From Clostridia bacterium (GTDB lineage Bacteria; Bacillota; Clostridia; Oscillospirales; CAG-272), in contig JAFQMO010000154.1 of NCBI GenBank assembly GCA_017414385.1, positions 6,005 through 70,004 of the forward strand: a DNA stretch of 64,000 nt, in the 5' to 3' direction. Below are positions 1-64,000 of this stretch, one piece after another; the first letter of the stretch is position 1, and every line of letters begins with the position of its first letter. The notes beneath the pieces were generated by a model. The model saw only the letters and a program-made list of their open reading frames with translations, ran no database searches and had not been told where the DNA came from. Made by a program: the position numbers and the translations under genes.

Positions 1-317
1 CCCGCAAGAAAGTGTCTGTCCATGCGCGCATGATACGCTTCGACTGTCAGGGTGACAAAGCCAACGGCAAGCTTCGGCCAGATCGGCGTGAGGGGGGCGA
101 TGGGAGTCTCATCCTCGAAGCGGCAGACCTCGCCTGTGCTGTCGGTCGCCGTATAGATGTACTTATCGACACCCGGAATACTTGGGAACATAAACTGCGG
201 AACGAAGATAAACTGCGAGGAATTGCAGTTCCAGAAGGCCTTACCGTTGCCCCCTGCTCTGCGCGTGGTACACGTGTCACTGTTATACTCATCGAGTGCC
301 ATTTGTCTGAAATCCAT
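1..317 (-). CDS. hypothetical protein, N-terminal ~105 codons only (gene runs off the left window edge)
   Basis: Absent from the ORF track because it has no stop in the window. The reverse strand from ATG 317 (MDFRQMALDEYNSDTCTTRRAGGNGKAFWNCNSSQFIFVPQF...) stays open to position 1. AGGAGG at 325-330 lies 7 nt upstream. Track ORFs 12..332(+) and 47..292(-) look like shadows. Confidence 0.6.
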   Translation of the reverse strand, partial: MDFRQMALDEYNSDTCTTRRAGGNGKAFWNCNSSQFIFVPQFMFPSIPGVDKYIYTATDSTGEVCRFEDETPIAPLTPIWPKLAVGFVTLTVEAYHARMDRHFLA

Positions 318-361
318 ACTGTTACCTCCTGAAACGATGCTTGTTAAAATCCGATGTCCCC

Positions 362-390
362 ATTATATCACACACCGCGCGACAAATCAA
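362..390 (-). promoter_or_regulatory. sigma-A type promoter (TTGATT-17-TATAAT) for the partial gene at 317
   Basis: Reverse strand reads TTGATT (385-390), a 17-nt spacer ending in TGTGA, then TATAAT (362-367), about 45 nt upstream of the ATG. Confidence 0.45.
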
Positions 391-606
391 GAGCGGATAC
401 AAAAAGACCGCCTCATAAAGGGGCGACCTCAGGGACAGGATCAACGGCGAATACGGGCGGATGCATCTCCGCTGCGTACCGTGGAACCGAAGCACCTTTG
501 CGTTATTTACCTTTGATCACTGCCGAAATCAAACCGTGCAATGAAAATTCAGCAGGCCTTAACGTTTTTCCGGGGGTTTCCAAAAGGACAATCTCCCCTG
601 CGCAAA

Positions 607-646
607 CAGAAAAAACCGGCAGAGAGCCGTTTCCTCTCTGCCGGTT
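607..646 (-). terminator. intrinsic terminator downstream of the symporter gene
   Basis: 13-bp stem aaccggcagagag / ctctctgccggtt (614-626 / 634-646), followed on the minus strand by TTTTTTCTG. Confidence 0.7.
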
Positions 647-715
647 CTTTTTCCACATGAGTACCCGAGGGCACCCTATTTCAAAAGCGATCCGTCCAAT
701 GACGGTACCTCTTTT

Positions 716-2260
716 TCAATCGTCATCGGAACGTGCCGCTGCCTCTTCCTGCAGTGCAGGATCGTAGGAGAGCATGGGCGCAACATCCTTACCCTTGATC
801 TTACGGTCAACATAGTTCGCCGTGATCTTCAGCACCAGCGGCATCAGCGCGAGGACACCGATCAGGTTGGGGATCATCATCAGACCGTTGAAGGTATCGG
901 AAAGATCCCAGGCAAGACCGCCCTCCATCACCGCACCGGACACGATCATCGCAACAAAGATCACCTTGTAAACCTTGACGCCCTTGGAGCCGAAGAGATA
1001 TTCCACCGCCTTGGAGCCGTACTGCGACCAGCCGAGCACCGTCGTAAACGCAAAGAACAGCATCGCAATGGCAACAAACCATGTACCGGGTGCACCGAAA
1101 TACTGACCGAACGCCTGGGAGATGAGTGTATCACCGTTGACACCGTCCAAAGGTGCACCGGTAGACAGATCGATATAGCCGGTCGAGAGAACGACGATCG
1201 CCGTCATCGTGCATACAACGAACGTATCAAAGAAGACCTCGAAAATACCCCACAGGCCCTGCTTGACAGGCTCCTTGACATTGGAGGAGGAATGAACGAG
1301 AACGGAGGAGCCAAGACCTGCCTCGTTTGAAAAGACGCCTCTCTTGAAGCCCTGTGTCATGGTCTTTTTGATCAGAACACCGATACCGCCGCCAAGAAAT
1401 GCAGCAGGGGTAAATGCGAACTTGAAGATGGAAACAAACATCGGACCGACCTGATCGATATTGATAAACAAAACGATCAGCGAGCCGATCACGAAAACGA
1501 CCGCCATGAAGGGTACCACGACCTCTGCAAATGCCGCAATACGGCGAAGACCGCCGATGATGATCAGCGCACCGACGATAAGAAGCACGATACCGATGCA
1601 GAGATGGATAATGTCGATCTCCGTTCCCGGGATCGTACCGAGGGATACATTTTTGAAGAACGCAGCGTCCATATTCAGAACGATCTTATTGATCTGCGCC
1701 ATGTTGCCGATACCGAAGGATGCAAGGATCGCAAAGCAGGAGAAAAGCACAGCAAGAACATTTGCCGGGATCTGCAGCCACTTTTTACCGTAACGCTTGC
1801 CCAGACCGTCCTTGAGGTAGTACATCGGACCGCCCGACCACTCGCCGTACTCATTGCGGCGGCGGTAATAGATACCGAGCAGGTTTTCGGAGAAGTTGGT
1901 CATCATGCCGAAGAACGCAGCGACCCACATCCAGAAGACCGCACCGGGACCGCCCGTTACGATCGCAGCTGCAACACCCGCGATATTACCTGTACCGACG
2001 GTCGCAGCCAATGCCGCACAAAGCGCCTGAAACTGCGAGATCGTCTTTGTATCGGTCTTTTGGGTTGCCGCGCTGTCCTTATGGAAAACGCTTGCAATGG
2101 TACGCTTCCACCAATGTCCGAGATGCGTGATCTGGAACACCCGTGTACCGACCGTCAAGAGAATGCCGGTACCGATGAGCAGCATGAGTCCGGGAAGACC
2201 CCATACCGCATCATTGACAGCACCGTTTACCGATGTGATGATTTCAAGAATTTGAGTCAT
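716..2260 (-). CDS. alanine/glycine:cation symporter (AGCS family, sodium:alanine symporter)
   Basis: Track ORF 716..2437(-). Polytopic membrane protein with AGCS-like motifs (TVGTGNIAGVAAAIVTGGPGAVFWMW, FSNEAGLGSS). Start moved to ATG 2260 (MTQILEII), with GGAGG 6 nt upstream. The upstream in-frame part overlaps the riboswitch. Confidence 0.93.
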   Translation of the reverse strand: MTQILEIITSVNGAVNDAVWGLPGLMLLIGTGILLTVGTRVFQITHLGHWWKRTIASVFHKDSAATQKTDTKTISQFQALCAALAATVGTGNIAGVAAAIVTGGPGAVFWMWVAAFFGMMTNFSENLLGIYYRRRNEYGEWSGGPMYYLKDGLGKRYGKKWLQIPANVLAVLFSCFAILASFGIGNMAQINKIVLNMDAAFFKNVSLGTIPGTEIDIIHLCIGIVLLIVGALIIIGGLRRIAAFAEVVVPFMAVVFVIGSLIVLFINIDQVGPMFVSIFKFAFTPAAFLGGGIGVLIKKTMTQGFKRGVFSNEAGLGSSVLVHSSSNVKEPVKQGLWGIFEVFFDTFVVCTMTAIVVLSTGYIDLSTGAPLDGVNGDTLISQAFGQYFGAPGTWFVAIAMLFFAFTTVLGWSQYGSKAVEYLFGSKGVKVYKVIFVAMIVSGAVMEGGLAWDLSDTFNGLMMIPNLIGVLALMPLVLKITANYVDRKIKGKDVAPMLSYDPALQEEAAARSDDD

Positions 2261-2281
2261 AGATAGCCTCCAAAGAAGATC

Positions 2282-2320
2282 AAAAAAAAAATTCGGGATA
2301 CGCCGTCGCATATCCCGAAT
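2282..2320 (-). terminator. riboswitch expression-platform terminator
   Basis: Reverse strand reads attcgggata-tgcgacggcg-tatcccgaat (10-bp stem) followed by a 9-10 nt T run, about 20 nt before the symporter RBS. Confidence 0.75.
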
Positions 2321-2360
2321 AAAAAACAAAACACAAAAATACCCAAGAGGTAGATGATTT

Positions 2361-2517
2361 GGTCTTTGTCCTTTTGCCTGAGAGTTTGCGTATTGACGCT
2401 TGCACCTTCGGCCCCCGCGCACAGCGGGCGTCTCCAAAGCTCTGTCCGTACACAGTCCTCATCCGAAACGGACACCTGAGAGCATTACTCCTTCGGCGGC
2501 TCAAAGCCCTTTCCTGC
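2361..2517 (-). promoter_or_regulatory. tandem glycine riboswitch (two aptamers)
   Basis: Reverse strand aptamer 1: GGAAAGGG..GCCGCCGAAGGAGUAA..CUCUCAGGU..GAGGACUG. Aptamer 2: CUUUGGAGACGCCCGC..GCGGGGGCCGAAGGUGCAAGCG..CUCUCAGGCAAAAGGACAAAG. These match the GGAGA / CCGAAGGnGCAA / CUCAGGCAAAAGGAC hallmarks. It lies upstream of an Ala/Gly symporter, a classic association. Confidence 0.8.
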
Positions 2518-2550
2518 ATACATCGTACAGAAATAATTCAATTGTCCGAC

Positions 2551-2579
2551 ATTATATCACAAAAAAATAGGGTTGTCAA
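2551..2579 (-). promoter_or_regulatory. consensus promoter TTGACA-17-TATAAT driving riboswitch and symporter
   Basis: Reverse strand: TTGACA (2574-2579), 17-nt spacer ending TGTGA, TATAAT (2551-2556). Confidence 0.6.
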
Positions 2580-2637
2580 GCGGTTTTCGGTAGATTTTTT
2601 CCGTATCCGAAGGATGCCGACAAATCCTTCTTTATTT

Positions 2638-4371
2638 TTACGGCACAAGATCGATATCCGTCAGAACCGCCCGATGATCGGAAAGTGTGTCAAGGCCGTT
2701 TGCCGAAAGCTTGCCGTACCGCTTGAAGACACCGTCCTCGCTTGTGATCATGACAAAATCGATCGAGCGCTCCCCCTGACCGTTGTCGTAGGATTCCGCA
2801 TCGACGAGCGCATTCTTCATGCCGTTGATGCTCATAAAATACTGATACGATTCGGAGATATCGTTGCAATTGAAGTCTCCCGTAATGATGACAGGACACT
2901 GATATTCCGTTTTCAGCAACTGAATCTTTGCGGTGATCTCATCCGCCTGAACTCTGCGCAGATTCTCCTTCTTCTTTTCCTCTCCGAAATCCCAATGCGT
3001 CGATAGGAACGCAAATTTCACGTCCCTTTCGCTGTCGTAAAGCACCGCCCACGCGATATTGCGGCAGTTTTCGTCTTCGTGCTTGGAATATGCCTCAACA
3101 CCGCTTGCCAACAGCTCATACCTTGCAGCGTTGTAAACGATGGCAGAGAAATTGATCTCGCCGTCATCGCGCACACCGCCGATCAATTTGTAATCCTCTC
3201 CCAGATGGTACGGGACATACCGTTGCCAAGCATCACACAGCTCCTGAACACCGACAGCATCCGGCTGATAGACATCCAAAAGCGCACCGAAGCCCTCCGC
3301 ACGCGCGAAGGTATTCTCTCCGCCGTATTCCTCGGCGAGAACATTATACGAGACAATACGAAGATCGCTGCCCTCTGCCATCGGGTACTCCGTTTCTGTC
3401 AGAAACGATCCCGCACAGCTCACACCCGTCGTCAGCGCGACAGAGCCGTCTGAGGGAAGACCGTTTACGAAAAACGCATCTGCCGCTGCTGCCGCCGGCT
3501 CCGGATTATGACATCCGATCACGACCTTACCCGATTGCAGCAGTGCCTTGTATGCAAGCGAAGCGACATCTGCCGCTGCCGCACTCTCCGCGCGGTCGGT
3601 CTGTCCGACAAGGATCTCACACGCCTGCTCGGGTATCTCATCACTCACAATGGGAAGCACAAGTCCCGATGCGACCGCAACAGAATCGACGACCGCCTGT
3701 GCCATCTCCTTACCCATGGGATGCTCGTGATCATACACAACAACATAATCCGACAGCGGATTGCCGTCAAGGGTCATGCCGTCTGCTACGTAAGTCTTAT
3801 GATAAACACGGTCCTCAAATGCGTCAAACACATCACTGCCGTCTTCGCTGCGCACAATACCTGCGATCACAGTATCGCAAAAATACTGTACCGCATCAAA
3901 AAGTCCCTCTGCGGTATACGATGTGAGATAGATCTTGTTGCCGCGGATCGCAACCGCGTGGTCATACTGCTTCAAGCCCTGCAGAAGCGTCTCCGATTCC
4001 TCATAATTCGTACGTCCGACAATGATCTCATACTGCTCGGGATCGCGGACGGTATCCCATCCGATATAATCCGATTCGCTGACAAACGTCACACCTGTCG
4101 CATCCTCCAGCGCACCGCGCAGCACACGGACCTGATCAAAGACCGCCTGCTCACACCCGTCCGGATAAACGATACGGAAAAGCGCCGCCCCATTCCTTGT
4201 CAGCACCAATTTTGCAGCCGAAGCATCCTCTGTCACCGCATCTGTTGTCACAGCGGAGTCCGTGGAGCCTCCGTCATTTTTACCTGCATCACACGCAGCA
4301 AGACCGAGCACCGTCACAAGGATCAAAAAAAGACAAAAACAAAACCGAAGCGTATTCTTCATAAGCACCAT
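2638..4371 (-). CDS. lipoprotein with C-terminal endonuclease/exonuclease/phosphatase (EEP) domain
   Basis: Track ORF 2638..4395(-). Signal peptide plus lipobox (LILVTVLGLAAC). C-terminal EEP-like motifs (LRIVSYNVLAEE, ITGDFNC, SDHRAVLTDI). Start at 4371 (AAGGAAAGGA upstream) or 4362. Confidence 0.85.
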   Translation of the reverse strand: MVLMKNTLRFCFCLFLILVTVLGLAACDAGKNDGGSTDSAVTTDAVTEDASAAKLVLTRNGAALFRIVYPDGCEQAVFDQVRVLRGALEDATGVTFVSESDYIGWDTVRDPEQYEIIVGRTNYEESETLLQGLKQYDHAVAIRGNKIYLTSYTAEGLFDAVQYFCDTVIAGIVRSEDGSDVFDAFEDRVYHKTYVADGMTLDGNPLSDYVVVYDHEHPMGKEMAQAVVDSVAVASGLVLPIVSDEIPEQACEILVGQTDRAESAAAADVASLAYKALLQSGKVVIGCHNPEPAAAAADAFFVNGLPSDGSVALTTGVSCAGSFLTETEYPMAEGSDLRIVSYNVLAEEYGGENTFARAEGFGALLDVYQPDAVGVQELCDAWQRYVPYHLGEDYKLIGGVRDDGEINFSAIVYNAARYELLASGVEAYSKHEDENCRNIAWAVLYDSERDVKFAFLSTHWDFGEEKKKENLRRVQADEITAKIQLLKTEYQCPVIITGDFNCNDISESYQYFMSINGMKNALVDAESYDNGQGERSIDFVMITSEDGVFKRYGKLSANGLDTLSDHRAVLTDIDLVP

Positions 4372-4568
4372 TCCATTCCTTTCCTTAATCAACACGGTTT
4401 TCCGTATTACAACAGTTTATCATACAGATGTCAAAAAGTCAAGATTTCCCGCCAAAGATCCTCTCCCGCAGGCAGATGTACCCATTTCGGGCAGCTCCGG
4501 TACACGCCTCCCCCCAAAAAAACACGGCGATCCCCCTCAATTCCTTTGATTTATTTCGGGAAAGTCTC

Positions 4569-4597
4569 TTGACCAGAGGCATGAAATGGTGTATAAT
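4569..4597 (+). promoter_or_regulatory. promoter TTGACC-17-TATAAT for the M23 peptidase gene
   Basis: TTGACC 4569-4574, 17-nt spacer ending TGGTG, TATAAT 4592-4597. Confidence 0.55.
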
Positions 4598-4655
4598 AAT
4601 GGTATAAGGCGGAGTGTCCCCTCCGCATCAAACCACTTTTATTCAGGAGGTCAGC

Positions 4656-6302
4656 ATGAACAGTAAGCTGAAGGCCGTTCTTTTTATCCTCGTGCTGTTG
4701 ATTCCCACGTATCTTGCCGTTGCCGCATATATCACGTCACAGTCCGCAAGCGTTGAGGACAGCCGTTCCGTTATCAAGATGACCCTCTCCGATCCCGACG
4801 GAAGGATCTATACCTTCCAGCCCGAGGAGAACAAAAACGCATCCAAGGAAGAGAAGGATGCCGCTGCTCAGGCAAAGACCGAGATCGAGTTTCTCACCTC
4901 GCTGAACCGCAATGCAAAGGCGCTTGACGATATGCCCGACACCGCCGGCGATGCACGGGTATTCACCGTTACATACGACAGCTTCAACCGTACCAGCGTC
5001 TATAAGTATTATTTCACAAACGATCCTGCCTCCGCCTTCTTTGAGGACCCGGAGAACAAGGTCTACCAGATCGCTTCTGCCGATGCCGCCGCGTTCCTCT
5101 GCAAGGATTACGCTGCGTGCCTTTACGAGGGATCTGTTTATCCGGTGCTGACCATCGGCTCCTCCACCGTTACGCCCAAGGAGCTTGACTGGCGTTACCA
5201 GCTGTTCAACGGAAGCTACCGTCCGCTGGATACGGTCACGACCGATGAGATGCACAATTACCGCATGAATGCGCGTTTGAATTTCTCCTTCAACCTTCAT
5301 CCCGACGTCATCGATATCACCATCTATGACGGCGAGGATATCATCTACAAGGACAACTACGCAAATCTGTCTCAGATCAGCATCACAGAGCAGAAGCAGC
5401 TGCATTTCCAGATCTCCGCAAAGTGGTATGAGGTCGACGGCAAGGAGGGTCAGGGCGAGGCGCTCTATGATTTCATGGCGACCGTCAACGCACCCGCCTC
5501 CTTCTACCTGAATCAGGAGACCATTACCAACGGCGATTTCTGTGTCATCACTGTCAAGGACAAGCCCGAGGATGCCGCCATCAGCTTCACATCGGAGCCC
5601 GATCTCGGCTACACTCCTGTCTTTGTCGAGGACGGCGATTACCACCGCGCGCTGATCCCCATCAGCTGCGAGAGACCCTCCGGGCTCTACACCTTCACCC
5701 TGAGCTGTGACGGTGTCACACAGGAGCTGCTGCTCAATGTCGATGAAAAGACCTACCGCGAGATCACGTTCACCATCAGCCAGTCCGTCATCAATGCAAC
5801 GCGTACGGAGGCGACCCTCGCTTCCTTTGAGGAGATCATGCGTCCTGTCGCGCAGTCCCTCTCCATCGGTGCCGATCATCTCTTTGAGGGGATCTTTACG
5901 CAGGGTGTCCCGGACGGCTCCCAGATCCAGACCGGTTACGGACACACCCGTGTCATCAACGGCGGCGCAAGCTACCGCCACATCGGTGTTGACTACATCG
6001 TCAATCTCAATACCGACATCTCTGCCGTCAACAACGGTGTCGTCATTTATGTCGGCGAGACCGACCTGAGCGGTGTGACCGTGGTCATCGAGCACGGTCT
6101 CGGCCTCAAGAGCTGGTACTGCCATCTGACCGAGGCATTGGTCGAGATCGGTGATACCGTCAATCAGGGAGATGTGATCGCCAAGTCCGGCGCAACAGGC
6201 TTCTGTGAGTACGGTACCGCACACATCTCGCTCTCCGTTTTCGATGTTCCCGTCTGTCCTTACACCTATTGGGAAAACCCCGTCGTGCTCAACAAGCCGT
6301 GA
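4656..6302 (+). CDS. membrane-anchored M23/LytM family peptidoglycan metalloendopeptidase
   Basis: Track ORF 4614..6302(+). Start moved to ATG 4656 (MNSKLKAVLFILV), with AGGAGG 6 nt upstream. N-terminal TM helix. C-terminal M23 motifs (YRHIGVDY, VVIEHGLGLKSWYCHL, KSGATGF). Confidence 0.9.
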   Translation: MNSKLKAVLFILVLLIPTYLAVAAYITSQSASVEDSRSVIKMTLSDPDGRIYTFQPEENKNASKEEKDAAAQAKTEIEFLTSLNRNAKALDDMPDTAGDARVFTVTYDSFNRTSVYKYYFTNDPASAFFEDPENKVYQIASADAAAFLCKDYAACLYEGSVYPVLTIGSSTVTPKELDWRYQLFNGSYRPLDTVTTDEMHNYRMNARLNFSFNLHPDVIDITIYDGEDIIYKDNYANLSQISITEQKQLHFQISAKWYEVDGKEGQGEALYDFMATVNAPASFYLNQETITNGDFCVITVKDKPEDAAISFTSEPDLGYTPVFVEDGDYHRALIPISCERPSGLYTFTLSCDGVTQELLLNVDEKTYREITFTISQSVINATRTEATLASFEEIMRPVAQSLSIGADHLFEGIFTQGVPDGSQIQTGYGHTRVINGGASYRHIGVDYIVNLNTDISAVNNGVVIYVGETDLSGVTVVIEHGLGLKSWYCHLTEALVEIGDTVNQGDVIAKSGATGFCEYGTAHISLSVFDVPVCPYTYWENPVVLNKP

Positions 6303-6313
6303 TCCGATCCGTA

Positions 6314-6358
6314 ATCCTGACCCAAGGGCCAAGTCCTTTGGTCAGGATCTTCTTTTTT
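6314..6358 (+). terminator. intrinsic terminator after the M23 gene
   Basis: Stem atcctgacc / ggtcaggat (6314-6322 / 6340-6348) followed by CTTCTTTTTT. Confidence 0.75.
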
Positions 6359-6523
6359 CCGCCGGGACCCGTTTTTTTCGTGAAAATGTCCCGCATATTC
6401 AAGAAAGTTCACAAATTCCATGCATTTACCACTTGCATTACCCCGCCTTTTTTGATATAATACTGTGTGATGAGTACACCGATCCCGCTGGGACGGGATG
6501 CAGGAAAGGAGATCTGCACGATC

Positions 6524-7723
6524 ATGGCAAAGAAGAATAAAAAGCCTGCTGCTACCGAAGACGCGATCACTGTCTCCCGGGCTGCCGATATCCCCGTGAC
6601 AGATGACGTGTCCGCCGTCGATCCCGATGCCGGACAAGAAGTGCCTTCTGCAGCAGCCGAGGATACCGCTGCGGCCGAAATGACCGCAGATACCCAAGCT
6701 GCGGAGGATTCCGATACCGACGGACTCCGTCGGACACAGGATGCAGGCGAATGCGGAAATGTATTCCTTGCTTCGCTTGAGCATGCAACTGCGGACGATT
6801 TTGCAGCGGAACCGCCAAAGAGCAAGAAGAGCATCGGTGAGATCGCATCGAATGCCGCAAGGATCCTTGTATTCTGGGCAGCTGTTGCAGTGTTTCTCCT
6901 GTCAGGCTACCATATCGTATATAAGCTGTATGCTTACCGTCAGGCAGAGGATATCTATTCGGGCGTTGCGGACACCATCATCAACGCCACGACCAATCGC
7001 CGCGAGGATCTGATCGCAACGGCACTGAAAAATGACCGTCTGCAGGCGCTCGTCCCCGTCAACGGAACACGCGAGGACTCCGGCTTTGTCGACGATCCTC
7101 AGGACACGGTCGTATACAATGAGCTCTTTGAAATGATGAAGCGTCAGCTGGCGCTGCTTCGCAACACAAGCGAGGACCTGGTCGGCTGGATCATCATGGA
7201 GGGGGATACGGAGATCAACTACCCCATGGTTCAGTATACCGACAATGACTATTATCTGCATTACGCCTACGACGGCACCTATAATCCCGCCGGCTCGATC
7301 TTCCTGGATTACAGAAACGAGGTCGCCCTCTCCTCCAATCTTCATACCATCATTTACGGACACAACATGGAGAGCGGATCGCCGATGTTTGCCAATCTGC
7401 TGAGATTCCATGAGGATGGCTTTTGGGAGAACAACCGTTATATCAGCGTTTATACCGCAGATGCGCTCTACAAGTATGAGGTGTTTTCCGCATACGAGTC
7501 TCCCGCAACCAACCTGCGTGATCCGGCGTTCAGCTGGCGCATGAATTTCAATCAGAGCATCACGGAATACACCACATGGATCGAAGCCATCCGCGCAAAG
7601 TCGGATTTCAAGACAGACATTCCGATCGACGTCAGTGACCGTATTCTGACACTCTCCACCTGTATGAACATCAACGAAAACCGTTATGTTGTTCACTGTG
7701 TGCTTGTGGAAGTGGTGCAGTAA
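6524..7723 (+). CDS. srtB: class B sortase with long acidic N-terminal extension
   Basis: Track ORF 6467..7723(+). Start taken at ATG 6524 (MAKKNKK), GGAAAGGAG upstream. Sortase B-like motifs: LVGWIIMEGDTEINYPMVQ, IIYGHNM, LTLSTC, and Arg in RYVVHCVL. Confidence 0.9.
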   Translation: MAKKNKKPAATEDAITVSRAADIPVTDDVSAVDPDAGQEVPSAAAEDTAAAEMTADTQAAEDSDTDGLRRTQDAGECGNVFLASLEHATADDFAAEPPKSKKSIGEIASNAARILVFWAAVAVFLLSGYHIVYKLYAYRQAEDIYSGVADTIINATTNRREDLIATALKNDRLQALVPVNGTREDSGFVDDPQDTVVYNELFEMMKRQLALLRNTSEDLVGWIIMEGDTEINYPMVQYTDNDYYLHYAYDGTYNPAGSIFLDYRNEVALSSNLHTIIYGHNMESGSPMFANLLRFHEDGFWENNRYISVYTADALYKYEVFSAYESPATNLRDPAFSWRMNFNQSITEYTTWIEAIRAKSDFKTDIPIDVSDRILTLSTCMNINENRYVVHCVLVEVVQ

Positions 7724-8593
7724 ATGAACCGAATCGCATGGAAATGCCCCGTTTGCGGGGCATCCCTTTTACCCGAATATCAGAAAAAGCCCTACGTGAT
7801 GCGCTGCTGTGCCGATCACAGCTTTGACATCGCACGTCAGGGCTATGTCAATCTGCTGCTTGCAAAGAAGCGCTCCTCCGCCTCCCCCGGCGACAGTGCA
7901 GAGATGGTCTCTGCGCGCACCGCCTTTCTCGGCGGCGGGTATTACCGTGCATTCTCCGACGGTGTTTCCGCGGCTTGCCTTGATCTGCTCGGAGAAAACG
8001 GTCTGCAGCGTGCCGTCATCGCAGATGCCGGATGCGGCGAGGGCTACTATACACAAAATCTCTGTCGTTATCTCGGAGAGCATGGCATCGATGCCGCCTG
8101 CGTCGGCTTTGATCTTTCCAAGGATGCGGTCACGCACGCCTCCTCCTGCGCAAAGCGCGCTTCCATGGCGGACAGACTGTCCTACGCCGTTGCATCGATC
8201 TTCGAGCTGCCGCTTGCCGATGCCTGCTGCGACGGTATCATCAACCTGTTTGCACCCGTTGCGGTGAAGGAGTTTGACCGTGTCCTGAAAAAGGACGGCT
8301 TTCTTTTGTGCGCAGTGCCCGGAGAGCGCCATCTGTGGGGACTCAAGGAGGCGGTGTACGATACGCCCTATCTCAACGAGGTCCGCAGAGATGTCCTTGA
8401 CGGCTTTGTTCTCACGGAGGTCCGCCGCATTGAGGACTGCGTGACCATCTGTACTCAGGAACACATCCGTGCGCTCTTTTCCATGACTCCTTATTATTGG
8501 AAGACAGCAAAAGAGGACACCGAGAAGCTTTCCCGCCTCCAAACACTCAAAACCGAGATCGTCTTTGATCTGCTCCTGTACCGAAAGCGCTGA
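7724..8593 (+). CDS. rlmA: 23S rRNA (guanine-N1)-methyltransferase RlmA-like (Zn-ribbon plus SAM methyltransferase)
   Basis: Full ORF. N-terminal CPVCG...CCADHSFDIARQGYVNLL zinc-ribbon motif, SAM-binding DAGCGEGYY. The ATG immediately follows the sortase stop codon. Confidence 0.8.
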   Translation: MNRIAWKCPVCGASLLPEYQKKPYVMRCCADHSFDIARQGYVNLLLAKKRSSASPGDSAEMVSARTAFLGGGYYRAFSDGVSAACLDLLGENGLQRAVIADAGCGEGYYTQNLCRYLGEHGIDAACVGFDLSKDAVTHASSCAKRASMADRLSYAVASIFELPLADACCDGIINLFAPVAVKEFDRVLKKDGFLLCAVPGERHLWGLKEAVYDTPYLNEVRRDVLDGFVLTEVRRIEDCVTICTQEHIRALFSMTPYYWKTAKEDTEKLSRLQTLKTEIVFDLLLYRKR

Positions 8594-8654
8594 GATCACC
8601 TTCTCCGCCGGTACATAGAAGCAGATTCCGTCACCCCCCAAAGGAGCTACCGAT

Positions 8655-9374
8655 ATGAAGCTTTCACTTGTCATTCCCGCATACAACGAGGAGGCGATCC
8701 TCCCCGATACGATACGAACCACCGTTGCCTCACTCGATCAGATGCTTGCGCAGTCCGTCTTTGGGGACTACGAGCTGATCATGGTCAGCGACGGCTCCAC
8801 AGATGCAACCGCCCAGATCCTGCAGAATGCGGAGCGCAACTATCCGCGCTTCAAGGCTGTGGTCTATACGCCCAACCGCGGCAAGGGCTATGCCGTCAGA
8901 AGCGGTGTGCTCTCCTCCGCGGGAGACTGTGTCATCTTTACCGATGCCGACCTTGCTTACGGTACAGACGTCATTGCCGCCGCACTCCGCCGTCTCTCGG
9001 AGACGGATGCGGATATGCTCATCGGCTCGCGTCCCCTGCATCCCGACGGCTATGCGGGATATACACCGCTGCGCAAGCTCGCCTCGCGCACCTATCTGAA
9101 GATCATCTCCATTGCCGCAGGCTTCCGTCTCAGCGATGCACAGTGCGGATTCAAGGCCATGCGCGGCGACTGCGGCCGCCGTCTGTTTGCGGAATGCAAG
9201 ACGGAGCGCTTCGCCTTTGATCTGGAGCTGCTCATGCGTGCACAGAAGGAGGGGCTATCCATCACCGAAATGCCTGTCAAGATCATCAATCACAGAGAGA
9301 GCTCTGTCCATATCGTCCGAGACAGCATCCGTATGCTCCGCGACATCCGCCGCATCAAGAAAAGCATCAAATAG
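8655..9374 (+). CDS. family 2 glycosyltransferase (polyprenyl-phosphate glycosyltransferase-like)
   Basis: Full ORF. VIPAYNEE, VSDGSTD and FTDADL motifs. AAAGGAG RBS. Confidence 0.9.
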   Translation: MKLSLVIPAYNEEAILPDTIRTTVASLDQMLAQSVFGDYELIMVSDGSTDATAQILQNAERNYPRFKAVVYTPNRGKGYAVRSGVLSSAGDCVIFTDADLAYGTDVIAAALRRLSETDADMLIGSRPLHPDGYAGYTPLRKLASRTYLKIISIAAGFRLSDAQCGFKAMRGDCGRRLFAECKTERFAFDLELLMRAQKEGLSITEMPVKIINHRESSVHIVRDSIRMLRDIRRIKKSIK

Positions 9375-9469
9375 TCCTCCGCACAAAAGCAACCGACAAG
9401 CAAAAGCTTTTGATAAATACAAGACCAAGAAAGGAAGGCTTTCTCAGACGAAAGCCACGGTTATTTTTT

Positions 9470-9814
9470 ATGAGCCCGGCACTTTTATCCGATCTTTTTG
9501 AAGCGATCACCATCTTTTGCTTCGGTCTTTCCTGGCCGATCTCCATCCGAAAATCTCTCAAGTCCCGTACGGCAAAGGGAAAGAGCCTTTTCTTTGAGGT
9601 CTTTCTTTTGATCGGATACGGCTTCGGTATTGCCCGCAAGGCGCTGATGATGACGGCACTGGATGCCACGGGATTTTTGTTCTATCTAAGCTTTTTCTTC
9701 TATGTGCTCAATGCCCTGCAGATCTCCGTGGATATCCTGCTTTATTTCCGCAACTCCCATCTGGACCGTCTGCGCGAGGCAGAGGAGGCACGCACGGAAA
9801 ACACCGCAAGCTGA
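9470..9814 (+). CDS. small 3-TM membrane protein (possibly PQ-loop/SemiSWEET-like)
   Basis: Track ORF 9410..9814(+). Start placed at ATG 9470 (MSPALLSDLF). Three hydrophobic helices. WPISIRKSLKSRTAKGKS resembles a PQ-loop motif. Follows the GT2 gene. Confidence 0.55.
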   Translation: MSPALLSDLFEAITIFCFGLSWPISIRKSLKSRTAKGKSLFFEVFLLIGYGFGIARKALMMTALDATGFLFYLSFFFYVLNALQISVDILLYFRNSHLDRLREAEEARTENTAS

Positions 9815-9856
9815 TAACAGGGCGCCTCGCAGAGGGCTCTGTCAGCGGACAGACAA

Positions 9857-9904
9857 AAGAAAAAAAGATGCACCGCAGTGCTTGTCTGCGGTGCTTTTTA
9901 TTTG
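9857..9904. terminator. bidirectional terminator between the membrane-protein gene and upp
   Basis: Stem gcaccgcag / ctgcggtgc (9870-9878 / 9887-9895), flanked by an A run upstream and TTTTTATTT downstream. Confidence 0.75.
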
Positions 9905-9912
9905 TATTTCTC

Positions 9913-10551
9913 TTATTTGGTGCCGAACAGTCTGTCGCCTGCGTCACCGAGACCGGGAACGATATAACCGATCTCATTGAGCTTTTCATCCACACAGCCT
10001 GTGTAGATCTGTACATCGGGATGATCCTGTGCCAGGCGCTCAACACCCTCGGGTGCTGCAAGGATGGATACGAACTTGATGTTGTTGCAGCCACGTGCCT
10101 TGATGAAGTTGATCGCAGCAGAGCCGCTTCCGCCGGTTGCAAGCATGGGGTCGAGCAGAATGACCTGTCTCTGCGCGATGTCCTCAGGCAGCTTGCAGTA
10201 ATACTCCTTGGGCTCCAGTGTGTCGTGATCGCGGTACAGACCGATATGACCGATCTTTGCGGAGGGAACCAGAGAAAGCACGCCGTCGAGCATACCGAGT
10301 CCTGCGCGCAGGATCGGAACCAGCGCAAGCTTCTTGCCTGCGAGCACCTTGACCTTGGCAACAGCAAGCGGTGTGGTAACCTCGACCTCCTCCATCGGAA
10401 GGTCGCGCATGACCTCATAGCCCATCAGCATAGCGATCTCGTTGACCAGCTCGCGGAATTGCTTTGCGCCGGTATTGACATCTCTGAGAATGGAGAGCTT
10501 ATGTGTGATAAGCGGATGATCGAAAACCGTGACATTTTGATAATTTTTCAT
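9913..10551 (-). CDS. upp: uracil phosphoribosyltransferase
   Basis: Full [27 protein letters not shown]..., PRPP-binding [14 protein letters not shown]-terminal [17 protein letters not shown]. Confidence 0.97.
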
Positions 10552-10697
10552 GACAAGCTCCTTCGATATATAAAATATAAAGATAGAGAAACAAAAAACA
10601 ACGGGGGATCCATATGATCATATTATAGCACTCTTTGTCGAAAAAAGCAATAGTCCCTCTCACAGATTCTCATTTTTTTCGCAAATATCAAGGGCAG

Positions 10698-10732
10698 GAA
10701 ACGCAAACACGGAGACCGTTTCCGATCTCCGT
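10698..10732 (-). terminator. probable terminator after the LytTR operon
   Basis: Reverse strand acggaga-tcggaaacgg-tctccgt followed by GTTTGCGTTTCC. The U tract is only moderate. Confidence 0.45.
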
Positions 10733-10811
10733 ATTTGCAGAAAGAAGGTTTATAAGAAGATTATGAAAAAGCGAATATTCTCAGGTGACCGAGCTGCCTC
10801 TGCAGAGACTC

Positions 10812-11288
10812 TCATTCCGCATCGGCAGAATCACGGTAACCGGATAAGCTGTTTAACTGCTTGATCCTGCGGTTCATTTCCTCGATGCTGTGGCGGTATC
10901 GGATCTCCGACAACACGCCGACCACCAATACCGCGATCACACAGACCGAAACGGAAATGAGGATCAGAACGATCAGTCCCGTACCCGCACCGAGCATCAG
11001 CTTGCCAAGCACCGATACGATCACTGCATTGACGACCGCCGAGATCAGACGGTTTCGCCAGATGACATTACGCTTCAGATGGTTTCCGGAAAGCGGAAGC
11101 CATGTGGAAAACAAAAATTCAAACACAAGACCGATACAAAAGCCGGATACGATGATATACCAAAGGATCCTGACATCGATCATCGTCATCTCAAGCATGG
11201 TATATTCCAGAAGGACCGCAAAAAAGCCGATTGCTACCGATACACACATATTGAGAAGAACCCGATATAAGCGGTTTCCGTCGTTCAT
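10812..11288 (-). CDS. 4-TM membrane protein (DUF3021-like), candidate membrane partner of the LytTR regulator
   Basis: Track ORF 10812..11381(-). Start placed at ATG 11288 (MNDGNRLYRVLL), 31 nt after the LytTR stop. Four hydrophobic helices plus a charged C-terminal tail. Confidence 0.7.
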   Translation of the reverse strand: MNDGNRLYRVLLNMCVSVAIGFFAVLLEYTMLEMTMIDVRILWYIIVSGFCIGLVFEFLFSTWLPLSGNHLKRNVIWRNRLISAVVNAVIVSVLGKLMLGAGTGLIVLILISVSVCVIAVLVVGVLSEIRYRHSIEEMNRRIKQLNSLSGYRDSADAE

Positions 11289-11319
11289 AAAGTGCAGCCC
11301 CCCCTTTCCCCTCGGCCGA

Positions 11320-11757
11320 TTACATGCCGAGAATGGTTTTGATCGCCTGAATATACAGTCGGGTAATGACAACCTTGTCATTGTTTTTCATAACGGCGAC
11401 CATTCTGCCGTTAAACAGCGGCTCCAGATACGCAACCTTCCGCAGGTTGATGATCGAATACCGGCTGACGCGTACAAAGCCCGAATTCTTGAATTTTTCC
11501 TCGATTTCATACATTTTCAGGGGTGTCTCGTACACGCCCTCCTCCGTGATGAGAAGCACCTTGTTTTCCTGCGTATCGAAATAACAGATGTCCTCGGGAG
11601 AAATAATAAAGGTCTTGTTATCCTTTTTGGCGATAACGGTATTGGTAAACAGACGGATCGTGGAAAGCAGACGTTCTGTTTCCTCATCAAATTCCCTGCA
11701 TCGGATAACGACCTCTGTCTCGGTGACGTCCGATACCGTTTCGAGCTTTATCTTCAT
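11320..11757 (-). CDS. LytTR-family DNA-binding protein (no receiver domain)
   Basis: Full ORF, 145 aa. LytTR-like core (ICYFDTQENKVLLITEEGVYETPLKMYEIEEKF..GFVRVSRYSIINLRKV). Confidence 0.88.
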   Translation of the reverse strand: MKIKLETVSDVTETEVVIRCREFDEETERLLSTIRLFTNTVIAKKDNKTFIISPEDICYFDTQENKVLLITEEGVYETPLKMYEIEEKFKNSGFVRVSRYSIINLRKVAYLEPLFNGRMVAVMKNNDKVVITRLYIQAIKTILGM

Positions 11758-11854
11758 ATGGCAACCGACCGTCCCTTCCGAAAGCGGTGTTCGGCATCCT
11801 CCTGCATCAAAGGGTTCCCTGCACGATCCGATCCGACTTCTTTTTTCTGATTAT

Positions 11855-11883
11855 ATCATACACCATTTTCCAAAAATTTTCAA
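11855..11883 (-). promoter_or_regulatory. promoter TTGAAA-17-TATGAT for the LytTR operon
   Basis: Reverse strand: TTGAAA (11878-11883), 17-nt spacer ending TGGTG, TATGAT (11855-11860). Confidence 0.45.
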
Positions 11884-12009
11884 GGGGTTTTCGGCAAGAT
11901 GCATTTTTTGGCAGGTGAAATACCACATACAGCACCCCAAATGCATGATCGGCACATAAGAGATGCATCTTTCCCATGATGCTTCATGCCTGTCCTGCGG
12001 ATGTGTAAC

Positions 12010-12049
12010 GTTTTCCACAAGGTTTTCCACACCTGTGGAAAACCTTGTG
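12010..12049. repeat. perfect 16-bp inverted repeat carrying three DnaA-box-like 9-mers (TTTTCCACA)
   Basis: cacaaggttttccaca (12016-12031), cc, tgtggaaaaccttgtg (12034-12049). TTTTCCACA occurs at 12011-12019 and 12023-12031, and inverted at 12034-12042. Each is an 8/9 match to TTATCCACA. Confidence 0.6.
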
Positions 12050-12162
12050 CACTTTATAAAACCACCTTATAAACCGCAAAAACGCAGGTTTTTTTCTTTT
12101 TTATGCGGAAATTCGAATGCTTTATACACAAGATCTCCACACCGCCTCAAAAATACGCTCCC

Positions 12163-13233
12163 TCAGCGGTAAAACAGAAACCGGCCGATCTCCTTTGTCA
12201 CCGCGGCATTTTCGGGAAGCGAATCCTTCATGACCGCTGTATATACAGCACCGCCGACAAGATCTCCGCCGCCCAGAAACGTCTCCCATGCTTCCTCTGC
12301 CGCAAGCAGACAGATCCGCCGCAGACGGGGATCCGCGGTCCTCTCGGAGGACACCTCTCCCTCCTGCGCAAAAAGAAGACCCGCGGAGAAGACGGCCTCG
12401 GGAGAATCGGAAAAAGCGGGATGTGCGATTCGATTGATCATGACCGAGGCAAGTGCGGTCAGCGTATACAGCTGTGCGGCATCGGGATAGCGGCCGGTAT
12501 ACGCAAGCAGCGCATCGGCAAGCGCACCGATCCGCATATCGCGGATCGCATCACTGCGCCGATCCTGTGATGCCGTATCCCGTGCCTGCATCGCGGTCTC
12601 CTCCGACGGCACAAGACCGAGCGCACAAAGCGTTGCATAGCCGATACCGCCTGTCCCGCGAAGACCGTGTGTCCGCTGAAAGAGGATCAACGCATCACGC
12701 AGTGCTCCCGTCGGGGTATCGGAGGGGGAGAGCATCCGCGGAGAAAGCGACGCAGACACCGGCACCTGCTTCATACATCCCGCATCGCAAAGCGCCTGAC
12801 AGAGCGACTCCTCGGAGACCTGCAGCGGTTCTCCGATGCGCGCGGAGACCGCAGACAGAAGGAACGCATCTGCCGTACCGTCCGCGGCGGCACCGATATC
12901 CCGCTGAAACTGCGCAACGGCTTCGGCAGTACGGGGTGTATAAACGCCGATGTGCTCCCCAACCTCATAACCGAGTGCCGCAAGTCCGTTTTGCAGCATC
13001 TCCACACGGTCACCGCGGTCACCGCAGAAGAAAAAGACCTCACACGACGCCTCTTCCGTATCAAGCGTGTCCGCCTCCGATCCCTGTGCCTGCCGTGCTG
13101 AGGAAAGCGCGCCGTTTTGTCTCTCCGTCCCGGCTTCTCCTTCCCGGATCCTTCCGAGGGCATAAGGCAAAACCGATGCTGCGGTCAACGCCGACAAAAA
13201 CAGAAGGTATGCGATCGGTGCCGCAAATCTCAT
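12163..13233 (-). CDS. SleB-like cell-wall hydrolase with two peptidoglycan-binding (PG_binding_1-like) repeats
   Basis: Full ORF. N-terminal signal/anchor. PG-binding-like repeats (VEMLQNGLAALGY...AEAVAQFQRD; LRDALILFQRTHGLRGTG). C-terminal SleB/CwlJ-like region (LASVMINRIAHPAFSDSPEAV...GGAVYTAV). GGAGGGAGG RBS. Confidence 0.8.
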   Translation of the reverse strand: MRFAAPIAYLLFLSALTAASVLPYALGRIREGEAGTERQNGALSSARQAQGSEADTLDTEEASCEVFFFCGDRGDRVEMLQNGLAALGYEVGEHIGVYTPRTAEAVAQFQRDIGAAADGTADAFLLSAVSARIGEPLQVSEESLCQALCDAGCMKQVPVSASLSPRMLSPSDTPTGALRDALILFQRTHGLRGTGGIGYATLCALGLVPSEETAMQARDTASQDRRSDAIRDMRIGALADALLAYTGRYPDAAQLYTLTALASVMINRIAHPAFSDSPEAVFSAGLLFAQEGEVSSERTADPRLRRICLLAAEEAWETFLGGGDLVGGAVYTAVMKDSLPENAAVTKEIGRFLFYR

Positions 13234-13393
13234 ACGTCACCGCCTCCCTCCGCGCGCATTTTTTGTTCTTTGTGCGAAAAAATTTTCCCTGAAGCGAGAT
13301 GTGTGCATATTCGACATCTGCGGTATGATATAATGTTGACATACGCCGTGCCCTGCGGCAGGATGCAGGTATATCGGGAGCATCTCCGTCCCA

Positions 13394-13759
13394 TCATCGG
13401 CACAGATCCCCCGTACACGCAGCTGCCTCCTTTCGCATTGCGTGCTTTTGCAGGCGCTGTATTTTTTTCTCGTACTGTCTTGCGTATTTTTGGCGGTACC
13501 TTGCGGCATAATGCAGGCGCGTGTGTACACATTTTACTGCACACACAATGACCGTCCCCACAAGGACGGCGCCGCCGATCATTGCCAGGCGGAGCAGCGT
13601 TGATTCGCCTTCGCCGCGCAGATGCACCTGCATCGGCATATCACAGCCGCAGTGTCCACCGCGCTTTTCCAGCCCAATACCAATGTCGTAGGTATGTCGG
13701 AGTACCGTCACGTCATCTTTTTTGCTGTTTCTGACCATCGGATGCATTTTTTGACTCAT
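13394..13759 (-). CDS. possible small single-TM protein (weak call)
   Basis: Part of track ORF 13394..13945(-), from MSQKMHPMV. One TM helix (LLRLAMIGGAVLVGTVIVCAV), an HCGC motif and a basic C-terminal tail. No convincing RBS, and the local sequence is AT/T-rich. Confidence 0.3.
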   Translation of the reverse strand: MSQKMHPMVRNSKKDDVTVLRHTYDIGIGLEKRGGHCGCDMPMQVHLRGEGESTLLRLAMIGGAVLVGTVIVCAVKCVHTRLHYAARYRQKYARQYEKKIQRLQKHAMRKEAAACTGDLCR

Positions 13760-14002
13760 TTTTCCATCGATCCATCGCTCTCGTACGACGAAAGCTTCCT
13801 TTCTTTTCTGTCTTTTCTTTCTTTGGATTTTTCTGTGGCTTTGGGAGCTTACACCGTCTTTATCCGTATCTGTCCGTATCATGAAATAGATTGCCCTGCA
13901 AGCCCTCCGATATACGAAAAAGGCACGCATCAAAAATATTACCATTCCCGCAAAAAAACGGAAAAAAGCAAACCGATCCCAAATGAAATATGAGGAGGGC
14001 TT

Positions 14003-14983
14003 ATGACAGAAACGGTTTATGATATGTATTTATCGGCACTGGACACACTGTGCCGTACACACGCCGCAGCAAAGCAGGTTCCCTTCGGCACAAGCTACAT
14101 CGGCCGCGGCATTCCCGCACTGACACTCGGATGCGGGGTCCACAGTCTCCTTTATGTCGGCGGTATCACAGCAGATCTGCGTACCGCCGCACTGCTTCTG
14201 CGCTTTGTACAGGACTACTGCCGCGCGCAGGAGGAGGATCGCTGCATCTTCGGCATCGACGTATCCTATTTATTCCACACAAGAACGATCACCGTCGTTC
14301 CTCTGCTCAATCCGGACGGCGCTGTTCTGCGCGAGGAGGGGGAGGATCCGAAAAACCCCCTGACCGAGCGTCTTGCCGCCATGCACAGCACCGACAGCGA
14401 CTCCTTTTTTATGCATTGGGAGACCAATGGGCGCGGAGTCGATCTGCGCCGCAATTACGATGCGGACTTTGATATCTGCATGCGGCGGGCAGTGTGCATC
14501 GGAGACCGCGGCTATCCCGGTATGCGGCCGGAAAGCGAGCCGGAATGTGCATCGGTCTGCCGTTATCTGCGTTCAAAGACACCGACGGATCTTTGTCTGA
14601 TGCTCTCCGAGGGCAGCAGCACAGATGACGAGCGGACAGGAGTCATTGCCTTTGCAGACGGAAAGTCCGGCGGCGATCACCGTACACGCAGCATCGCACA
14701 GATCCTCTCGCGCGATATTGAGGGAAAGCCGTTTGAAACAGACGGAGCGCCGTGTCCGGGAAGTGCAAAGGATTGGTGGCGCACACACGCAGCAGGTCCT
14801 CTGTTTGAGCTCCGATGTCCCGCCGAATGGAGTGCACAGGACAGCCGCGGAATGGCGCAGGCGTTTTTATCCATGCCAAACGAGGAGCTTCCGCCCATCC
14901 CCGGTCAGACGTTGGTTCATGCTTCTCTGACACTGCAATACGCAAAGCTGCGCAAGCTCTTTTTCCACGCCGCCGTTCTTTGA
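14003..14983 (+). CDS. M14 carboxypeptidase / gamma-D-glutamyl-diamino-acid peptidase homologue with apparently degenerate zinc site
   Basis: Full ORF, GAGGAGGG RBS. M14-like VVPLLNPDG and NGRGVDLRRNYD motifs are retained. GGITADLR sits where GGIHAREW is expected. Confidence 0.8.
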   Translation: MTETVYDMYLSALDTLCRTHAAAKQVPFGTSYIGRGIPALTLGCGVHSLLYVGGITADLRTAALLLRFVQDYCRAQEEDRCIFGIDVSYLFHTRTITVVPLLNPDGAVLREEGEDPKNPLTERLAAMHSTDSDSFFMHWETNGRGVDLRRNYDADFDICMRRAVCIGDRGYPGMRPESEPECASVCRYLRSKTPTDLCLMLSEGSSTDDERTGVIAFADGKSGGDHRTRSIAQILSRDIEGKPFETDGAPCPGSAKDWWRTHAAGPLFELRCPAEWSAQDSRGMAQAFLSMPNEELPPIPGQTLVHASLTLQYAKLRKLFFHAAVL

Positions 14984-14987
14984 TCGA

Positions 14988-15515
14988 TCACGGTACACAC
15001 AGCAGCCATCTGCCAACAAGGACTGACATCACAGACAAAAACACTGCCGTCAGCGCAGCACAGACAAAAATCTGCCGCCGATAGCGAAGGCTTCTTCCGC
15101 CGCAATATACGGCGATCACGTACAGCATCGTCTCCGATGCCCCACACAGCACGGAAGCGCACAGTCCGATCGGCGAATCCGGACCGTAGGAAGCAAACAG
15201 CTCCGAGAGCATCGCCGTGGATGCACTCCCCGACAGCGGACGTATCAGCAGCAGCGGTACCAGCGCCGCATCCAGATGCAGAGTCTCACAAAGCGGTGTC
15301 AAAAATCCGCACAGGATCTCCATTGCCCCCGATGAACGGAAGAGCGCTGCCGCACAAACAAAAAGCAGAAGCGTCGGAAACAGAGACACCGCAGAGCGAA
15401 GTCCTTCGGCGGCACCCGCAGCAAATGCCTTGAGCGCCCGATCTCCGCCGAGCAGGAACATTCCGCCGACAAGCGCGATCAAGGCCGGCAAGAGCAGCTG
15501 TGTCCACCCCATCAT
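14988..15515 (-). CDS. spmB: spore maturation protein B (nucleoside-recognition domain membrane protein)
   Basis: Track ORF 14988..15692(-). Start at ATG 15515 (MMGWTQLLLPALI), overlapping the spmA stop (GTATGATGG). Polytopic, with SpmB-like LLIRPLSGSAS. Confidence 0.82.
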   Translation of the reverse strand: MMGWTQLLLPALIALVGGMFLLGGDRALKAFAAGAAEGLRSAVSLFPTLLLFVCAAALFRSSGAMEILCGFLTPLCETLHLDAALVPLLLIRPLSGSASTAMLSELFASYGPDSPIGLCASVLCGASETMLYVIAVYCGGRSLRYRRQIFVCAALTAVFLSVMSVLVGRWLLCVP

Positions 15516-16180
15516 ACGTTCTCCCTGCCGTGCGGTGCACAGGTCAGCTTCGTCAGCACAGCGGCAAACACGCACCCGCAAAGTGATGTCAAAAAAACAG
15601 CGGGGAGGACAGCCGCGGGATCCGCAGATCCCGCGGCGTGGCGCAGCGCAAGCAGTGCAGTCGGAAACAGAGACGGCGGCGCCGTATTCCATACGACAAG
15701 CATCGCGGCATCTGCCTGCAGGGCATCTGCTTGCGCCTTACCCGCCTTCGGCGGGCGGTCCTCCCCTGCATCACGGCCAAGCAGCGCATCCATTGCGGCG
15801 ATCCCAAGCGGTGTTGCCGCGTTGCCAAGTCCCAGCAGATTTGCCGAAAGAGAAGCAGCGATCTCATCCACGGCGATGCCTTGACGTGCCGCACCTCCGA
15901 ACAGCAGACGGATCAACGGCATCAAAATCCGCTTGAGTACCCCAAGCGCACCCATTTCCCCAAGCATTCGCAAAAGACCGCAGAACAGGCACATCGAGCC
16001 GCACAGCGAAAGGGACAGCGTCACCGCATCCGAAGCACCCGAGAACAGTGCACCGCCAAGCGCAGAAAGGTTCCCCTCCGCCGCAGCACAAATGACCGAC
16101 AGCAGCGCCATCACACCAAACAAGATCCCCGCCACAATATCCTCCTCCGTCCGCCGCGAAGGCTGCGGCGTCTCTGTCAT
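15512..16180 (-). CDS. spmA: spore maturation protein A
   Basis: Full ORF. Polytopic, SpmA-like (SANLLGLGNAATPLGIAAM). Directly precedes spmB with start/stop overlap. Confidence 0.82.
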   Translation of the reverse strand: MTETPQPSRRTEEDIVAGILFGVMALLSVICAAAEGNLSALGGALFSGASDAVTLSLSLCGSMCLFCGLLRMLGEMGALGVLKRILMPLIRLLFGGAARQGIAVDEIAASLSANLLGLGNAATPLGIAAMDALLGRDAGEDRPPKAGKAQADALQADAAMLVVWNTAPPSLFPTALLALRHAAGSADPAAVLPAVFLTSLCGCVFAAVLTKLTCAPHGRENV

Positions 16181-16236
16181 TTTCGGATGTACCCTTCTGC
16201 GCCTGCGGCAGACCTCACTGTTTTTTCTCCTCTTGC

Positions 16237-16265
16237 TTGACAGCCGCTTTCCTTTGTGCTATCAT
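16237..16265 (+). promoter_or_regulatory. promoter TTGACA-17-TATCAT
   Basis: TTGACA 16237-16242, 17-nt spacer, TATCAT 16260-16265. Upstream of the membrane-protein gene at 16407. Confidence 0.5.
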
Positions 16266-16406
16266 ATATGCAGAAGGAATGGGAATACATCGTCTACGGA
16301 CATCCTATGCAGAAAAGGACACCGTCATGCAAGCGGTGTATGTCCGCGAACCGCTTTTTGGGACGATCCCGCATCCTGCATCTTCGAAAAAAAGGAGGTC
16401 TGTACG

Positions 16407-17012
16407 ATGGCTTCAATCAAAAACGGCACCCATCAGCATCCCTATCTGCGTCCCCTTTTGCGCGTGGGACTGTACGCACTTGCCGTTGTTCTGCTTTGTC
16501 TGCTCCGCAGCACTGCCTTTACATTTTCCCGTCAGGCGACGCTCATATGTGCCTACCTTATGCCTGCATGGATCTCCGCAGTTACGGTATATGAGGGGAT
16601 CCGCTTCGGCGCATGGTTCGGTACGCTGTCCGGACTCTTCTGTGATGCGGCGGGCGGGGAACAGATCTACCGTCTGCCGCTCCTTTATCTGACCGTTGCG
16701 ATCTGCACAGGACTTCTTTGCGGTCCGTTTCTGCGCCGCGGTGCCATTCCGATACTGCTTTCCGATACTGTCTCAACGCTGCTGTGCGCCGTCTTTTTCT
16801 TTGTGCGCGACTGCATCGCAGTCCTTGCAAGCGGCGAACAGCCATCGCTTCTTTTGCTGTTTTTTGGTACAGCGAAAACCGTTCTGCCGGTTTTGGTCCT
16901 CACGCTCCCCCTGCATATTCCCGCCCGTGCCATCTCCCGTATCCGTCGGGAGACGGGAACACAGCTCGGCATTCGCAGCACCCTGCAGACACCGTCGGTC
17001 ACACGGAAATAG
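16407..17012 (+). CDS. polytopic membrane protein, function unknown (MreD-like size/topology)
   Basis: 3' part of track ORF 15933..17012(+). Start at ATG 16407 (MASIKNGTHQ), with AAAGGAGG 7 nt upstream. About 5 hydrophobic helices. The 5' part of the track ORF is antisense to spmA. Confidence 0.7.
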   Translation: MASIKNGTHQHPYLRPLLRVGLYALAVVLLCLLRSTAFTFSRQATLICAYLMPAWISAVTVYEGIRFGAWFGTLSGLFCDAAGGEQIYRLPLLYLTVAICTGLLCGPFLRRGAIPILLSDTVSTLLCAVFFFVRDCIAVLASGEQPSLLLLFFGTAKTVLPVLVLTLPLHIPARAISRIRRETGTQLGIRSTLQTPSVTRK

Positions 17013-17020
17013 TATCCCGG

Positions 17021-17057
17021 GATCCGTATTGCAGCCTTCTCCTGCGGGAGGGGGCTG
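17021..17057 (+). terminator. terminator after the membrane-protein gene
   Basis: gcagcc..ctcc-tgcg-ggag..ggctgc hairpin followed by TCCTTTTTG. Confidence 0.6.
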
Positions 17058-17064
17058 CTCCTTT

Positions 17065-17108
17065 TTGCCGTTATAAAAAAAGAAGGACAGTTCCGCTTTC
17101 GGAACTGT
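17065..17108. terminator. bidirectional terminator
   Basis: 12-bp stem aaggacagttcc / ggaactgtcctt (17073-17084 / 17091-17102), flanked by A and T runs. Serves the convergent genes at 17012 and 17141. Confidence 0.8.
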
Positions 17109-17140
17109 CCTTTTTTCTGATTCTGATAGATGTGTCCGGA

Positions 17141-18841
17141 TCAATCGATGGTAGTATCGATCTGGAAGCGCTGGATCTTGCGCAGTGTGTTCTTGGGGAA
17201 CTCCTTGGATCTGACCTTGAAGATACGGATCTTCTTATAGGAGACCGCATTCTTATTGTATTCATCGATATAGGGCTTGAGATGCTCCTTGATGTCAACG
17301 ATGTTGTTCTTTTCAATGTAGTCCTTATCGGGATAGACCTCTGCAACGATCGCGTTATGCGACACGCCGCGCTTGCTCTGTCCCTCATAGACAACAATAT
17401 CGAGAATTCCGGGCGTTGCAATAAGCTCATTTTCGATCTCCTCGGGATAAACGTTCTTGCCGTTGGAGAGAATGATCAGATTCTTCTTTCTGCCTGTGAT
17501 GTAGAGGATGTTGTTCTTATCCAGCTTACCGTAGTCGCCGGTATGGAAGAAGCCCTCCTCATCAATGGCGGCAGCGGTCGCTGCTTCGTCACGGTAATAG
17601 CCGAGCATGACGTTGGGGCCCTTGACACAGATCTCACCCTCGCCGTCCTCATTGGGATCGTCGATGCGCACAGTGTCAATATCGAGGACCGTTCCGACAC
17701 TGCCGGGAACCACATGGCGCGTACGGTTGACGGCAATGATGGGGGCACATTCGGTAATACCGTATCCGTTCAGTGTCGAAATACCGATGGATTCAAAGAA
17801 ATTCAGAATATCGGGATTGATCGATGCGCCGCCGGAAATGATCATACGGATCTTGCCGCCGAATGCCTCACGTACGGAAGAAAACATTTTTGCGCGCAGA
17901 TCGATACCGATCTTACGAAGGCTGTTGCTCAATGCGATCATCTTATACAAAAGCGCTTCCTTGCCCTGATCCTTGACGGTTGCAAGGATCTTGCGGTAGA
18001 AGGTCTCCAGATACAGAGGGACCAAAACCATATGCTCGGGCTTCTGCTCCTTCAGTTCACGCTGGACATAGCGCAGCCCGGAGGAGATATAGATCTCCGC
18101 ACCGATGATCGCATGACCGATCATCATCACAGAGGAGCCGTAGGTATGATGGGGCGGCAGAACACCGACGGTCTTGATACCGAAATCCACGTAAGGAATG
18201 ACATCGCAAAGATCGGAAAGCACCGCGCTCTGAGAGAGCATAACACCCTTGCCCTTGCCCGTTGTTCCGGAGGTAAACACCAGCAGCGCCATCACAAAGG
18301 GATCGATCTCCTCGCCGAAATACGAATCGGGACCTGCTGCAAACAGCTCTCTGCCCGCCTCGACAAGCGCCAAAAGTCCATCCTCCCGCTCCGCCGATGC
18401 GCCAAGCATCACCGGTGCGTGCAGAAGGTCACAGTGCTCCACAATGGCACCGCTCTTTGCGCCGAGCGTATCCTCAATGAACAAAAATTCCGCACCCGCA
18501 TTCTTTGCGGTATCCGCAAGATCCGCAGGCTGCCACTCAGGGTCCAGAGGAACCAATACACCGCCGATGGAAAGCACGGAAAAATAGGTCAGCACCCATT
18601 CGTAGCTGAACTTGCCGACAATGACACAGTGCCGATGTGCACAGCCCATTTTCATCAGCGAGGAGGCCAGCGCACGGACATCGTCGCGCAGCTGTGCGAA
18701 GGTGATCCTTTCGATCGCCTCGTCGTGTGCGTTTTTGCGGTAGGAATAAGCATACCGTTCACCGTATTCCTCTCCCGCCCACTCTATCAGCGCACGGACA
18801 TCGGTGAATTCTCTTTTTGGGTGAAGCTGTTCTTTTCTCAT
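17141..18841 (-). CDS. AMP-dependent acyl-CoA synthetase/ligase (long-chain-fatty-acid-CoA ligase-like)
   Basis: Track ORF 17141..18865(-). AMP-binding motifs LVFTSGTTGKGKGV, GYGITE, TGDYGKLD. Start at 18841 (MRKEQL, GAGAGG upstream) or 18865. Confidence 0.9.
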   Translation of the reverse strand: MRKEQLHPKREFTDVRALIEWAGEEYGERYAYSYRKNAHDEAIERITFAQLRDDVRALASSLMKMGCAHRHCVIVGKFSYEWVLTYFSVLSIGGVLVPLDPEWQPADLADTAKNAGAEFLFIEDTLGAKSGAIVEHCDLLHAPVMLGASAEREDGLLALVEAGRELFAAGPDSYFGEEIDPFVMALLVFTSGTTGKGKGVMLSQSAVLSDLCDVIPYVDFGIKTVGVLPPHHTYGSSVMMIGHAIIGAEIYISSGLRYVQRELKEQKPEHMVLVPLYLETFYRKILATVKDQGKEALLYKMIALSNSLRKIGIDLRAKMFSSVREAFGGKIRMIISGGASINPDILNFFESIGISTLNGYGITECAPIIAVNRTRHVVPGSVGTVLDIDTVRIDDPNEDGEGEICVKGPNVMLGYYRDEAATAAAIDEEGFFHTGDYGKLDKNNILYITGRKKNLIILSNGKNVYPEEIENELIATPGILDIVVYEGQSKRGVSHNAIVAEVYPDKDYIEKNNIVDIKEHLKPYIDEYNKNAVSYKKIRIFKVRSKEFPKNTLRKIQRFQIDTTID

Positions 18842-18886
18842 ATCAAGAAAACCTCTCATCATCATAGTTTCTTATTTTGGGAAATA

Positions 18887-19498
18887 TCAGACAGTCGCAC
18901 GGATCTTCATTCCGTCCAGCAGGATGCCGAAGCTGTATCGGAAATTCTGTACCGCCTCATCACGCGGGATCTGCCGCGCAACGGCATCGGCATTGTAGCC
19001 GCGGCAGAAGCACCAGATCGCATAGCTCATGACATCGGAATCGATGTCTGTGCGGATCAGAGCATGTGCCTTCGCATACTCCACAAGCTTACGGATCTCT
19101 CTCTTCCACCATTCATAATTGTTCTCCGACAGCGAATCGTTTTCAAATACGTACTGATTGAAGTGCATCTTGAGATCATAGGACAACAGCAGGGTATTGA
19201 CCACAACATCCGTTACCTGTGCGAAAAAGTCACGGCTTGCATCCACTGCAGACACCAGACTCTCCCTGATCTTCATCGCAATGTTCCGATATACGATCTC
19301 CAATACCTCCTCGATATTGCGGAAACGGTTATAGAACACGCGGTTTGTGATCTCCAGGCGGCACAGGATCTTGCGTACGGTCAATGTATTCGCGCCCTCC
19401 GCCGTTACCAGATATTCGGCTGTGTCGATGATCTTCTGCGACATCTCGTCCTTGATCCGTTCTTTTTGGTTATCATATTCCATCGTTTCTGTACTCAT
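18887..19498 (-). CDS. TetR/AcrR-family transcriptional regulator
   Basis: Track ORF 18887..19546(-), whose first codon is TTG. TetR HTH region (IIDTAEYLVTAEGANTLTVRKILCRLEITNRVFYNRFRNIEEV). First ATG is at 19498; the exact start is uncertain (GTG 19522 also follows AAAGGAAAG). Confidence 0.85.
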   Translation of the reverse strand: MSTETMEYDNQKERIKDEMSQKIIDTAEYLVTAEGANTLTVRKILCRLEITNRVFYNRFRNIEEVLEIVYRNIAMKIRESLVSAVDASRDFFAQVTDVVVNTLLLSYDLKMHFNQYVFENDSLSENNYEWWKREIRKLVEYAKAHALIRTDIDSDVMSYAIWCFCRGYNADAVARQIPRDEAVQNFRYSFGILLDGMKIRATV

Positions 19499-19559
19499 AC
19501 AAAAACGGAGCGCATCACGCACCGTTTTCGTTCTTTCCTTTGACAATTTGCATATTGTT

Positions 19560-19576
19560 CAGCACACTGTGTGCTG
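19560..19576. promoter_or_regulatory. 17-bp perfect palindrome, candidate TetR operator
   Basis: CAGCACAC-T-GTGTGCTG lies immediately downstream of the -10 box of the tetR promoter. Confidence 0.55.
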
Positions 19577-19585
19577 CACGGTGAT

Positions 19586-19614
19586 ATTATACCATATCCC
19601 ATCCCGTTTGTCAA
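19586..19614 (-). promoter_or_regulatory. consensus promoter TTGACA-17-TATAAT for tetR / acyl-CoA ligase
   Basis: Reverse strand: TTGACA (19609-19614), 17-nt spacer ending TGG, TATAAT (19586-19591). Confidence 0.65.
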
Positions 19615-19737
19615 TCGGTTTTCACAAGTTTTTTGTGTACGCTCCGATCCTGAGAGAACGTGCCTCCGATAACAGGCAACGGAGGCACATTCCATTTATT
19701 TCCATTTATTTCCATACAAAGCGCACGTCTGCGCCGA

Positions 19738-21792
19738 TCATCTCTTTTTCGTTCCCTTTTTGGGCGGCTTTGCCTTTGCCCATCCCTTTTTGGACACAGA
19801 AGCCGTGCTTCTTTTTGCCGTATTCGCGGCTTTATCCGTATGTGCGGTGCCGCTGCGGCTCTGCTTTGCGCCAAGGCTTCTGTCGTCGGCACGTCTGCTG
19901 CCGTCTGCGCCGCGCTTTTTGCCTGCAGGGACACGTGTCCCGCCTCGGCTGCCTCTTCCCTGTCCCTGTGCGCCGCTCTCGGGACGTACAAGACATTCGG
20001 GTCCGTAGCCGATCAGGTCCCCTCTGCCGCATTTTTTCAGCGCACGGCGCACCGTATCCGCATTTTCCGGCTTTTTGAACTGCAGGAGTGCACGCTGCAT
20101 CTGCTTTTCCTCATAATCCGTCGGAACAAATACCTCCTTCATGGTAAAGGGATCGATGCCCGTATAGAACATGACCGTCGATGCCGTTCCGGGTGTCGGA
20201 TAGAAATCCTGCACCTGCTCGGGGGAATAGTTCCATTTTTTCAGGTAGCACGCAAGCTCCACCGCATCCGCAAGGGTGCTTGCGGGATGCGACGACATCA
20301 GATACGGCACAAGATACTGCTCCTTGCCGCACGCCGCAGACAGCGCAAAATAGCGCGAACGGAAGCGTTCAAAGACCTCGATGTCGGGCTTTCCCATCTT
20401 ACGCAGAACGGCAGGCGAGCAATGCTCGGGCGCGACCTTGAGCTGTCCGCTGACATGATCCCGCACCAGCTTTTCAAAAAACGCATCGCCCGTTTTTTTA
20501 TCCGCAAGCAGGTAATCAAAGCGGATGCCCGATCGGATGAACACGCGCTTGACGCGCGGCAGCTGCTCGATTCGGGAAAGCAGCTCGATGTATTCGCTGT
20601 GGTCGGTGATCAGATTTTTGCATGGCGTGGGTGCCAGACACTTTCTGTTCTTGCAGACACCCTCCGTCAGCTGCTTTTCGCAGGCAGGTCCGCGGAAATT
20701 CGCCGTCGGTCCGCCAACATCATGGATATAGCCCTTGAATCCGGGCAGCTCCGTGATCTTTTTGGCCTCCTCGACCACGCTTTCGATGCTTCGGCTGCGC
20801 ACAGTCCTTCCCTGATGGAAGGCAAGCGCGCAGAAATTGCATCCGCCAAAGCATCCGCGGTTATGCGTAAGCGAAAACTGCACCTCTGCGATGGCGGGGA
20901 CACCGCCCTCCTTTTCGTAGACAGGGTGATATGTCCTTGCATATGGCAGCGAATAGACCCAATCGAGCATCGGCCGCTCCAGCGGCGGCATCGGCGGGTT
21001 CTGCACGAGCATTTTGTCGTCGTAGTATTCCACGATCGCATCTCCGACACACGCATCCTGATTGCGGTACTGCTCGGCAAAGGCCTCGGCATACAGTCGG
21101 CGGTCGGTCTTGAGATCGTTGTAATCCCAATGGCCGACGGTGGGGAAATGCACCGCCTCATCGCGTCGGCAAAGATAGACGGTCCCGCGCACGTCGCGGA
21201 TCTTTTTGATCGGGATACCGCGGGAGAGCAGATCTGCCAGACGGATGAGGATCGCCTCCCCCATACCGTAGGTCAGAATATCCGCGCGGGAGTCCACAAG
21301 GATACTGCGCCGCACCTTATCGTCCCAATAATCATAATGGGCAAAGCGGCGCAGGGACGCCTCCAGCCCCCCGAGGATGATCGGCACATCTCCGTACGCC
21401 TGACGGATCCGGTTACAGTACACGATCACGGCGCGGTCGGGGCGCCGTCCCATCTTACCGCCCGGAGAATAATAGTCATAGCTGCGCCGGCGCTTGGCAG
21501 CGGTATAATGCGCGACCATGGAATCGATATTTCCCGCGGAAACGAGAAAGCCCAGACGCGGACGTCCGAAGCGCATAAAGTCCGTATGCGAGGTGTAATC
21601 GGGCTGACACAGCATCGCAACGCGATAGCCCTTCGCCTCGAGCACACGGGAAATGATCGATGCACCAAACGACGGATGATCGACATATGCATCCCCGCAT
21701 ACATAAACAAAATCGGGAGCATCCCAGCCTCGCTGCTCCATCTCCTCTTTCGTGATGGGAAGAAATGCGCCCGTTTGATCGGTTTGTGCCAT
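19738..21792 (-). CDS. ygiQ: YgiQ-family radical SAM protein (UPF0313)
   Basis: Track ORF 19738..21858(-). Start at ATG 21792 (MAQTDQTGAFLPITKEEM), AAAGGAGG upstream. Radical SAM CFGGCNFC motif. Lys/Arg-rich C-terminal tail. Confidence 0.92.
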   Translation of the reverse strand: MAQTDQTGAFLPITKEEMEQRGWDAPDFVYVCGDAYVDHPSFGASIISRVLEAKGYRVAMLCQPDYTSHTDFMRFGRPRLGFLVSAGNIDSMVAHYTAAKRRRSYDYYSPGGKMGRRPDRAVIVYCNRIRQAYGDVPIILGGLEASLRRFAHYDYWDDKVRRSILVDSRADILTYGMGEAILIRLADLLSRGIPIKKIRDVRGTVYLCRRDEAVHFPTVGHWDYNDLKTDRRLYAEAFAEQYRNQDACVGDAIVEYYDDKMLVQNPPMPPLERPMLDWVYSLPYARTYHPVYEKEGGVPAIAEVQFSLTHNRGCFGGCNFCALAFHQGRTVRSRSIESVVEEAKKITELPGFKGYIHDVGGPTANFRGPACEKQLTEGVCKNRKCLAPTPCKNLITDHSEYIELLSRIEQLPRVKRVFIRSGIRFDYLLADKKTGDAFFEKLVRDHVSGQLKVAPEHCSPAVLRKMGKPDIEVFERFRSRYFALSAACGKEQYLVPYLMSSHPASTLADAVELACYLKKWNYSPEQVQDFYPTPGTASTVMFYTGIDPFTMKEVFVPTDYEEKQMQRALLQFKKPENADTVRRALKKCGRGDLIGYGPECLVRPESGAQGQGRGSRGGTRVPAGKKRGADGSRRADDRSLGAKQSRSGTAHTDKAANTAKRSTASVSKKGWAKAKPPKKGTKKR

Positions 21793-21827
21793 TCGATATG
21801 CCTCCTTTGACAGCATTTTCGGAAATC

Positions 21828-21872
21828 GGAAAACGGTAAAACGGGGTGCCGCACGCATGTGCGGTACCCCGT
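21828..21872 (-). terminator. intrinsic terminator after infB
   Basis: 14-bp stem acggggtRccgcac / gtgcggtaccccgt (21841-21854 / 21859-21872), followed on the minus strand by TTTTACCGTTTT. Confidence 0.8.
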
Positions 21873-21939
21873 GATCAGTCCGTTCTTTTGCAGGACAGAG
21901 AGCAGCTCCGTCTCTCCAAGAAGGTCAAGACCGCAGATC

Positions 21940-24930
21940 TTAACCTCTCTTGACCTCCTCCATAATGAAGGCCTCGAGAATATCGCCTTCCTTGATATCG
22001 TTGAAGCGATCCAATCCGATACCGCATTCGTATCCCTGAACGACTTCCTTTGCATCGTCCTTGAAGCGCTTGAGGGACTTGATGGAGTCCTCAAAGATCA
22101 CGATACCGTCACGGACGATACGGATCTTGGACTGTCTTGTGACCTTACCGTCCAGAATGTAGGAGCCTGCGATGGTTCCGACATTGGGAACGTGAATGGT
22201 CTGTCTGACCTCTGCGTGTCCGAGCAGTGCCTCGCGGAATTCGGGCGCAAGCATACCCTTCATGGCAGCCTCGATCTCCTCGATACACTCATAAATGATA
22301 CGGTAGGTACGGATATCGACATTCTGTGCCGCAGCCGAGTCGAGCGCGCTCTTATCGGGACGGACGGAGAAGCCGATGATAATGGCATTGGATGCGGATG
22401 CAAGCATAACGTCGTTTTCGGTGATACCGCCGACTGCGGTATGGATGACATTGACCTTGACCTCATCATTGGAAAGCTTGATCAGAGATGCCTTGACTGC
22501 CTCCACAGAGCCGGCAACGTCTGCCTTGATGATCACATTGAGATCCTTGACACCCTCCTTGATCTGTGCAAACAGATCGTCGAGATTCGCTCTTGCGCTC
22601 GCCTTGAAGGTCTCCTCCTTCTGCTGATCGCGGCGCTGCTCTGCAAGCTCACGCGCCATACGCTCATCGGAAACAACAGCGAACTCGTCACCTGCCTGCG
22701 GGATCTCCGCAAGACCTGTGATCTCAACGGGAACAGAGGGACCTGCCTCCTTGATGGTGCGTCCCTTATCATTGACCATGGCACGGACGTGACCGACAGC
22801 TGTACCTGCGATCAGGACATCGCCTGCATGCAGAGTACCTGTCTGGATGAGCAGTGTCGCAACGGGGCCGCGGCCGCGGTCGAGCTTGGACTCGAGGACC
22901 AGACCCTTTGCACGGCGGTTGGGATTGGCCTTGAGCTCCTTCATTTCCGCGACGAGCAGGACCATCTCAAGCAGGTCCTCAATACCCTTGCGTGTCAGTG
23001 CGGAAACGGGAACACAGATGGTATCTCCGCCCCAATCCTCGGGCACGAGATCGTATGCGGTCAGGCTCTGCTTGACCATATCGGGGTTCGCCTGCGGCTT
23101 ATCCATCTTGTTGATGGCAACGATGATCGGGATATTTGCCGCCTTTGCGTGGTTGATGGCTTCCACGGTCTGCGGCATGATACCGTCATCTGCCGCAACG
23201 ACGAGGATCGCAATGTCTGTCGATTTTGCACCGCGTGCACGCATTGCCGTGAACGCCTCATGTCCGGGCGTATCGAGGAAGGTGATGTCTCTGTCGTTGA
23301 TGCGCACACGGTACGCACCGATCGCCTGCGTGATACCGCCTGCCTCGCCTGCCGTGACGTTGGTATCACGGATGGCATCGAGCAGAGAGGTCTTACCGTG
23401 GTCAACGTGTCCCATGACACAGACAACGGGTGCGCGGATGATCATATCCTCTTCCTTATCCTCTTCCTCAACAAAGAGCTTTTCTTCGATGGTCACAACG
23501 ACTTCCTTTGTGACATTCGCGCCGAATTCGTCTGCAATGAGCGCCGCCGTATCAAAGTCGATGACCTGGTTGACGCTCGCCATGATGCCGAGCAGCATCA
23601 GCTTCTTGACGATCTCTGCGTTGGTAACGTGCAGGAGGGCCGCAAGCTCGTTGACCTGCAGTGCCTCGGGGATGGTGACGTTGAGCGGCTGTGCCTTCGC
23701 CTTCTGTGCCGCCTCACGGCGCATCTTCTCCATTGCCTCGCGCTCCTTATCGCCGCCGCGGCGCTTCTTATCGTAGGGAGTGCGGGCATTGTTGTTCTGC
23801 TTCTTCAGCTTCTGCTTTGTACCGGAGAAGTTCTTTGCTGCATCCGGCACCAGCGTATCGAGCTTTTCATCGTATTTGGACAGATCGACTGCGCTGTCTG
23901 CGCCGCGTGTATCGACGACACGGGTAGAGCCGCCTGTCGCTGTGGGCTTGGTATAAGAGGTCGCCTTGGGCTGCTCGGGCTTGGGCGCTGCCGCACGGAA
24001 TGCGGGACGTCCGCCGCCCTCCTTGGGATCTCTGTCCTCCATTGCGCCAAAGCCGCGGGAGCCGCCTCTGTTATCGCGCTGGAAGCGGTTATCGCCGCCC
24101 TTGTTATCGCGATTCTGGTATCCGCCCTGCTGTGTCGGACGGTTGTTGTCGCGATTCTGGTAGCCGCCCTGCTGTGCCGGACGGTTGTTGTCGCGGTTCT
24201 GGTAGCCGCCCTGCTGTGCCGGACGGTTGTTGTCGCGGTTCTGGTAGCCGCCCTGCTGTGCGGGACGGTTGTTGTCGCGGTTCTGGTAGCCGCCCTGCTG
24301 TGCCGGACGGTTGTTGTCGCGGTTCTGATAGCCGCCCTGCTGTGCGGGACGGTTGTTATCGCGGCTCTGTGCGTTCTGCGGCTTCTGATTGGTATTGGGA
24401 CGGAACTGTACCGGCTGCTTTTGTGCTTCAGCCTTGGGTGCATCTGCCTTGGGTGCATCTGCCTTGGGCGCTTCGGCCTTGGGTGCATCTGCCTTGGGTG
24501 CATCTGCCTTGGGCGCTTCAGCCTTGGGCGCTTCTGCCTTGGGTGCTTCAGCCTTCGGCGCTTCTGCCTTGGGCGCTTCTGCCTTCGGCGCTTCTGCCTT
24601 CGGCGCTTCTGCCTTCGGCGCTTCGGTCTTAGGTGCTTCGGTCTTGGGTGCATCGACCTTGGTATCCTCTTTCTTCGGCGCAGACTTCTTTTCTGCGCGC
24701 GGAATGTCTACCTCTCCCGAAAGATACTGTGTCATATTGGTGATCTGATTGTCATGCGTCAATCCTTCGATCACAATACCGTATTCATCCGGTGTCAACG
24801 TCGCGGTATTCTTCTTTCCTGTGATACCCTTCGCTTCCAGAATATCAATGATGGTCTTGCTCTTTACACCAAAATCTTTTGCCATATTGCTGATACGGCT
24901 GTTGGGGGAATTTATCATGTATTGTATCAT
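21940..24930 (-). CDS. infB: translation initiation factor IF-2
   Basis: Track ORF 21940..24948(-), whose first codon is TTG. GTPase motifs [27 protein letters not shown] 24930 overlaps the ylxQ stop (ATGA); ATG 24918 is an alternative. N-terminal repeat-rich region. Confidence 0.97.
24101..24366. repeat. 42-bp tandem repeat, about 6.3 copies, inside infB (encodes [14 protein letters not shown] units)
   Basis: Near-identical 42-nt units begin at 24101, 24143, 24185, 24227, 24269 and 24311. They are in frame with IF-2. Confidence 0.9.
24431..24655. repeat. 15-bp tandem repeat, 15 copies, inside infB (encodes K-A/T-E/D-A-P pentapeptides)
   Basis: gccttgggtgcatct-type units repeat head to tail from 24431 to 24655. 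They are in frame with IF-2. Confidence 0.9.
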
Positions 24931-25373
24931 TCCTTTCGTGGTAAACAATCATCAGAATTGGGAAGTAACTTCTTTAACGCCTCGGCCAGCCCCATATCCG
25001 TTATGCCGACCGCTGCCGTGATCCCTGCACGTCCGATCGCCGAGCCGAGCTCTGCGCCCGTCAATGCAGTCGGATATAGGGGGATCTCATAGTATGTGCA
25101 GCAGTTTCCTACACGCTTTTTTGTATTCTCGGAGGCATCACAGGCAAGGAACACCGCACACGGACATCCCTTTGCACGCCCTGCGCGGATGGCATCCGTC
25201 ACAAGGTTGGTCCCCGCGACCACGCGTCCTCCCTTTTTGGCGATCCCCAAAAGTCCCGCAAGCTTTTTCCTTTGCTGCAGCTGTGCAAGCAGCATCTCTG
25301 CTTCCTTTGGGTCATCCGGGATCTGCGGCAGCTGCCGCTCCTTTGCCGGGCACATCTCTTCTTTATCCTTCAT
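24927..25373 (-). CDS. ylxQ: L7Ae/L30e-family RNA-binding protein YlxQ
   Basis: Full [30 protein letters not shown]...[14 protein letters not shown] core. Canonical position between ylxR and infB. Confidence 0.85.
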
Positions 25374-25659
25374 GGTCCTGCATCAGCTCCTTCCCGATCG
25401 CATCGATCACGCTGTCAGGGATCTCGCAGGAAAGCGCCGTCTGCAGTCTGCGCGCACGGTGTGCCTTTGCAAAGCACGTGCTGCTGCGGCAGAGATAAGC
25501 GCCCCTCCCGGATTTCTTTCCCGTTCGGTCAATGAGGATCTCTCCCTCCGGCGTCCGCAGAATGCGGACAAGCTCGCTTTTGCTTCGTCTTTCGTTACAG
25601 CCCACGCATTTGCGCTCGGGCATTTTCTTCTTTGTTTTTTCCTTCGGTGCATTGGACAT
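25363..25659 (-). CDS. ylxR: YlxR/RnpM (DUF448) RNA-binding protein
   Basis: Track ORF 25363..25668(-), whose first codon is GTG. ATG 25659 has GGGGAGG 8 nt upstream. RKCVGC...GRGAYLC motif. Confidence 0.88.
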   Translation of the reverse strand: MSNAPKEKTKKKMPERKCVGCNERRSKSELVRILRTPEGEILIDRTGKKSGRGAYLCRSSTCFAKAHRARRLQTALSCEIPDSVIDAIGKELMQDHEG

Positions 25660-25678
25660 TGCGGACACCTCCCCGGAA

Positions 25679-26707
25679 TCAGTTTGTTTTGATATCGATC
25701 TTATAGCCTGTCAGTCTTGCGGCAAGACGCGCGTTCTGACCCTCCTTACCGATGGCAAGGGAAAGCTGATCGGGTGCGACAATGACGCGGGCGGAGTGCT
25801 CATCCTCGGCGATCTCCACATCCAGGACAACTGCGGGAGAAAGTGCTGCGCGGATAAACTCCGCAGGATCCTCGGAATACTTGACGATATCGATCCGCTC
25901 TCCGCCAAGCTCCTCAACGATGCGGTTGATACGCATTCCCTTATTACCGATACAGGCACCGATCGGATCGACGTTGTCGTCCTTGGAGTAGACTGCCATC
26001 TTGGAGCGGGAGCCCGCCTCACGGATCACACCGTGAATGACGACCATACCGTCCTGGATCTCGGGAACCTCAAGCTCAAAGAGCCGTCTGACAAGACCGG
26101 GGTGGATACGGGACAGGGTGACAAGGGGTCCGCGTGTTTCCTTCTTGACCTCTGTGACCAGCACCTTGATGCGGCTGTCGGGCGTATAGACTTCGCCCGG
26201 GATCTGCTCGGATGCGAGCAGCGTCGCATGGCTTGTGCCCGTATCGACGATGACGTTTCCTGTGTTTGCATCCACACGCTCAACGACCGCTGTGATGATC
26301 TCATCCTGCTTGCTTTCATATTCCTTGATCATCATGCCTCTCTCCGCCTCGCGGATACCCTGAATGATGACCTGCTTTGCTGTCTGTGCGGAGATACGGC
26401 CAAAGGCCTTGGTCTTGATCTCAAACTCGCAGATGTCGCCGATGTTCAGTCTCTTGGAGCGCATGGCGCGTGCATCGGCAAGCGTGATCTCTGTTGCGGG
26501 GTCCGAAACCTCCTCAACAACATTCTTCTGCTCGTATACACGAACCTCTTTTTTGTTCTCATCAATGAAGATACGCACATTCGTTCCGCCGTATTCACGC
26601 TTGAATGCAGTCAGGAGTGCGTTCTCCACCTTTCCGATCATGTATTCCTTGGGAATTCCCTTTTCCTTTTCGAGAAGGTCCAGTGCCTCGAAAAATTCCT
26701 TGTTCAT
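25679..26707 (-). CDS. nusA: transcription termination/antitermination factor NusA
   Basis: Track ORF 25679..26797(-). Start at ATG 26707 (MNKEFFEALDLLEKEKGIPKEY), AAGGAGGAAG upstream. S1 and KH regions (ACIGNKGMRINRIVEELGGERIDIV). Confidence 0.97.
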   Translation of the reverse strand: MNKEFFEALDLLEKEKGIPKEYMIGKVENALLTAFKREYGGTNVRIFIDENKKEVRVYEQKNVVEEVSDPATEITLADARAMRSKRLNIGDICEFEIKTKAFGRISAQTAKQVIIQGIREAERGMMIKEYESKQDEIITAVVERVDANTGNVIVDTGTSHATLLASEQIPGEVYTPDSRIKVLVTEVKKETRGPLVTLSRIHPGLVRRLFELEVPEIQDGMVVIHGVIREAGSRSKMAVYSKDDNVDPIGACIGNKGMRINRIVEELGGERIDIVKYSEDPAEFIRAALSPAVVLDVEIAEDEHSARVIVAPDQLSLAIGKEGQNARLAARLTGYKIDIKTN

Positions 26708-26814
26708 TTGCTTGCTCTTCCTCCTTATTCTTATCACCGTACGTTTCTTTTCCGGCGCAGATGCACCGATGTGCGGCGTACAGCCTGCTCCGCACACAAA
26801 ATACCAAGCTCCAA

Positions 26815-27324
26815 TTAAAAATCAAACGCCGTGCGTACCGATGCCGCCTTTGCACGCGGGATCGTATGACAGATGCCGTCTGTCTCCGTACCGATGCGCA
26901 GGGTCAGCATATCCTCCTCCTCGTCGTATCCGACGAGAATACCGCGTACCTGCTTGACACCGCCAAGCTCCTGCATCGGCGCATACAGCTTGACGACAAT
27001 GTCACAGCCAACACACGCCGTAAAGTGCCACGGATATTTGACGACCCGTTCAATGCCGGGCGAGGATACCTCCAGATGGTACGCCTGCTCGATGGGATCC
27101 GCCTCATCCAGCGGTGCATCGATGGCGCGGTGCAGACGCTCGCAGTCATCAATGGAGATGCCCTCCTCGGCGTCAATGGTGATGCGCAGATACCATTCTG
27201 CGCCCTCTCTCACAAATTCCACATCCCAGACAAGATATCCCAGCTCCTCTGCGATGGGGGCAACAAGCTCCCAAACGACACCGGCAACATTGCGGATATT
27301 GCGGGATCTGTTTTCATTGGCCAT
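26815..27324 (-). CDS. rimP: ribosome maturation factor RimP
   Basis: Track ORF 26815..27402(-). Start at ATG 27324 (MANENRSRNIRNVAG). YHLEVSSPGIERV motif. Confidence 0.92.
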   Translation of the reverse strand: MANENRSRNIRNVAGVVWELVAPIAEELGYLVWDVEFVREGAEWYLRITIDAEEGISIDDCERLHRAIDAPLDEADPIEQAYHLEVSSPGIERVVKYPWHFTACVGCDIVVKLYAPMQELGGVKQVRGILVGYDEEEDMLTLRIGTETDGICHTIPRAKAASVRTAFDF

Positions 27325-27444
27325 GGTTCCAAACCGTTCCTTTTTGTTATTTCGTTTTGCTTGCTTTTCTTTTCTTGCGCATCCGACACGCGGATGCCGC
27401 ACACAGATGCACAGCCCCGCGGTACACGCGCGGCTTGCTTTTTT

Positions 27445-27478
27445 ACATAAAAAGAGAGCAGGTGTCTGACCTACTCTC
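27445..27478 (-). terminator. leader terminator/attenuator upstream of rimP-nusA
   Basis: Reverse strand GAGAGTAGGT-cagac-ACCTGCTCTC (10-bp stem with one G-U pair) followed by TTTTTAT. It lies between the promoter (27504-27532) and rimP. Confidence 0.6.
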
Positions 27479-27503
27479 CTTTATCTTCATATTCATTATG
27501 GTA

Positions 27504-27532
27504 ATTATACCACATTTTTGCCGTATTTGCAA
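27504..27532 (-). promoter_or_regulatory. promoter TTGCAA-17-TATAAT of the rimP-nusA-infB operon
   Basis: Reverse strand: TTGCAA (27527-27532), 17-nt spacer ending TGTGG, TATAAT (27504-27509). Confidence 0.6.
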
Positions 27533-27755
27533 GGGGGTAATGCATTTTCCGCGGAGAAACTCCAGACAAATTCTCGCCTTCTGCCGGCGGATATTTTGTG
27601 CATTTTTACAACACCCCTCCGAAATACGTCCCCGATTCTGTGTCGGACGGGTGATCAACGGGTGTGTGTCGGCTGCTTTTTTTCCGAAAACAGGGAAAAT
27701 GTGCCAAAATCAACCGTTTGCGCCGTTTGTGTTCATGAAATATTCACAATAAAGT

Positions 27756-27782
27756 GTTATACTTGTTATACTTGTTATACTT
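27756..27782. repeat. 9-bp perfect tandem repeat x3 (gttatactt)
   Basis: gttatactt occurs at 27756, 27765 and 27774, in the intergenic region upstream of the ABC operon. Confidence 0.9.
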
Positions 27783-27864
27783 TTTGAAAAAGATGAAAAA
27801 CCGTCCGCCGTTTGCCTTCGGCAGATACAGCACACCGCAGCAGTACGGCGAGAGGCTTCCAAAG

Positions 27865-27901
27865 GAGCATCCTGCAAGAGCATCCTGCAAGAGCATCCTG
27901 C
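27865..27901. repeat. 13-bp tandem repeat, about 2.8 copies (gagcatcctgcaa)
   Basis: Units start at 27865, 27878 and 27891 (the last is truncated). They lie about 50 nt upstream of the ABC ATPase start. Confidence 0.9.
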
Positions 27902-27948
27902 TCACAAAAAAGCGCACAAGGCGCAGAAGAAAGGAACGGTCATAAAAG

Positions 27949-28947
27949 ATGATCAAAATTGAGAATCTGGTAAAAACATACGGCGATATCCGTGCCGTTG
28001 ACAATATCAGCTTCGAGGTCAACGAGGGCGAGATCGTCGGCTTCCTCGGTCCCAACGGTGCCGGAAAGTCCACAACGATGAATATGCTGACAGGCTATCT
28101 CTCCTCCACCTCCGGAAAGGCGATGATCGACGGCATCGACATCCTCGAAAATCCGCTGGAGGCAAAGAAGCGCATCGGCTTCCTCCCCGAGCAGCCGCCG
28201 CTTTATCTGGACATGACAGTCGAGGAATACCTCAACTTCATCTACGATCTCAAGGGCTGTAAGCTCAACCGCAGAAAGCATCTGCTTGAGATCTGCGAGG
28301 TCGTCCGCATCACGGAGGTATACAAGCGCATCATCCGCAATCTCTCCAAGGGCTACCGTCAGCGTGTCGGCATCGCGCAGGCACTGGTCGGCAACCCCAA
28401 GGTCATCATTTTCGACGAGCCGACGGTCGGTCTGGACCCAAAGCAGATCGTCGAGATCCGTAATCTGATCCGTACACTCGGAAAAAACCATACCGTTATC
28501 CTCTCCACGCATATCCTCCCCGAGGTCAGTGCCGTTTGTGAACGTATCGTTGTCATCAACAAGGGTAAGCTGATCGCAAACGAGAAAACGGAGGACATCG
28601 CATCCGTCGTTGAGGGCTTCCGCAGACTCTGCGTCAAGATCGTCGGTCCCCGCGACGAGGTACTCTCCCTGCTCAAAAACAAGGAGGGCATCGCCTATGC
28701 CGAGTATCTGGGCGAGCGCGACGGCGGCTCCTGCGCATATCTTGTGGAAAGCCGTCCCGGCGTCGATATCCGCCGTCCCCTGTTCTTTGCCCTGGCGGAG
28801 CACGGCTTCCCCATGATCGGCGAGGAAACCATGGGCACCAATCTTGAGGACATCTTCCTTGCGCTCCTTGAGCGAAACGACGAGCGCAAGAAAAAGCGCG
28901 GCGTCATCAAAAGCAACGTCGTTTCCAGAAGCGTCCGGCAGGACTAA
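27949..28947 (+). CDS. ABC transporter ATP-binding protein (ABC-2/GldA-like)
   Basis: Full ORF. Walker A GPNGAGKST, signature LSKGYRQR, Walker B VIIFDEPTVGLD. Confidence 0.93.
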   Translation: MIKIENLVKTYGDIRAVDNISFEVNEGEIVGFLGPNGAGKSTTMNMLTGYLSSTSGKAMIDGIDILENPLEAKKRIGFLPEQPPLYLDMTVEEYLNFIYDLKGCKLNRRKHLLEICEVVRITEVYKRIIRNLSKGYRQRVGIAQALVGNPKVIIFDEPTVGLDPKQIVEIRNLIRTLGKNHTVILSTHILPEVSAVCERIVVINKGKLIANEKTEDIASVVEGFRRLCVKIVGPRDEVLSLLKNKEGIAYAEYLGERDGGSCAYLVESRPGVDIRRPLFFALAEHGFPMIGEETMGTNLEDIFLALLERNDERKKKRGVIKSNVVSRSVRQD

Positions 28948-28995
28948 ACAATACATGCGTCCCACAGGACGCGGATAGAAACAGGAGGCTTTTTC

Positions 28996-29709
28996 ATGTC
29001 AGCCATTTTCAAGCGGGAGATGCGTGCATACTTTACCTCTCCCATCGGCTTCATTTTTGTGGCAATCTTCTTCATCATCAACGGTGCGCTGTTCTCCTAC
29101 TTCACACTGCAGGCAGGCAGCAGCAGCGACATCAGCAACTATTTTCTTCTCGTGCTCTTCCTATTCATCATCCTCATCCCGCTTCTGACCATGAAGCTGT
29201 TCTGTGAGGAACGCAAGCAGAAGACCGAGCAGCTGCTGCTCACAGCTCCCATCAGCTTGATCGACATGGTCGGCGCAAAGTTCTTCGCCGCATACATCAT
29301 GTTCGCAGGCACCTTCCTTGCATCCGCGGTATGCAATCTGATCCCGTATTTTATCTACTGCGAGGATGTGAACCTCGCATCGATCCTGGGCAACATCGTC
29401 GGCATCCTGCTCATCGGCGGTGCCTTTGTCGCCATCGGCATGTTCGTCTCCGCCCTGACGGAAAATCAATTCGTCGCGGCCATCACCACCATGGCAGTCA
29501 TTGCCTTTCTTCTGTTCATCAACTTCGCCAATGCCTATATCGGGTCCGCACCCGTTCGTGTGGTCCTCTCATGGATCTCCATCTTTGCCCGTTTCTTTGA
29601 CTTTACCTACGGTATTCTCAATCTCTCCTCGCTTCTGTATTATGCGTCGGTCATGTTCATCTTCCTGTTCCTCACCGTGCGCGTATACGAAAACCGCCGC
29701 TGGAGCTGA
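28996..29709 (+). CDS. ABC-2 type permease (GldF-like)
   Basis: Full ORF, AGGAGG RBS, six hydrophobic helices. Confidence 0.88.
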   Translation: MSAIFKREMRAYFTSPIGFIFVAIFFIINGALFSYFTLQAGSSSDISNYFLLVLFLFIILIPLLTMKLFCEERKQKTEQLLLTAPISLIDMVGAKFFAAYIMFAGTFLASAVCNLIPYFIYCEDVNLASILGNIVGILLIGGAFVAIGMFVSALTENQFVAAITTMAVIAFLLFINFANAYIGSAPVRVVLSWISIFARFFDFTYGILNLSSLLYYASVMFIFLFLTVRVYENRRWS

Positions 29710-29757
29710 TGCGGACAGTCAAATGGAAATCCAAGTAAGAAAGGAATTACACAAGTC

Positions 29758-31293
29758 ATGAATCAAAAGGACATTTCCCGGAGCAGAAAATTCAAATACG
29801 GCTCCGTTGCTATGCTGTTTACCGTTACCGTGATCGCGGCGGTCATCGTCCTGAACGTGGTCGTCACTGCACTGACACAGACCTTTTCCTTATATGTGGA
29901 TATGACAAGCTCCGATATGTACTCCATCTCCGAGGCCTGCAGCGGCATCATGGACGAGCTGGTCGAGGAGCATCGGGACGACGTTGTTCCGCTCCACTAT
30001 AACATCATCTTCTGCTCCCCCTTCGATACGCTGGAGGGCAGCCAGAGTTCAAGCATGGTCTACAACTTCGCCCTGAAGCTGCAGGCGCAGTATCCCGATC
30101 TGATCGACATCAAGTATATCGACATCATCACCCATCCCTCTCTTGCGGAGCAGTACACCGCAACCACCGCCGATACCGTCAGAACGACGGACGTCATCGT
30201 CGAGAGTGCAACAGGCTACCGCAAGTTCCTTCTGGAGGCCTTCTACGTTACAGCGGAATCCGACGGCTCGATCTTCGCCTTCAATGCGGAGCTGAAATTT
30301 GTCGGCGCATTTCTGCAGCTGGCAGGTGAATACAACCCCGTCGCCGTCTTTTTGGACGGACACAGCGAGTCCGACTCCTCTGCCATGCAGATGCTCTTCG
30401 ATTCCGCAGGCTTTGACGTCATGACGCTCAATCTGCAGAAGGGCTCCGAGGACGGCTCCGTCGCCCCCGGCGAGCTTCCCGAATATGCCAAGGTCCTCAT
30501 CATCAACAATCCCCTCTATGACTATATCGGCGCAAACGGTGACGGTCTTGTCAACGAGATCGCCGTCATCGACGAATTTCTTGAGATCAAGGAGGATGGC
30601 TCCTCGGGCAACCTCATCGTCTTTATGAACAACAACAGCGCAGGAAAGCTGCCTGAGCTTGAGGAATATCTTGTCGAATGGGGCTTCCAATTCGGACGCG
30701 CAACGCTGCAGGATAAGGAGAGCGCGACCTCCGTTGACGGTCAGACCATCATCGCTACGCTTCCCACAGAGGGTGTCGGCTCCTCTCTTCACACAAGCCT
30801 GCGCGCGCTCCCGTCCGTTCCCATGACCATCGTCAAGAACGCCTGCCCCATCTATCAGGTATTCCAGGAAAAGGAGGACCGCATCGTTTCCTCCGTTCTC
30901 ACCACGACCAAGACCGCCGAGGCGTATCCCAACGACGGCGAGGGTGAGCCTGTGCGCGGTCAGTTCGATCTGATGACCGTTGCGCGCGAGTGCCGTTATA
31001 TCGACAATCAGCCCTGCTATGCAAACGTTCTTGTCTGCGGCTCCGCGGATTTTGCCAACAGCGCCTATATTGCGCAGAGGCAATACGGCAACTCTGACAT
31101 CCTTTTCTCCGTCATGCGTGAATTCGGAAAGGATCAGGTGCCGATCGATATTGATTTCAAGGTCTTCGATGACATCGGACTCAACATCTCCACGCAGCAG
31201 GCAAACGGCTGGACTGCGGTACTGATCACCGTCGTCCCCGCCATCATGCTGATCTGGGGCGTTGCAGTTTATATTAGGAGAAAGCACTTATGA
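29758..31293 (+). CDS. GldG-like ABC-transporter-associated protein (N- and C-terminal TM anchors)
   Basis: Full ORF. RKFKYGSVAMLFTVTVIAAVIVLNVV N-terminal anchor, large extracytoplasmic domain, C-terminal TM (GWTAVLITVVPAIMLIWGVAVYIRRK). Matches the GldG-family layout. Confidence 0.82.
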   Translation: MNQKDISRSRKFKYGSVAMLFTVTVIAAVIVLNVVVTALTQTFSLYVDMTSSDMYSISEACSGIMDELVEEHRDDVVPLHYNIIFCSPFDTLEGSQSSSMVYNFALKLQAQYPDLIDIKYIDIITHPSLAEQYTATTADTVRTTDVIVESATGYRKFLLEAFYVTAESDGSIFAFNAELKFVGAFLQLAGEYNPVAVFLDGHSESDSSAMQMLFDSAGFDVMTLNLQKGSEDGSVAPGELPEYAKVLIINNPLYDYIGANGDGLVNEIAVIDEFLEIKEDGSSGNLIVFMNNNSAGKLPELEEYLVEWGFQFGRATLQDKESATSVDGQTIIATLPTEGVGSSLHTSLRALPSVPMTIVKNACPIYQVFQEKEDRIVSSVLTTTKTAEAYPNDGEGEPVRGQFDLMTVARECRYIDNQPCYANVLVCGSADFANSAYIAQRQYGNSDILFSVMREFGKDQVPIDIDFKVFDDIGLNISTQQANGWTAVLITVVPAIMLIWGVAVYIRRKHL

Positions 31294-33116
31294 TACTGTT
31301 TACAACCGAAAACGATCAAGAAAACGAAGAGATCTCCCCCGCAGCCGATCCCGGGACAGAGGAGGAGCTTGCGCTCAAGGAGGAGTACCGACGCTTCGGT
31401 CTGGAAAACGAAAACGAAGCCTCCATGGACGACATTGCGGACATGCTCTCCACCTTCTCCGACGGAGAGGGGGAGGACGGACAGAGGACAGGCGATGCAA
31501 AGCGCTCCGACATGGCAAAGAAAAAGCGCTGGATCCCGATCCTTGCCGTATGCACGGTGATCGGTATTGCCGTCTATCTGCTCGTCCTCAAGCCGATGCT
31601 TGCAAAAGTCACGCAGGAGGAGGCACCGCCCCCCATCAACACCTGGCTGTCACAACAGCTGGAGGCGGGCGCGATCACAGAGCCGGAATATACCGATCTT
31701 CTCAACAAGGGAAAATGCGAGGTGCTCGGTACCAACAACCGGATCCTCATGTTCAATCACGTACAGAAGGCAGATATTCAGTCCGTCGATGTCACAAACG
31801 AGTACGGCTCCTACACCTTCTACCGCGATTCCTCCGATAATTTCGCCATCCGCGGCGCCGAGACCGTCTCCTACAGTCAGGAGCGTCTGGCATCTCTTGT
31901 CGTTTCTGCGGGCTACACCATTTCCATGACCCGTGTCGCGGAGATCTGCGAGGATATGAGCGAATACGGTCTTTCCCCCGAGGATGCTCCCGCAAGCTAC
32001 ACCCTGACGACCACAAGAGGCGTTACGCACACCGTTTATATCGGCGATAAGATCCCGACGGGCGGCGGCTATTACTGCAGCTACGAGGACCGTCCCGCCG
32101 TCTATGTTCTGGACAGCACCATTGCCTCCACGCTGCTTGCGGACGTCCGCGACATGATGCAGGCGATCATCGTTTATCCCATTTCCCAGAACAACTATTA
32201 CACCATCACCAACTTCGACATCATCAAGAACGGCGAGCCGTTTCTGCACGTCGACTATCTCTCCGACGCGGAGCGCGTACAGATGGAAACCACCGATGTA
32301 TGGAAGATGGTCTATCCCGAGGGCGGCTATACCCCCTCCTCCGACACCTACGAGGCTGCTCTTTATTCGCTCGTTTCCCTGACCGGTCTGCGCGTCATGG
32401 AATTCAACGTGCTCGGGGGCGCCGTCGACGGTATCCCGTCGGATGAACAAATCAAAATGCTCATCCAATACGATCTTGCAGAGCCTGCCGTCGAGCTCTC
32501 CTTTGATTACCCCGATCCCGAAAACAACATCACTGTCACAAACAAGCTGTGGTTCTCCGATGATCTGGGGGACGGCACCTGTTATGTTTACTCCTGGCTG
32601 TTTGATATCATCGCGCTCGTCGACAGAAGCGCATGTCCGTATCTGAGCTGTGAGATCATCGATCTCGTCGACCGTCCCATCTTCCAGATGTTCATCACCG
32701 ACGTTGCAAGGGTCGAGATCAGCGGAAAGGGGAATACCGACACCTTCACCGAGGTCGATTTCCGTCTGGCGCACGGAGAAAACAGCGCACTCACCGTCAC
32801 CGATACCTTCTCGGGAAAGGTCGTGAACACCGACAACTTCCGTAACCTTTACCGCGAGATGCTCGGCATCGACATCGAGGGATATGCGGAGGATCTTTCC
32901 ACAGACGAGGAGGATCTCATTTCCACGCTGCGTGTCACCACAAACAAGGGTACCGTCAAGGAATTCAAATTCTATGCGTATTCCACACGCCGCTGTCTTG
33001 TGACCATCAACGGCAAGGGCGAGTTCTATGTTCTGCGCGACAAGGCAAGCAAGCTCATCTCCGATGTCAACCGTCTGCTCAATGACGAGCTCATCGATAC
33101 GGGCGCAAGAAACTGA
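31290..33116 (+). CDS. DUF4340-like protein with about 95-aa acidic cytoplasmic N-terminus and one TM helix
   Basis: Full ORF. The ATG overlaps the gldG-like stop (ATGA). TM helix WIPILAVCTVIGIAVYLLVL. The large extracytoplasmic domain and position after GldG are typical of DUF4340. Confidence 0.78.
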   Translation: MILFTTENDQENEEISPAADPGTEEELALKEEYRRFGLENENEASMDDIADMLSTFSDGEGEDGQRTGDAKRSDMAKKKRWIPILAVCTVIGIAVYLLVLKPMLAKVTQEEAPPPINTWLSQQLEAGAITEPEYTDLLNKGKCEVLGTNNRILMFNHVQKADIQSVDVTNEYGSYTFYRDSSDNFAIRGAETVSYSQERLASLVVSAGYTISMTRVAEICEDMSEYGLSPEDAPASYTLTTTRGVTHTVYIGDKIPTGGGYYCSYEDRPAVYVLDSTIASTLLADVRDMMQAIIVYPISQNNYYTITNFDIIKNGEPFLHVDYLSDAERVQMETTDVWKMVYPEGGYTPSSDTYEAALYSLVSLTGLRVMEFNVLGGAVDGIPSDEQIKMLIQYDLAEPAVELSFDYPDPENNITVTNKLWFSDDLGDGTCYVYSWLFDIIALVDRSACPYLSCEIIDLVDRPIFQMFITDVARVEISGKGNTDTFTEVDFRLAHGENSALTVTDTFSGKVVNTDNFRNLYREMLGIDIEGYAEDLSTDEEDLISTLRVTTNKGTVKEFKFYAYSTRRCLVTINGKGEFYVLRDKASKLISDVNRLLNDELIDTGARN

Positions 33117-33151
33117 AAAAAGAAGCGCTGAAGAATAACAAAAAAGGAAAA

Positions 33152-33182
33152 GAAACCGTCTTTTACGGACGGTTTCTTTTTG
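33152..33182 (+). terminator. terminator of the ABC operon
   Basis: gaaaccgtc-ttttacg-gacggtttc followed by TTTTT. Confidence 0.8.
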
Positions 33183-33200
33183 ATATCCGCTGAGCCGTCA

Positions 33201-33229
33201 TTGACTTTTTTCCTTTTTTGTATTATACT
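33201..33229 (+). promoter_or_regulatory. promoter TTGACT-17-TATACT
   Basis: TTGACT 33201-33206, 17-nt T-rich spacer, TATACT 33224-33229. Upstream of the CDF transporter. Confidence 0.5.
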
Positions 33230-33311
33230 AATACTGCATATATGATTCTAACGGAAAAGAAAGGATGCTGTCCGTGATGCACGGTTGTCTGCGGATGGCA
33301 TAGGTCTTTTT

Positions 33312-34493
33312 ATGATACGTCTGCTTCTCAAGCGCATTCTGCCGGATGGCAAGCAAGCGCAGGATGCCGATATGCGGGTCCGCTGCACGATGCTTGCGGG
33401 GGTTCTCGGCATCGTCTGCAATCTCATTCTCTTTGTTCTCAAGGTCACCGTCGGCGCCGTTCTCGGTTCCATTGCCGTCACCTCCGATGCCTTCAACAAC
33501 CTCTCCGATGCGGGCGCGTCACTTGTCGCCGCCGTCGGTGCGCATCTTGCGGGACAGAAGCCCGATCCCGAGCACCCGTACGGTCACGGACGGCTGGAAT
33601 ACATCGCCTCTCTCATCGTTTCCTTTTTGATCCTCTTTATGGGGATCGAGCTGCTTCGCTCCTCCTTTGGAAAGCTGCTTCAGCCGCAGCAGACCACGCT
33701 CTCCCTCATCCCGCTGCTGCTTCTCATTCTTTCCGTGCTCGTCAAGGTCTGGATGTGGTCCTATAACCGCTATATTGCCTCCCTGATCGACTCGCCCGTA
33801 TTACGCGCTGCCGCCGCCGACAGCATCACCGATGCGCTCTCCTCCTCCGTTGTCATCGCCGGCGCCGTCATCGGCTCCTTTTTACCGAGCGGGATCCCCC
33901 TGGATGCCATCATGGGTATCCTCATCTCCCTCCTCATTCTGAAGGCCGGCTTCTCCATTGCCCGCGAGACTGTGGACCGCCTGCTTGGTGCGCCCGCCGA
34001 CGCGGAGACCTCCGCGTGTCTCCGACAGATCATTCTGTCGGGTGAGGATATCGTCGGTATGCACGATCTGATCATTCACGACTACGGCCCCGGAAGGCGC
34101 TTCGCCTCCGCACATGCAGAGATCCCCGATACCGCCGATATCCGGCGGGCGCACGAGACCATCGATGCGCTGGAGGTCCGCATTTTTGAGGAGACGGGAA
34201 TCACGGCGGTCCTGCACACCGATCCCGTTACCGTCGGTAATGCGCGTGTCGATGCGATCCGACGCGCCCTCACGGAAGAGATCCATGCCATCAATGCGCA
34301 GTATTCCATTCACGACTTCCGTATCACAGAGGGCGAGATGCGCATCAACCTGATCTTTGACCTTGTCGTGCCGCTGCACGAGCGAACCGAGGAAACTGTG
34401 GAAAACATCGCCCGGATCCGGGAGCGGATCCTCGCACTTGACCCGCGCTACCGCATCGTCTGCAAGCCCGAGCACGATTATACCCTTGCGTAA
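33312..34493 (+). CDS. cation diffusion facilitator (CDF) family divalent-metal efflux transporter
   Basis: Track ORF 33285..34493(+), whose first codon is TTG. First ATG is 33312 (MIRLLLKRILP). CDF motifs GSIAVTSDAFNNLSDAG and HPYGHGRLEY, plus a C-terminal cytoplasmic domain. Confidence 0.9.
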   Translation: MIRLLLKRILPDGKQAQDADMRVRCTMLAGVLGIVCNLILFVLKVTVGAVLGSIAVTSDAFNNLSDAGASLVAAVGAHLAGQKPDPEHPYGHGRLEYIASLIVSFLILFMGIELLRSSFGKLLQPQQTTLSLIPLLLLILSVLVKVWMWSYNRYIASLIDSPVLRAAAADSITDALSSSVVIAGAVIGSFLPSGIPLDAIMGILISLLILKAGFSIARETVDRLLGAPADAETSACLRQIILSGEDIVGMHDLIIHDYGPGRRFASAHAEIPDTADIRRAHETIDALEVRIFEETGITAVLHTDPVTVGNARVDAIRRALTEEIHAINAQYSIHDFRITEGEMRINLIFDLVVPLHERTEETVENIARIRERILALDPRYRIVCKPEHDYTLA

Positions 34494-34557
34494 GTCCGCG
34501 GCCCATGGAGCCGAACAAGGGAAATTCACGCAAAAAGCATGGGGAATTGTGTAATCA

Positions 34558-34586
34558 CCTTGCATTTTCCCAAGATACGTGATATA
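34558..34586 (+). promoter_or_regulatory. promoter TTGCAT-17-TATAAT
   Basis: TTGCAT 34558-34563, 17-nt spacer, TATAAT 34581-34586. Upstream of the oxidoreductase gene. Confidence 0.55.
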
Positions 34587-34692
34587 ATATCATCAGAGAA
34601 GGACGTATGGACGACGCAAAAGCACGGACCTGCGTTTTTACATCAAAAAAAACAGATTTCAAATCCGATAAGGATCAGAAAGGAACAATCAC

Positions 34693-35787
34693 ATGGAGAA
34701 AAAGATCAGACTTGGTATCATCGGCTGCGGCGGTATCGCGCATAAGCATATGCAGGCATTTTTGCGGATTCCCGAGGTAGAGATCGTCGGCGGCGCCGAC
34801 ATCGTTCCCGGAAAGGCACGCGCGTTCTTTGACGAATTCGAGCTCTCCGATGCGCTCGCCTTCGACTGTGCAACAGATCTGCTCAAATGCGATCTGGATG
34901 CAGTTTCCATCTGTACCTACAATTCCCAGCACGCAGTCTGTGCTGTTGAGGCCTTGGAGGCAGGCTGTCATGTGCTTTTGGAAAAACCCATGTGTCTGAA
35001 CATGAAGGAGGCTGCGGAGATCTATGCGGCGGAAAAGAAGTCCGGCAAGATCCTGACCATCGGCTTCCAGCCCAGATACGGACAGAACTTCCGTCAGGTC
35101 AAGGAGATCATCTCCTCCGGCGCGCTCGGTGACGTCTACTACGTTCAGACCGGCGGCGGCAGAAGCCGCGGTATCCCCGGCAACACCTTCATCGACAAGG
35201 ACAAGGCAGGTGTCGGTGCGCTTGCAGACATCGGCTGCTATGCCCTCGACTTTGCCCTCAACTCCATCGGCTATCCCAAGCCCCTGACCGTTTCCGCCGT
35301 CGCATACGACTACTTCGGAAAGAATCCCAAGTACTATCCCGAGGCAGAGCGCTTCTCCGTTGACGATTTCTCCGCTGCCTTCATCCGTCTGGAGGGCGGC
35401 ATCACCCTTGACTTCCGTATGAGCTGGGCGATGCACATGGACACCACAGGCGACTTCCTGTTCCTCGGAAAGGATGCCGGCCTGAAGGTCAGACAGCCCG
35501 ATATGCATCCCTGGGGCGGTGCATGGGACGGCATTCTCGGTGAGGTCACCATGTTCCACGATGTATTCGGTCGTCCCACAAGCACCAAGATCCCCCTTGC
35601 AGAAGAGAAAAAGACCGACCTCTTCTACCTCAAGATCCGTTCCTTCGTTGATGCGGTCCTCACCGGCGGAAAGGCTCCCGTTCCTACCTCCGAGATCCTC
35701 TACAACCAGGCCATCATCGACGGTATCATCCGCTCCGTTGCGTGCGGTCATGAGGTCGAGACCGATCTTTCCTTCCTCGATAAATAA
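34693..35787 (+). CDS. Gfo/Idh/MocA-family NAD(P)-dependent oxidoreductase
   Basis: Full ORF. N-terminal Rossmann motif IRLGIIGCGGIAHKH. EKPMCLNMKEA motif typical of the family. Confidence 0.92.
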   Translation: MEKKIRLGIIGCGGIAHKHMQAFLRIPEVEIVGGADIVPGKARAFFDEFELSDALAFDCATDLLKCDLDAVSICTYNSQHAVCAVEALEAGCHVLLEKPMCLNMKEAAEIYAAEKKSGKILTIGFQPRYGQNFRQVKEIISSGALGDVYYVQTGGGRSRGIPGNTFIDKDKAGVGALADIGCYALDFALNSIGYPKPLTVSAVAYDYFGKNPKYYPEAERFSVDDFSAAFIRLEGGITLDFRMSWAMHMDTTGDFLFLGKDAGLKVRQPDMHPWGGAWDGILGEVTMFHDVFGRPTSTKIPLAEEKKTDLFYLKIRSFVDAVLTGGKAPVPTSEILYNQAIIDGIIRSVACGHEVETDLSFLDK

Positions 35788-35810
35788 AACAATTGTTCCA
35801 AATCCATGCT

Positions 35811-35849
35811 TCTGCCATATGCGTTTTTCGTGTATGGCAGATCTTTTTT
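35811..35849 (+). terminator. terminator after the oxidoreductase gene
   Basis: tctgccata / tatggcaga stem (35811-35819 / 35833-35841) followed by TCTTTTTT. Confidence 0.8.
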
Positions 35850-35893
35850 ATACAAAATACCGAAAATTTGTTCGTTTTTTCGTCCGAAACCTC

Positions 35894-35922
35894 TTGACAA
35901 ACACGGTTTTTCATGGTATAAT
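35894..35922 (+). promoter_or_regulatory. perfect consensus promoter TTGACA-17-TATAAT upstream of the phage-like block
   Basis: TTGACA 35894-35899, 17-nt spacer ending TGG (extended -10), TATAAT 35917-35922. Confidence 0.65.
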
Positions 35923-35929
35923 ATCGGTT

Positions 35930-36150
35930 ACAATACGAACATTTGTTTGTTTTCGTGTTGTAGAGCCCCCCAAAATGCCGTTGTGTGAAGGGAACACCTC
36001 TGCACGAAGCGGTACGCCTCCGAGGATGACAGACAAAGCCCCCCTGTACACATCGGAGGAAATACACGCATAAGCCCCCGAAGCAAAAAAAAGAAACGCG
36101 CGTATCCGCCGGCAGAAAAAACGCCGAGCGGTCTTAATCGCGCAGAAAAG
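35930..36150 (+). promoter_or_regulatory. about 230-nt structured leader with three AGCCCCC(C) motifs, class unknown
   Basis: 10-bp hairpin acaatacgaa/ttcgtgttgt (35930-35961). 7-bp helix cctccga/tcggagg (36017-36023 / 36053-36059) encloses acag..ctgt. AGCCCCCC occurs at 35964 and 36037, AGCCCCC at 36073. No credible ORF. Confidence 0.35.
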
Positions 36151-36162
36151 GAGCAGATCTGT

Positions 36163-37515
36163 ATGGTACAGGGAGCAACCTATGTATTACCGATCGCCCC
36201 CGCCGTTCCGCTTGAGGCGGTAAGGGAGATCATTTTTTCATTTGCAAACAAGCGGAAGGTCCTCGTACAGAAGCAGTATCCGGGCGAGGATACAGCGCTT
36301 CTCTCCGACGGGACCGTCGCCGTCTGTCTTTCACAGGAGGACACCGCGGCACTGACGGGAAAAACGGAGATCGAGGCGCAGTACATTTTCAAAAACGGCA
36401 CCGTTGCCAAAAGCGAGACTGCGCTCCGTTATTTTTCCCCGACGCTGTTCACAAAATTCACAGAGGCACACACAGACTATCTTTCTTCAAAAGATATGCT
36501 GTCCGTTCTTGAATTGAAGCCCGCAGAATCCTTTACGGTCGTCAACATCGGCATGCCGGGAAAGGACGGTGTGGGGATCGCTTCCGCGGAGCAGACAGAG
36601 ACCTCGCAGGAGAGCGGCGGCATCAACCGCTTCACGCTGTCACTGACAGACGGCACCGCGCACACCCTCGAGGTCCGAAACGGTCTTGACGGAAAGGACG
36701 GCGCTGACGGCAGAGACGGCATCTCCCTCCAACACGAATGGACAGGAACGGTGCTTTCCGTTACCTCCGAGGCAGGGACGAGTGCCGTCGATCTCGCAGG
36801 TCCCAGAGGACCGCAGGGCATTGCAGGAGATGTCGGTCCGCAGGGGCCTGAGGGTCCGCGCGGACCGGAGGGCCCGCAGGGGGCACCGGGTGTGCCCGGC
36901 GAGCGAGGCCCGAAGGGCGAGCAAGGCTTGCCCGGCGAGCAGGGTGTACCCGGCGAGACGGGACCTGCGGGCGAGCGGGGAGAGAGAGGCGAGACCGGCC
37001 CCGAGGGGCCTATGGGACCGCAAGGAGAAGCAGGACCCGCAGGTGCTGACGGCATCACCCCGCAGAAGGGCGTCGATTACTTCACAGAGGACGAGGTGAT
37101 CGCCTTTCAGAACGGCATTGCCAATCGCCTGACGGAGATCATCGGGGAGATCCCGCGCATCGAGATCGGCTGTTATGTCGGCACCGGAAGCTTCGGCAGC
37201 GAAAACGCCAACACCCTCTCCTTTGATTTCACACCGCGTCTTTGGGGCATTGCCTGCCACGGCAGCGCCACAAACGGAGACATTGCCAATCTTTCCGGAG
37301 TGTATTCCCATCCGCACATCTTTCCCTGGCAGGAAAGCGACACCTTCTGGGCAGACGTCGTCCAATATATGGGTACCAACGATGACGAAAACAAGGAGAT
37401 CTTCCTTCGATACAACGCAAACACCGTCACCTGGTACGCATCCGCGAGCGAGGGCTGCGAAACAGATCAGTTCAACGCCTCCCGTACTGCCTATTTTTAT
37501 TTTGCAATCGCATAA
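36163..37515 (+). CDS. collagen-like (Gly-X-Y) repeat protein, phage tail-fibre-like
   Basis: Full ORF, AAAAGGAG RBS. About 40 uninterrupted G-X-Y triplets (GPRGPQGIAGDVGPQGPEGPRGPEGPQGAPG...). Non-collagen N- and C-terminal domains. No signal peptide. Confidence 0.85.
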   Translation: MVQGATYVLPIAPAVPLEAVREIIFSFANKRKVLVQKQYPGEDTALLSDGTVAVCLSQEDTAALTGKTEIEAQYIFKNGTVAKSETALRYFSPTLFTKFTEAHTDYLSSKDMLSVLELKPAESFTVVNIGMPGKDGVGIASAEQTETSQESGGINRFTLSLTDGTAHTLEVRNGLDGKDGADGRDGISLQHEWTGTVLSVTSEAGTSAVDLAGPRGPQGIAGDVGPQGPEGPRGPEGPQGAPGVPGERGPKGEQGLPGEQGVPGETGPAGERGERGETGPEGPMGPQGEAGPAGADGITPQKGVDYFTEDEVIAFQNGIANRLTEIIGEIPRIEIGCYVGTGSFGSENANTLSFDFTPRLWGIACHGSATNGDIANLSGVYSHPHIFPWQESDTFWADVVQYMGTNDDENKEIFLRYNANTVTWYASASEGCETDQFNASRTAYFYFAIA

Positions 37516-37527
37516 AGGAGGCAGCAC

Positions 37528-37815
37528 ATGAAACGACTGATCGAGATCACAGCACAGAAAAACGGCGCGCACCGAAACCGCATCTGTTTTCAAAGGACCG
37601 TATCCGTCCCCGACGGATGGGCAGTCATTGCAGACGGTCTGCAGACGGAGAATTTTCCCTTCGGCGACGTCACGGTACGCGAGGAGGACGGTGTCATGAC
37701 CGTCACATCCTGGAATGCGCTTCCGCTCCCGCCCGTCTCCGAGGACGGAGAGGAACGCATCACAGCATCCGATATTTTGAATGTACTTTTGGGGGAGGAA
37801 GACCGTGAAGAATAA
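37528..37815 (+). CDS. small phage protein (XkdW-like position and size)
   Basis: Full ORF, 95 aa, AAAGGAGG RBS. Acidic C-terminus. Lies directly after the fibre gene. Confidence 0.6.
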   Translation: MKRLIEITAQKNGAHRNRICFQRTVSVPDGWAVIADGLQTENFPFGDVTVREEDGVMTVTSWNALPLPPVSEDGEERITASDILNVLLGEEDREE

Positions 37816-38245
37816 ATTGAAAAAAGCATCTCAGCTGCGCCGTCTCCTGCTTTTGAGCGCGCAGGGACTGGATACCGATGCGGCAATGCAGGTCGCCTGT
37901 ATTTTTGAGGCATGGGGCGCGGGGCGCGACTACACAGGCGGCGAATATTTCACCTACGGTGAGAACGCCGTCGGCGACCCGCAGCTGTACCGCGTCAACG
38001 AGGGTATGGCACATCGCAGCCGTGAGGAATGGATCCCCGGCACCGATGCCGCAGCCGCTCTTTACACTGCCATTGGTCTGGATACGGCGGGGTATCCCAT
38101 CTGGTCCGCACCGACGGGAGCACACGATGCATACGATCTTGGGGACACCGTCAATCACGGCGGCACGCTTTACGTATCCGAGATCGACGGAAACTGCACA
38201 GCTCCGGGGGAGGATTCGCGCTTCTGGCGTATCCTTACCCGCTGA
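37805..38245 (+). CDS. phage-associated protein with two CBM5/12-like carbohydrate-binding repeats
   Basis: Part of track ORF 37781..38245(+). GTG 37805 follows GGGGGAGGAAG and overlaps the upstream stop. Two W..x..Y..GD.V.Y.G..Y-type repeats (EAWGAGRDYTGGEYFTYG...; WSAPTGAHDAYDLGDTVNHGGTLYV). Confidence 0.62.
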   Translation: MKNKLKKASQLRRLLLLSAQGLDTDAAMQVACIFEAWGAGRDYTGGEYFTYGENAVGDPQLYRVNEGMAHRSREEWIPGTDAAAALYTAIGLDTAGYPIWSAPTGAHDAYDLGDTVNHGGTLYVSEIDGNCTAPGEDSRFWRILTR

Positions 38246-38274
38246 TCTGTCATCAAAAGGGGGACATATCACTG

Positions 38275-38490
38275 ATGAAGCATATACTGACATGGGCATG
38301 GCTGCGCGCTGCGCTGATCCGTGCCGTAAGGACCGTTGCACAGAGCGCCGCAGCCACGATCGGCTGTGCCGCTGTGCTTGGCGATGTCGATTGGTGCATG
38401 ACGGCATCTGCCGCCGTGCTTGCAGGCATTTTATCTCTTCTGACCTCCGTTGCGGGACTTCCTGAGGTCGGAGAGGAGGCAGATACATGA
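38275..38490 (+). CDS. holin (r1t-holin-like, 2 TM, 71 aa)
   Basis: 3' part of track ORF 38029..38490(+). Start at ATG 38275 (MKHILTWAWLRAALIRAVRTVAQSAAATIG), AAAAGGGGGA upstream. Two hydrophobic helices and an acidic tail. Confidence 0.7.
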   Translation: MKHILTWAWLRAALIRAVRTVAQSAAATIGCAAVLGDVDWCMTASAAVLAGILSLLTSVAGLPEVGEEADT

Positions 38491-38735
38491 GTGCAGGATC
38501 TGTCATTGCGCTGATCGGTCTGATCCTCTCCTTCGTCATTGCGTTTGCTCGCTTTGTGGCGGGCCTTGCGGAATTCTCCGCTGCAGTCCGTTCGCTGACG
38601 GAGGAGGTCAAATCCATCAAGCGCGCATCACAAAAGGAGCACGACGAGCTTTGGCAGACACTGGACCGCCACGAGGATCGTATCCGCCATCTTGAGCTTG
38701 AGGGCAGACACCCCGAAGGAGGATATCTTGACTGA
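38487..38735 (+). CDS. small N-terminal-TM / coiled-coil protein of the lysis module
   Basis: Full ORF, 82 aa. The ATG overlaps the holin stop (ATGA). TM helix VIALIGLILSFVIAFARFVAGL, then a charged helix. Confidence 0.62.
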   Translation: MSAGSVIALIGLILSFVIAFARFVAGLAEFSAAVRSLTEEVKSIKRASQKEHDELWQTLDRHEDRIRHLELEGRHPEGGYLD

Positions 38736-39537
38736 CAATCGAAAAATCGGCATCGACATCTCGACCTATCAGAAATCGGCAGACTGGGGCAGGGCTGCGG
38801 CGGACGGCATCTCCTTTGCCATGATCAAGGCAACGCAGGGGCGCTCGGAGGGCGATGCATCGCTGTATCTGTTTACCGACAGCTGCTTTGAGCAGAACAT
38901 CCTGGGTGCCGCCGAAAACGGCATCGCCTGCGGTGTTTACCACTATCTGACCGCCTCCGACACGGCAGGTGCGCTGGAGGAGGCGGATTATTTTCTGTCT
39001 GTCATCGCGCCGTTTCGCCGTCAGATCACCCTTTATGCCGCCGTCGATGTGGAATCCAAATATCTGCCGACGGACAAGGCACGTCTGACGGAGATCACAG
39101 ACGTTTTCTGTGCCCGTGTGGAGGCAGCGGGATTTGTACCGATGGTCTACACCAACCCCGCGTTTCTTGCCAACCGTCTCGGCGATATCGGAAAATGGAA
39201 GCTTTGGCTTGCACTCTGGCGTGATCGGTCGCAGCTTCCCGATCCTGCCTGCTATCCGAATCTCACCCTATGGCAGTGGGGTGCGGAAAACCGCAGCTGG
39301 GTCGGCGGATCGGGTGCGGTTGCACTCAATCTCGATCTCAGCGAGGAGGCAATGGACACGGACACCGTATCCGACTGGGCGGTACAGGCCATGGCATGGG
39401 CGGAGGAGGCAGGGCTTTTCATCGGAGACGAAAACGGTGCGCTGCGCCCCGGTCAGCCGATCACAAGAGAACAGGCAGCACTTCTGTTTTTCCGTTTTTT
39501 GGATTATCTCAAGGGGCAATCTCATCTTTTCCGCTAA
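38728..39537 (+). CDS. GH25 muramidase (endolysin) with C-terminal SLH-like wall-binding repeat
   Basis: Track ORF 38692..39537(+). TTG 38728 follows GAAGGAGG by 5 nt and overlaps the upstream stop. GH25 motifs GIDISTYQ, FAMIKATQG, GVYHY, LWQWG. C-terminal SDWAVQAMAWAEEAGLFIGDENGALRPGQPITREQAALLFFRF. Confidence 0.85.
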   Translation: MTDNRKIGIDISTYQKSADWGRAAADGISFAMIKATQGRSEGDASLYLFTDSCFEQNILGAAENGIACGVYHYLTASDTAGALEEADYFLSVIAPFRRQITLYAAVDVESKYLPTDKARLTEITDVFCARVEAAGFVPMVYTNPAFLANRLGDIGKWKLWLALWRDRSQLPDPACYPNLTLWQWGAENRSWVGGSGAVALNLDLSEEAMDTDTVSDWAVQAMAWAEEAGLFIGDENGALRPGQPITREQAALLFFRFLDYLKGQSHLFR

Positions 39538-39550
39538 AGTCTTTTCCGGA

Positions 39551-39581
39551 CACCGCCGCATTTGCGGCGGTGCTTTTTTTG
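39551..39581 (+). terminator. terminator after the endolysin gene
   Basis: caccgccgca-tt-tgcggcggtg followed by CTTTTTTTG. Confidence 0.85.
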
Positions 39582-39621
39582 TTCTCCCCGACACTGCAGC
39601 GGAAAGCCTCGCCGATCCCCG

Positions 39622-39652
39622 GGTCATTTGCAGTCGCAAATGACCTTTTTCT
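39622..39652 (+). terminator. second, orphan terminator-like hairpin
   Basis: ggtcatttgc-agtc-gcaaatgacc followed by TTTTTCTT, 40 nt after the first terminator. No ORF lies between them. Confidence 0.55.
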
Positions 39653-39824
39653 TGCGTGCGGCACATCCAATCACCTGCAAAGCATCTCCTCTCATCCACG
39701 CTCCAATATAACTGCTCTGCCGCCGCGCAAGAGGACCGCCGCCGCAGGCGGCGCGGGGATCGGCGCCCCCTCCTCTTCTGCACCCGCAAAGCGTGTGAAG
39801 ACGACAAAAAACATCGGTTTTTCA

Positions 39825-39853
39825 TTGACAAACCATGGCAACTGTTGTATAAT
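39825..39853 (+). promoter_or_regulatory. perfect consensus promoter TTGACA-17-TATAAT of the MBOAT cassette
   Basis: TTGACA 39825-39830, 17-nt spacer ending TG, TATAAT 39848-39853. Confidence 0.65.
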
Positions 39854-39902
39854 AGTACTGTATGTTTTTTCTCGGAATCATGAAGCTTAAAGGAGTCCTC
39901 AC

Positions 39903-41285
39903 ATGCTGTTTGCTGACCTTTTTTTCCTTTTTTTGTTTCTCCCCCTCTGCTTGACCGCGTACTTTTCAAGTAAAAATGTGAAGTGGCGTAACCTCGTGCT
40001 CATCGTCTTTTCCCTTGTCTTTTACGCATGGGGCGAGCCCTTTTACGTCCTTCTTCTGATCTTATCCGTCGTGATCAATTATCTTCTCGGACGTGTCATC
40101 GGTTCTCCGTCCGCATCGCAAACAAAGAAAAAAGCCGCCGTTCTCGGTGCCGTCATCACCGATCTTGCACTGCTCGGCGTATTCAAATACAGCGGATTTC
40201 TTGTGGAAAATCTCAATCTGATCCTCCCCGTGGATCTGCCCGTCCCCGCGATCCGTCTCCCCATCGGTATCTCCTTCTATACCTTCCAGGCCATCTCCTA
40301 TGTCGTCGATGTCTATTGGGAGAGAACGGAGATGCAGAAAAGCTTTTGGAAATTCCTTCTGTATATCTCCATGTTTCCGCAGCTCATTGCAGGCCCCATC
40401 GTCCGCTATACCGACATTGCCGCCGAGATCGACGAGCGCCATGCAAGTGTGGATGATATATACGCCGGCATGATCCGCGTCATCTGCGGTCTTGCAAAAA
40501 AGGTCGTCATCGCAAATTCGCTCAGCACCGTCGTTGAGGGGATCTTCGCAGGCCCCATGACCTTGCTTGCCGCATGGACGGGTGCTGCCGTATTTGCTCT
40601 GCAGGTCTACTTTGACTTCTCCGGCTATTCCGATTTCGCCATCGGTCTCGGACGGATCTTCGGCTTCCACTTCAACGAGAACTTCAACTATCCCTTTGTC
40701 AGCACCACCATCGGTGAATTCTGGCAGCGCTGGCATATTTCCCTGGGCTCCTTCTTCCGCGATTATCTGCTCATGATCCCCATCTTCGGCAAACGACGCG
40801 GTTATCTGAACCTATTCATCGTTTGGTTCTGCACCGGTCTCTGGCACGGCGCAAGCTGGAATTTTATCCTTTGGGGCGTCTATTTCGGTCTGTTCATTTT
40901 AGCGGAAAGTCTGATCGGCAAAAAGAAGCTCAAAAGGGTTCCGCGTCCCCTCATGCATATCTATACGAAGCTTGTGCTCATCGTCGGCTTCGGTATCTTC
41001 TATTTTGAGGACATCGGTGCGCTCGGCACCTTCTTTGGCGGGCTTGTCGGCGTCGGCGGTCTTTACAATAAGCTGACCATGAATGTCATCGTCAACAACT
41101 GCTTCCTCATTGCCGCAGCGATCCTGCTCTCCCTGCCCGTTCTTTCCTATCTGCGCAGGAAGCTTCCCGCAGAATCCCGCACGCTTGTGATCTGCGAATC
41201 GGTCTGCTGTGTCGTTCTGCTCTTTTTGTCCGCGACGATGCTTGTCAACGCCACCAACAATCCCTTTTTGTATTTCAGATGGTAA
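39903..41285 (+). CDS. MBOAT-family membrane O-acyltransferase (DltB/AlgI-like)
   Basis: Full ORF, AAAGGAG RBS. Polytopic. MBOAT hallmarks (FYTFQAISYVVDVY, FPQLIAGPIVR, FWQRWHISLGSFFRDY, WHGASWNF with the conserved His). Confidence 0.93.
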   Translation: MLFADLFFLFLFLPLCLTAYFSSKNVKWRNLVLIVFSLVFYAWGEPFYVLLLILSVVINYLLGRVIGSPSASQTKKKAAVLGAVITDLALLGVFKYSGFLVENLNLILPVDLPVPAIRLPIGISFYTFQAISYVVDVYWERTEMQKSFWKFLLYISMFPQLIAGPIVRYTDIAAEIDERHASVDDIYAGMIRVICGLAKKVVIANSLSTVVEGIFAGPMTLLAAWTGAAVFALQVYFDFSGYSDFAIGLGRIFGFHFNENFNYPFVSTTIGEFWQRWHISLGSFFRDYLLMIPIFGKRRGYLNLFIVWFCTGLWHGASWNFILWGVYFGLFILAESLIGKKKLKRVPRPLMHIYTKLVLIVGFGIFYFEDIGALGTFFGGLVGVGGLYNKLTMNVIVNNCFLIAAAILLSLPVLSYLRRKLPAESRTLVICESVCCVVLLFLSATMLVNATNNPFLYFRW

Positions 41286-41303
41286 GAAACGGAGGTCCAT
41301 GCT

Positions 41304-42998
41304 ATGAAAACACTGAAAACCGTCATCATTGCCGCCGTTTCCTGTCTTGTGCTCGCTGTGGGCGTTCTGCTGTGCGTTCTGCCCCGTCCCACTTACTCCG
41401 ATACCGAAAAAAGGCCGCTTGCATCGTTCCCAACCTTTTCCGTCGAGTCATATCTGTCCGGTGATTTCACCTCCGGCATCAACGCTTATTACAATGACAC
41501 CATTCCCGGCCGCGATTTCTTCAAGGACCTGACCGGCCGTATCTCCAAGCTGTTCGGTCTGCGTCCCGATGACGTCAAGATCTATATTCCAAACGGCGGA
41601 AACGGACTGCTTGAGGGCGACGAGGAGACCACAGAGGATCCGTATGCGGTCACCATGCCCGAGGATGCGGAGCCCGCGCTGCCCAATGCGCCCAAGGACA
41701 CCGAGGAGGCAACGGATACCGAGCCCGTCGACACAGAGGCCCCCGTTACCGAGGAGCCCGGCACCGACACCGCCCCCGTCACAAACGATCCCGCCGAGAC
41801 AGAGGACATTGAAACAGAGCCTGTCGGCACCATCCTTGCCGTTGTCATCGACAAAACACATCTGGATCTGTACACCGACAGAGAATACACCTTCGACGTC
41901 CGTCTCAGACAGCAGGGTACCCCCGAGGACCGCACCGTCACCATCACCGCAGATCCTCCCTATATCGTTTCCATCGACGGCTTCACGGTTCGCGGCATAC
42001 AGCAGGGCGAGACAACACTCACCTTCTCTGCCGCAAACGGCGTCACAACGACCTGTACGGTCAGCGTTACCATCGATCCCAACCGCGATACGGGCGCCGT
42101 GGTCGACGATTATCTGGCGCAGTACGGCGTCATCATCTCCGGTACCCGCGCCATGTCCTTGTACGGCGGAAGCTATAACTCCGCGCGTACCTATATGGCA
42201 TCGCTTGAATCCTACTACCAGGATCTTGGCGGCGAGGTCAATGTCTATTCCATGGTCATCCCCACCGCAAGCGAATTCTACTGTCCCGACAGCTACGCCT
42301 CCTACAATGCAAGCCAGCAGAAGATGTGCAATTATATCCGCGACAATTTAAGCGGCAATGTCCGCCATGTCGAGGTCTATACGCCTCTGTCGGAGCACTG
42401 CGATGAGGATATCTACCTGCGCACCGACCACCATTGGGCACCGCTCGGCGCATACTATGCCGCAAAGGCGTTTGCAGAGACGGCCGGCGTTCCGTTTGCA
42501 GATCTGTCCACCTTCAATGAGCACGTCATCGAGGGCTTCCTCGGCACTATGTACTCCGTCTATACGCAGGACCCGATCCTTCTGGAAAATCCCGAGGACT
42601 TCGTTTACTATACACCCAATAACGTCAGCTATACAACGACCTATCAGAAGCCTGACGGTACCGGTCTTTATACAAGCGCATTCTTTATCCCGATGAGCTC
42701 CCGCGGCGGTGCGTACTGCACCTTCATGGGCGGCGATGACAAGATCACGCACGTCTCCACGCAGGCAGGCACGGGCAGAAAGCTCGTCATCATCAAGGAA
42801 AGCTTCGGCAACGCGCTCCCCGGCTACCTCTTCGGCTCCTTTGATGATATCTATATCATCGACCTGCGCTATTTTGCGCTCAACACCATCGAATTTATCA
42901 AGGAAACGGGTGCCACGGATCTTCTCTTTGCGACCTGTACCTTTACGGCAACCGGCCCCGCAAGTCTGTTTGAAAGAATGCGTGTGCAGGCACCCTGA
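41304..42998 (+). CDS. DHHW-family extracytoplasmic protein (AlgJ/AlgX-type SGNH-like) with acidic linker and Big_2-like Ig domain
   Basis: Full ORF. N-terminal signal anchor. E/T/P/D-rich linker. Ig-like segment (TVTITADPPYIVSIDGFTVRGIQQGETTLTFSAANGVTTTCTVSV). YLRTDHHWAPLGAYYAAKAF motif. Confidence 0.88.
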   Translation: MKTLKTVIIAAVSCLVLAVGVLLCVLPRPTYSDTEKRPLASFPTFSVESYLSGDFTSGINAYYNDTIPGRDFFKDLTGRISKLFGLRPDDVKIYIPNGGNGLLEGDEETTEDPYAVTMPEDAEPALPNAPKDTEEATDTEPVDTEAPVTEEPGTDTAPVTNDPAETEDIETEPVGTILAVVIDKTHLDLYTDREYTFDVRLRQQGTPEDRTVTITADPPYIVSIDGFTVRGIQQGETTLTFSAANGVTTTCTVSVTIDPNRDTGAVVDDYLAQYGVIISGTRAMSLYGGSYNSARTYMASLESYYQDLGGEVNVYSMVIPTASEFYCPDSYASYNASQQKMCNYIRDNLSGNVRHVEVYTPLSEHCDEDIYLRTDHHWAPLGAYYAAKAFAETAGVPFADLSTFNEHVIEGFLGTMYSVYTQDPILLENPEDFVYYTPNNVSYTTTYQKPDGTGLYTSAFFIPMSSRGGAYCTFMGGDDKITHVSTQAGTGRKLVIIKESFGNALPGYLFGSFDDIYIIDLRYFALNTIEFIKETGATDLLFATCTFTATGPASLFERMRVQAP

Positions 42999-43045
42999 TC
43001 GGCACGGCACGCCGCACAACGATACCAAAGGAGGACGATCCCATC

Positions 43046-44791
43046 ATGTCCGAGCCTATCACCTATAAAACGCTTGAACGTGCAGCAAAGCAGCACACAG
43101 GCACACCGATCTCCGTCGCCGTTCTCGGAAACGCCGCAACACAGCGCCTCTCCCGGGCGTTCGCGGGCGCGCTCTCCCTCTCCGGCTTCGATGTCACCTG
43201 CTTTGACGCGGGCTACGATCAGATCGATGCGCAGATTCTTGACACCGACTCCGAGCTCTACCGCGCGGACCCTGCATATATTCTTCTGTTTCTCTGTGCG
43301 GAAAAGCTGCTCGATGCCTTCCGTACAACACCGACGGCAGAGCGTCCGCTTTTTGCGGAGCACATGGCGGATCGGATCCGCTCCTATCTTGCGCTGATCG
43401 AATCCCGTCTGCGCGCAACGGTTTTTCTCTGTGACATTCCCGCTCATGACGACGGCGTTTTCGGCGACTATGCCTATTCTCAGCCAATGTCCTTCCCTTA
43501 TCAGATGCGTAAGCTCAATTTCCTGCTCTCCGAAACGGCGGCGGCAGACAAGCATCTGCGCATCGTGCCGCTCTCCCTCATCATGGCGCAGCACGGCAAT
43601 ACCGCACGGGATGAGAGAATGTACCTTGCGGCAAGAATGGCCATCTCCGATTCGGTAACGGCAGACCTTGCCCTCCGTGTGGCGCGTGAGATCTCGATCT
43701 TGCGCGGTGCGATCAAAAAGGCGGTCATTCTCGACCTTGACAACACCCTTTGGGGCGGTGTCATCGGTGACGACGGCCCGGACGGCATTGCGCTCGGCGA
43801 GCTTGGCGAGGGACGCGCCTTCACTGCCATGCAGTCCTGGCTGAAGGAGCTCCGTATGCGCGGCATCATCCTTGCCGTCTGCTCCAAAAACGAGGAGGAG
43901 GCTGCCCGTCTGCCCTTCACCTCCCACCCCGATATGATCCTGCGCACAGACGACATCTCCGTCTTCTGCGCCAACTGGAACGACAAGGCCTCCAACATTG
44001 CCGCTATTCAGAAGACATTGAACATCGGCTTTGATTCGATGGTCTTTCTTGACGACAATCCCTTCGAGCGCGAGCAGGTCAAGGCGGTCCATCCGACGGT
44101 GACCGTTCCCGAGCTGCCCGAGGATCCCGCTATGCGTCTGCCGTATCTGCTTTCTCTCAATCTCTTCGGCACATCCTCCTATTCCGATGATGATGCCAAC
44201 CGTACGGCACAGTATATTGCGGAGGCTGCACGCGTCAAGTCGGCGCAGTCCTTTGCCGATTACGGCGAATACCTGAAAAGTCTGCAGATGCAGGCAGAGG
44301 TCACGCCGTTTGTCCCATATTGGTATGAACGCATCGCCGAGCTCTCCCAGCGCTCCAATCAGTTCAACCTCCGTACCCTGCGCATGACCGCAGCAGACGT
44401 CGAGCACTACGCCTCCAACGAGGACTATATCACCCTCGCCTTTACGCTTGCCGATAAATTCGGCTCGCACGGACTGATCTCCGTCGTATTGCTGAAGCGG
44501 ATCCCCGAGGGTTGGTTTATCGAAAACTGGTTCATGAGCTGCCGTGTTCTCAAGCGCGGCATGGAGGATTTTATCCTCGGCACGCTGATCGAAAAAACGG
44601 GCGGCGCTCTGTACGGGGAATACATTCCCACAAAGAAAAACGCATTGGTCGCATCCCTGCTTGATTCGCTCGGATTTGAGATGTACGAAATCGACGAAAC
44701 GGGAAAAAAGCAATACGTTCTGCCTGCGGGATGTGCGGCAAAGCCGACCCATATCAAAGGAACGGCTCCGGATCCCGGACAAAACGCGTGA
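43046..44791 (+). CDS. FkbH-like HAD-IIIC family protein (putative ACP-loading enzyme)
   Basis: Full ORF, AAAGGAGG RBS. HAD motifs VILDLDNTLWGGVIGDDG, LAVCSKNEE, VFLDDNPFERE. C-terminal FMSCRVLKRGMEDF, as in FkbH-type proteins. Confidence 0.88.
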   Translation: MSEPITYKTLERAAKQHTGTPISVAVLGNAATQRLSRAFAGALSLSGFDVTCFDAGYDQIDAQILDTDSELYRADPAYILLFLCAEKLLDAFRTTPTAERPLFAEHMADRIRSYLALIESRLRATVFLCDIPAHDDGVFGDYAYSQPMSFPYQMRKLNFLLSETAAADKHLRIVPLSLIMAQHGNTARDERMYLAARMAISDSVTADLALRVAREISILRGAIKKAVILDLDNTLWGGVIGDDGPDGIALGELGEGRAFTAMQSWLKELRMRGIILAVCSKNEEEAARLPFTSHPDMILRTDDISVFCANWNDKASNIAAIQKTLNIGFDSMVFLDDNPFEREQVKAVHPTVTVPELPEDPAMRLPYLLSLNLFGTSSYSDDDANRTAQYIAEAARVKSAQSFADYGEYLKSLQMQAEVTPFVPYWYERIAELSQRSNQFNLRTLRMTAADVEHYASNEDYITLAFTLADKFGSHGLISVVLLKRIPEGWFIENWFMSCRVLKRGMEDFILGTLIEKTGGALYGEYIPTKKNALVASLLDSLGFEMYEIDETGKKQYVLPAGCAAKPTHIKGTAPDPGQNA

Positions 44792-44835
44792 TCCCCCTTA
44801 TTTCACAAATATACAATGGAAAGGAATTTACCGAT

Positions 44836-45078
44836 ATGACAAGAGAAGCCGTTATCGAAAAACTGAATGAGATCTTCCGCGACGTCTTTGACGACGAGTC
44901 CATCGAGGTCACCGACGAGATGACCGCCGAGGACATCGAGGACTGGGACTCCCTTACCCACCTCACCATGATCAGCGAGGTGGAAAGCGCCTTCGGTATG
45001 CGCTTCAAGATGAAGGACATCTCTACGATGAAGAACGTCGGCGAGATGATCGCCATCATTTGTGCAAGCACGAACTGA
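44836..45078 (+). CDS. acyl carrier protein (stand-alone, 80 aa)
   Basis: 3' part of track ORF 44731..45078(+). Start at ATG 44836 (MTREAVIEKLNEIFRDVF), GGAAAGGAA upstream. Phosphopantetheine-site motif DWDSLTHL. Confidence 0.88.
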   Translation: MTREAVIEKLNEIFRDVFDDESIEVTDEMTAEDIEDWDSLTHLTMISEVESAFGMRFKMKDISTMKNVGEMIAIICASTN

Positions 45079-45102
45079 TCCTCCCTCATAGCAACAGCCG
45101 GA

Positions 45103-45139
45103 GACGGTGTACCCGGATGGGTACACCGTCTGTTTTGTG
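45103..45139 (+). terminator. terminator of the MBOAT-ACP cassette
   Basis: 12-bp stem gacggtgtaccc / gggtacaccgtc with ggat loop, followed by TGTTTTGTG. Confidence 0.85.
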
Positions 45140-45436
45140 CCGCACAAGGCTTCCGCTTGGCATGCGGCAATCCCTTGGCCGTTTTCCAAAAGGAAAATGG
45201 CCCTTTTCTTTGCACGGCGGGCGGATGGATGAACGTATTCGTCAGCGCTGTGTATCAAGCGTCTGTACCCGCTTGCCGCCGCGCAAAGGATCCGTCGCCT
45301 TCGGCGACAAAGGGATTGCCGCGATCGCTCCCCGCTTTCTGCCCCCCCGCATCCGTTCCTCATCGGCACAGCGGCACAAAATGCCGATATTACGGGAAAA
45401 CTGCCGATAATTTCCTGCCTTTTTTCAAAAAAATGC

Positions 45437-45465
45437 TTGACAAGCGCCGCAAACTGTGATACAAT
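45437..45465 (+). promoter_or_regulatory. promoter TTGACA-17-TACAAT upstream of rpmG-secE-nusG
   Basis: TTGACA 45437-45442, 17-nt spacer ending TGTGA, TACAAT 45460-45465. Leaves a leader of about 250 nt before rpmG. Confidence 0.6.
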
Positions 45466-45721
45466 ATACGTACCTCTATAAGGGGGTCTTTTTTTGCTGT
45501 CCGAAAAACGGTGCGGCAGCCCTCTTTGGAACGGTGCAGTCAGCGCTTCTGCGGTACGGAGGCGTCCTCTGGAACGCCGTTGGTGTGTACGCATTTCCCG
45601 TACGCATCTGAGGGAGGTACGCGGCGGCGAGGCGAAGGCTTCGCACGTCAACACAAATACGGCGCGCGGCGGACCATGTCGGACGAAGCCGCAGCGACAT
45701 TTCATCAGGAGGTGCCTATCA

Positions 45722-45871
45722 ATGAGAGTTAAGATTACCCTGGCGTGCAGCGAGTGCAAGCAGAGAAACTACGACACAAACAAGAACAAGAAGAACGATC
45801 CCGACAGACTCGAGCTCAAGAAGTTCTGCAGATTTTGCCGTAAGCACACACTGCATAAGGAAACCAAGTAA
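45722..45871 (+). CDS. rpmG: 50S ribosomal protein L33
   Basis: 3' part of track ORF 45494..45871(+). ATG 45722 with AGGAGG 9 nt upstream. [49 protein letters not shown]. Confidence 0.95.
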
Positions 45872-45896
45872 AAGGCAGACAGGAGGATAAGGACGT

Positions 45897-46196
45897 ATGG
45901 CAGATAAAGAAAAGAAGATCGCCGAAACCGCCCCGTCGTCTGCAGCTGAGAAGAAGACGAAAGAAGCCGACAAGAAGCCCGCAAAGAACGCGAAGCCGAA
46001 GGTGAAGCTCACCGACCGCATCAAGAAGTTCTGGCTGGACTACAAGAGCGAATTCAAAAAGATCGTTTGGCCGTCTAAGGAAGAAACCATCAAGAGTACC
46101 GTAGTTGTTGTTTCTACCGTCGTCATCTTTGCAGTATCCATCGCCATTCTGGACTTCGTATTTTCCCAGTGTCTCACACTGCTCAGCCACCTGTGA
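45897..46196 (+). CDS. secE: preprotein translocase subunit SecE (Lys-rich N-terminal extension)
   Basis: Full ORF. FWLDYKSEFKKIVWPSKEETIKSTVVVVSTVVIFAVSIAILD matches the SecE core. Canonical position between rpmG and nusG. Confidence 0.9.
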   Translation: MADKEKKIAETAPSSAAEKKTKEADKKPAKNAKPKVKLTDRIKKFWLDYKSEFKKIVWPSKEETIKSTVVVVSTVVIFAVSIAILDFVFSQCLTLLSHL

Positions 46197-46247
46197 TCGC
46201 AGTGATCCTAGGATGAGCGGGACCAGCACATGGAGAGGAGCGTACGT

Positions 46248-46802
46248 ATGAACGGAGCATCGACGGAAGCAAAGTGGTATGTCATCCATACCTATTCCGG
46301 TTACGAAAACAAAGTAAAGACAAGCTTGGAAAAGGCCATCGAAAACCGTAACATGACGGCATACTTTTTTGACATTCAGATCCCCGTGGAAACGGTGGTC
46401 GAGGTCAACGGAGATACCGAAAAGACGATCGAGGACAAGGTATTCCCAAGCTACGTCATGATCAAGATGATCATGAGCGACGAATCCTGGCACGTTGTGC
46501 GGAACATCCGCGGCGTAACGGGCTTTGTCGGACCCGGATCCAAGCCGATCCCGCTGACAGATGCAGAGGTAGCGGCTATGGGCATTGATCTTGGAGGAGA
46601 GCAGACGCAGAAGCCCGCGGAAACAAAGCTGGCATTTGCAGTCGGCGACACCGTCAAGATCGAAAGCGGATTGCTCTCCGGCAATACCGCGGTGGTCGAT
46701 GAGATCTCGGCTGATAACACCAAGGTACGCGTGACCGCGTCCATGTTCGGCCGCAGCACATCGATCGAACTTGATATCAAGGATATCAAAAAGATAGGTT
46801 AA
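46248..46802 (+). CDS. nusG: transcription termination/antitermination factor NusG
   Basis: Track ORF 46230..46802(+). ATG 46248 follows GGAGAGGAG. KWYVIHTYSGYENKV NGN motif, KOW FAVGDTVKIESGLLSG. Confidence 0.96.
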   Translation: MNGASTEAKWYVIHTYSGYENKVKTSLEKAIENRNMTAYFFDIQIPVETVVEVNGDTEKTIEDKVFPSYVMIKMIMSDESWHVVRNIRGVTGFVGPGSKPIPLTDAEVAAMGIDLGGEQTQKPAETKLAFAVGDTVKIESGLLSGNTAVVDEISADNTKVRVTASMFGRSTSIELDIKDIKKIG

Positions 46803-46933
46803 GACGGCGCGTCATGCGCGGCGTCATCGGGGCAAACCGTTGTTTGCCCGTGGGAGGAGTCCCAAAATAACCCGATCATATCGACCATGGGATTCCGTTA
46901 TATTTTTCTACCACATTTGGAGGTGTAATTATT

Positions 46934-47359
46934 ATGGCAAAGAAGATTACAGCATATGTAAAATTGCAGTTACCCGCCGGTAAGGCTACTCCCCAGCCCC
47001 CCGTCGGTCCGGCACTCGGTCAGCACGGTGTCAACATTTCCGCATTCACAAAGGAATTCAACGAGAGAACCAAGAATGACATGGGTCTGATCATTCCCGT
47101 TGTCATCACCATTTATGCAGACCGTTCCTTCTCCTTCATCACCAAGACTCCCCCTGCAGCAGTTCTGATCAAGAAGGCTGCCGGCATCGAGTCCGGTTCC
47201 GGTGTTCCGAACAAGAACAAGGTTGCTTCTATTACCAAGGAGCAGGTGCAGAAGATCGCAGAGACAAAGATGCCCGACCTGAACGCAGCAAGCCTCGAAG
47301 CAGCAATGAGCATGATCGCAGGTACCGCACGTTCCATGGGTGTCACCGTCGAAGAATAA
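46934..47359 (+). CDS. rplK: 50S ribosomal protein L11
   Basis: Full [38 protein letters not shown]... Confidence 0.98.
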
Positions 47360-47380
47360 GGCAGAGGAGGAAATTGCGTT

Positions 47381-48073
47381 ATGACTAAAGGAAAGAAGTA
47401 TCTTGAAAGCGCAAAGCTTGTAGATAAGACAAAGCTTTATGATTCTGACGAAGCAATTCAGCTGCTTTGCCAGACTGCAAAGGCAAAATTTGATGAGACC
47501 GTAGAGCTCCACATCCGTCTCGGTGTTGACTCCCGTCACGCAGACCAGCAGGTCCGTGGTGCGGTCGTTCTCCCCAACGGTACCGGTAAGACTGTCCGTA
47601 CACTCGTTTTCGCAAAGGGCGAAAAGGCTGAGGCTGCAAAGGCTGCAGGTGCAGACTATGTCGGTGACGTTGACTACGTTGAGAAGATCACAAAGGAAAA
47701 CTGGTTCGAGTTTGACGTTGTTATCGCAACCCCCGATATGATGGCTGTGATCGGCCGTCTCGGTAAGGTTCTCGGTCCGAAGGGCCTCATGCCCAACCCC
47801 AAGGCAGGTACCGTTACAATGGACGTTGCACGTGCGGTTGAGGAAGCAAAGGCAGGTAAGATCGAATACCGTCTGGACAAGACCAACATCATCCACTGCC
47901 CCATCGGTAAGGCGTCCTTCGGTGCTGAAAAGCTCGCGGAGAACTTCAATGCACTGGTTTCTGCAGTTATCAAGGCAAAGCCCGCAGCTGCAAAGGGTCA
48001 GTACATCAAGTCCTGCGTTATCGCTACGACCATGGGCCCCGGCATCAAGATCAACTACGCAAAGCTTGGCTGA
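47381..48073 (+). CDS. rplA: 50S ribosomal protein L1
   Basis: Full [36 protein letters not shown]... Confidence 0.98.
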
Positions 48074-48102
48074 TTTTACCGCGGACAATCATTCGCAAGC
48101 AA

Positions 48103-48135
48103 AGCCCCCGTTTTTCAAAAACGGGGGCTTTTTTG
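48103..48135 (+). terminator. terminator after rplA
   Basis: agcccccgt-ttttcaaaa-acgggggct followed by TTTTTTG. Confidence 0.85.
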
Positions 48136-48161
48136 TATCCTTCGGCTTCGGCATCCGCATC

Positions 48162-48193
48162 AAAAAAGCGCCTTCCCCGAAAAGGGAAGGCGC
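48162..48193 (-). terminator. terminator after the cytidylate-kinase-like gene
   Basis: Reverse strand gcgccttccc-ttttcg-gggaaggcgc followed by TTTTTTG. Confidence 0.8.
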
Positions 48194-48242
48194 GGCGATG
48201 CTTGTCAAAGAAGACGGAGGATCGTTTTGGGGTGAACGCGGC

Positions 48243-48878
48243 TCATCTTGCCGCTGTGTCCGTGCTCATTGCCTGCGCATACGCGGCGATCAGCGCAACC
48301 GCCTGCTCCGCACCGAGCTTTGCATTGTTGATGACAAGATCATAATTATCAACATTACCCCAACGGTTTCTGGTATAAAAGGTGTAATACTTGGAACGCT
48401 TTTTATCTTCTCTTGCGATCAGATCCTCTGCTGCACGCTCCGTACAGCCCTCCGCTTCCATGATGCGCGCGACGCGGAACGGCAGATCCGCACGGACAAA
48501 TACATTCAAAAGCGGCGTATCTGTCTGCTTGAGCACAAAATCCGCACAGCGTCCGACGAATACACACGGTCCCTCTGCCGCCTTGGCGCGGATGATCTCG
48601 GTCTGTGCAATGAAGAGCTGGTCATTGAGGGGCATATTGTTTACCGCAGAAAAAGCGGTGGCGCCGGGAAGCATTCCGCTGGATACCGCATACAGGAAGC
48701 TGTTCGTTGCCGTTTCATCCACATGGGCAAACACATCCGCGGACATACCACTCTTCTGTGCCGCCAGAAGGATCAGCTCCTTGTCATAGCAGGGGATCCC
48801 CAGCTTCTCTGCCAGCCGCCGTCCGATTCCGTGACCGCCGCTGCCAAACTGCCGTCCAATGGTTATGATCGTGTTCAT
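48243..48878 (-). CDS. cytidylate kinase-like family protein (P-loop)
   Basis: Full ORF. MNTIITIGRQFGSGGHGIGRRLAEKLGIPCYDKELI is typical of the Cmk-like family. GCGAGG RBS. Confidence 0.85.
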   Translation of the reverse strand: MNTIITIGRQFGSGGHGIGRRLAEKLGIPCYDKELILLAAQKSGMSADVFAHVDETATNSFLYAVSSGMLPGATAFSAVNNMPLNDQLFIAQTEIIRAKAAEGPCVFVGRCADFVLKQTDTPLLNVFVRADLPFRVARIMEAEGCTERAAEDLIAREDKKRSKYYTFYTRNRWGNVDNYDLVINNAKLGAEQAVALIAAYAQAMSTDTAAR

Positions 48879-48966
48879 ATCAAAGACCTCGCTTTCTTAT
48901 CTCATGCCCGATTCCGATTCTATGAGGGTGTCTGCAAGCGGAAGCGTCCGTGTCAGACATCAAAGC

Positions 48967-49743
48967 TTATGTACCGGGCTTTGCAATGATGATCTCCGTA
49001 CCGCTGAGCTTTGCCTGCGCGGTGATCTCCGGCGGAAGCTCGCGGTTGGTAATCACCGCATCCACGTCACCGATACCGGCAAACGTATAGGGAAGGCTCT
49101 TGTCGATCTTGGAGGAATCCATGAGGAGAACGACCTTGCGCGCCTTCTCAATGATCAAACGCTTGAATTCACATTCCGAGTAATTACCGCAGGTAAAGCC
49201 GTTTTCAACGGTCAATCCGGAGGGCGTCAAAAATGCAATGTCGATATTGATATCCTCCATATAACGGATCGCCTGTGTTCCCGATACAGAGATATTATCC
49301 CGGTTGATCATGCCGCCGACGATATTGACGATCGGCATATTCTTTTTCAGAAGCTCCAGCGCAACATTCGGACCGGAGGTCGTGATCGTCAGTCTCTCAT
49401 CGCCGATCACATTGACCAGGCGAAGGATCGTGGTTCCCGAATCCAAAAAGATCGAACGTCCCGGCTCGATCAATGTCACTGCCTTCCGTGCGATACTGTC
49501 CTTTGCCGCGGAATTTGCATGAAGACGCAGATTGAAGGATTCTTCCAAGGAGGTTGTAATAAACTTCATGGAGCGGGCGCCGCCTCGTACCTTAATACAC
49601 TCTCCCTGTTCCTCAAAGTATTCGATATCCCGTCGCAGTGTCATGCTTGACAACGCGGGGAACCGTTCTGTCAGCTCCTGCAGTGACACAAACGGCTTTT
49701 CCAACAGCATCTCTCTGATGATCTCGCGTCTGGAATTACCCAT
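48967..49743 (-). CDS. DeoR/GlpR-family transcriptional regulator
   Basis: Track ORF 48967..49794(-). Start at ATG 49743 (MGNSRREIIREMLLEKPFVSLQELTERFPALSSMTLRRDIEYFEEQG). C-terminal DeoR sugar-phosphate sensor domain. Confidence 0.9.
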   Translation of the reverse strand: MGNSRREIIREMLLEKPFVSLQELTERFPALSSMTLRRDIEYFEEQGECIKVRGGARSMKFITTSLEESFNLRLHANSAAKDSIARKAVTLIEPGRSIFLDSGTTILRLVNVIGDERLTITTSGPNVALELLKKNMPIVNIVGGMINRDNISVSGTQAIRYMEDINIDIAFLTPSGLTVENGFTCGNYSECEFKRLIIEKARKVVLLMDSSKIDKSLPYTFAGIGDVDAVITNRELPPEITAQAKLSGTEIIIAKPGT

Positions 49744-50030
49744 TGGTGTTTCCCCCCGACTTTCATCTATCGAAAGTCTTCCTTTCTGATTCATTTTTTT
49801 GTATAAACGTTTTCCGGCAATGTATGAAAATACATTTACCGCACATCAAATGTGCTCATTTTTTCATCAAACAAACACATTTCTCTGTTTTCAACTATAG
49901 TATAACACACAATTACGAAAAATGCAAGTTTTTTCTGATTTTTTTGTGCAAATTTACGACGCATAACAACATTTCTTTTTGCAAAAAAATATTTATGAAA
50001 AACATCCTCTTTTTGTCTTTGTTTTTCGGT

Positions 50031-50059
50031 TGCAATCTTGCATGGGATGTGGTATAATA
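50031..50059 (+). promoter_or_regulatory. promoter TTGCAA-17-TATAAT upstream of rbfA
   Basis: TTGCAA 50031-50036, 17-nt spacer ending TGG, TATAAT 50054-50059, within a visibly AT-rich 320-bp intergenic region. Confidence 0.6.
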
Positions 50060-50114
50060 ATCGTATCAATAATCTGCACGCGCTGCGTGCCAAACACCAA
50101 AGGAGGAGCCTTCT

Positions 50115-50609
50115 ATGGCAAAATACAGGAAAGACCGCATCAACGAGAGCATGGCACATGAGCTGTCCGAGATCGTACGCGGTATCAAGGACCCCAGAGT
50201 CAGCCGTCACTTTATTTCCGTGGTCCGTACGGAGGTCACGCCGGATCTGAAATACTGCAAGGTCTTTTATTCCGTGCTTCCCGCAGGCGGTGAGGAGATC
50301 GATCCCAAGGAGATCCGCCGCGGACTGATCAGCGCATCGGGCTTCATCCGTACACAGATCGCACAGAGGCTGAATCTCCGTATCACACCGGAATTTCAGT
50401 TTATATACGACGAATCCATTGCTTACGGTGCGAAGATCAACACCATTCTGCATTCTCCGTCTGTCAAGGAGGACATCCGCCGCTTCGACGAGCGTACAGA
50501 GGAGGAAGCAAGACTTGCCGCGCTTGCCGCAGCAGAGGAGAGAGACACCGATCCGGAGGGTACCGCATCGGCAAATAAGGACGAGGAATACGATGAATTC
50601 GATGATTGA
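50115..50609 (+). CDS. rbfA: ribosome-binding factor A with about 45-aa acidic C-terminal extension
   Basis: Full ORF, AAAGGAGGAG RBS. RINESMAHELSEIVRGIKDPRVSRHFISVVRTEVTPDLKYCKVFYSV. Confidence 0.92.
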   Translation: MAKYRKDRINESMAHELSEIVRGIKDPRVSRHFISVVRTEVTPDLKYCKVFYSVLPAGGEEIDPKEIRRGLISASGFIRTQIAQRLNLRITPEFQFIYDESIAYGAKINTILHSPSVKEDIRRFDERTEEEARLAALAAAEERDTDPEGTASANKDEEYDEFDD

Positions 50610-51639
50610 ACCGACAAAGAAGCACGTTACCGTGCAGATCGATCCCGCCGCCTGCGCACGCTGGCTGCAAAAGCACAACAACTATCTCATTCTCTGTCAC
50701 GCAAATCCCGATGCCGACACGCTCGGCTGCGGGATCGGACTGATGGAGATGCTTCGTCTGATGGGAAAGCGTGCGTACTGTATCTGCGCCTCCTTCATCC
50801 CGCACCGGCTCTCCTTTTTATGCGAAGAGCGCAGCACGATGCTGCTGGAGCAGCTTCCCTCTGACTTTTTCTGGGATAAGATCATCTCCGTCGACGTTGC
50901 GGCCCCGTCGCTTCTCGGCAGCTATGCCGTTCCCTTCGGCGAGGATGGCTATATCGATCTTGCCATCGACCATCACGGTACACACGCAGGCTTTGCAAAG
51001 CAGACCTGTCTTGCGCCGACGTTTGCTGCGTGCACCGAGCTCATCTTTGATATCGGCAGCGAGATCTTTGCATGGAATGAGACCGACCGTCCCATTCCGA
51101 AGCAGATCGCCATGCCGCTTTACGCCGGACTCAGCACCGACTCCGGCTCCTTCAAGTTCGGTGCCGTCACACCTCAAACGCATCACCGCGCCGCTGCCCT
51201 TCTTGCATCCGGTATGGCACATACTGCCGTCACGGAGCGTCTGTACGGCAGCAAGCCGCTCTCTGCCGTTATGGCGGCAAAGGCGGCATACGAGGATCTG
51301 CGTTTCTTTTTCGACAACCGTGTCTCCCTTGTATCCTTTACCGAGGAGACGATGAAGCGCTACCGTCTGCACGACGAGGACATTGACGATGTCATCAATC
51401 TGATCCGTTCCATTCAAGGGGTATGCATCGCCGTTCACATCAAGCCGCGCGGGGAGAACACCTACAAGATCTCCATGCGTTCGATCGAGGGATATGATGT
51501 CTGCTCGGTCTGCGCCTCCTTCGGCGGCGGCGGACATCCGTGTGCTGCCGGCTGTACGGTCATAGCAGAGGATGCTGCACAAGTCGAGCAGCGGATCCTT
51601 GCAAGGATCGGCGAGGTCCTCAATGAGACGGAGGGATGA
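50593..51639 (+). CDS. nrnA: DHH-family phosphoesterase (NrnA-like oligoribonuclease / pAp phosphatase)
   Basis: 3' part of track ORF 50419..51639(+). Start at ATG 50593 (MNSMIEPTKK), overlapping the rbfA tail. HANPDADTLG, AIDHHGTH and GGGGHPCAAG motifs. Confidence 0.88.
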   Translation: MNSMIEPTKKHVTVQIDPAACARWLQKHNNYLILCHANPDADTLGCGIGLMEMLRLMGKRAYCICASFIPHRLSFLCEERSTMLLEQLPSDFFWDKIISVDVAAPSLLGSYAVPFGEDGYIDLAIDHHGTHAGFAKQTCLAPTFAACTELIFDIGSEIFAWNETDRPIPKQIAMPLYAGLSTDSGSFKFGAVTPQTHHRAAALLASGMAHTAVTERLYGSKPLSAVMAAKAAYEDLRFFFDNRVSLVSFTEETMKRYRLHDEDIDDVINLIRSIQGVCIAVHIKPRGENTYKISMRSIEGYDVCSVCASFGGGGHPCAAGCTVIAEDAAQVEQRILARIGEVLNETEG

Positions 51640-51641
51640 CC

Positions 51642-52601
51642 ATGACAAAGGACGAAATCACCGCAAACACAGAAGCGGCTCCTGACGGCGTTCTCATTCT
51701 TGACAAGCCTGCGGGTATGACCTCGCACGACTGCGTGGCACGCATCCGTCGGCTGTACAATACAAAAAAGGTCGGTCATACGGGCACGCTCGATCCGATG
51801 GCGACAGGCGTTCTCCCGATCCTGATCGGCCGTGCCGCAAAGGCATCGGAATACCTGACCGCAGAGGAAAAGGGATACGAGGCGATCCTGCGTATTGGCA
51901 TTGTCACCGACACAGAGGACACAACGGGACAGATCCTATCCCGTGCAGAGGTGCTTCCCTCCGCCGATGAGGTCTATCTTGCGGCTGCATCCTTTCTCGG
52001 GGAATACGAGCAGATCCCGCCCATGTATTCCGCACTGAAGGTAGACGGCAAAAAGCTCTGTGATCTCGCACGAAGCGGTATCACGGTAGAGCGCAAGGCG
52101 CGCACCGTCTTCATCCGTGCACTGACCTGCACAAGTATCCCCGGCAGCAAAACCGACTACCGTCTGTCCGTTCGCTGCTCCAAGGGTACCTACATCCGCA
52201 CCCTGTGTGCCGACATCGGTGCAAGGCTTGGCTGCGGTGCTGTCATGGCAGAGCTGCGCCGTACCCAAAGCGGCAGCTTCACCCTCTCCGATGCGCACAC
52301 CCTCACTGCAATCGAGCAGTTATCCCCCGATGAGCGCACAGCACTTCTTGCGCCGACCGAATCGTTATTCTCCGAGCTGACCGGTATTTTTCTCCCCGCC
52401 TTCTTTGAAAGGCTTGCAGACAACGGTCAGCCGGTATCTCTGCACAAGCTCAAAAACGGCGCTATGCTTGCCGCGCTTCCCGTCGGCACCGTCGTTCGCA
52501 TGGAGGGCGAGACCAAGGGCTTTTTTGCCCTCGGCACGATCCGTCTCTGCGGCGAGGATGCACGTCCCGCCGTTTGTCCGACCAAAAAATTCAAGCTCTG
52601 A
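51642..52601 (+). CDS. truB: tRNA pseudouridine(55) synthase TruB
   Basis: Track ORF 51636..52601(+). ATG 51642 lies 6 nt after GGAGGG; 51636 would have zero spacing. GVLILDKPAGMTSHD and HTGTLDPMATGVLPI motifs. Confidence 0.95.
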   Translation: MTKDEITANTEAAPDGVLILDKPAGMTSHDCVARIRRLYNTKKVGHTGTLDPMATGVLPILIGRAAKASEYLTAEEKGYEAILRIGIVTDTEDTTGQILSRAEVLPSADEVYLAAASFLGEYEQIPPMYSALKVDGKKLCDLARSGITVERKARTVFIRALTCTSIPGSKTDYRLSVRCSKGTYIRTLCADIGARLGCGAVMAELRRTQSGSFTLSDAHTLTAIEQLSPDERTALLAPTESLFSELTGIFLPAFFERLADNGQPVSLHKLKNGAMLAALPVGTVVRMEGETKGFFALGTIRLCGEDARPAVCPTKKFKL

Positions 52602-52622
52602 TACAGAGCAAGCGAGGTCTTT

Positions 52623-53528
52623 ATGCTGAATCGACAAATCAGAGGCGATGCCATCTGGTACACCTCCGATCTTCTGGATCCTCTCACCTGCTCCGTCGAC
52701 ACAACGGACGGCAAGCACGCGCTCCGTATCTGTCACGCATTTTCCACGCGGCGCGGCGGTGTCAGCCGTGAGGAATATCTGTCCGACATGAATTTCGGGC
52801 TGACGCTTGGCGAGGATCCCGCGCTTACCCGCGAAAATTACCGCAGACTTGCAGCCATTGCGGGCATTCCGTACACGCATCTGCTCTGCGCCGATCAAAC
52901 GCACACAGCACGTGTACTCACCGTCGGTCGCGCACAGCGCGGTATGGGTCTGATGCGTCCGTCAAGCGCGCTGCTTTCGGCCGATGACGCCGATGCGGCC
53001 GTTTCGGGATTCGACGGATTTGTAACACGGGAGTCCGGTGTTGCACTTTCTATCCGCGTGGCAGACTGTGTTCCCATTCTCTTCTGCGATCCCGAAAACG
53101 CCGTGATCGGCGCCTGCCATGCAGGCTGGCGCGGGACCCTTGACGGGATTGCCTGCAATACCGTATCCGCAATGGAGCGCCTCGGTGCCAACCGAGGAAG
53201 GGTCCGCGCCGTCATCGGCCACGCCGTCGGTCTCTGCTGCTATGTGGTAGACCGCGCGTTCCGCGACCGCTTCACACAAAAGCTCGGCGACACCCTCTGC
53301 GCGCAGTTCTTCTCGGAGGAAAACGGAAGGATCCTCTGCGACCTGCGTGCCTGCAACCGTCTTCTGCTCCTGTCATACGGACTTTTGCCGCAAAATATCG
53401 ACACAAGTACACTTTGTACCTGCTGTCATCCCGATATCTTCCATTCCCACCGCTACGCACAAGCCCATCAGGGCGGCCGACGCGGACTGATGGCATGTGT
53501 CATCTCCATGGAGGAAACGGAAGAATAA
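52623..53528 (+). CDS. pgeF: peptidoglycan editing factor PgeF / YfiH (laccase-domain, DUF152) protein
   Basis: Full ORF. HAFSTRRGGVS, RVADCVPILF, CHAGWRGT and CTCCHPDIFHSHR motifs. Confidence 0.9.
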   Translation: MLNRQIRGDAIWYTSDLLDPLTCSVDTTDGKHALRICHAFSTRRGGVSREEYLSDMNFGLTLGEDPALTRENYRRLAAIAGIPYTHLLCADQTHTARVLTVGRAQRGMGLMRPSSALLSADDADAAVSGFDGFVTRESGVALSIRVADCVPILFCDPENAVIGACHAGWRGTLDGIACNTVSAMERLGANRGRVRAVIGHAVGLCCYVVDRAFRDRFTQKLGDTLCAQFFSEENGRILCDLRACNRLLLLSYGLLPQNIDTSTLCTCCHPDIFHSHRYAQAHQGGRRGLMACVISMEETEE

Positions 53529-53548
53529 ACCGCCTCTGTCGCAAAAAC

Positions 53549-53592
53549 AAAAAAGAGCAAGTACAGACCGTCTGTATTTGCTCTTTTGTATT
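53549..53592. terminator. bidirectional terminator between pgeF and rsgA
   Basis: agagcaa...ttgctct stem (53554-53560 / 53578-53584) with an inner gtacaga/tctgtat pairing, flanked by A and T runs. Confidence 0.7.
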
Positions 53593-53595
53593 TTC

Positions 53596-54549
53596 TTATG
53601 TATCCCACGTATGCTTGTTTTTGAGCACCTCATACATTTCAAGATAGCTTGTATGACGGGAGCGCGGGATCTTTTTTTCGTTCACCGCAAGCAGAACAGC
53701 ACATCCGTCCTCCTTGGTATGCGTGCATTTGGTAAAACGGCACTGCCCGAGATAGGGGACAAAATCGCGGAACGTATACGGCAGCTGCGGCGGCGGAAAG
53801 AAATCAAAGCGCGAGAGATCCAGCATGGAAAAGCCGGGCGTATCGGCAAGCCATCCGCGAAACGGTCCGAGCGCCGCAAGCGAAAACAGATCCACGGAGC
53901 GCGTGGTGTGCTTTCCCCGTGCGATCTTTTCGCTGATCTCGCCCGTTTCCAGCGAAAGTGCGGGGAAGAGACGGTTCATCAGCGTTGTCTTTCCAACACC
54001 CGATGCACCGCAGAAGGCCGCTGTGGTCGTCTCGTCGAAGGTCCCAAGAAATGCCCCGATCGCACCGTCCCCACAGCAGGTGTCCGCATCTGTAACAAAG
54101 ACACGGAAACCGCTTTTTTCATATTTGATCTTCATCTTTTCCGCACGGTCACCGTCCACGTCCGCCTTTGTCACGACGAGGATCGGCTCGATGCGCTGAT
54201 ATTCCAGAATGGACAGCAGCTTGTCCAAAAAACGCAGGGACGGATCCGGCTCTCTTGCCGCAGTCACGACAAACATCACATCAAGATTCGCCATCGCGGG
54301 ACGGATCAGCTCGTTTTTGCGCGGCAGGATCTCTGCGATCATCACACCGCCCCCACGTCTTCCGCCTGTCCCCTCTCCCTCATCGGGATCCAGCGACACA
54401 AGCACATCATCGCCGACAAGCGGCGTCATGCCCGTGTGACGGAAGGCCCCTCTTGCACGGCACTCAATGACAGCACCGTCCGCAAGCTGCACGGTGTAAA
54501 GACCACCGACACCGGCTGTGATCTTCCCCTTCTGCAAAGCTCCTGTCAT
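53596..54549 (-). CDS. rsgA: ribosome small-subunit-dependent GTPase A
   Basis: Full ORF. GASGVGKTTLMN P-loop, VVTKAD, C-terminal zinc motif CRFTKCTHTKEDGCAV. The ATG overlaps the prkC stop (ATGA). Confidence 0.93.
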   Translation of the reverse strand: MTGALQKGKITAGVGGLYTVQLADGAVIECRARGAFRHTGMTPLVGDDVLVSLDPDEGEGTGGRRGGGVMIAEILPRKNELIRPAMANLDVMFVVTAAREPDPSLRFLDKLLSILEYQRIEPILVVTKADVDGDRAEKMKIKYEKSGFRVFVTDADTCCGDGAIGAFLGTFDETTTAAFCGASGVGKTTLMNRLFPALSLETGEISEKIARGKHTTRSVDLFSLAALGPFRGWLADTPGFSMLDLSRFDFFPPPQLPYTFRDFVPYLGQCRFTKCTHTKEDGCAVLLAVNEKKIPRSRHTSYLEMYEVLKNKHTWDT

Positions 54550-56351
54550 GCACCCGCACCCGTGTCCTCTCCGCTGAGTGCCTCGGTATCGACGTCCTCC
54601 GCCGATTCCGTTCCTGCCCCCTCGGGAACGTAATCCGCACCGCCGGAGATGGTGAAGTCGATCTTCGTTGCGGACTTGGGTACCGATGCAAATTCGGGCT
54701 TGGACTGCGAGAGGATCGTACCGACGAGAAGGTCGGATGCGACATAGCTGATCTTGCCAAGCGCAAGATCGTGCTCAATGAGCAGCTTGACCGCCTGCTC
54801 CTTCGTCAGGCCGAGGAAGCTTGGAACGGTCACATATTCGATCTGCTGTCCCTTGGAAACATACAGCGTGACCGTATCGCCCGAAACGACGGTCTCTCCG
54901 GCGTTCGGCTCCATCCTGTATACATAGCCGTCAAGGGCAGTATCGTGGTAATCCTCTTCGATCCTTGTCTTCAGACCCATTCTCTCCAACAGCATCTTGA
55001 CCTGTCGGTATTCCTGATTGGTCAGATCCGCAAGCTTGAAGCTCTCCGCACCCTTGGATATCGTCAGCTTGATGCGGCATTTCTGCGCATTCTTCAGACT
55101 GACCTTTCTCGTCGTTCCAACCGTCGGATCCTGTGCGATGACGGTGTTCTCGGGATATTCGCCATCATAGACTCGCTCGATCTCGATCACATAATGCTCC
55201 GAATTCTCCATCTGCGCAAGCACCTGCTCGGAATAGATCTGACCGACAAAGTTCTCGATCTCGATGGTCTTGAAATCCTGCTCGCGGTCTGCGATGATCA
55301 GCTGTGAGAGCACATAAAACACTGCAATGCCCATCATGATCATGAACGACAGCGCAACACCGAGGATCACGGGGAACATCGAACGGCTTCCCCGCTTTTT
55401 GCGCCGTGTCTTTTGCTTTTCCGTCATGCCTGCGGGCGGACGGTAGCCGCGCTTGATCTCCTCCTCCTCGGGAGCGATCTCATGCAGACGCGGCTGGAAT
55501 ACGGTGTCGGGACGTGCACGCAGCTGCATGACACACCGCAGCATCTCCGAGGTGCTCTGATAGCGGTGGTCGGGATCCTTTTCCATCGCACAGAGGATCA
55601 GCTGCTCCAGACCCTTGGGCAGCGACGGATTGAGCTCTGTCGGCGGGATGGGATTGTCGTTGACCTGCATCAGTGCAACGGAAACGGACGTCTCCGCAAA
55701 AAACGGAAGCTGTCCCGTTACCATCTCGTAAAGCATGGCACCGAGCGAATACAGATCGGAGCGCGGATCGATGTTCCGTCCGCTTGCCTGCTCGGGGCTG
55801 ATATAATATACGGTACCGATCGCCTTGTCCGTCATCGTGACGGTCTCGGTGTTTGGCAGCTTTGCGATACCGAAGTCTGTCACCTTGATAACACCGTTTT
55901 TGAGCAGCATGATGTTCTGGGGCTTGATGTCACGGTGGATGATCCCCTTGGCGTGTGCATGCTCCAGACCCTTTAATATCTGCTCCATGTAGTAAAGCGC
56001 CTCTTTCCAGCCGATCACGCCCTTACGGTTCATATAATTTTTGAGGGTGATGCCGTGAATATATTCCATGACGATATACTTGATGTCGTCCTTTACGGAA
56101 ACATCGAAGATATTGACCACATTCGGGTGATTGAGCATGGAAACGGCACGGGACTCATTGATGAAGCGCTTGACAGACTGCGCATCGTCATTGATCTCTT
56201 CCTTGAGCATCTTCACAGCAACGGTACGGTTCATCAGCAGATCATGTGCCTCAAAAACCACTGCCATACCGCCGATACCGATGATATTTTTGATCTTATA
56301 GCGGCGGTCGAAGATCTGCCCTACATATTTTTCAAACAACTCCATTGCCAT
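54546..56351 (-). CDS. prkC: Ser/Thr protein kinase with PASTA repeats (PrkC/Stk1)
   Basis: Full ORF. Hanks kinase motifs (GGMAVVFEA, HRDIKPQN, DFGIA), a TM helix and C-terminal PASTA-like repeats. Confidence 0.95.
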   Translation of the reverse strand: MAMELFEKYVGQIFDRRYKIKNIIGIGGMAVVFEAHDLLMNRTVAVKMLKEEINDDAQSVKRFINESRAVSMLNHPNVVNIFDVSVKDDIKYIVMEYIHGITLKNYMNRKGVIGWKEALYYMEQILKGLEHAHAKGIIHRDIKPQNIMLLKNGVIKVTDFGIAKLPNTETVTMTDKAIGTVYYISPEQASGRNIDPRSDLYSLGAMLYEMVTGQLPFFAETSVSVALMQVNDNPIPPTELNPSLPKGLEQLILCAMEKDPDHRYQSTSEMLRCVMQLRARPDTVFQPRLHEIAPEEEEIKRGYRPPAGMTEKQKTRRKKRGSRSMFPVILGVALSFMIMMGIAVFYVLSQLIIADREQDFKTIEIENFVGQIYSEQVLAQMENSEHYVIEIERVYDGEYPENTVIAQDPTVGTTRKVSLKNAQKCRIKLTISKGAESFKLADLTNQEYRQVKMLLERMGLKTRIEEDYHDTALDGYVYRMEPNAGETVVSGDTVTLYVSKGQQIEYVTVPSFLGLTKEQAVKLLIEHDLALGKISYVASDLLVGTILSQSKPEFASVPKSATKIDFTISGGADYVPEGAGTESAEDVDTEALSGEDTGAGA

Positions 56352-57159
56352 GTGTGTTGTCCCCTTCTTCTGTTACGCTTTCGGCAAAACGGATCAGAAC
56401 GACCGTGATGTTATCGGGTCCGCCCGCCTCATTTGCCGCATCGATCATTCTTGCCGCTGTCGCCTCGCCGTCATAGACGGAAGCGCCGATGGCATCGGTC
56501 AGAAGAGTGCGGATCTGCTCCGTTTCCACATATGCGGAAAGACCGTCGGAGCAAAGCAGTGCGCAGGCATCGTCTGCAATATTGGACAGATCCACGGAGA
56601 AGATATCTGCCTCAATGCTGCGCTCCGTACCGATGGCACGGGTAATGACGTTGCGGTTTGGAAAATCCTTTGCCTCTTCCTTTGTCAGCTTGCCCGCATC
56701 CATCAGATACTGGACCAGCGAATGGTCGCGCGTGATCTGCATCATGCGTCCCTTATTGTAAAGATACAGACGGCTGTCACCGACATTGACCGCATACATG
56801 ACATGACCGATCACAAGTGCCGCAACGAGGGTGGTGCCCATCCCCTTGAGGCTCTTATTCTTCTCGGTATGCTGAAAGACGACCTTATTGGCATCGGATA
56901 CGGCGTGTGCGAGCATGGATGCAATGTCCCCCTCCGTCACCTTGCCGTTTTTTGCGGCAGGGGTACGAACAAAGGCATCTACCGCCTCGACAAAGCGCTC
57001 GCAGGCAAAGGCACTGGCAATATTGCCGCCCATCGCGCCACCCATACCGTCACAGACAACGCCGAGTGCGCATCCGGCATCGTCCCAGCGGCGGATCATA
57101 AAGTTATCCTGATTGTCCTTTCTGCGTTTGCCGACGTCTGTTTTTCCGTGTAGAATCAT
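56332..57159 (-). CDS. stp: PP2C-family Ser/Thr phosphatase (Stp/PrpC)
   Basis: Full ORF. GKTDVGKRRKDNQDNF, VCDGMGG, CSDGLS, DNITVV. Confidence 0.93.
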   Translation of the reverse strand: MILHGKTDVGKRRKDNQDNFMIRRWDDAGCALGVVCDGMGGAMGGNIASAFACERFVEAVDAFVRTPAAKNGKVTEGDIASMLAHAVSDANKVVFQHTEKNKSLKGMGTTLVAALVIGHVMYAVNVGDSRLYLYNKGRMMQITRDHSLVQYLMDAGKLTKEEAKDFPNRNVITRAIGTERSIEADIFSVDLSNIADDACALLCSDGLSAYVETEQIRTLLTDAIGASVYDGEATAARMIDAANEAGGPDNITVVLIRFAESVTEEGDNTHGNGVV

Positions 57160-57166
57160 CGTCTTA

Positions 57167-58270
57167 TCACTCCGTTTCTTTGATGTTGGTTTCGTCTGTA
57201 TCCTTTTCTGACTGATGCTTTTGGTTGCGCAGCTGTCCGCACGAGGCGTTGATATCGGGACCGAGGGTACGGCGGACAGTCGCTGTCATGCCGTTTTTCT
57301 CCAGATACGCAGCAAAGCGCCGTATCCTGCCCTCATCCGATGCCTGAAAGCTGCGTTCCCTGATGGGATTGACGGGGATCAGATTGATGTGAATGGGCAT
57401 TGCCCGACCGATGTATTTGCGCATCACGGCGACAAGCGCCGCTGCCTCCTCTGCGGTATCGTTCTGTCCCGAGATCAGCGTATATTCAAAGGAGATCCTT
57501 CTCCCTGTTTTTTCAAAATACCGTACCGTTGCGCAAAGCAGCTGCTCCACGTTCCACTTGCGGTTGACGGGCATGATGCGCGAGCGGAGCTCGTCCGTCG
57601 GTGCGTGCAGGGAAACGGAGAGGGTGATGCCCAGCCCCTCCTCTGCCAGACGGTCAATGCCGTCCACAAGTCCGCAGGTGGAGAGGGAGATATGGCGGTG
57701 GCCGATGCCAAGTCCTCTCTCGTGGTTGACAAGCCGCAGAAAGCGGAGCACATTGTCGTAATTGTCAAGCGGCTCTCCGATGCCCATGAGGACAATGCCC
57801 GAAATCCGCTCCCCCATATCCCGCTGTGCCGCAATGACCTGTCCGAGCATTTCCGAGGGCAGAAGGTCACGGACCTTGCCGCCGACCGTGGATGCGCAGA
57901 AGGCACATCCCATCCGACAGCCTGCCTGCGTGGAGATGCAGATGGTATTGCCGTGGTGATAGCGCATGAAAACGCTCTCGACGTTCTCGCCGTCATAAAG
58001 CTCCCATAAGTATTTGACTGTGCCATCCTTTGCGGAAACGTATTTTTCGAGGATCCGCGGCACATAAAGCACCGCATTGGCAGCAAGCTTCTCGCGCAGG
58101 CCTCCGGAAAGATTGGTCATCTCCGAAAACGAAGCGCCGCGGTGCATCCATTCAAAGATCTGCTGTGCGCGGAAGCGCGGCTCGCCGAGCGCCTTGACAA
58201 ACGCCTCCAGCTCTGCCATATCCATGGAAAGCAGATCTGCCTTGGGGGTGGTTGTTGCTTGTATGGTCAT
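57167..58270 (-). CDS. rlmN: 23S rRNA/tRNA (adenine-C2)-methyltransferase RlmN (radical SAM)
   Basis: Full ORF. FRAQQIFEWMH, radical SAM CRMGCAFC, GMGEPLDNY. Confidence 0.95.
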   Translation of the reverse strand: MTIQATTTPKADLLSMDMAELEAFVKALGEPRFRAQQIFEWMHRGASFSEMTNLSGGLREKLAANAVLYVPRILEKYVSAKDGTVKYLWELYDGENVESVFMRYHHGNTICISTQAGCRMGCAFCASTVGGKVRDLLPSEMLGQVIAAQRDMGERISGIVLMGIGEPLDNYDNVLRFLRLVNHERGLGIGHRHISLSTCGLVDGIDRLAEEGLGITLSVSLHAPTDELRSRIMPVNRKWNVEQLLCATVRYFEKTGRRISFEYTLISGQNDTAEEAAALVAVMRKYIGRAMPIHINLIPVNPIRERSFQASDEGRIRRFAAYLEKNGMTATVRRTLGPDINASCGQLRNQKHQSEKDTDETNIKETE

Positions 58271-58276
58271 CCTTTT

Positions 58277-59617
58277 TCACATATCCTTCTTTTGGAATAA
58301 AGCGATGAAAAAGCCGTCACAGTCCCGATATTCGTCGGGGAAGATGCAGAGCATACCGCCCTGATATGTGCGGCGCGCATCCCCCTCGCCCACCGAAAAG
58401 GGCGTTGGTACAAATTCGGGATGCTCTTTGAGAAACCGCTGTACGTTCTGCTCGTTTTCCGCGGGATTGAGCGTACAGGTGGAGTACATCAGACGTCCGC
58501 CCTCCCGGACATAACGGCTGCAGTTTTCGAGGATCGCATACTGCAGCTGCGGCAGACGCGAAAGCTCCTCCTCCGCCTTATGACGGATATCGGGCTTCTT
58601 GGCAAGAACGCCAAGCCCCGAGCACGGCACGTCACACAAAACACGGTCCGCTTTTCCCTCCCATTCGGGAACGGGGACGGAGCCGTTCTGCTCCAGGGTC
58701 TCAATGCAGGAGAGCCCCAGCGCTCCGGCACCGTCATCCACCAGCTTCAGCTTGTTTTTATGAAGATCGCAGGAATAAAGCTTACCCGTATCGCGCATTG
58801 ACATGGCGATACCGAAGCTCTTTCCGCCGGGACAGGCACACGCATCGATGATATGCTCCCCGGGCACAGCGCCGAGCACGTCCACCGCGATCTGAGATGC
58901 CTCATCCTGCACATAGCAGAGTCCCTCTGCAAGTCCCGGGATCCAATCGATGGGACAGTGACAGGAAAGACGGACGCCGTGGGGCGCAAAGCGCGTGGGT
59001 GCGGCACCGACGGTCTGCTGTCTGCAAAGCGCAAGATACGCCTCCCGATCGGTTTTTTGCGTATTGACACGCAGCGTGATGTGCGGGTTTTCCTCCATCG
59101 CCGCAAAAAGGCGCTTGGTGCGCGCATAGCCGTAGCCCTCGCACCACATCCGCGCAAGCCATGCGGGATAGGAATAGGTCACGCTCAGGTAGGCGATCGG
59201 ATCTGTTTCTTCATTTGGAAAGGGGATCCTCCCCTCCTCTCTGCGATACGCCCGAAGGACCGCATTGACGAACGCGACCGCGCTGTTTGCGGCAAAGCGC
59301 CGACACAGCTCGCCCGCATCCTTCAAAATGGCATAATCGGGAACACGGTCCATATACCGCATCTGATAGATGCTCATGCGAAGGATCATCCGCACATTGG
59401 CATCGATCTCCGAGGGCGCACGGGAGGAAAGCGCATCGATGATATGGTCAAGGGTGATCTTACGCTCGATGGTGCCGTAAAAGACGGCGGTATACAGTGC
59501 ACGGTCCGCACCCTCCAGACCGTTTCTGCGAATGGCGTTATCCGCCTCGATATTTGCAAATTTCTTATTGTTCTCGTATCGCTGCAGCGACACAAGGGCT
59601 GCTTCTCTTGCTGTCAT
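58277..59617 (-). CDS. rsmB: 16S rRNA (cytosine967-C5)-methyltransferase RsmB
   Basis: Full ORF. NusB-like N-terminal domain. DACACPGGKS SAM motif. Catalytic Cys motifs DVPCSGLG and STCTLNPAENE. Confidence 0.93.
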   Translation of the reverse strand: MTAREAALVSLQRYENNKKFANIEADNAIRRNGLEGADRALYTAVFYGTIERKITLDHIIDALSSRAPSEIDANVRMILRMSIYQMRYMDRVPDYAILKDAGELCRRFAANSAVAFVNAVLRAYRREEGRIPFPNEETDPIAYLSVTYSYPAWLARMWCEGYGYARTKRLFAAMEENPHITLRVNTQKTDREAYLALCRQQTVGAAPTRFAPHGVRLSCHCPIDWIPGLAEGLCYVQDEASQIAVDVLGAVPGEHIIDACACPGGKSFGIAMSMRDTGKLYSCDLHKNKLKLVDDGAGALGLSCIETLEQNGSVPVPEWEGKADRVLCDVPCSGLGVLAKKPDIRHKAEEELSRLPQLQYAILENCSRYVREGGRLMYSTCTLNPAENEQNVQRFLKEHPEFVPTPFSVGEGDARRTYQGGMLCIFPDEYRDCDGFFIALFQKKDM

Positions 59618-59626
59618 TGCCGATCC

Positions 59627-60346
59627 TTATCTCCGTCTGCTTCTGCTATTTGAGGAGGAGATGATCATCCAGAGACGAAGCAGCTGCACAAGCGCCGAGA
59701 GCAGCGCCGCAACGTACGTCATTGCCGCCGCCGAGAGCACCTTTTTTGCGCCCGAAAGCTCCTCGCGGTCCAGTGCTCCGCCCTCCTCAAGTGCCAGGAG
59801 CGCACGGCTGCTGGCATTGAATTCCACAGGCAGCGTGACAAGCTGGAAGAACGCGACGACCGCATACAGCCAGAATCCGACGTATGCACGGGTACCGAAG
59901 GAAAAGAGCAGTCCCGCCATGAGGATCCATACCGCCCACTTGGAGGCAAACTGCGTGACCGAAACGATGGACATCCGCAGCTTGATCGGTCCGTAGCCGA
60001 CCGCATACTGCACGGCATGTCCCGCCTCATGTGCGGCAACACCGACGGCAGCGATGCTTGCCGTTCCGTACACGCTTTCCGACAAACGGACAACGTTCGC
60101 CTTGGGGTCATAATGATCGGTCAGATTTCCCTTCACGCGCTCGATCTGCACGCCTGTGAGACCGTTTCGGTCCAGAATGAGCCTTGCGGCATCATATCCC
60201 GTCATATGGCGGGCATTTGCCACCTGATTGTATTTTTGGAAGGTCCCCTGCACCTTCATCTGTGCGTAAAGAGAAAAGATCAGAATGGGGATCAGAATCA
60301 CAATGTAGTTCAACTCAAAGCCGCTGGTATAAGTGTAATAAGGCAT
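59627..60346 (-). CDS. membrane zinc metallopeptidase (YugP/Zn_peptidase_2-like)
   Basis: Full ORF. HEAGHAVQ zinc motif, TM helices, TDHYDPKANVVRLSESVY. Confidence 0.85.
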   Translation of the reverse strand: MPYYTYTSGFELNYIVILIPILIFSLYAQMKVQGTFQKYNQVANARHMTGYDAARLILDRNGLTGVQIERVKGNLTDHYDPKANVVRLSESVYGTASIAAVGVAAHEAGHAVQYAVGYGPIKLRMSIVSVTQFASKWAVWILMAGLLFSFGTRAYVGFWLYAVVAFFQLVTLPVEFNASSRALLALEEGGALDREELSGAKKVLSAAAMTYVAALLSALVQLLRLWMIISSSNSRSRRR

Positions 60347-60421
60347 ACCGTTCTTCCTTTCATGCAGCCTGTGCGTTCAAAGATCTGTATTTTTCGTTGA
60401 TATCACGGGATGGCACGGAGA

Positions 60422-61396
60422 TCATTTCTGCAAAGCGGTGAATCTGTCGCCGGGGGCGATCTTCCGTCCGCGGATAAAGTCGCCTGCGTTCATTCTGCCT
60501 TTGCCCTCCGGAATGAGCGCCGTCACGCCGAGAACACCCTCTCCGCACGCGATGCAGAACATTCCCTTTTTGGCATCTGCGGAAAGCACCTCGCCGGCCG
60601 TTCCGTGAACACCGCTCCTTTCCACAACGACGGTGGATACGAGCTTACAGCTCTTTGCTTCCTTCTCCGTCTGCAGAACAGCGGCTCCGAGCGGTGCGGG
60701 AGAAAGCGCACGGATCTTATTGTGCAGCTGCTGTGCGGACTGCGCAAAATCCAGCGCACACTCCGCCTTCTCGATCTTCGGTGCATAGGTCGCGGCCGCA
60801 TCATCCTGCGCCTGCGCCCGAACAGCTCCGGCCTCAAGCATCGGGATCACGGAAACGAGCAATCTGCCGCCGGACTTGCCCATACGGTCATAAAGAGAAC
60901 CGAAGTCCTCGTTTTCACCGATGGTGACCTCATCCCGCGCGATCACATCGCCCGTATCGATGCCGTCCGCCATATATTGGATCGTATTGCCTGTGACCGT
61001 CAGTCCGTCCATGATCGCACGCTGGATCGGTGCTGCACCGCGGTATGCGGGCAGATGCGAGCCGTGCACATTGATGCATCCGAGTCTCGGATAGTCAAGC
61101 ACGCTTCTGGGCAAGATCTTTCCGTAAGCCGCAACAACGATCAGCTCGGGATCGAGCGCGGCAAGAAGTGCTGCAAAGGCCTCATCGCGCAGCGTCGTCG
61201 GCTGATAGACAGGCAGTCCGCACGCCTCGGCATATACCTTTGTGGGTGTGGGGATCAGCTGATAGCCGCGTCCCTTGGGCTTATCGGGTTGGGAAATGAC
61301 ACCGACGATCTCCCAGCCGCACGCCTCTCTGTTCTCCCAAAGCGCCGTCAGCTGATCGCGTGCGAATTCCGGTGTTCCCATAAACAGTATTCTCAT
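60422..61396 (-). CDS. fmt: methionyl-tRNA formyltransferase
   Basis: Full ORF. MRILFMGTPEFA, NVHGSHLPAYRGAAPIQRAI. Confidence 0.96.
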   Translation of the reverse strand: MRILFMGTPEFARDQLTALWENREACGWEIVGVISQPDKPKGRGYQLIPTPTKVYAEACGLPVYQPTTLRDEAFAALLAALDPELIVVAAYGKILPRSVLDYPRLGCINVHGSHLPAYRGAAPIQRAIMDGLTVTGNTIQYMADGIDTGDVIARDEVTIGENEDFGSLYDRMGKSGGRLLVSVIPMLEAGAVRAQAQDDAAATYAPKIEKAECALDFAQSAQQLHNKIRALSPAPLGAAVLQTEKEAKSCKLVSTVVVERSGVHGTAGEVLSADAKKGMFCIACGEGVLGVTALIPEGKGRMNAGDFIRGRKIAPGDRFTALQK

Positions 61397-61441
61397 CTTT
61401 TCTCGTTTCTTTCTTTTTTCTCTGCTTTTTTTGATCGGTAT

Positions 61442-61897
61442 TTATGCTTCCTCATCCATTTCGGCATGATCGATATACAAAATACCGTCCAGATGGTCGA
61501 TCTCATGGCAGAAGGCACGCGCAAGCAAGCCCTCTCCGACATATGTCTGCTCCGTGCCGTTTCTGTCAAGTGCACGAACGGTCACGCGCATCGGACGGTG
61601 GGTATATCCCTGACGTCCCGGGACGGAGAGGCATCCCTCTATCTCATGCTGCTCGCCCTCACGTGCAATGATCTCGGGATTGATGAGCTCAAGCACGCTG
61701 CCCTGCTCCACCTCGATGACGACCACACGGCGAAGCACGCCGACCTGCGGTGCCGCAAGTCCGACACCTTCTGCTGCGCGCATCGTTTCCGTCATATCGT
61801 CAAGAAGCGTATGGATACGGGCATTGATCTCCCCGACTGCTCTGCTTTTCAGACGAAGGCCGACATCGCCTTCCTTCAGGATTCTGAGTTTTGCCAT
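61442..61897 (-). CDS. def: peptide deformylase
   Basis: Track ORF 61442..61912(-). ATG 61897 ([11 protein letters not shown]) follows [25 protein letters not shown] and HEIDHLDG motifs. Confidence 0.95.
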
Positions 61898-62005
61898 GTT
61901 TGATTCCCCCACGGACCGTCAAAAGCGGTCCCCTCCTCTTATGATTATGATAGGATATGCGGTCAAGGGATGTCTCATGCATTCCTGCCCTGCCGCATGC
62001 ATCTT

Positions 62006-64000
62006 TCAAAGTGTATTCGGATTGACGTCGATGCCGATGCTCACCCGTCCCGCGCTCCGCTCCGAGAACTCTGCCATGACCGCGGCAAAAAGCATCCGCG
62101 TCCGACGGTTCATACGGCATTTGATCACGATCCGCATCCGGTATTTTTCATTCAGACGGTAGATCTGTGCCTCAAAGGGACCGAACATCGCAAGCCTTAC
62201 GTCATCATACGCGCCGTCCTCCGCCGTCAGCGAAAGGATCCTTCGGTACATCTCCTCCGCCATATGGGAAGCCTCGATCTCCTCCTCCGACACAAACGTC
62301 AGAAGCACCATCTCGCAGAAGGGCGGAAAGACCATTGCCTGCCGCATCCGTACAGCGCTTTGATAAAAGGCATCGTAGTCCTGCTTTGCCGCATAACGAA
62401 GGATCTCGTTGTTCACATCGTAGGTCTGTATGATCGCCCGACCCGGCTTCTGTGCGCGTCCCGCTCGTCCGATGACCTGCGTCAGAAGCGAGAACGCCCG
62501 CTCCGATGCGCGGTAATCGTCCTGATGGATCAGCGCATCTGCTCCGAGGACACCGACCAGCGTGACGTTCGGGAAATCGTGTCCCTTGGTCACCATCTGT
62601 GTACCGAGCAGGATATCCGCCTCATGCGCGCGGAAGCCTGACAGGATCCGCTCATGCGCAAGCTTGCCCTGCGTGGTATCCATATCCATGCGCAGCGTTT
62701 TCAGCTGCGGGAACCGGCTCTCAAGCTCACGCTCCGCACGCTGTGTTCCGTAGCCGAAGGCGTGCAGATGTCCTCCGCCGCAGGACGGACAGACCATCGG
62801 CGGCTTTTGTCTTGTTCCGCAATAGTGACAGACCAGAACACCCGCGATCGTACCGTCCTCCGTTTGTCCCGCCTCGCCCCGCCTGCCCGCGCGGTGCAGC
62901 GTCATCGGCACCGAGCAGTGCGGACACATGACAGGCTCCTTACAGCTAAGGCACGACAGGTACTTATGGTAGCCGCGGCGATTGATGAACAAAATCGCCT
63001 GCTCGCCCCGCGCAGTGACCTGCGCGATGGCTTCCCCGAGGGTCGTTCCGAGCGGTACCTCGCCATCCTTATCAACGCCCGCCCCCTGCATATCCGCGAA
63101 AACGACCTCGGGAAGCGCGGCGCCGCCGTACCGATTCTGAAGCCGTACCAGCGAATACAGACCGCGCTGTGCCTTATAATAGCTTTCCAAGGACGGCGTC
63201 GCCGAGGCGAGCAGCAGCAGTGCCTCATTGGCCGCACAGCGGAACCGCGCCGCGTCCCTTGCGTGATACTTTGGTGAAAGATCGGACTTATAGGTGTGCT
63301 CCTGCTCCTCGTCCATGACGATCATGCCAAGACGGTCAAAGGGCACAAAGACCGCACTGCGCGTGCCGATGACCACATCGAGCTCCCCGCGCCGCGCGCG
63401 CCGCCAGACATCGAGCCGCTCCCCCGCACTGAGTCCCGAATGGACCACTGCGGCGCGGTCGCCGTAGACGGCATAAAAGATCGCAACAGACTGCGGTGTC
63501 AGCGAGATCTCGGGCACCATCATGATGACCTGCCTGCCGTCCGCGATGACGCGGTCCATCATGGCACGGATCACCCGTGTTTTCCCCGAGCCCGTAACGC
63601 CGAACAACAGCGCCGCCTGTGCTTTTTTCGTTTCGTAAAGTGCTGTGAGCTGTGCAACGGCGGCCGACTGCTCCTCGCTCAGCGGATCCTCTCCGACAGC
63701 CGTATGGACCCTTTCGCGATACGGATCACGGAAGGCATCCTCACAGCGATAGGATACAAGACCGAGCCTTGCCAGCTCCTTCGCCTCTGCACGCGTACAT
63801 CCCGTTTCCTCAAAAAGAACGGAAAGCTCCGCCTCCCCCTCGTGAGAAAGCAGCCGCTCGAGCAGCGCCCGATAGCTGTCGCGGCGGAATCGGTAGCCGT
63901 ACCGTGCCTTCGCCGCACGGTCACCGCCGACGATCGCCTCCGCATCCGCGCGAGGTGCCGCAAGTCCGACCCATTCGCGGACGGCACAGTTCTCGCCCTC
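62006..64000 (-). CDS. priA: primosomal replication protein N' (PriA helicase), 5' end beyond the right window edge
   Basis: Track ORF 62006..63607(-) starts at an internal TTG. I translated the same frame by hand from 64000 (EGENCAVREWVGLAAPRAD...LSEEQSAAVAQLTALYETKKAQAALLFGVTGSGKT) and found no stop. Walker A GSGKT, DEEQE, Cys4 zinc motifs. Confidence 0.93.
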   Translation of the reverse strand, partial: EGENCAVREWVGLAAPRADAEAIVGGDRAAKARYGYRFRRDSYRALLERLLSHEGEAELSVLFEETGCTRAEAKELARLGLVSYRCEDAFRDPYRERVHTAVGEDPLSEEQSAAVAQLTALYETKKAQAALLFGVTGSGKTRVIRAMMDRVIADGRQVIMMVPEISLTPQSVAIFYAVYGDRAAVVHSGLSAGERLDVWRRARRGELDVVIGTRSAVFVPFDRLGMIVMDEEQEHTYKSDLSPKYHARDAARFRCAANEALLLLASATPSLESYYKAQRGLYSLVRLQNRYGGAALPEVVFADMQGAGVDKDGEVPLGTTLGEAIAQVTARGEQAILFINRRGYHKYLSCLSCKEPVMCPHCSVPMTLHRAGRRGEAGQTEDGTIAGVLVCHYCGTRQKPPMVCPSCGGGHLHAFGYGTQRAERELESRFPQLKTLRMDMDTTQGKLAHERILSGFRAHEADILLGTQMVTKGHDFPNVTLVGVLGADALIHQDDYRASERAFSLLTQVIGRAGRAQKPGRAIIQTYDVNNEILRYAAKQDYDAFYQSAVRMRQAMVFPPFCEMVLLTFVSEEEIEASHMAEEMYRRILSLTAEDGAYDDVRLAMFGPFEAQIYRLNEKYRMRIVIKCRMNRRTRMLFAAVMAEFSERSAGRVSIGIDVNPNTL

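Follow-up and report, generated by a model that had tools for sequence, protein, structure and literature searches.

A six-gene phage-derived fibre and lysis operon, probably domesticated and LexA-repressed, in a Clostridia bacterium of the CAG-272 lineage

A compact operon of phage-type genes among housekeeping genes

A 64,000-nt stretch of the genome of a gut bacterium, Clostridia bacterium (Oscillospirales; CAG-272; assembly GCA_017414385.1, contig JAFQMO010000154.1, 6,005-70,004, forward strand), hereafter the window, contains a single predicted transcription unit at window positions 35894-39652 whose six intact genes encode, in order, a collagen-like fibre, two small proteins (p95 and p146), an r1t-type holin, a third small protein (p82) and a GH25 muramidase with an SLH repeat. 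The explanation that we favour, with some reserve, is a domesticated operon, probably repressed by LexA, that would lyse the cell and release the fibre. Comparison with a second species favours domestication over decay, and the elements around the promoter make the operon seem rewired to fire on DNA damage.

The six intact genes and their coordinates, described in the original prediction, agree with gene calls. All of them lie on the forward strand, as do the promoter, leader hairpins and terminators described below. p95 and p146 overlap by 11 nt, the latter starting at GTG; the holin and p82 genes share an ATGA overlap; and the TTG start of the lysin gene overlaps the p82 stop codon. The left boundary of the unit is the intrinsic terminator of the upstream gene (35811-35850; 13-bp stem followed by a T-run); in the second species both arms of this stem have changed, yet their pairing is retained. 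On the right, a first operon terminator (39551-39582; 9-bp stem with 8 G-C pairs, then T7), also conserved in the second species, is followed by a second intrinsic terminator that bounds the unit (39621-39655), where the stem is conserved but the loop differs.

Apart from the six genes, no phage gene was found in the 64 kb by Pfam scans of about 45 further ORFs and inspection of gene tables for two near-identical contigs, and no structural phage gene lies within 35 kb to the left or 24 kb to the right of the block. The surroundings consist only of housekeeping genes. These neighbours include infB, nusA, rimP, an ABC transporter, a CDF transporter and a GFO/Idh/MocA oxidoreductase, and the block is followed by MBOAT, DHHW, FkbH, ACP, rpmG, secE, nusG, rplK and rplA, onward to priA. 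There is no tRNA gene, and a search for att-like direct repeats, proposed earlier as a check, found none, which counts against a recent-prophage remnant. Codon usage, previously judged host-like by eye, is so when pooled over the block (z = -1.05 against 34 host genes), with the 71-codon holin as the only outlier among the block genes.

Phage ancestry of the encoded proteins

Homology and structure comparisons show the parts of the block to be of phage origin. The 71-aa holin (38275-38490; Phage_r1t_holin PF16945, E 4e-12; phrog_443) is 66-71% identical to holins of phage contigs of about 40 kb. The lysin (38728-39537; Glyco_hydro_25, E 1e-30) carries one C-terminal SLH repeat (E 4e-10) and is about 50% identical to lysins of the same GH25+SLH architecture, and relatives of both proteins are located in these phage contigs. 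The SLH repeat had been read as a special tether of the muramidase to the wall; that reading finds no support, as GH25+SLH is the ordinary architecture of phage lysins in this clade. No signal peptide is evident on inspection of the lysin sequence. Its catalytic Asp (in GIDIS) and Asp-x-Glu (in VDVE) align with those of cellosyl (1jfx), and with these residues in place and purifying selection acting on the gene, the lysis function appears intact. Between holin and lysin lies p82 (38487-38735; phrog_1009, E 2.6e-7), an N-terminal transmembrane helix followed by a heptad-rich coiled-coil region, which is absent from this position in the phage relatives (contigs L100-L103).

Upstream of the lysis genes, p146 (37805-38245) matches phrog_27545 (E 2.5e-9). 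Its earlier description as a CBM5/12-repeat protein shrinks to one CBM5/12-like motif, matched once and below threshold (18.5 bits; cut-off 26.2). p146 shares 50% identity with a three-repeat protein of a phage tail-fibre cluster (L093) and 44% with the product of the gene that immediately precedes the holin gene of Acutalibacter phage Fontainebleau; it is a conserved phage gene with lysis genes as neighbours. The p146-holin-lysin order is that of the right genome end of this phage. p95 (37528-37815) is a small acidic protein with no match in Pfam, PHROG or PDB, which leaves its former label of XkdW-like unsupported; an 87-aa protein with a similar C-terminal end (…ILNALLG) occupies its position in the L093 cluster.

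The 450-aa fibre (36163-37515; Collagen PF01391, E 8e-16) comprises an N-terminal domain (aa 1-130), collagen-flanked repeats (131-215), a G-X-Y collagen region (215-300) and a tip (326-450). The tip has 717 homologues, many of them forming the C-terminus of tail-fibre proteins in PHROG, and its AlphaFold2 model (pLDDT 82) matches tail fibre proteins in BFVD by Foldseek at E 7e-8 to 5e-5, while its best match to gC1q reaches a probability of only 0.15. The N-terminal domain shows a weak match to the phage family phrog_15594 (E 7.5e-5). The original alternatives were an eroded end of a PBSX-like prophage and a domesticated module. A phage origin is supported by the fibre tip, the lysis-gene relatives and the Fontainebleau order, whereas decay is contradicted below and the PBSX label is unsupported, as no PBSX-specific family was found.

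Conservation of the block in a second species

The block is seen in two species, in data made up of the window and matching contig stretches. The second species (contigs L091, L099 and L105) has not a complete prophage but the identical set of six genes at the orthologous site, after the GFO/Idh/MocA oxidoreductase gene. It is collinear with window 34521-39670 at about 84-86% nucleotide identity, a span covering the oxidoreductase, promoter, leader, six genes and both terminators. Synonymous divergence (dS) is 0.34-0.64 for the block genes against 0.47 for a flanking host gene, and all six genes are under purifying rather than relaxed selection, with dN/dS of 0.06-0.17 (fibre 0.15, p95 0.17, p146 0.12, holin 0.06, p82 0.09, lysin 0.16), which favours domestication. 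Coding indels between the species are whole codons only (one additional codon in p82 and two in the lysin), and none of the 12 copies, from at least 10 assemblies, contains a stop codon or frameshift. Within the fibre, the N-terminal 130 aa are the most conserved part (89% amino acid identity, dN 0.060) and the tip the most divergent (78%, dN 0.124).

A decaying, neutrally evolving remnant of a recently deleted prophage, intact merely for lack of time, is therefore contradicted by the dN/dS of the six genes and the 12 intact copies, and we consider it the least credible of the explanations. In its favour, known phages of the bacterial family show this gene order at their right end, and the function of the block is a proposed one. 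However, the block occupies the same site in two species at a dS of about 0.5, equal to that of the flanking host gene; its promoter and boxes are more strongly conserved than adjacent non-coding DNA; and neither the lack of att-like repeats nor the host-like codon usage suits a recent arrival.

A consensus promoter bracketed by LexA-type boxes

The perfect TTGACA-17-TATAAT promoter with a long leader, already described, was recovered with the maximal score of 12/12. This sigma-A promoter (35894-35922) combines TTGACA (35894-35899), a 17-nt spacer and an extended -10 element, TG-TATAAT (hexamer 35917-35922); the window has four such perfect sites where chance would give 0, and neither hexamer differs in the second species. 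The 240-nt leader begins with a predicted 5'-terminal stem-loop of the mRNA (35930-35961; 12 pairs), in which one pair is preserved by compensation, A-U in one species being G-C in the other. Its non-coding middle is only 59% identical, with 18 gap columns, and its 3' part contains a putative hairpin (36098-36143) directly upstream of the ribosome-binding site AAGGAG (36148-36153). The stems of this hairpin are invariant and its loop carries a 6-nt indel, without covariation, so that its conservation as a structure is suggestive only.

Three boxes of the Firmicute LexA (Cheo) type, which the original prediction had overlooked, bracket the promoter at spacings of 75 bp and 75 bp. Box0 (35787-35798; AAAC-AATT-GTTC), a possible operator directly after the oxidoreductase stop codon, keeps both half-sites in the second species, where its spacer is GTTT; it is the weakest of the three, because it overlaps that stop codon and coding constraint explains part of its conservation. 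Box1 (35861-35874; CGAAA-ATTT-GTTCG), a candidate operator 20 nt upstream of the -35 hexamer, is 100% conserved and contains the 8-mer TTTGTTCG, which occurs at 0.035 per kb in three related Oscillospirales genomes; each of these yielded one uvrB gene, and in all three cases the 8-mer adjoins the uvrB promoter. Box2 (35936-35949; CGAAC-ATTT-GTTTG), a candidate operator covering roughly +7 to +20 of the predicted mRNA and enclosed by the 5'-terminal stem-loop, is likewise 100% conserved and is the only exact CGAACN4GTTYG match in 64 kb. It has the form GAACnnnnGTTT, and the clostridial LexA-site motif in the literature is GAACnnnnGTTT/C (PMC4234289). The motif applied here derives from the general Firmicute consensus and three uvrB genes of other genera and may not be the host's own.

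Strict GAACN4GTTY or its complement occurs twice in 64 kb, both times at this promoter region, with the third box, bearing one mismatch, between the two, while the background rate predicts about 0.1 boxes in the 376-bp spacer. Since clusters of three one-mismatch boxes within 200 bp arise in about 6% of trials with shuffled 64-kb sequence, the statistical weight rests on the position, spacing and conservation of the boxes. Promoter and boxes are conserved: the segment from Box1 through the promoter to Box2 aligns without gaps at 87% identity, with Box1, Box2 and the hexamers at 100%. No LexA-type box precedes the homologous late genes of the phage relatives (L100-L104), and the control region of the block therefore looks acquired in the host.

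Alternative explanations

The block could instead act in trans, as one locus of a phage-derived particle encoded at several loci (whether tailocin, gene transfer agent or defective prophage), with tail or head genes elsewhere, the fibre as receptor-binding protein, the cassette serving release and the loci co-induced by the SOS response; we regard this as unlikely, albeit deserving of serious thought. A fibre without a virion has no obvious use, and the conservation of its N-terminus, normally the virion-docking end, would be easier to reconcile with a partner encoded at another locus than with a fibre that stays free. A most conserved docking end with a most divergent tip is also what is seen in working receptor-binding proteins, and the weak phrog_15594 match of that end points the same way. 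A precedent exists in RcGTA, whose lysis genes also lie at a separate locus. Five loci make up its 'genome', and cell recognition and binding are the task of two of them (PMC5026251). In incomplete prophages tail fibre genes are enriched while lysis genes are usually lost first (PMC7744054). Against the particle stands the absence of any structural gene over the distances examined on either side of the block. We also know of no multi-locus particle of such a kind in Clostridia.

Two further readings leave the virion aside and take the fibre to be exported or displayed. Holin-dependent export without lysis, as with TcdE/TcdL or Serratia ChiWXYZ, in which the muramidase would open the wall locally, had been suggested originally and now appears improbable. 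It would suit a signal-peptide-less fibre co-transcribed with a holin and a wall hydrolase, and p82, an extra membrane protein missing from the phage relatives, could modulate the holin. However, the absence of a signal peptide is uninformative, as phage fibres, to our knowledge, never carry one; the lysin keeps its catalytic Asp and Asp-x-Glu together with a wall-binding repeat under purifying selection, unlike TcdL, a degenerate fragment; and the promoter is of sigma-A type with SOS-type boxes, not one for a dedicated sigma factor of the TcdR type. A sporulation module, with a mother-cell-made, BclA-like fibre on the spore surface and the holin and lysin acting in mother-cell lysis, is highly improbable. 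Assembly onto the spore within the mother cell would explain the missing signal peptide of a collagen-like fibre beside a lysis cassette, and the exosporium collagen-like proteins of Bacillus and Clostridioides also lack one; yet the promoter is a perfect sigma-A consensus rather than of sigma-E or sigma-K type, the tip resembles phage tail-fibre tips and not the C1q-like head of BclA, and synteny links p146 and the holin-lysin pair to phage genomes.

Relationship to known phage-derived systems

Among the known systems closest to the block is the late-gene end of the siphophages of Acutalibacteraceae. Fontainebleau (ON453893) has tail/fibre genes, a p146 homologue, holin and endolysin at its right end, and the phage contigs share the r1t holin and GH25+SLH pair; unlike the block, however, these phages are complete, with portal, capsid and tape-measure genes, and have neither p82 nor LexA-type boxes or a consensus promoter before their late genes. 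The vertically inherited, domesticated defective prophages reportedly described by Bobay et al. (2014; cited in PMC7744054) resemble the block in that they occupy orthologous sites in related species, evolve under purifying selection, have lost the genes for integration, replication and packaging and retain a tail fibre gene. The block differs from them in retaining all lysis genes, which include its most constrained members (holin and p82), and in having shrunk to one operon of 3.7 kb behind a promoter of host type.

In known examples, prophage lysis genes under SOS control serve the host in vesicle or eDNA release, and the Lys protein of the pyocin cluster in P. aeruginosa acts in explosive cell lysis. 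The prophage-encoded Epel endolysin genes of ExPEC are directly repressed by LexA (PMC9621596), and in B. subtilis vesicles are released through the XhlAB-XlyA holin-endolysin cassette of PBSX, a defective prophage, once genotoxic stress induces it (PMC5589764). The block shares with these cassettes a phage-derived holin-endolysin pair, candidate LexA operators at the promoter and, as proposed here, an output in which part of the cell population lyses, although its LexA control and genotoxic induction are predicted only. Such cassettes sit inside larger prophage or tailocin clusters, whereas the block is isolated and its lysis genes are predicted to be co-transcribed with a fibre gene, and PBSX pairs XhlB with an amidase where the block has an r1t holin and GH25+SLH. 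RcGTA resembles the block in having cell-recognition genes elsewhere on the chromosome than its structural cluster (PMC5026251) and in being maintained by host-level selection, but it has such a cluster, none being known for this organism; its regulator is CtrA/GafA where that of the block would be LexA, and its host is an alphaproteobacterium rather than a Firmicute.

Proposed origin and action of the operon

On the preferred reading of a domesticated lysis operon, the block would be the late-operon end of an ancient siphovirus-type prophage whose remaining genes were lost, with the fibre, two accessory genes, holin, holin-associated protein and endolysin kept from the ancestral set. In an undamaged cell, LexA dimers may occupy up to three boxes, 75 bp (about seven helical turns) apart, which bracket and overlap the extended -10 promoter, and thereby silence the lethal operon. 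DNA damage would activate RecA and trigger LexA self-cleavage, and the six genes would then be transcribed as one mRNA with a structured leader, ending at the two terminators. The fibre would trimerise in the cytoplasm, possibly with the help of p95 and p146. By analogy with phage holin-endolysin systems, the holin, perhaps with p82, would permeabilise the membrane, and the signal-less muramidase would reach the wall, bind it through its SLH repeat and cleave peptidoglycan. Cell lysis or vesicle shedding would free the fibre along with cytoplasmic contents. The host would thus retain the block as a single chromosomal operon under its own type of control, in which the LexA-type boxes would explain how a consensus promoter can stand in front of a lethal cassette.

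Composition and protein families of the block

The phage-derived block at 35894-39652 comprises six plus-strand open reading frames joined by short or overlapping junctions, in the order listed by the original prediction, and automatic gene calls on two near-identical public contigs (L083 and L094) reproduce the same six frames. The first gene (36163-37515) encodes a 450-aa fibre that matches the Collagen family (PF01391, E 8e-16) and, over aa 135-329, many PHROG tail-fibre families. It is followed by p95 (37528-37815, 95 aa), which has no family match, p146 (37805-38245, 146 aa), which belongs to phrog_27545, a 71-aa holin (38275-38490; Phage_r1t_holin, PF16945, E 4e-12), p82 (38487-38735, 82 aa), which combines an N-terminal TM helix with a coiled coil and matches phrog_1009, and a 269-aa lysin (38728-39537) with a GH25 domain (E 1e-30) and one SLH repeat (E 4e-10). 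The PF16945 holin thus adjoins a GH25 lysin without a signal peptide, forming a holin-endolysin cassette, and the lysin N-terminus, MTDNRKIGIDIS, has no hydrophobic leader. The catalytic residues of the lysin are intact, with the GIDIS Asp and the VDVE Asp-x-Glu aligning with D9 and D98/E100 of cellosyl (1jfx), and both motifs are retained in a second species that carries the block. None of the six proteins matched the PADLOC defence models.

Several finer labels proposed earlier require revision. The description of p95 as XkdW-like was not reproduced by Pfam (PF09636), PHROG or PDB-chain sequence searches, and the term PBSX-like is therefore merely a positional analogy; the lysin is a GH25 enzyme rather than an amidase, the holin is of the r1t type, p82 has no XhlA match, and tail genes are absent from the window. 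The CBM5/12 label of p146 retains one match, which is single and below threshold. The SLH repeat, which had been interpreted as a special wall tether, is part of the GH25+SLH architecture that is normal for lysins among the related phages.

Phage origin of the components

The fibre tip (aa 326-450) has 717 homologues, occurring either as standalone proteins or at the C-terminus of proteins with PHROG tail-fibre N-terminal parts. Its AlphaFold2 model (pLDDT 82) resembles predicted phage tail-fibre proteins (E 7e-8 to 5e-5, TM-scores up to 0.68) and weakly matches the receptor-binding domains of phage K gp144 and phi812. The fibre N-terminus (aa 1-130) has almost no relatives, the only match being phrog_15594 (E 7.5e-5), and its AlphaFold2 model, built from a three-sequence alignment, is unusable (pLDDT 36). 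A BppU_N homology of this domain, suggested by match names, was rejected, with an hhalign probability of 0.1% and no Pfam match.

The holin and lysin are 66-71% and ~50% identical, respectively, to an adjacent pair in contigs of ~40 kb, whose other products include a P22-type portal, a capsid protein and a fibre. In the cultured Acutalibacter phage Fontainebleau, the right genome end carries a holin and an amidase gene, and the protein encoded directly ahead of this pair is 44% identical to p146. A second relative of p146, a three-repeat protein with 50% identity, is encoded in a tail-fibre gene cluster and is preceded there by a small protein that shares the C-terminal motif of p95. With relatives of the fibre tip, holin, lysin and p146 found in phages, the block, as judged by homology, derives from the end of the late operon in a siphovirus-type prophage of this bacterial family.

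Two further features of these phages were recorded. In the Fontainebleau sequence (ON453893.1, 27893-39241), the tail genes include one for a reverse transcriptase, suggesting a diversity-generating retroelement; it lies a short way upstream of the genes for the p146 homologue, holin and amidase. In the ~40-kb phage contigs with the related lysis genes (L100-L103), the lysin gene is followed by genes for very large proteins of 2,082-2,509 aa with no Pfam match.

Conservation and selection across genomes

Exact and near-exact protein look-ups recovered copies from the same species (L081-L084 and L094-L098, including the MAG contig L083 and the 51-kb JGI contig L094), which share ~99% nucleotide identity and an identical arrangement throughout. 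Among MAGs, GCA_054279375.1 carries the block on contig JAZPRX010000126. Three contigs represent the second species, L091 and L099 deriving from a single sample and L105 from a different project; together these are collinear with window positions 34521-39670 at 84-86% nucleotide identity, a span running from the oxidoreductase gene and its terminator through promoter, leader and the six genes to both terminators. The block therefore occupies the same insertion site in different species, oxidoreductase flank included.

Nei-Gojobori estimates between the two species indicate purifying selection on all six genes, with dN/dS of 0.06-0.17 at dS of 0.34-0.64: 0.15 for the fibre (dS 0.64), 0.17 for p95 (0.51), 0.12 for p146 (0.62), 0.06 for the holin (0.34), 0.09 for p82 (0.53) and 0.16 for the lysin (0.60), the flanking oxidoreductase having 0.04 (0.47). 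Coding indels between the species comprise whole codons only, and stop codons or frameshifts occur in none of the 12 block copies. Collinearity, dN/dS and the undisrupted copies argue that the block occupied this site before the two species diverged and that purifying selection has maintained it from then on.

Broader searches were less informative. Among GTDB species representatives, 80 loci with oxidoreductase homologues (at most 84% aa identity) were inspected and none shares the neighbouring genes or the block, so these loci carry no information on the site. Exact-protein look-ups with the two flanking genes gave no match, and scans of viral contigs with the fibre, p146, lysin and promoter DNA returned collagen-repeat matches or nothing. 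A concatenated query (fibre N-domain, fibre C-domain, p95 and p146) retrieved only three proteins and missed known copies, so that the absence of homologues there is weak evidence. Two contigs of the same species from independent assemblies, L081 and L082, begin at window positions 35913 and 35911, inside the -10 region of the block promoter; no repeat accounts for the break, which may reflect chance, low coverage in an AT-rich stretch or a strain variant at the left junction.

Genomic surroundings

Pfam scans of the other ORFs, together with the gene tables of L083 and L094, identify the neighbours in the window as core genes. To the left lie infB, nusA, rimP, an ABC transporter, DUF4340, a CDF transporter and the GFO/Idh/MocA oxidoreductase; to the right, MBOAT, DHHW, FkbH and ACP genes are followed by rpmG, secE, nusG, rplK and rplA, then on to rbfA and, farther along, truB, a PASTA kinase gene, fmt, def and priA. 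The same scans and tables revealed no integrase, repressor, terminase, portal, capsid, tail or baseplate gene in the 64 kb, in agreement with the earlier claim that the window holds no other phage gene. The window also lacks tRNA genes, and a search for att-like direct repeats yielded none that was convincing, the direct repeats within the fibre gene being collagen repeats. In codon usage, the block falls within the range of the host (pooled z = -1.05), which bears out an impression first formed by eye. In its shared site, its purifying selection and the absence of autonomy genes from the 64 kb, the block corresponds to a domesticated, vertically inherited prophage remnant.

On the right, the MBOAT, DHHW, FkbH_N and small ACP-like genes (39903-45078) form an operon behind its own perfect promoter (39825) and look like an uncharacterised wall-polymer O-acylation system. 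In a 21-kb comparison of the window with L083 (99.2% identical), this surface-polymer acylation operon adjoining the block is the most variable part, with 45 differences in 1 kb within MBOAT (40000-41000) and 16 in 500 nt at the 3' end of the DHHW gene (42500-43000), the rest showing ~2-3 per 500 nt; recombination or diversifying selection may be responsible.

Promoter, leader and transcription unit

The upstream oxidoreductase gene ends in an intrinsic terminator (35811-35841), beyond which the block has a plus-strand promoter of its own (35894-35922), with TTGACA at 35894, a 17-nt spacer, TATAAT ending at 35922 and a TG extension. Its score of 12/12 and the 240-nt plus-strand leader between promoter and fibre gene confirm the perfect consensus promoter and long leader first noticed by inspection. 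Two terminators (39551-39572 and 39621-39646) follow the lysin gene. Perfect TTGACA-16..18-TATAAT promoters number four in the 64 kb (2551, 19586, 35894 and 39825), compared with none expected by chance, and three of the four begin with TTGACAAAC; full-consensus promoters therefore seem to be routine for this organism at operon starts, representing the host's own strong-promoter style. The minus-strand example (2551-2579) lies by a glycine riboswitch (RF00504, 57.5 bits; 2356-2447, minus strand), itself directly upstream of a Na+/alanine symporter gene (716-2437, minus strand); this riboswitch was the only Rfam match elsewhere in the window.

Within the leader, a stem-loop (35930-35961) is predicted at the mRNA 5' end, the transcript being expected to start near 35929; its pairing is preserved in the second species by one compensatory A-U to G-C change, and it may act as a 5' stabiliser. 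A second hairpin (36098-36143) lies just before the ribosome-binding site, its stems invariant and its loop bearing a 6-nt indel. Rfam searches of the leader at E up to 1 gave no match, and a small ORF in it (ATG at 35975, 32 aa) was discarded since its start codon is lost in the second species.

Candidate LexA operators

The LexA site of Firmicutes, or Cheo box, is GAAC-N4-GTTC, and three palindromes of this type, each with at most one mismatch over the eight specified bases, lie at or next to the block promoter. Box0 starts at 35787 (35787-35798, AAAC-AATT-GTTC), Box1 at 35862 (full extent 35861-35874, GAAA-ATTT-GTTC, one mismatch), 20 nt upstream of the -35 hexamer, and Box2 at 35937 (full extent 35936-35949, GAAC-ATTT-GTTT), covering approximately +7 to +20 of the predicted transcript. 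The box starts are exactly 75 bp apart, and of all positions in the 64 kb only Box2 matches CGAACN4GTTYG exactly. The half-sites of the boxes and both promoter hexamers are unchanged in the second species, the Box0 spacer being altered; the segment from Box1 through the promoter to Box2 is 87% identical without gaps, compared with 59% and 18 gap columns in the middle of the leader. Regulon prediction in clostridia has employed LexA variants of the form GAACnnnnGTTT/C (PMC4234289).

In shuffled windows, three one-mismatch boxes fall within 200 bp somewhere in ~6% of cases, and the case for these operators therefore rests on position, spacing, conservation and a comparison with uvrB taken together. 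In related Oscillospirales loci, from genera other than that of the host, three of three uvrB genes carry a TTTGTTCG-containing box beside the promoter, an 8-mer that occurs at 0.035 per kb in those genomes. These boxes (L050 ~9990-10005, L053 ~9985-10000 and L068 ~3460-3475) read CAAAT(A/G)TTTGTTCG or ATACGTTTGTTCG; they are candidate LexA boxes with one strong half-site in three related MAGs, and could seed a family-specific SOS motif. Neither lexA nor recA was found in the window or in any of the loci compared, and the late regions of the phages homologous to the block (L100-L104) contain no LexA-type boxes. A reading of Box1 by eye as a CodY box fits half a site only, and LexA is preferred. 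On balance, we regard the predicted control of the block by LexA as moderately probable.

Proposed mechanism and alternative explanations

Phage ancestry, two-species orthology, purifying selection and promoter and box conservation are documented here, and the most likely mechanism can be outlined as a working model. By binding up to three phased operators, LexA would keep a very strong promoter silent; DNA damage would lift this repression, and a single mRNA would supply the six proteins. The membrane would then be opened by the holin, possibly together with p82, giving the signal-less muramidase access to the wall for cleavage, and lysis of the cell or vesicle shedding would release the fibre. 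Precedents exist for individual steps: prophage endolysins of ExPEC are LexA-repressed (PMC9621596), and the PBSX holin-endolysin pair drives vesicle formation under genotoxic stress (PMC5589764).

Neutral decay of a prophage, corresponding to the eroded prophage end considered in the original prediction, is disfavoured, as the two checks proposed there, comparison of related genomes and dN/dS, reject passive erosion. Non-lytic export of the TcdE/TcdL type, also raised at that stage, would be expected to rely on a promoter dedicated to a TcdR-type sigma factor and on a lysin partner that is degenerate or inactive; here the promoter matches the sigma-A consensus and the lysin is intact and under constraint, so that this reading is disfavoured as well. 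The sigma-A type of the promoter, as opposed to a sporulation-sigma type, likewise speaks against a sporulation role in which the collagen-like protein would resemble exosporium BclA. That reading is further disfavoured by the tip model, which matches phage tail fibres at E 7e-8, in contrast to E 0.24 and a probability of 0.15 for the best gC1q match.

The main rival explanation holds that the fibre docks onto a particle encoded elsewhere in the genome. Conservation within the fibre is highest in the N-terminal domain (dN 0.060) and lowest in the tip (dN 0.124), as expected if docking still occurs, and the RcGTA genes, spread over five loci, offer a precedent (PMC5026251). Even so, from the 64-kb window and the contigs of at most 51 kb from this region that the analysis covered, we consider this arrangement unlikely.

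Significance and outlook

Domesticated prophage remnants and the SOS-triggered use of phage lysis genes are already known. What is new is an element reduced to an isolated fibre-plus-lysis operon in which all lysis genes are kept under strong constraint, even though in cryptic prophages this class is usually the first to go (PMC7744054) because it is dangerous. Both the full lysis cassette and the fibre gene have remained intact across the divergence of two species, and control of the operon appears to have passed to a consensus promoter of the host that is accompanied by phased LexA-type boxes and would appear to be held shut by the host DNA-damage repressor.

The most far-reaching interpretation, that the block is a host-owned, SOS-triggered altruistic fibre-release device or a locus serving recognition and release in a multi-locus tailocin or gene transfer agent (GTA), is quite improbable at present; to our knowledge, no such multi-locus element is known in gut Clostridia. 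Under the altruistic reading, a fraction of damaged or phage-induced cells would burst and the free trimeric receptor-binding fibre would act on neighbours, where it might either coat the wall-polymer receptor and block the adsorption of related phages, or mark kin. If either reading is true, a phage fibre would serve a function away from any self-propagating virus, with LexA as its direct regulator. At 3.7 kb, the unit is compact enough to be moved into a model Firmicute. If confirmed, the block would pose the question of what purpose a tail fibre serves without a tail, and would provide a compact and tractable case of host-programmed lysis in uncultured gut or rumen Clostridia, one that would bear on how vesicles, DNA and public goods are released in anaerobic communities.

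What the first reader, a model, noticed from the sequence alone, without database searches (positions are those of the whole stretch)
35930..36150. Unclassified ~230-nt leader RNA with three AGCCCCC(C) motifs in front of the phage-like block
About 230 nt with no credible ORF lie between the consensus promoter (-10 at 35917-35922) and the fibre gene ATG (36163). The region has clear pairing potential. There is a 10-bp hairpin at 35930-35961. A 7-bp helix CCTCCGA/TCGGAGG (36017-36023 / 36053-36059) encloses a second helix whose loop is ACAAAGCCCCC. The motif AGCCCCC(C) recurs three times (35964, 36037, 36073) in apparently unpaired positions. C-rich loops are the hallmark of anti-Shine-Dalgarno regulatory RNAs in Firmicutes (RsaE/RoxS, RNAIII). 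Equally, this could be a riboswitch or antitermination leader that gates a potentially lethal lysis cassette. It matched none of the riboswitch consensus sequences I could recall.
Basis: seen in the sequence. Interest (0 to 1): 0.55.

Follow-up and report, generated by a model that had tools for sequence, protein, structure and literature searches.

The report
SOS-gated leader of a relic lysis operon
The rest of the leader, with its three AGCCCCC motifs, is an orphan found in one rumen Clostridia species and has no testable RNA function yet.

Summary

The RNA-regulator interpretation gains no support:
- Rfam gives no match, even at E<=10.
- There is no intrinsic terminator inside the leader.
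- The C-rich motifs do not pair preferentially with the cassette's ribosome-binding sites.
- Every retrievable copy of the leader is >98% identical (one species), so covariation cannot be tested.

The new result is at the DNA level. Three Firmicute LexA (Cheo/DinR) boxes lie exactly 75 bp apart around the promoter:
- O1 at 35787-98.
- O2 at 35861-74.
- O3 at 35936-49, sequence CGAACATTTGTTTG.

Only 2 of 20,000 composition-matched shuffles give three such boxes.

The operon (collagen-like tail fibre, two small proteins, r1t-type holin, a small transmembrane protein, GH25-SLH endolysin) is an isolated prophage remnant between housekeeping genes. It is most likely repressed by LexA and induced by DNA damage. 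The remaining ~200 nt of leader may tune stability or translation, or may do nothing. Interest is modest.

The parts
35786..35799 (.). O1, a LexA-box-like site. The + strand reads AAAACAATTGTTCC; the core on the - strand is GAACAATTGTTT. It overlaps the stop codon of the upstream GFO/IDH/MocA gene.
   Evidence: inverted copy of O3, 82%. Its centre is 75 bp from the centre of O2.
35811..35841 (+). Intrinsic terminator of the upstream oxidoreductase gene (13-bp stem followed by a T-run).
35861..35874 (.). O2, a LexA-box-like site CGAAAATTTGTTCG (reverse complement CGAACAAATTTTCG). It lies 20 bp upstream of the -35 hexamer.
   Evidence: 18-nt direct repeat of O3, 89% identical, start-to-start spacing 75.
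35894..35922 (+). Consensus sigma-70/SigA promoter: TTGACA, 17-nt spacer, TGnTATAAT.
   Evidence: 12 of 12 positions, TG present.
35936..35949 (.). O3, a canonical Firmicute SOS (Cheo) box CGAACATTTGTTTG.
   Evidence: the only perfect match to CGAACN4GTTYG in 64 kb. The S. aureus lexA box is CGAACAAATGTTTG. The C. difficile recA operator contains GAACAAATGTTTG.
35930..35961 (+). Predicted 5'-terminal hairpin H1 (10 bp, -11.7 kcal/mol). Its 5' arm and loop are the O3 operator.
35964..35971 (+). C-rich motif 1, AGCCCCCC. Other strains have AGCCCCCA.
   Evidence: Mean unpaired probability 0.40.
35976..36014 (+). Predicted hairpin H2.
   Evidence: -15.9 kcal/mol, z = -3.0.
36017..36059 (+). Predicted hairpin H3. 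The outer helix CCUCCGA/UCGGAGG pairs an anti-SD-like sequence with an SD-like sequence. The loop carries motif 2.
   Evidence: pairing probability of the outer helix about 1.0.
36037..36044 (+). C-rich motif 2, AGCCCCCC, in the H3 loop.
   Evidence: Unpaired probability 0.87.
36073..36079 (+). C-rich motif 3, AGCCCCC, in the linker. It is followed by an A-run (36086-93) that is 8 or 9 A long depending on the strain.
   Evidence: Unpaired probability 0.70.
36098..36143 (+). Predicted hairpin H4, with an A6 loop.
   Evidence: -22.2 kcal/mol, z = -3.7.
36150..36165 (+). Shine-Dalgarno GGAG and the ATG of the fibre gene.
   Evidence: Homology with P0151 runs from residue 1.
36163..37515 (+). Collagen-like tail-fibre protein, 450 aa.
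   Evidence: Pfam Collagen; PHROG tail-fibre families.
37528..38245 (+). Two small fibre-associated proteins: p95 (37528-37815) and p146 (37805-38245). p146 has a weak, sub-threshold match to Pfam CBM_5_12 (E=0.0021, 18.5 bits against a cut-off of 26.2).
38275..38490 (+). r1t-type holin, 71 aa.
   Evidence: PF16945, E=4e-12.
38487..38735 (+). 82-aa protein with a predicted N-terminal transmembrane segment and a charged C-terminal half; no family match above threshold.
38728..39537 (+). Endolysin with a GH25 muramidase domain and an SLH domain, 269 aa.
39551..39580 (+). Intrinsic terminator that closes the operon.

Best explanation
The region is the 5' untranslated leader of a stand-alone, prophage-derived operon: tail fibre, two small proteins, holin, a small membrane protein and endolysin. 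I infer that its transcription is gated by the host SOS repressor LexA.

A consensus SigA promoter is bracketed by three LexA (Cheo/DinR-type) boxes spaced exactly 75 bp apart. O1 lies at about -140 and O2 at about -62.

Proposed mechanism (inferred):
1. In undamaged cells LexA occupies the boxes. O3 blocks open-complex formation or promoter escape.
2. After DNA damage, activated RecA triggers LexA self-cleavage.
3. The very strong promoter fires and the fibre/holin/endolysin transcript is made, which leads to lysis.

The remaining ~200 nt (hairpins H2-H4 and three exposed AGCCCCC motifs) travels along as a structured 5' UTR. At most it tunes mRNA stability or translation. No riboswitch, attenuator or anti-SD mechanism can be demonstrated.

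What is shown: the sequence features, their statistics, the gene content, the chromosomal context and the restriction to one species. What is inferred: LexA binding, the transcription start site, SOS induction and any RNA role.
For: Box statistics and arrangement:
- O3 (CGAACATTTGTTTG) is the only perfect CGAACN4GTTYG in 64 kb.
- 3 of the 7 window matches to GAACN4KTTY fall within 162 bp around this promoter.
- Their centres are 75.0 bp apart. The repeat finder reports them independently as an 18-nt direct repeat (89%) and a 17-nt inverted repeat (82%).
- Only 2 of 20,000 dinucleotide-preserving shuffles of the local 191-nt AT-rich region give three or more boxes.

Match to published operators:
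- B. subtilis consensus CGAACATATGTTCG / CGAAC-N4-GTTCG (PMC8270828 Table 1; PMC4551915).
- Clostridial consensus GAACnnnnGTTT/GTTC and the C. difficile recA operator GAGAACAAATGTTTG (PMC4234289).
- S. aureus lexA box CGAACAAATGTTTG (PMC11442139).

Occurrence elsewhere:
- The 18-mer AATACGAACATTTGTTTG recurs in 20 IMG/VR contigs.
- 14 of them are one gut temperate-phage lineage, where it sits in the lysogeny module between an XRE-type repressor gene and an integrase gene.

Promoter and context:
- The promoter is 12/12 with the TG extension.
- No regulator gene lies next to the cassette. The neighbours are a GFO oxidoreductase, a cation-efflux protein and an MBOAT protein, which favours a global host regulator.
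- The cassette is bounded by terminators and contains a holin and an endolysin.

Against an RNA switch:
- No Rfam hit.
- No terminator in the leader.
Against: - No LexA protein, recA/lexA promoter or other SOS gene of this organism was available to calibrate the box. The window contains no recognisable SOS gene.
- O1 is weak: 9 of 14 positions against the consensus, 7 of 8 in the core.
- Regular 75-bp spacing is not a known property of LexA regulons. It could point to a different GAAC-N4-GTTC-binding repressor.
- All copies are from one species (~99.3% identical across the locus), so conservation of the boxes is uninformative.
- The leader folds better than 90-96% of same-length windows, with strong strand asymmetry.
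- All four strain polymorphisms fall at positions with unpaired probability >=0.5. This is weakly compatible with a selected RNA structure, which this explanation treats as secondary.
Confidence: 0.55

Rival explanations
1. The ~200 nt after O3 is a genuine cis-regulatory RNA, such as a translational riboswitch or a protein- or sRNA-binding leader. The three exposed AGCCCCC motifs would be recognised by a trans factor, adding a post-transcriptional checkpoint before the lethal holin/endolysin genes are expressed.
For: - Four stable predicted hairpins. Folding z = -3.1 to -4.6 on the + strand against -1.35 on the - strand.
- Three copies of a 7-8-nt motif within 116 nt. Two of the three copies are predicted mostly unpaired (mean 0.87 and 0.70); the first is about half paired (0.40).
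- H3 pairs an anti-SD-like CCUCC with a decoy GGAGG. This is an arrangement typical of expression platforms.
- The four strain polymorphisms avoid helices.
Against: - No Rfam family matches even at E<=10.
- No homologue outside one species was found in IMG/VR, phage records or plasmid records.
- No intrinsic terminator lies in the leader.
- The SD is only about 50% paired in the ensemble.
- 10% of random windows of this genome reach z of about -3.
- No covariation data are available.
Confidence: 0.2
2. The leader, or a processed fragment of it, acts in trans or in cis as an RsaE/RoxS-like C-rich anti-Shine-Dalgarno RNA. It would mask G-rich ribosome-binding sites, for example those of p146 (UUUUGGGGGAGG) and the holin (AAGGGGGAC).
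For: - Motif 1 (CCCCCAAAA) is 9-nt complementary to the p146 SD region at 37787-95.
- Leader 36025-33 is 9-nt complementary to 38246-54, next to the holin SD.
- In my approximate list of start regions (many starts outside the cassette are uncertain), 2 of the 6 cassette regions contain G5 and only 1 of about 50 others does.
Against: - Duplex energies of the three motif segments against 219 SD-bearing start regions rank p146 at 31 and the holin at 116.
- The total leader/operon complementarity lies within the range of shuffles (29 8-mers against a shuffle maximum of 31).
- No terminator exists to release a short RNA.
- The region gave no Rfam match of any kind at E<=10; RsaE is an Rfam family.
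Confidence: 0.05
3. The three boxes are operators for a repressor other than LexA, such as a phage-type or other GAAC-N4-GTTC-binding protein encoded elsewhere in the genome. The cassette would then be controlled by that protein rather than by the SOS response.
For: - The exact 75-bp periodicity and the shared asymmetric extension (GTTYG-TTTT) go beyond the palindromic LexA core.
- The viral contig L165 carries an array of at least 5 similar boxes spaced 50-148 nt apart, two gaps being 65-66 nt. This suggests a dedicated array-binding regulator.
Against: - The core is indistinguishable from experimentally defined LexA boxes of Bacillus, Staphylococcus and Clostridioides.
- No regulator gene is adjacent to the cassette.
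Confidence: 0.12
4. The leader is functionless filler left when the upstream part of a prophage late operon was deleted. The hairpins and repeats are incidental.
For: - In the nearest relative of the fibre gene (L151), the gene follows a 361-aa tail gene after 12 nt, with no leader.
- The cassette is confined to one species and sister taxa lack it.
- The leader accumulates substitutions at least as fast as its flanks (0.86-1.7% against 0.4-0.8%).
Against: - The leader shows no trace of homology to that upstream tail gene.
- A triple motif within 116 nt is unlikely by chance, given about 6 expected per 128 kb of strand.
- Folding is strand-specific.
Confidence: 0.08

Closest known systems
LexA (DinR) SOS operators of Firmicutes (Cheo boxes), including multi-box promoters such as B. 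subtilis lexA, yolC/yolD of SPbeta and phage GIL01 P1
   Same: - 14-bp CGAAC-N4-GTTCG-type palindromes with AT-rich spacers.
- Positions overlapping or flanking a SigA promoter.
- Several boxes per promoter.
- Control of phage-derived genes (PMC8270828, PMC4551915, PMC4234289).
   Different: - Three boxes at an exact 75-bp period spanning about -140 to +20.
- An asymmetric GTTTT extension shared by the boxes.
- Binding is not tested here.
SOS-inducible phage-derived lysis modules: the end of the PBSX late operon (xkdV-xkdW-xkdX-xepA-xhlA-xhlB-xlyA), colicin/pyocin lysis cassettes, and C. perfringens uviAB/bcn (from my own knowledge)
   Same: - Gene order of fibre, small proteins, holin and endolysin.
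- Presumed induction by DNA damage.
- Altruistic lysis as the likely outcome.
   Different: - No capsid, tail, bacteriocin, regulator or sigma-factor gene is linked. The module stands alone between housekeeping genes.
- It appears to be wired directly to LexA.
- It carries a 233-nt leader.
RsaE/RoxS and the staphylococcal Rsa sRNAs with unpaired C-rich motifs
   Same: Several C-rich motifs are displayed in a loop and in linkers between hairpins.
   Different: - No sequence or structure match in Rfam.
- No terminator of its own.
- It lies in cis as a 5' UTR.
- Pairing with G-rich SD sequences is not better than background.
Lambda pR' / 6S leader with Q antitermination, and HK022 put RNAs (from my own knowledge)
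   Same: - A strong promoter followed by a ~200-nt structured leader ahead of phage late and lysis genes.
- A -10-like TACAAT hexamer at the transcription start (35928-33).
   Different: - No terminator in the leader to antiterminate.
- No Q-like gene nearby.
- No similarity to put RNAs.

Membership tests
Any Rfam 15 family (riboswitches, T-box, RsaE/RoxS, c-di-GMP/c-di-AMP and others) | Covariance-model score at or above the gathering threshold. | tested here: not met
   the only hit in the window is a glycine riboswitch at 2356-2447; at E<=10 over 35800-36300 there are only three chance-level hits (E = 6-10, 11-13 bits).
Transcription-attenuation leader (terminator/antiterminator riboswitch, T-box or protein-dependent attenuator) | An intrinsic terminator (GC-rich stem followed by a U-run) between the promoter and the start codon. 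| tested here: not met
   no + strand terminator between 35842 and 36306. None of H1-H4 is followed by a U-run.
Structured regulatory RNA (generic) | Conservation with compensatory base changes in diverged homologues. | tested here: inconclusive
   All 9 other copies are >98% identical, with only 4 variable positions. No diverged homologue was found.
RsaE/RoxS-like anti-SD sRNA | C-rich unpaired motifs that pair with G-rich SD sequences of targets, and a discrete short transcript with its own terminator. | tested here: not met
   The motifs are present and two of the three are predicted mostly unpaired. However, cassette start regions rank 31 to 187 of 219 for duplex energy, and there is no terminator.
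Firmicute LexA/DinR operator | Match to CGAAC-N4-GTTCG (core GAAC-N4-GTTC/T) with an AT-rich spacer. | tested here: met
   O3 matches 12/14 and O2 12/14 against CGAACATATGTTCG. O1 matches 9/14, with 7/8 in the core. Published boxes with 3-5 mismatches bind LexA.
Firmicute LexA/DinR operator | Location at or next to the promoter of the regulated gene. | tested here: met
   O2 ends 20 bp upstream of the -35 hexamer. O3 starts 14 bp after the -10 hexamer.
Firmicute LexA/DinR operator | More boxes than chance would give. | tested here: met
   Three or more boxes appear in 2 of 20,000 local dinucleotide-preserving shuffles. The window holds 3 of its 7 matches in 162 bp.
Firmicute LexA/DinR operator | Specific binding by LexA and derepression on DNA damage. 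| not testable with these tools
   This needs EMSA or footprinting and mitomycin C induction.
Firmicute LexA/DinR operator | The same box type upstream of recA, lexA and uvrB in the same organism. | not tested
   No SOS gene lies in the window, and other contigs of this MAG could not be fetched.
Prophage remnant lysis cassette | Phage-type fibre, holin and endolysin genes without the rest of a phage, in a chromosomal context. | tested here: met
   Searches give the domains. Searches show the same housekeeping flanks in several strains. There is no tRNA and no flanking direct repeat. An intact-phage relative of the fibre gene is in L151.

The most novel reading that the evidence does not exclude
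The 200 nt between O3 and the ribosome-binding site form a previously undescribed cis-regulatory RNA. Its three exposed AGCCCCC motifs would be read by a trans-acting protein or G-rich sRNA. This would give an SOS-induced suicide-lysis module a second, post-transcriptional safety catch. Together with the evenly spaced triple operator, that would be a two-layer gate on a domesticated holin/endolysin cassette.
Probability: 0.15. Interest if true: 0.6.

Novelty: new member of a known kind. Interest (0 to 1): 0.3.

Why it matters
If the LexA reading holds, a rumen Clostridia species keeps a minimal fibre/holin/endolysin module wired directly to the DNA-damage response. That would be a compact example of prophage domestication for programmed lysis, which could release DNA, vesicles or shared goods in a dense gut community.

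The case also carries a caution for sequence-only scans. A palindromic protein operator just downstream of a promoter looks exactly like an RNA hairpin.

The orphan C-rich leader remains a reasonable but low-priority candidate for a new regulatory RNA. Its value depends on finding diverged copies or on wet-lab tests.

Tried and rejected
1. Rfam at gathering threshold and at E<=10: nothing relevant.
2. Other copies of the leader in the 64-kb window: none.
3. Homologues through the fibre protein in GTDB genomes and IMG/VR: only collagen-repeat hits.
4. Word-index search with the fibre N-terminal domain: no hits. The exhaustive HMMER search found 77 distant relatives at <=47% identity. The nearest sits inside an intact phage tail operon with no leader.
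5. Triple-motif pattern in IMG/VR: non-specific. Blastn of the leader against the loci on disk at that point matched only the same-species copies.
6. Exact hairpin and mid-leader patterns in IMG/VR: zero matches.
7. Hairpin 22-mer in JGI metagenomes: one unrelated AT-rich locus, L150. That collection evidently lacks the samples that hold L014-L019.
8. Orthologous loci through the upstream GFO gene (82-84% aa identity): synteny is lost and there is no cassette.
9. Nearest relatives through p146: identity jumps from 99% to 59%, and the one context examined is an intact phage.
10. Leader as a decayed 3' end of the ancestral upstream tail gene: no tblastn signal. The open minus-strand frames are explained by the T-poor composition of the + strand.
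11. Rho rut-site idea: C/G peaks at only 1.67 over 36030-36107, and much of that stretch is predicted paired. Not pursued.
12. C-rich motif against cassette SD pairing: rejected.
13. att-like flanking repeats and tRNA: none.
14. Phage and plasmid nucleotide databases: no similarity to the leader. The cassette matches phages only through the collagen repeats.

Full report
OBSERVATION

A perfect sigma-70-type promoter is present: TTGACA at 35894-99, a 17-nt spacer, TG at 35914-15 and TATAAT at 35917-22, scoring 12/12. About 233 nt follow before GGAG (36150-53) and the ATG at 36163. The only ATG-initiated frame in between is 32 codons long (35975-36073) and has no ribosome-binding site.

The predicted fold has four hairpins: H1 35930-61, H2 35976-36014, H3 36017-59 and H4 36098-36143. 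AGCCCCC(C) lies after H1, in the H3 loop and after H3. The motif occurs 9 times in the 64-kb window on both strands, and three of those copies fall within 116 nt here.

Folding is better than shuffled sequence. The tool gives z = -3.1. My own 20-shuffle estimate gives -4.6 on the + strand and -1.35 on the - strand. This genome's background is itself skewed: 3.5% of 200 random windows reach -4.6 and 10% reach about -3.0. The fold is good but not extraordinary.

WHAT LIES DOWNSTREAM AND AROUND

The operon runs from 36163 to 39537 and ends at an intrinsic terminator at 39551-72. It encodes the following:
- a 450-aa collagen-like tail-fibre protein;
- a 95-aa protein;
- a 146-aa protein with a weak, sub-threshold match to CBM_5_12;
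- a 71-aa r1t-type holin;
- an 82-aa protein with a predicted N-terminal transmembrane segment;
- a 269-aa endolysin with GH25 and SLH domains.

The flanks are ordinary chromosomal genes. Upstream are an ABC transporter, a DUF4340 protein, a cation-efflux protein and a GFO/IDH/MocA oxidoreductase with its own terminator at 35811-41. Downstream are an MBOAT protein, a DHHW protein and an FkbH-like protein. There is no tRNA and no flanking direct repeat.

The proteins are those of a rumen-type 'Clostridia bacterium' MAG (MBQ3066158-63). The N-terminal 105 residues of the fibre have 77 distant relatives at <=47% identity. The nearest (P0151, locus L151) lies inside an intact phage tail operon, 12 nt after a 361-aa gene, and is followed by a DGR-type reverse transcriptase and a holin. 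Homology with the window begins exactly at ATG 36163, and the leader shows no trace of that upstream gene. The cassette is therefore the isolated 3' end of a prophage late operon that has acquired its own promoter and leader.

RELATED SEQUENCES

Ten copies of the leader, the window included, were assembled from metagenomes and MAGs (L001, L002, L014-L020). All are >98% identical. Across 17 kb the strains differ by 0.4-1.5%. The leader differs by 0.86-1.7%, which is four positions: 35962, 35971, an A-run indel and 36138. All four have predicted unpaired probability >=0.5. This is compatible with a selected fold but statistically weak.

Sister taxa whose GFO protein is 82-84% identical have lost synteny and lack the cassette. 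The next relatives of p146 are only 59% identical, and the one context examined is an intact phage. Neither exact leader patterns in IMG/VR nor blastn against phage and plasmid records found anything. Covariation therefore cannot be tested. The absence of distant homologues means 'not found with exact-pattern tools', not proven absence.

THE NEW ELEMENT: THREE SOS BOXES

The single metagenome hit for the hairpin 22-mer (L150) is an unrelated AT-rich locus. It drew attention to the sequence CGAACATTTGTTTG, which is a canonical Gram-positive LexA (Cheo/DinR) box.

Published operators for comparison:
- B. subtilis consensus CGAAC-N4-GTTCG / CGAACATATGTTCG (PMC4551915; PMC8270828 Table 1).
- Clostridial consensus GAACnnnnGTTT/GTTC, and the C. 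difficile recA operator GAGAACAAATGTTTG (PMC4234289).
- S. aureus lexA box CGAACAAATGTTTG (PMC11442139).

In the window, O3 (35936-49) is the only perfect match to CGAACN4GTTYG. A one-mismatch site, O2 (35861-74, CGAAAATTTGTTCG), lies 20 bp upstream of the -35 hexamer. The relaxed core GAACN4KTTY adds O1 (35787-98, GAACAATTGTTT on the minus strand).

Three of the seven such cores in 64 kb thus sit within 162 bp, with centres exactly 75 bp apart. The repeat finder reports them independently as an 18-nt direct repeat (89%) and a 17-nt inverted repeat (82%). Only 2 of 20,000 dinucleotide-preserving shuffles of the local 34.6%-GC region give three or more cores.

With the transcription start inferred at 35929/30, O3 covers +7 to +20. 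The 18-mer AATACGAACATTTGTTTG also occurs in 20 IMG/VR contigs. Fourteen of them are one gut temperate-phage lineage, where the box lies in the lysogeny module between an XRE-type repressor gene and an integrase gene. No regulator gene is adjacent to the cassette, which favours a global host repressor.

MECHANISM

Most likely (confidence about 0.55), LexA occupies O1-O3 and silences an otherwise maximal promoter. DNA damage then leads to RecA-stimulated LexA cleavage, transcription of the fibre/holin/endolysin mRNA and cell lysis. The sequence statistics are shown. Binding, the transcription start and induction are inferred.

The leader downstream of O3 has no terminator, so terminator-based attenuation or antitermination is excluded. 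Its SD is about half accessible. H3 pairs CCUCC with a decoy GGAGG, which could be an expression platform, but nothing demonstrates switching.

I tested whether the C-rich motifs mask the G-rich ribosome-binding sites of p146 and the holin. There is a 9-nt match for motif 1. However, duplex energies rank the cassette's start regions 31st to 187th of 219, and overall complementarity lies within the shuffle range. The idea is rejected as unsupported.

A functional cis-regulatory RNA remains possible (about 0.2). So do a non-LexA repressor (about 0.12), functionless filler (about 0.08) and an RsaE-like RNA (about 0.05).

ODDITIES

Three contigs break at 35911-35934 (L001, L002, L019). One contig (L016) joins the leader at 35930/31 to unrelated 38%-GC DNA. 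That DNA encodes a 189-aa phage-associated protein whose ribosome-binding site abuts the box. Gut phages show the same geometry of box, ribosome-binding site and ATG. The simplest reading is that assembly graphs tangle, or form chimeras, at an SOS box shared among genomes. A real rearrangement is not excluded.

COMPARISON AND NOVELTY

The promoter region behaves like a multi-box LexA operator. The operon resembles the terminal fibre-to-lysis segment of PBSX-like elements and other SOS-induced lysis modules. That comparison rests on my own knowledge.

It is not a member of any Rfam family, not a terminator-based attenuator, and not demonstrably an RsaE-like RNA. The exact 75-bp periodicity of the boxes and the orphan leader with its triple C-rich motif are the only unusual aspects. 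I rate this a new member of a known kind, with interest about 0.3.

Noticed in passing
L016:1-731 (junction corresponds to window 35930/35931): One JGI contig joins the identical leader and fibre gene to unrelated 38%-GC DNA. That DNA carries a divergent 189-aa ORF with no Pfam or PHROG match. It is 40-47% identical to ORFs in uncultured human-gut phage contigs. Its ATG lies 10 nt from the junction and about 15 nt from box O3. This is either a chimera formed at a shared SOS box or a real rearrangement.
   Followed up: partly
window 35911-35934 (5' ends of L001, L002 and L019): Three independent metagenome contigs end within 23 nt of each other, just upstream of or inside box O3. This suggests an assembly-graph branch at a sequence shared among genomes in those samples.
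   Followed up: partly
L165:280-790 (IMGVR_UViG_3300044233_002495): A viral contig carries an array of at least five GAAC-N4-KTTY boxes, two of them perfect GAACAATTGTTC palindromes, plus ATGTTCG half-sites. The gaps between boxes are 66, 65, 148 and 50 nt and the spacers are GC-rich. The array sits just upstream of an AT-rich promoter-like region. The periodic-operator architecture resembles window O1-O3.
   Followed up: partly
L155-L174; for example L156:3014-3031: The 18-mer AATACGAACATTTGTTTG occurs in 20 IMG/VR contigs. Fourteen belong to one gut temperate-phage lineage. There it lies between an HTH_3 repressor gene and a Zn-ribbon/TM2 gene, next to an integrase gene.
   Followed up: partly
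window 2356-2447 (-): Glycine riboswitch aptamer (RF00504, 57.5 bits). It is the only Rfam hit at gathering threshold in the window.
   Followed up: no
window 39825-39853: A second perfect TTGACA-17-TATAAT promoter lies in front of the MBOAT gene, after two tandem terminators (39551-72 and 39621-46). Perfect consensus promoters seem common in this genome.
   Followed up: no
window 35928-35933: A -10-like hexamer TACAAT lies right at the inferred transcription start. It could act as a sigma-dependent promoter-proximal pause element.
   Followed up: no
window 38491-38735 (p82 gene): This gene is a divergence hot spot between strains: 12 differences (4.9%) against L014, compared with 0-0.6% in the neighbouring cassette genes.
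   Followed up: no
window 36025-36035 against 38996-39006, and against 38246-38254: The 5' arm of leader hairpin H3 (GATGACAGACA) is 11-nt complementary to a site inside the endolysin gene. It is also 9-nt complementary to the sequence just upstream of the holin Shine-Dalgarno. About 0.2 such 11-mers are expected by chance.
   Followed up: partly
window 16718-25092: Three long + strand ORFs (941, 716 and 1077 aa) have no Pfam hit. They are either novel large proteins or wrong-strand artefacts of my crude ORF picking.
   Followed up: no
L151:10143-12147: The intact phage that carries the nearest fibre relative has a reverse transcriptase (RVT_1) and a DUF6273 gene directly after the fibre genes. 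This suggests a diversity-generating retroelement.
   Followed up: no
window 36163-37515: The NCBI record of this MAG lists the collagen-like protein as 339 aa (MBQ3066158.1). The ORF here, and in the strains behind P0002 and P0004, is 450 aa. The cause is probably a different start call or a collapse of the collagen repeats in the assembly.
   Followed up: no
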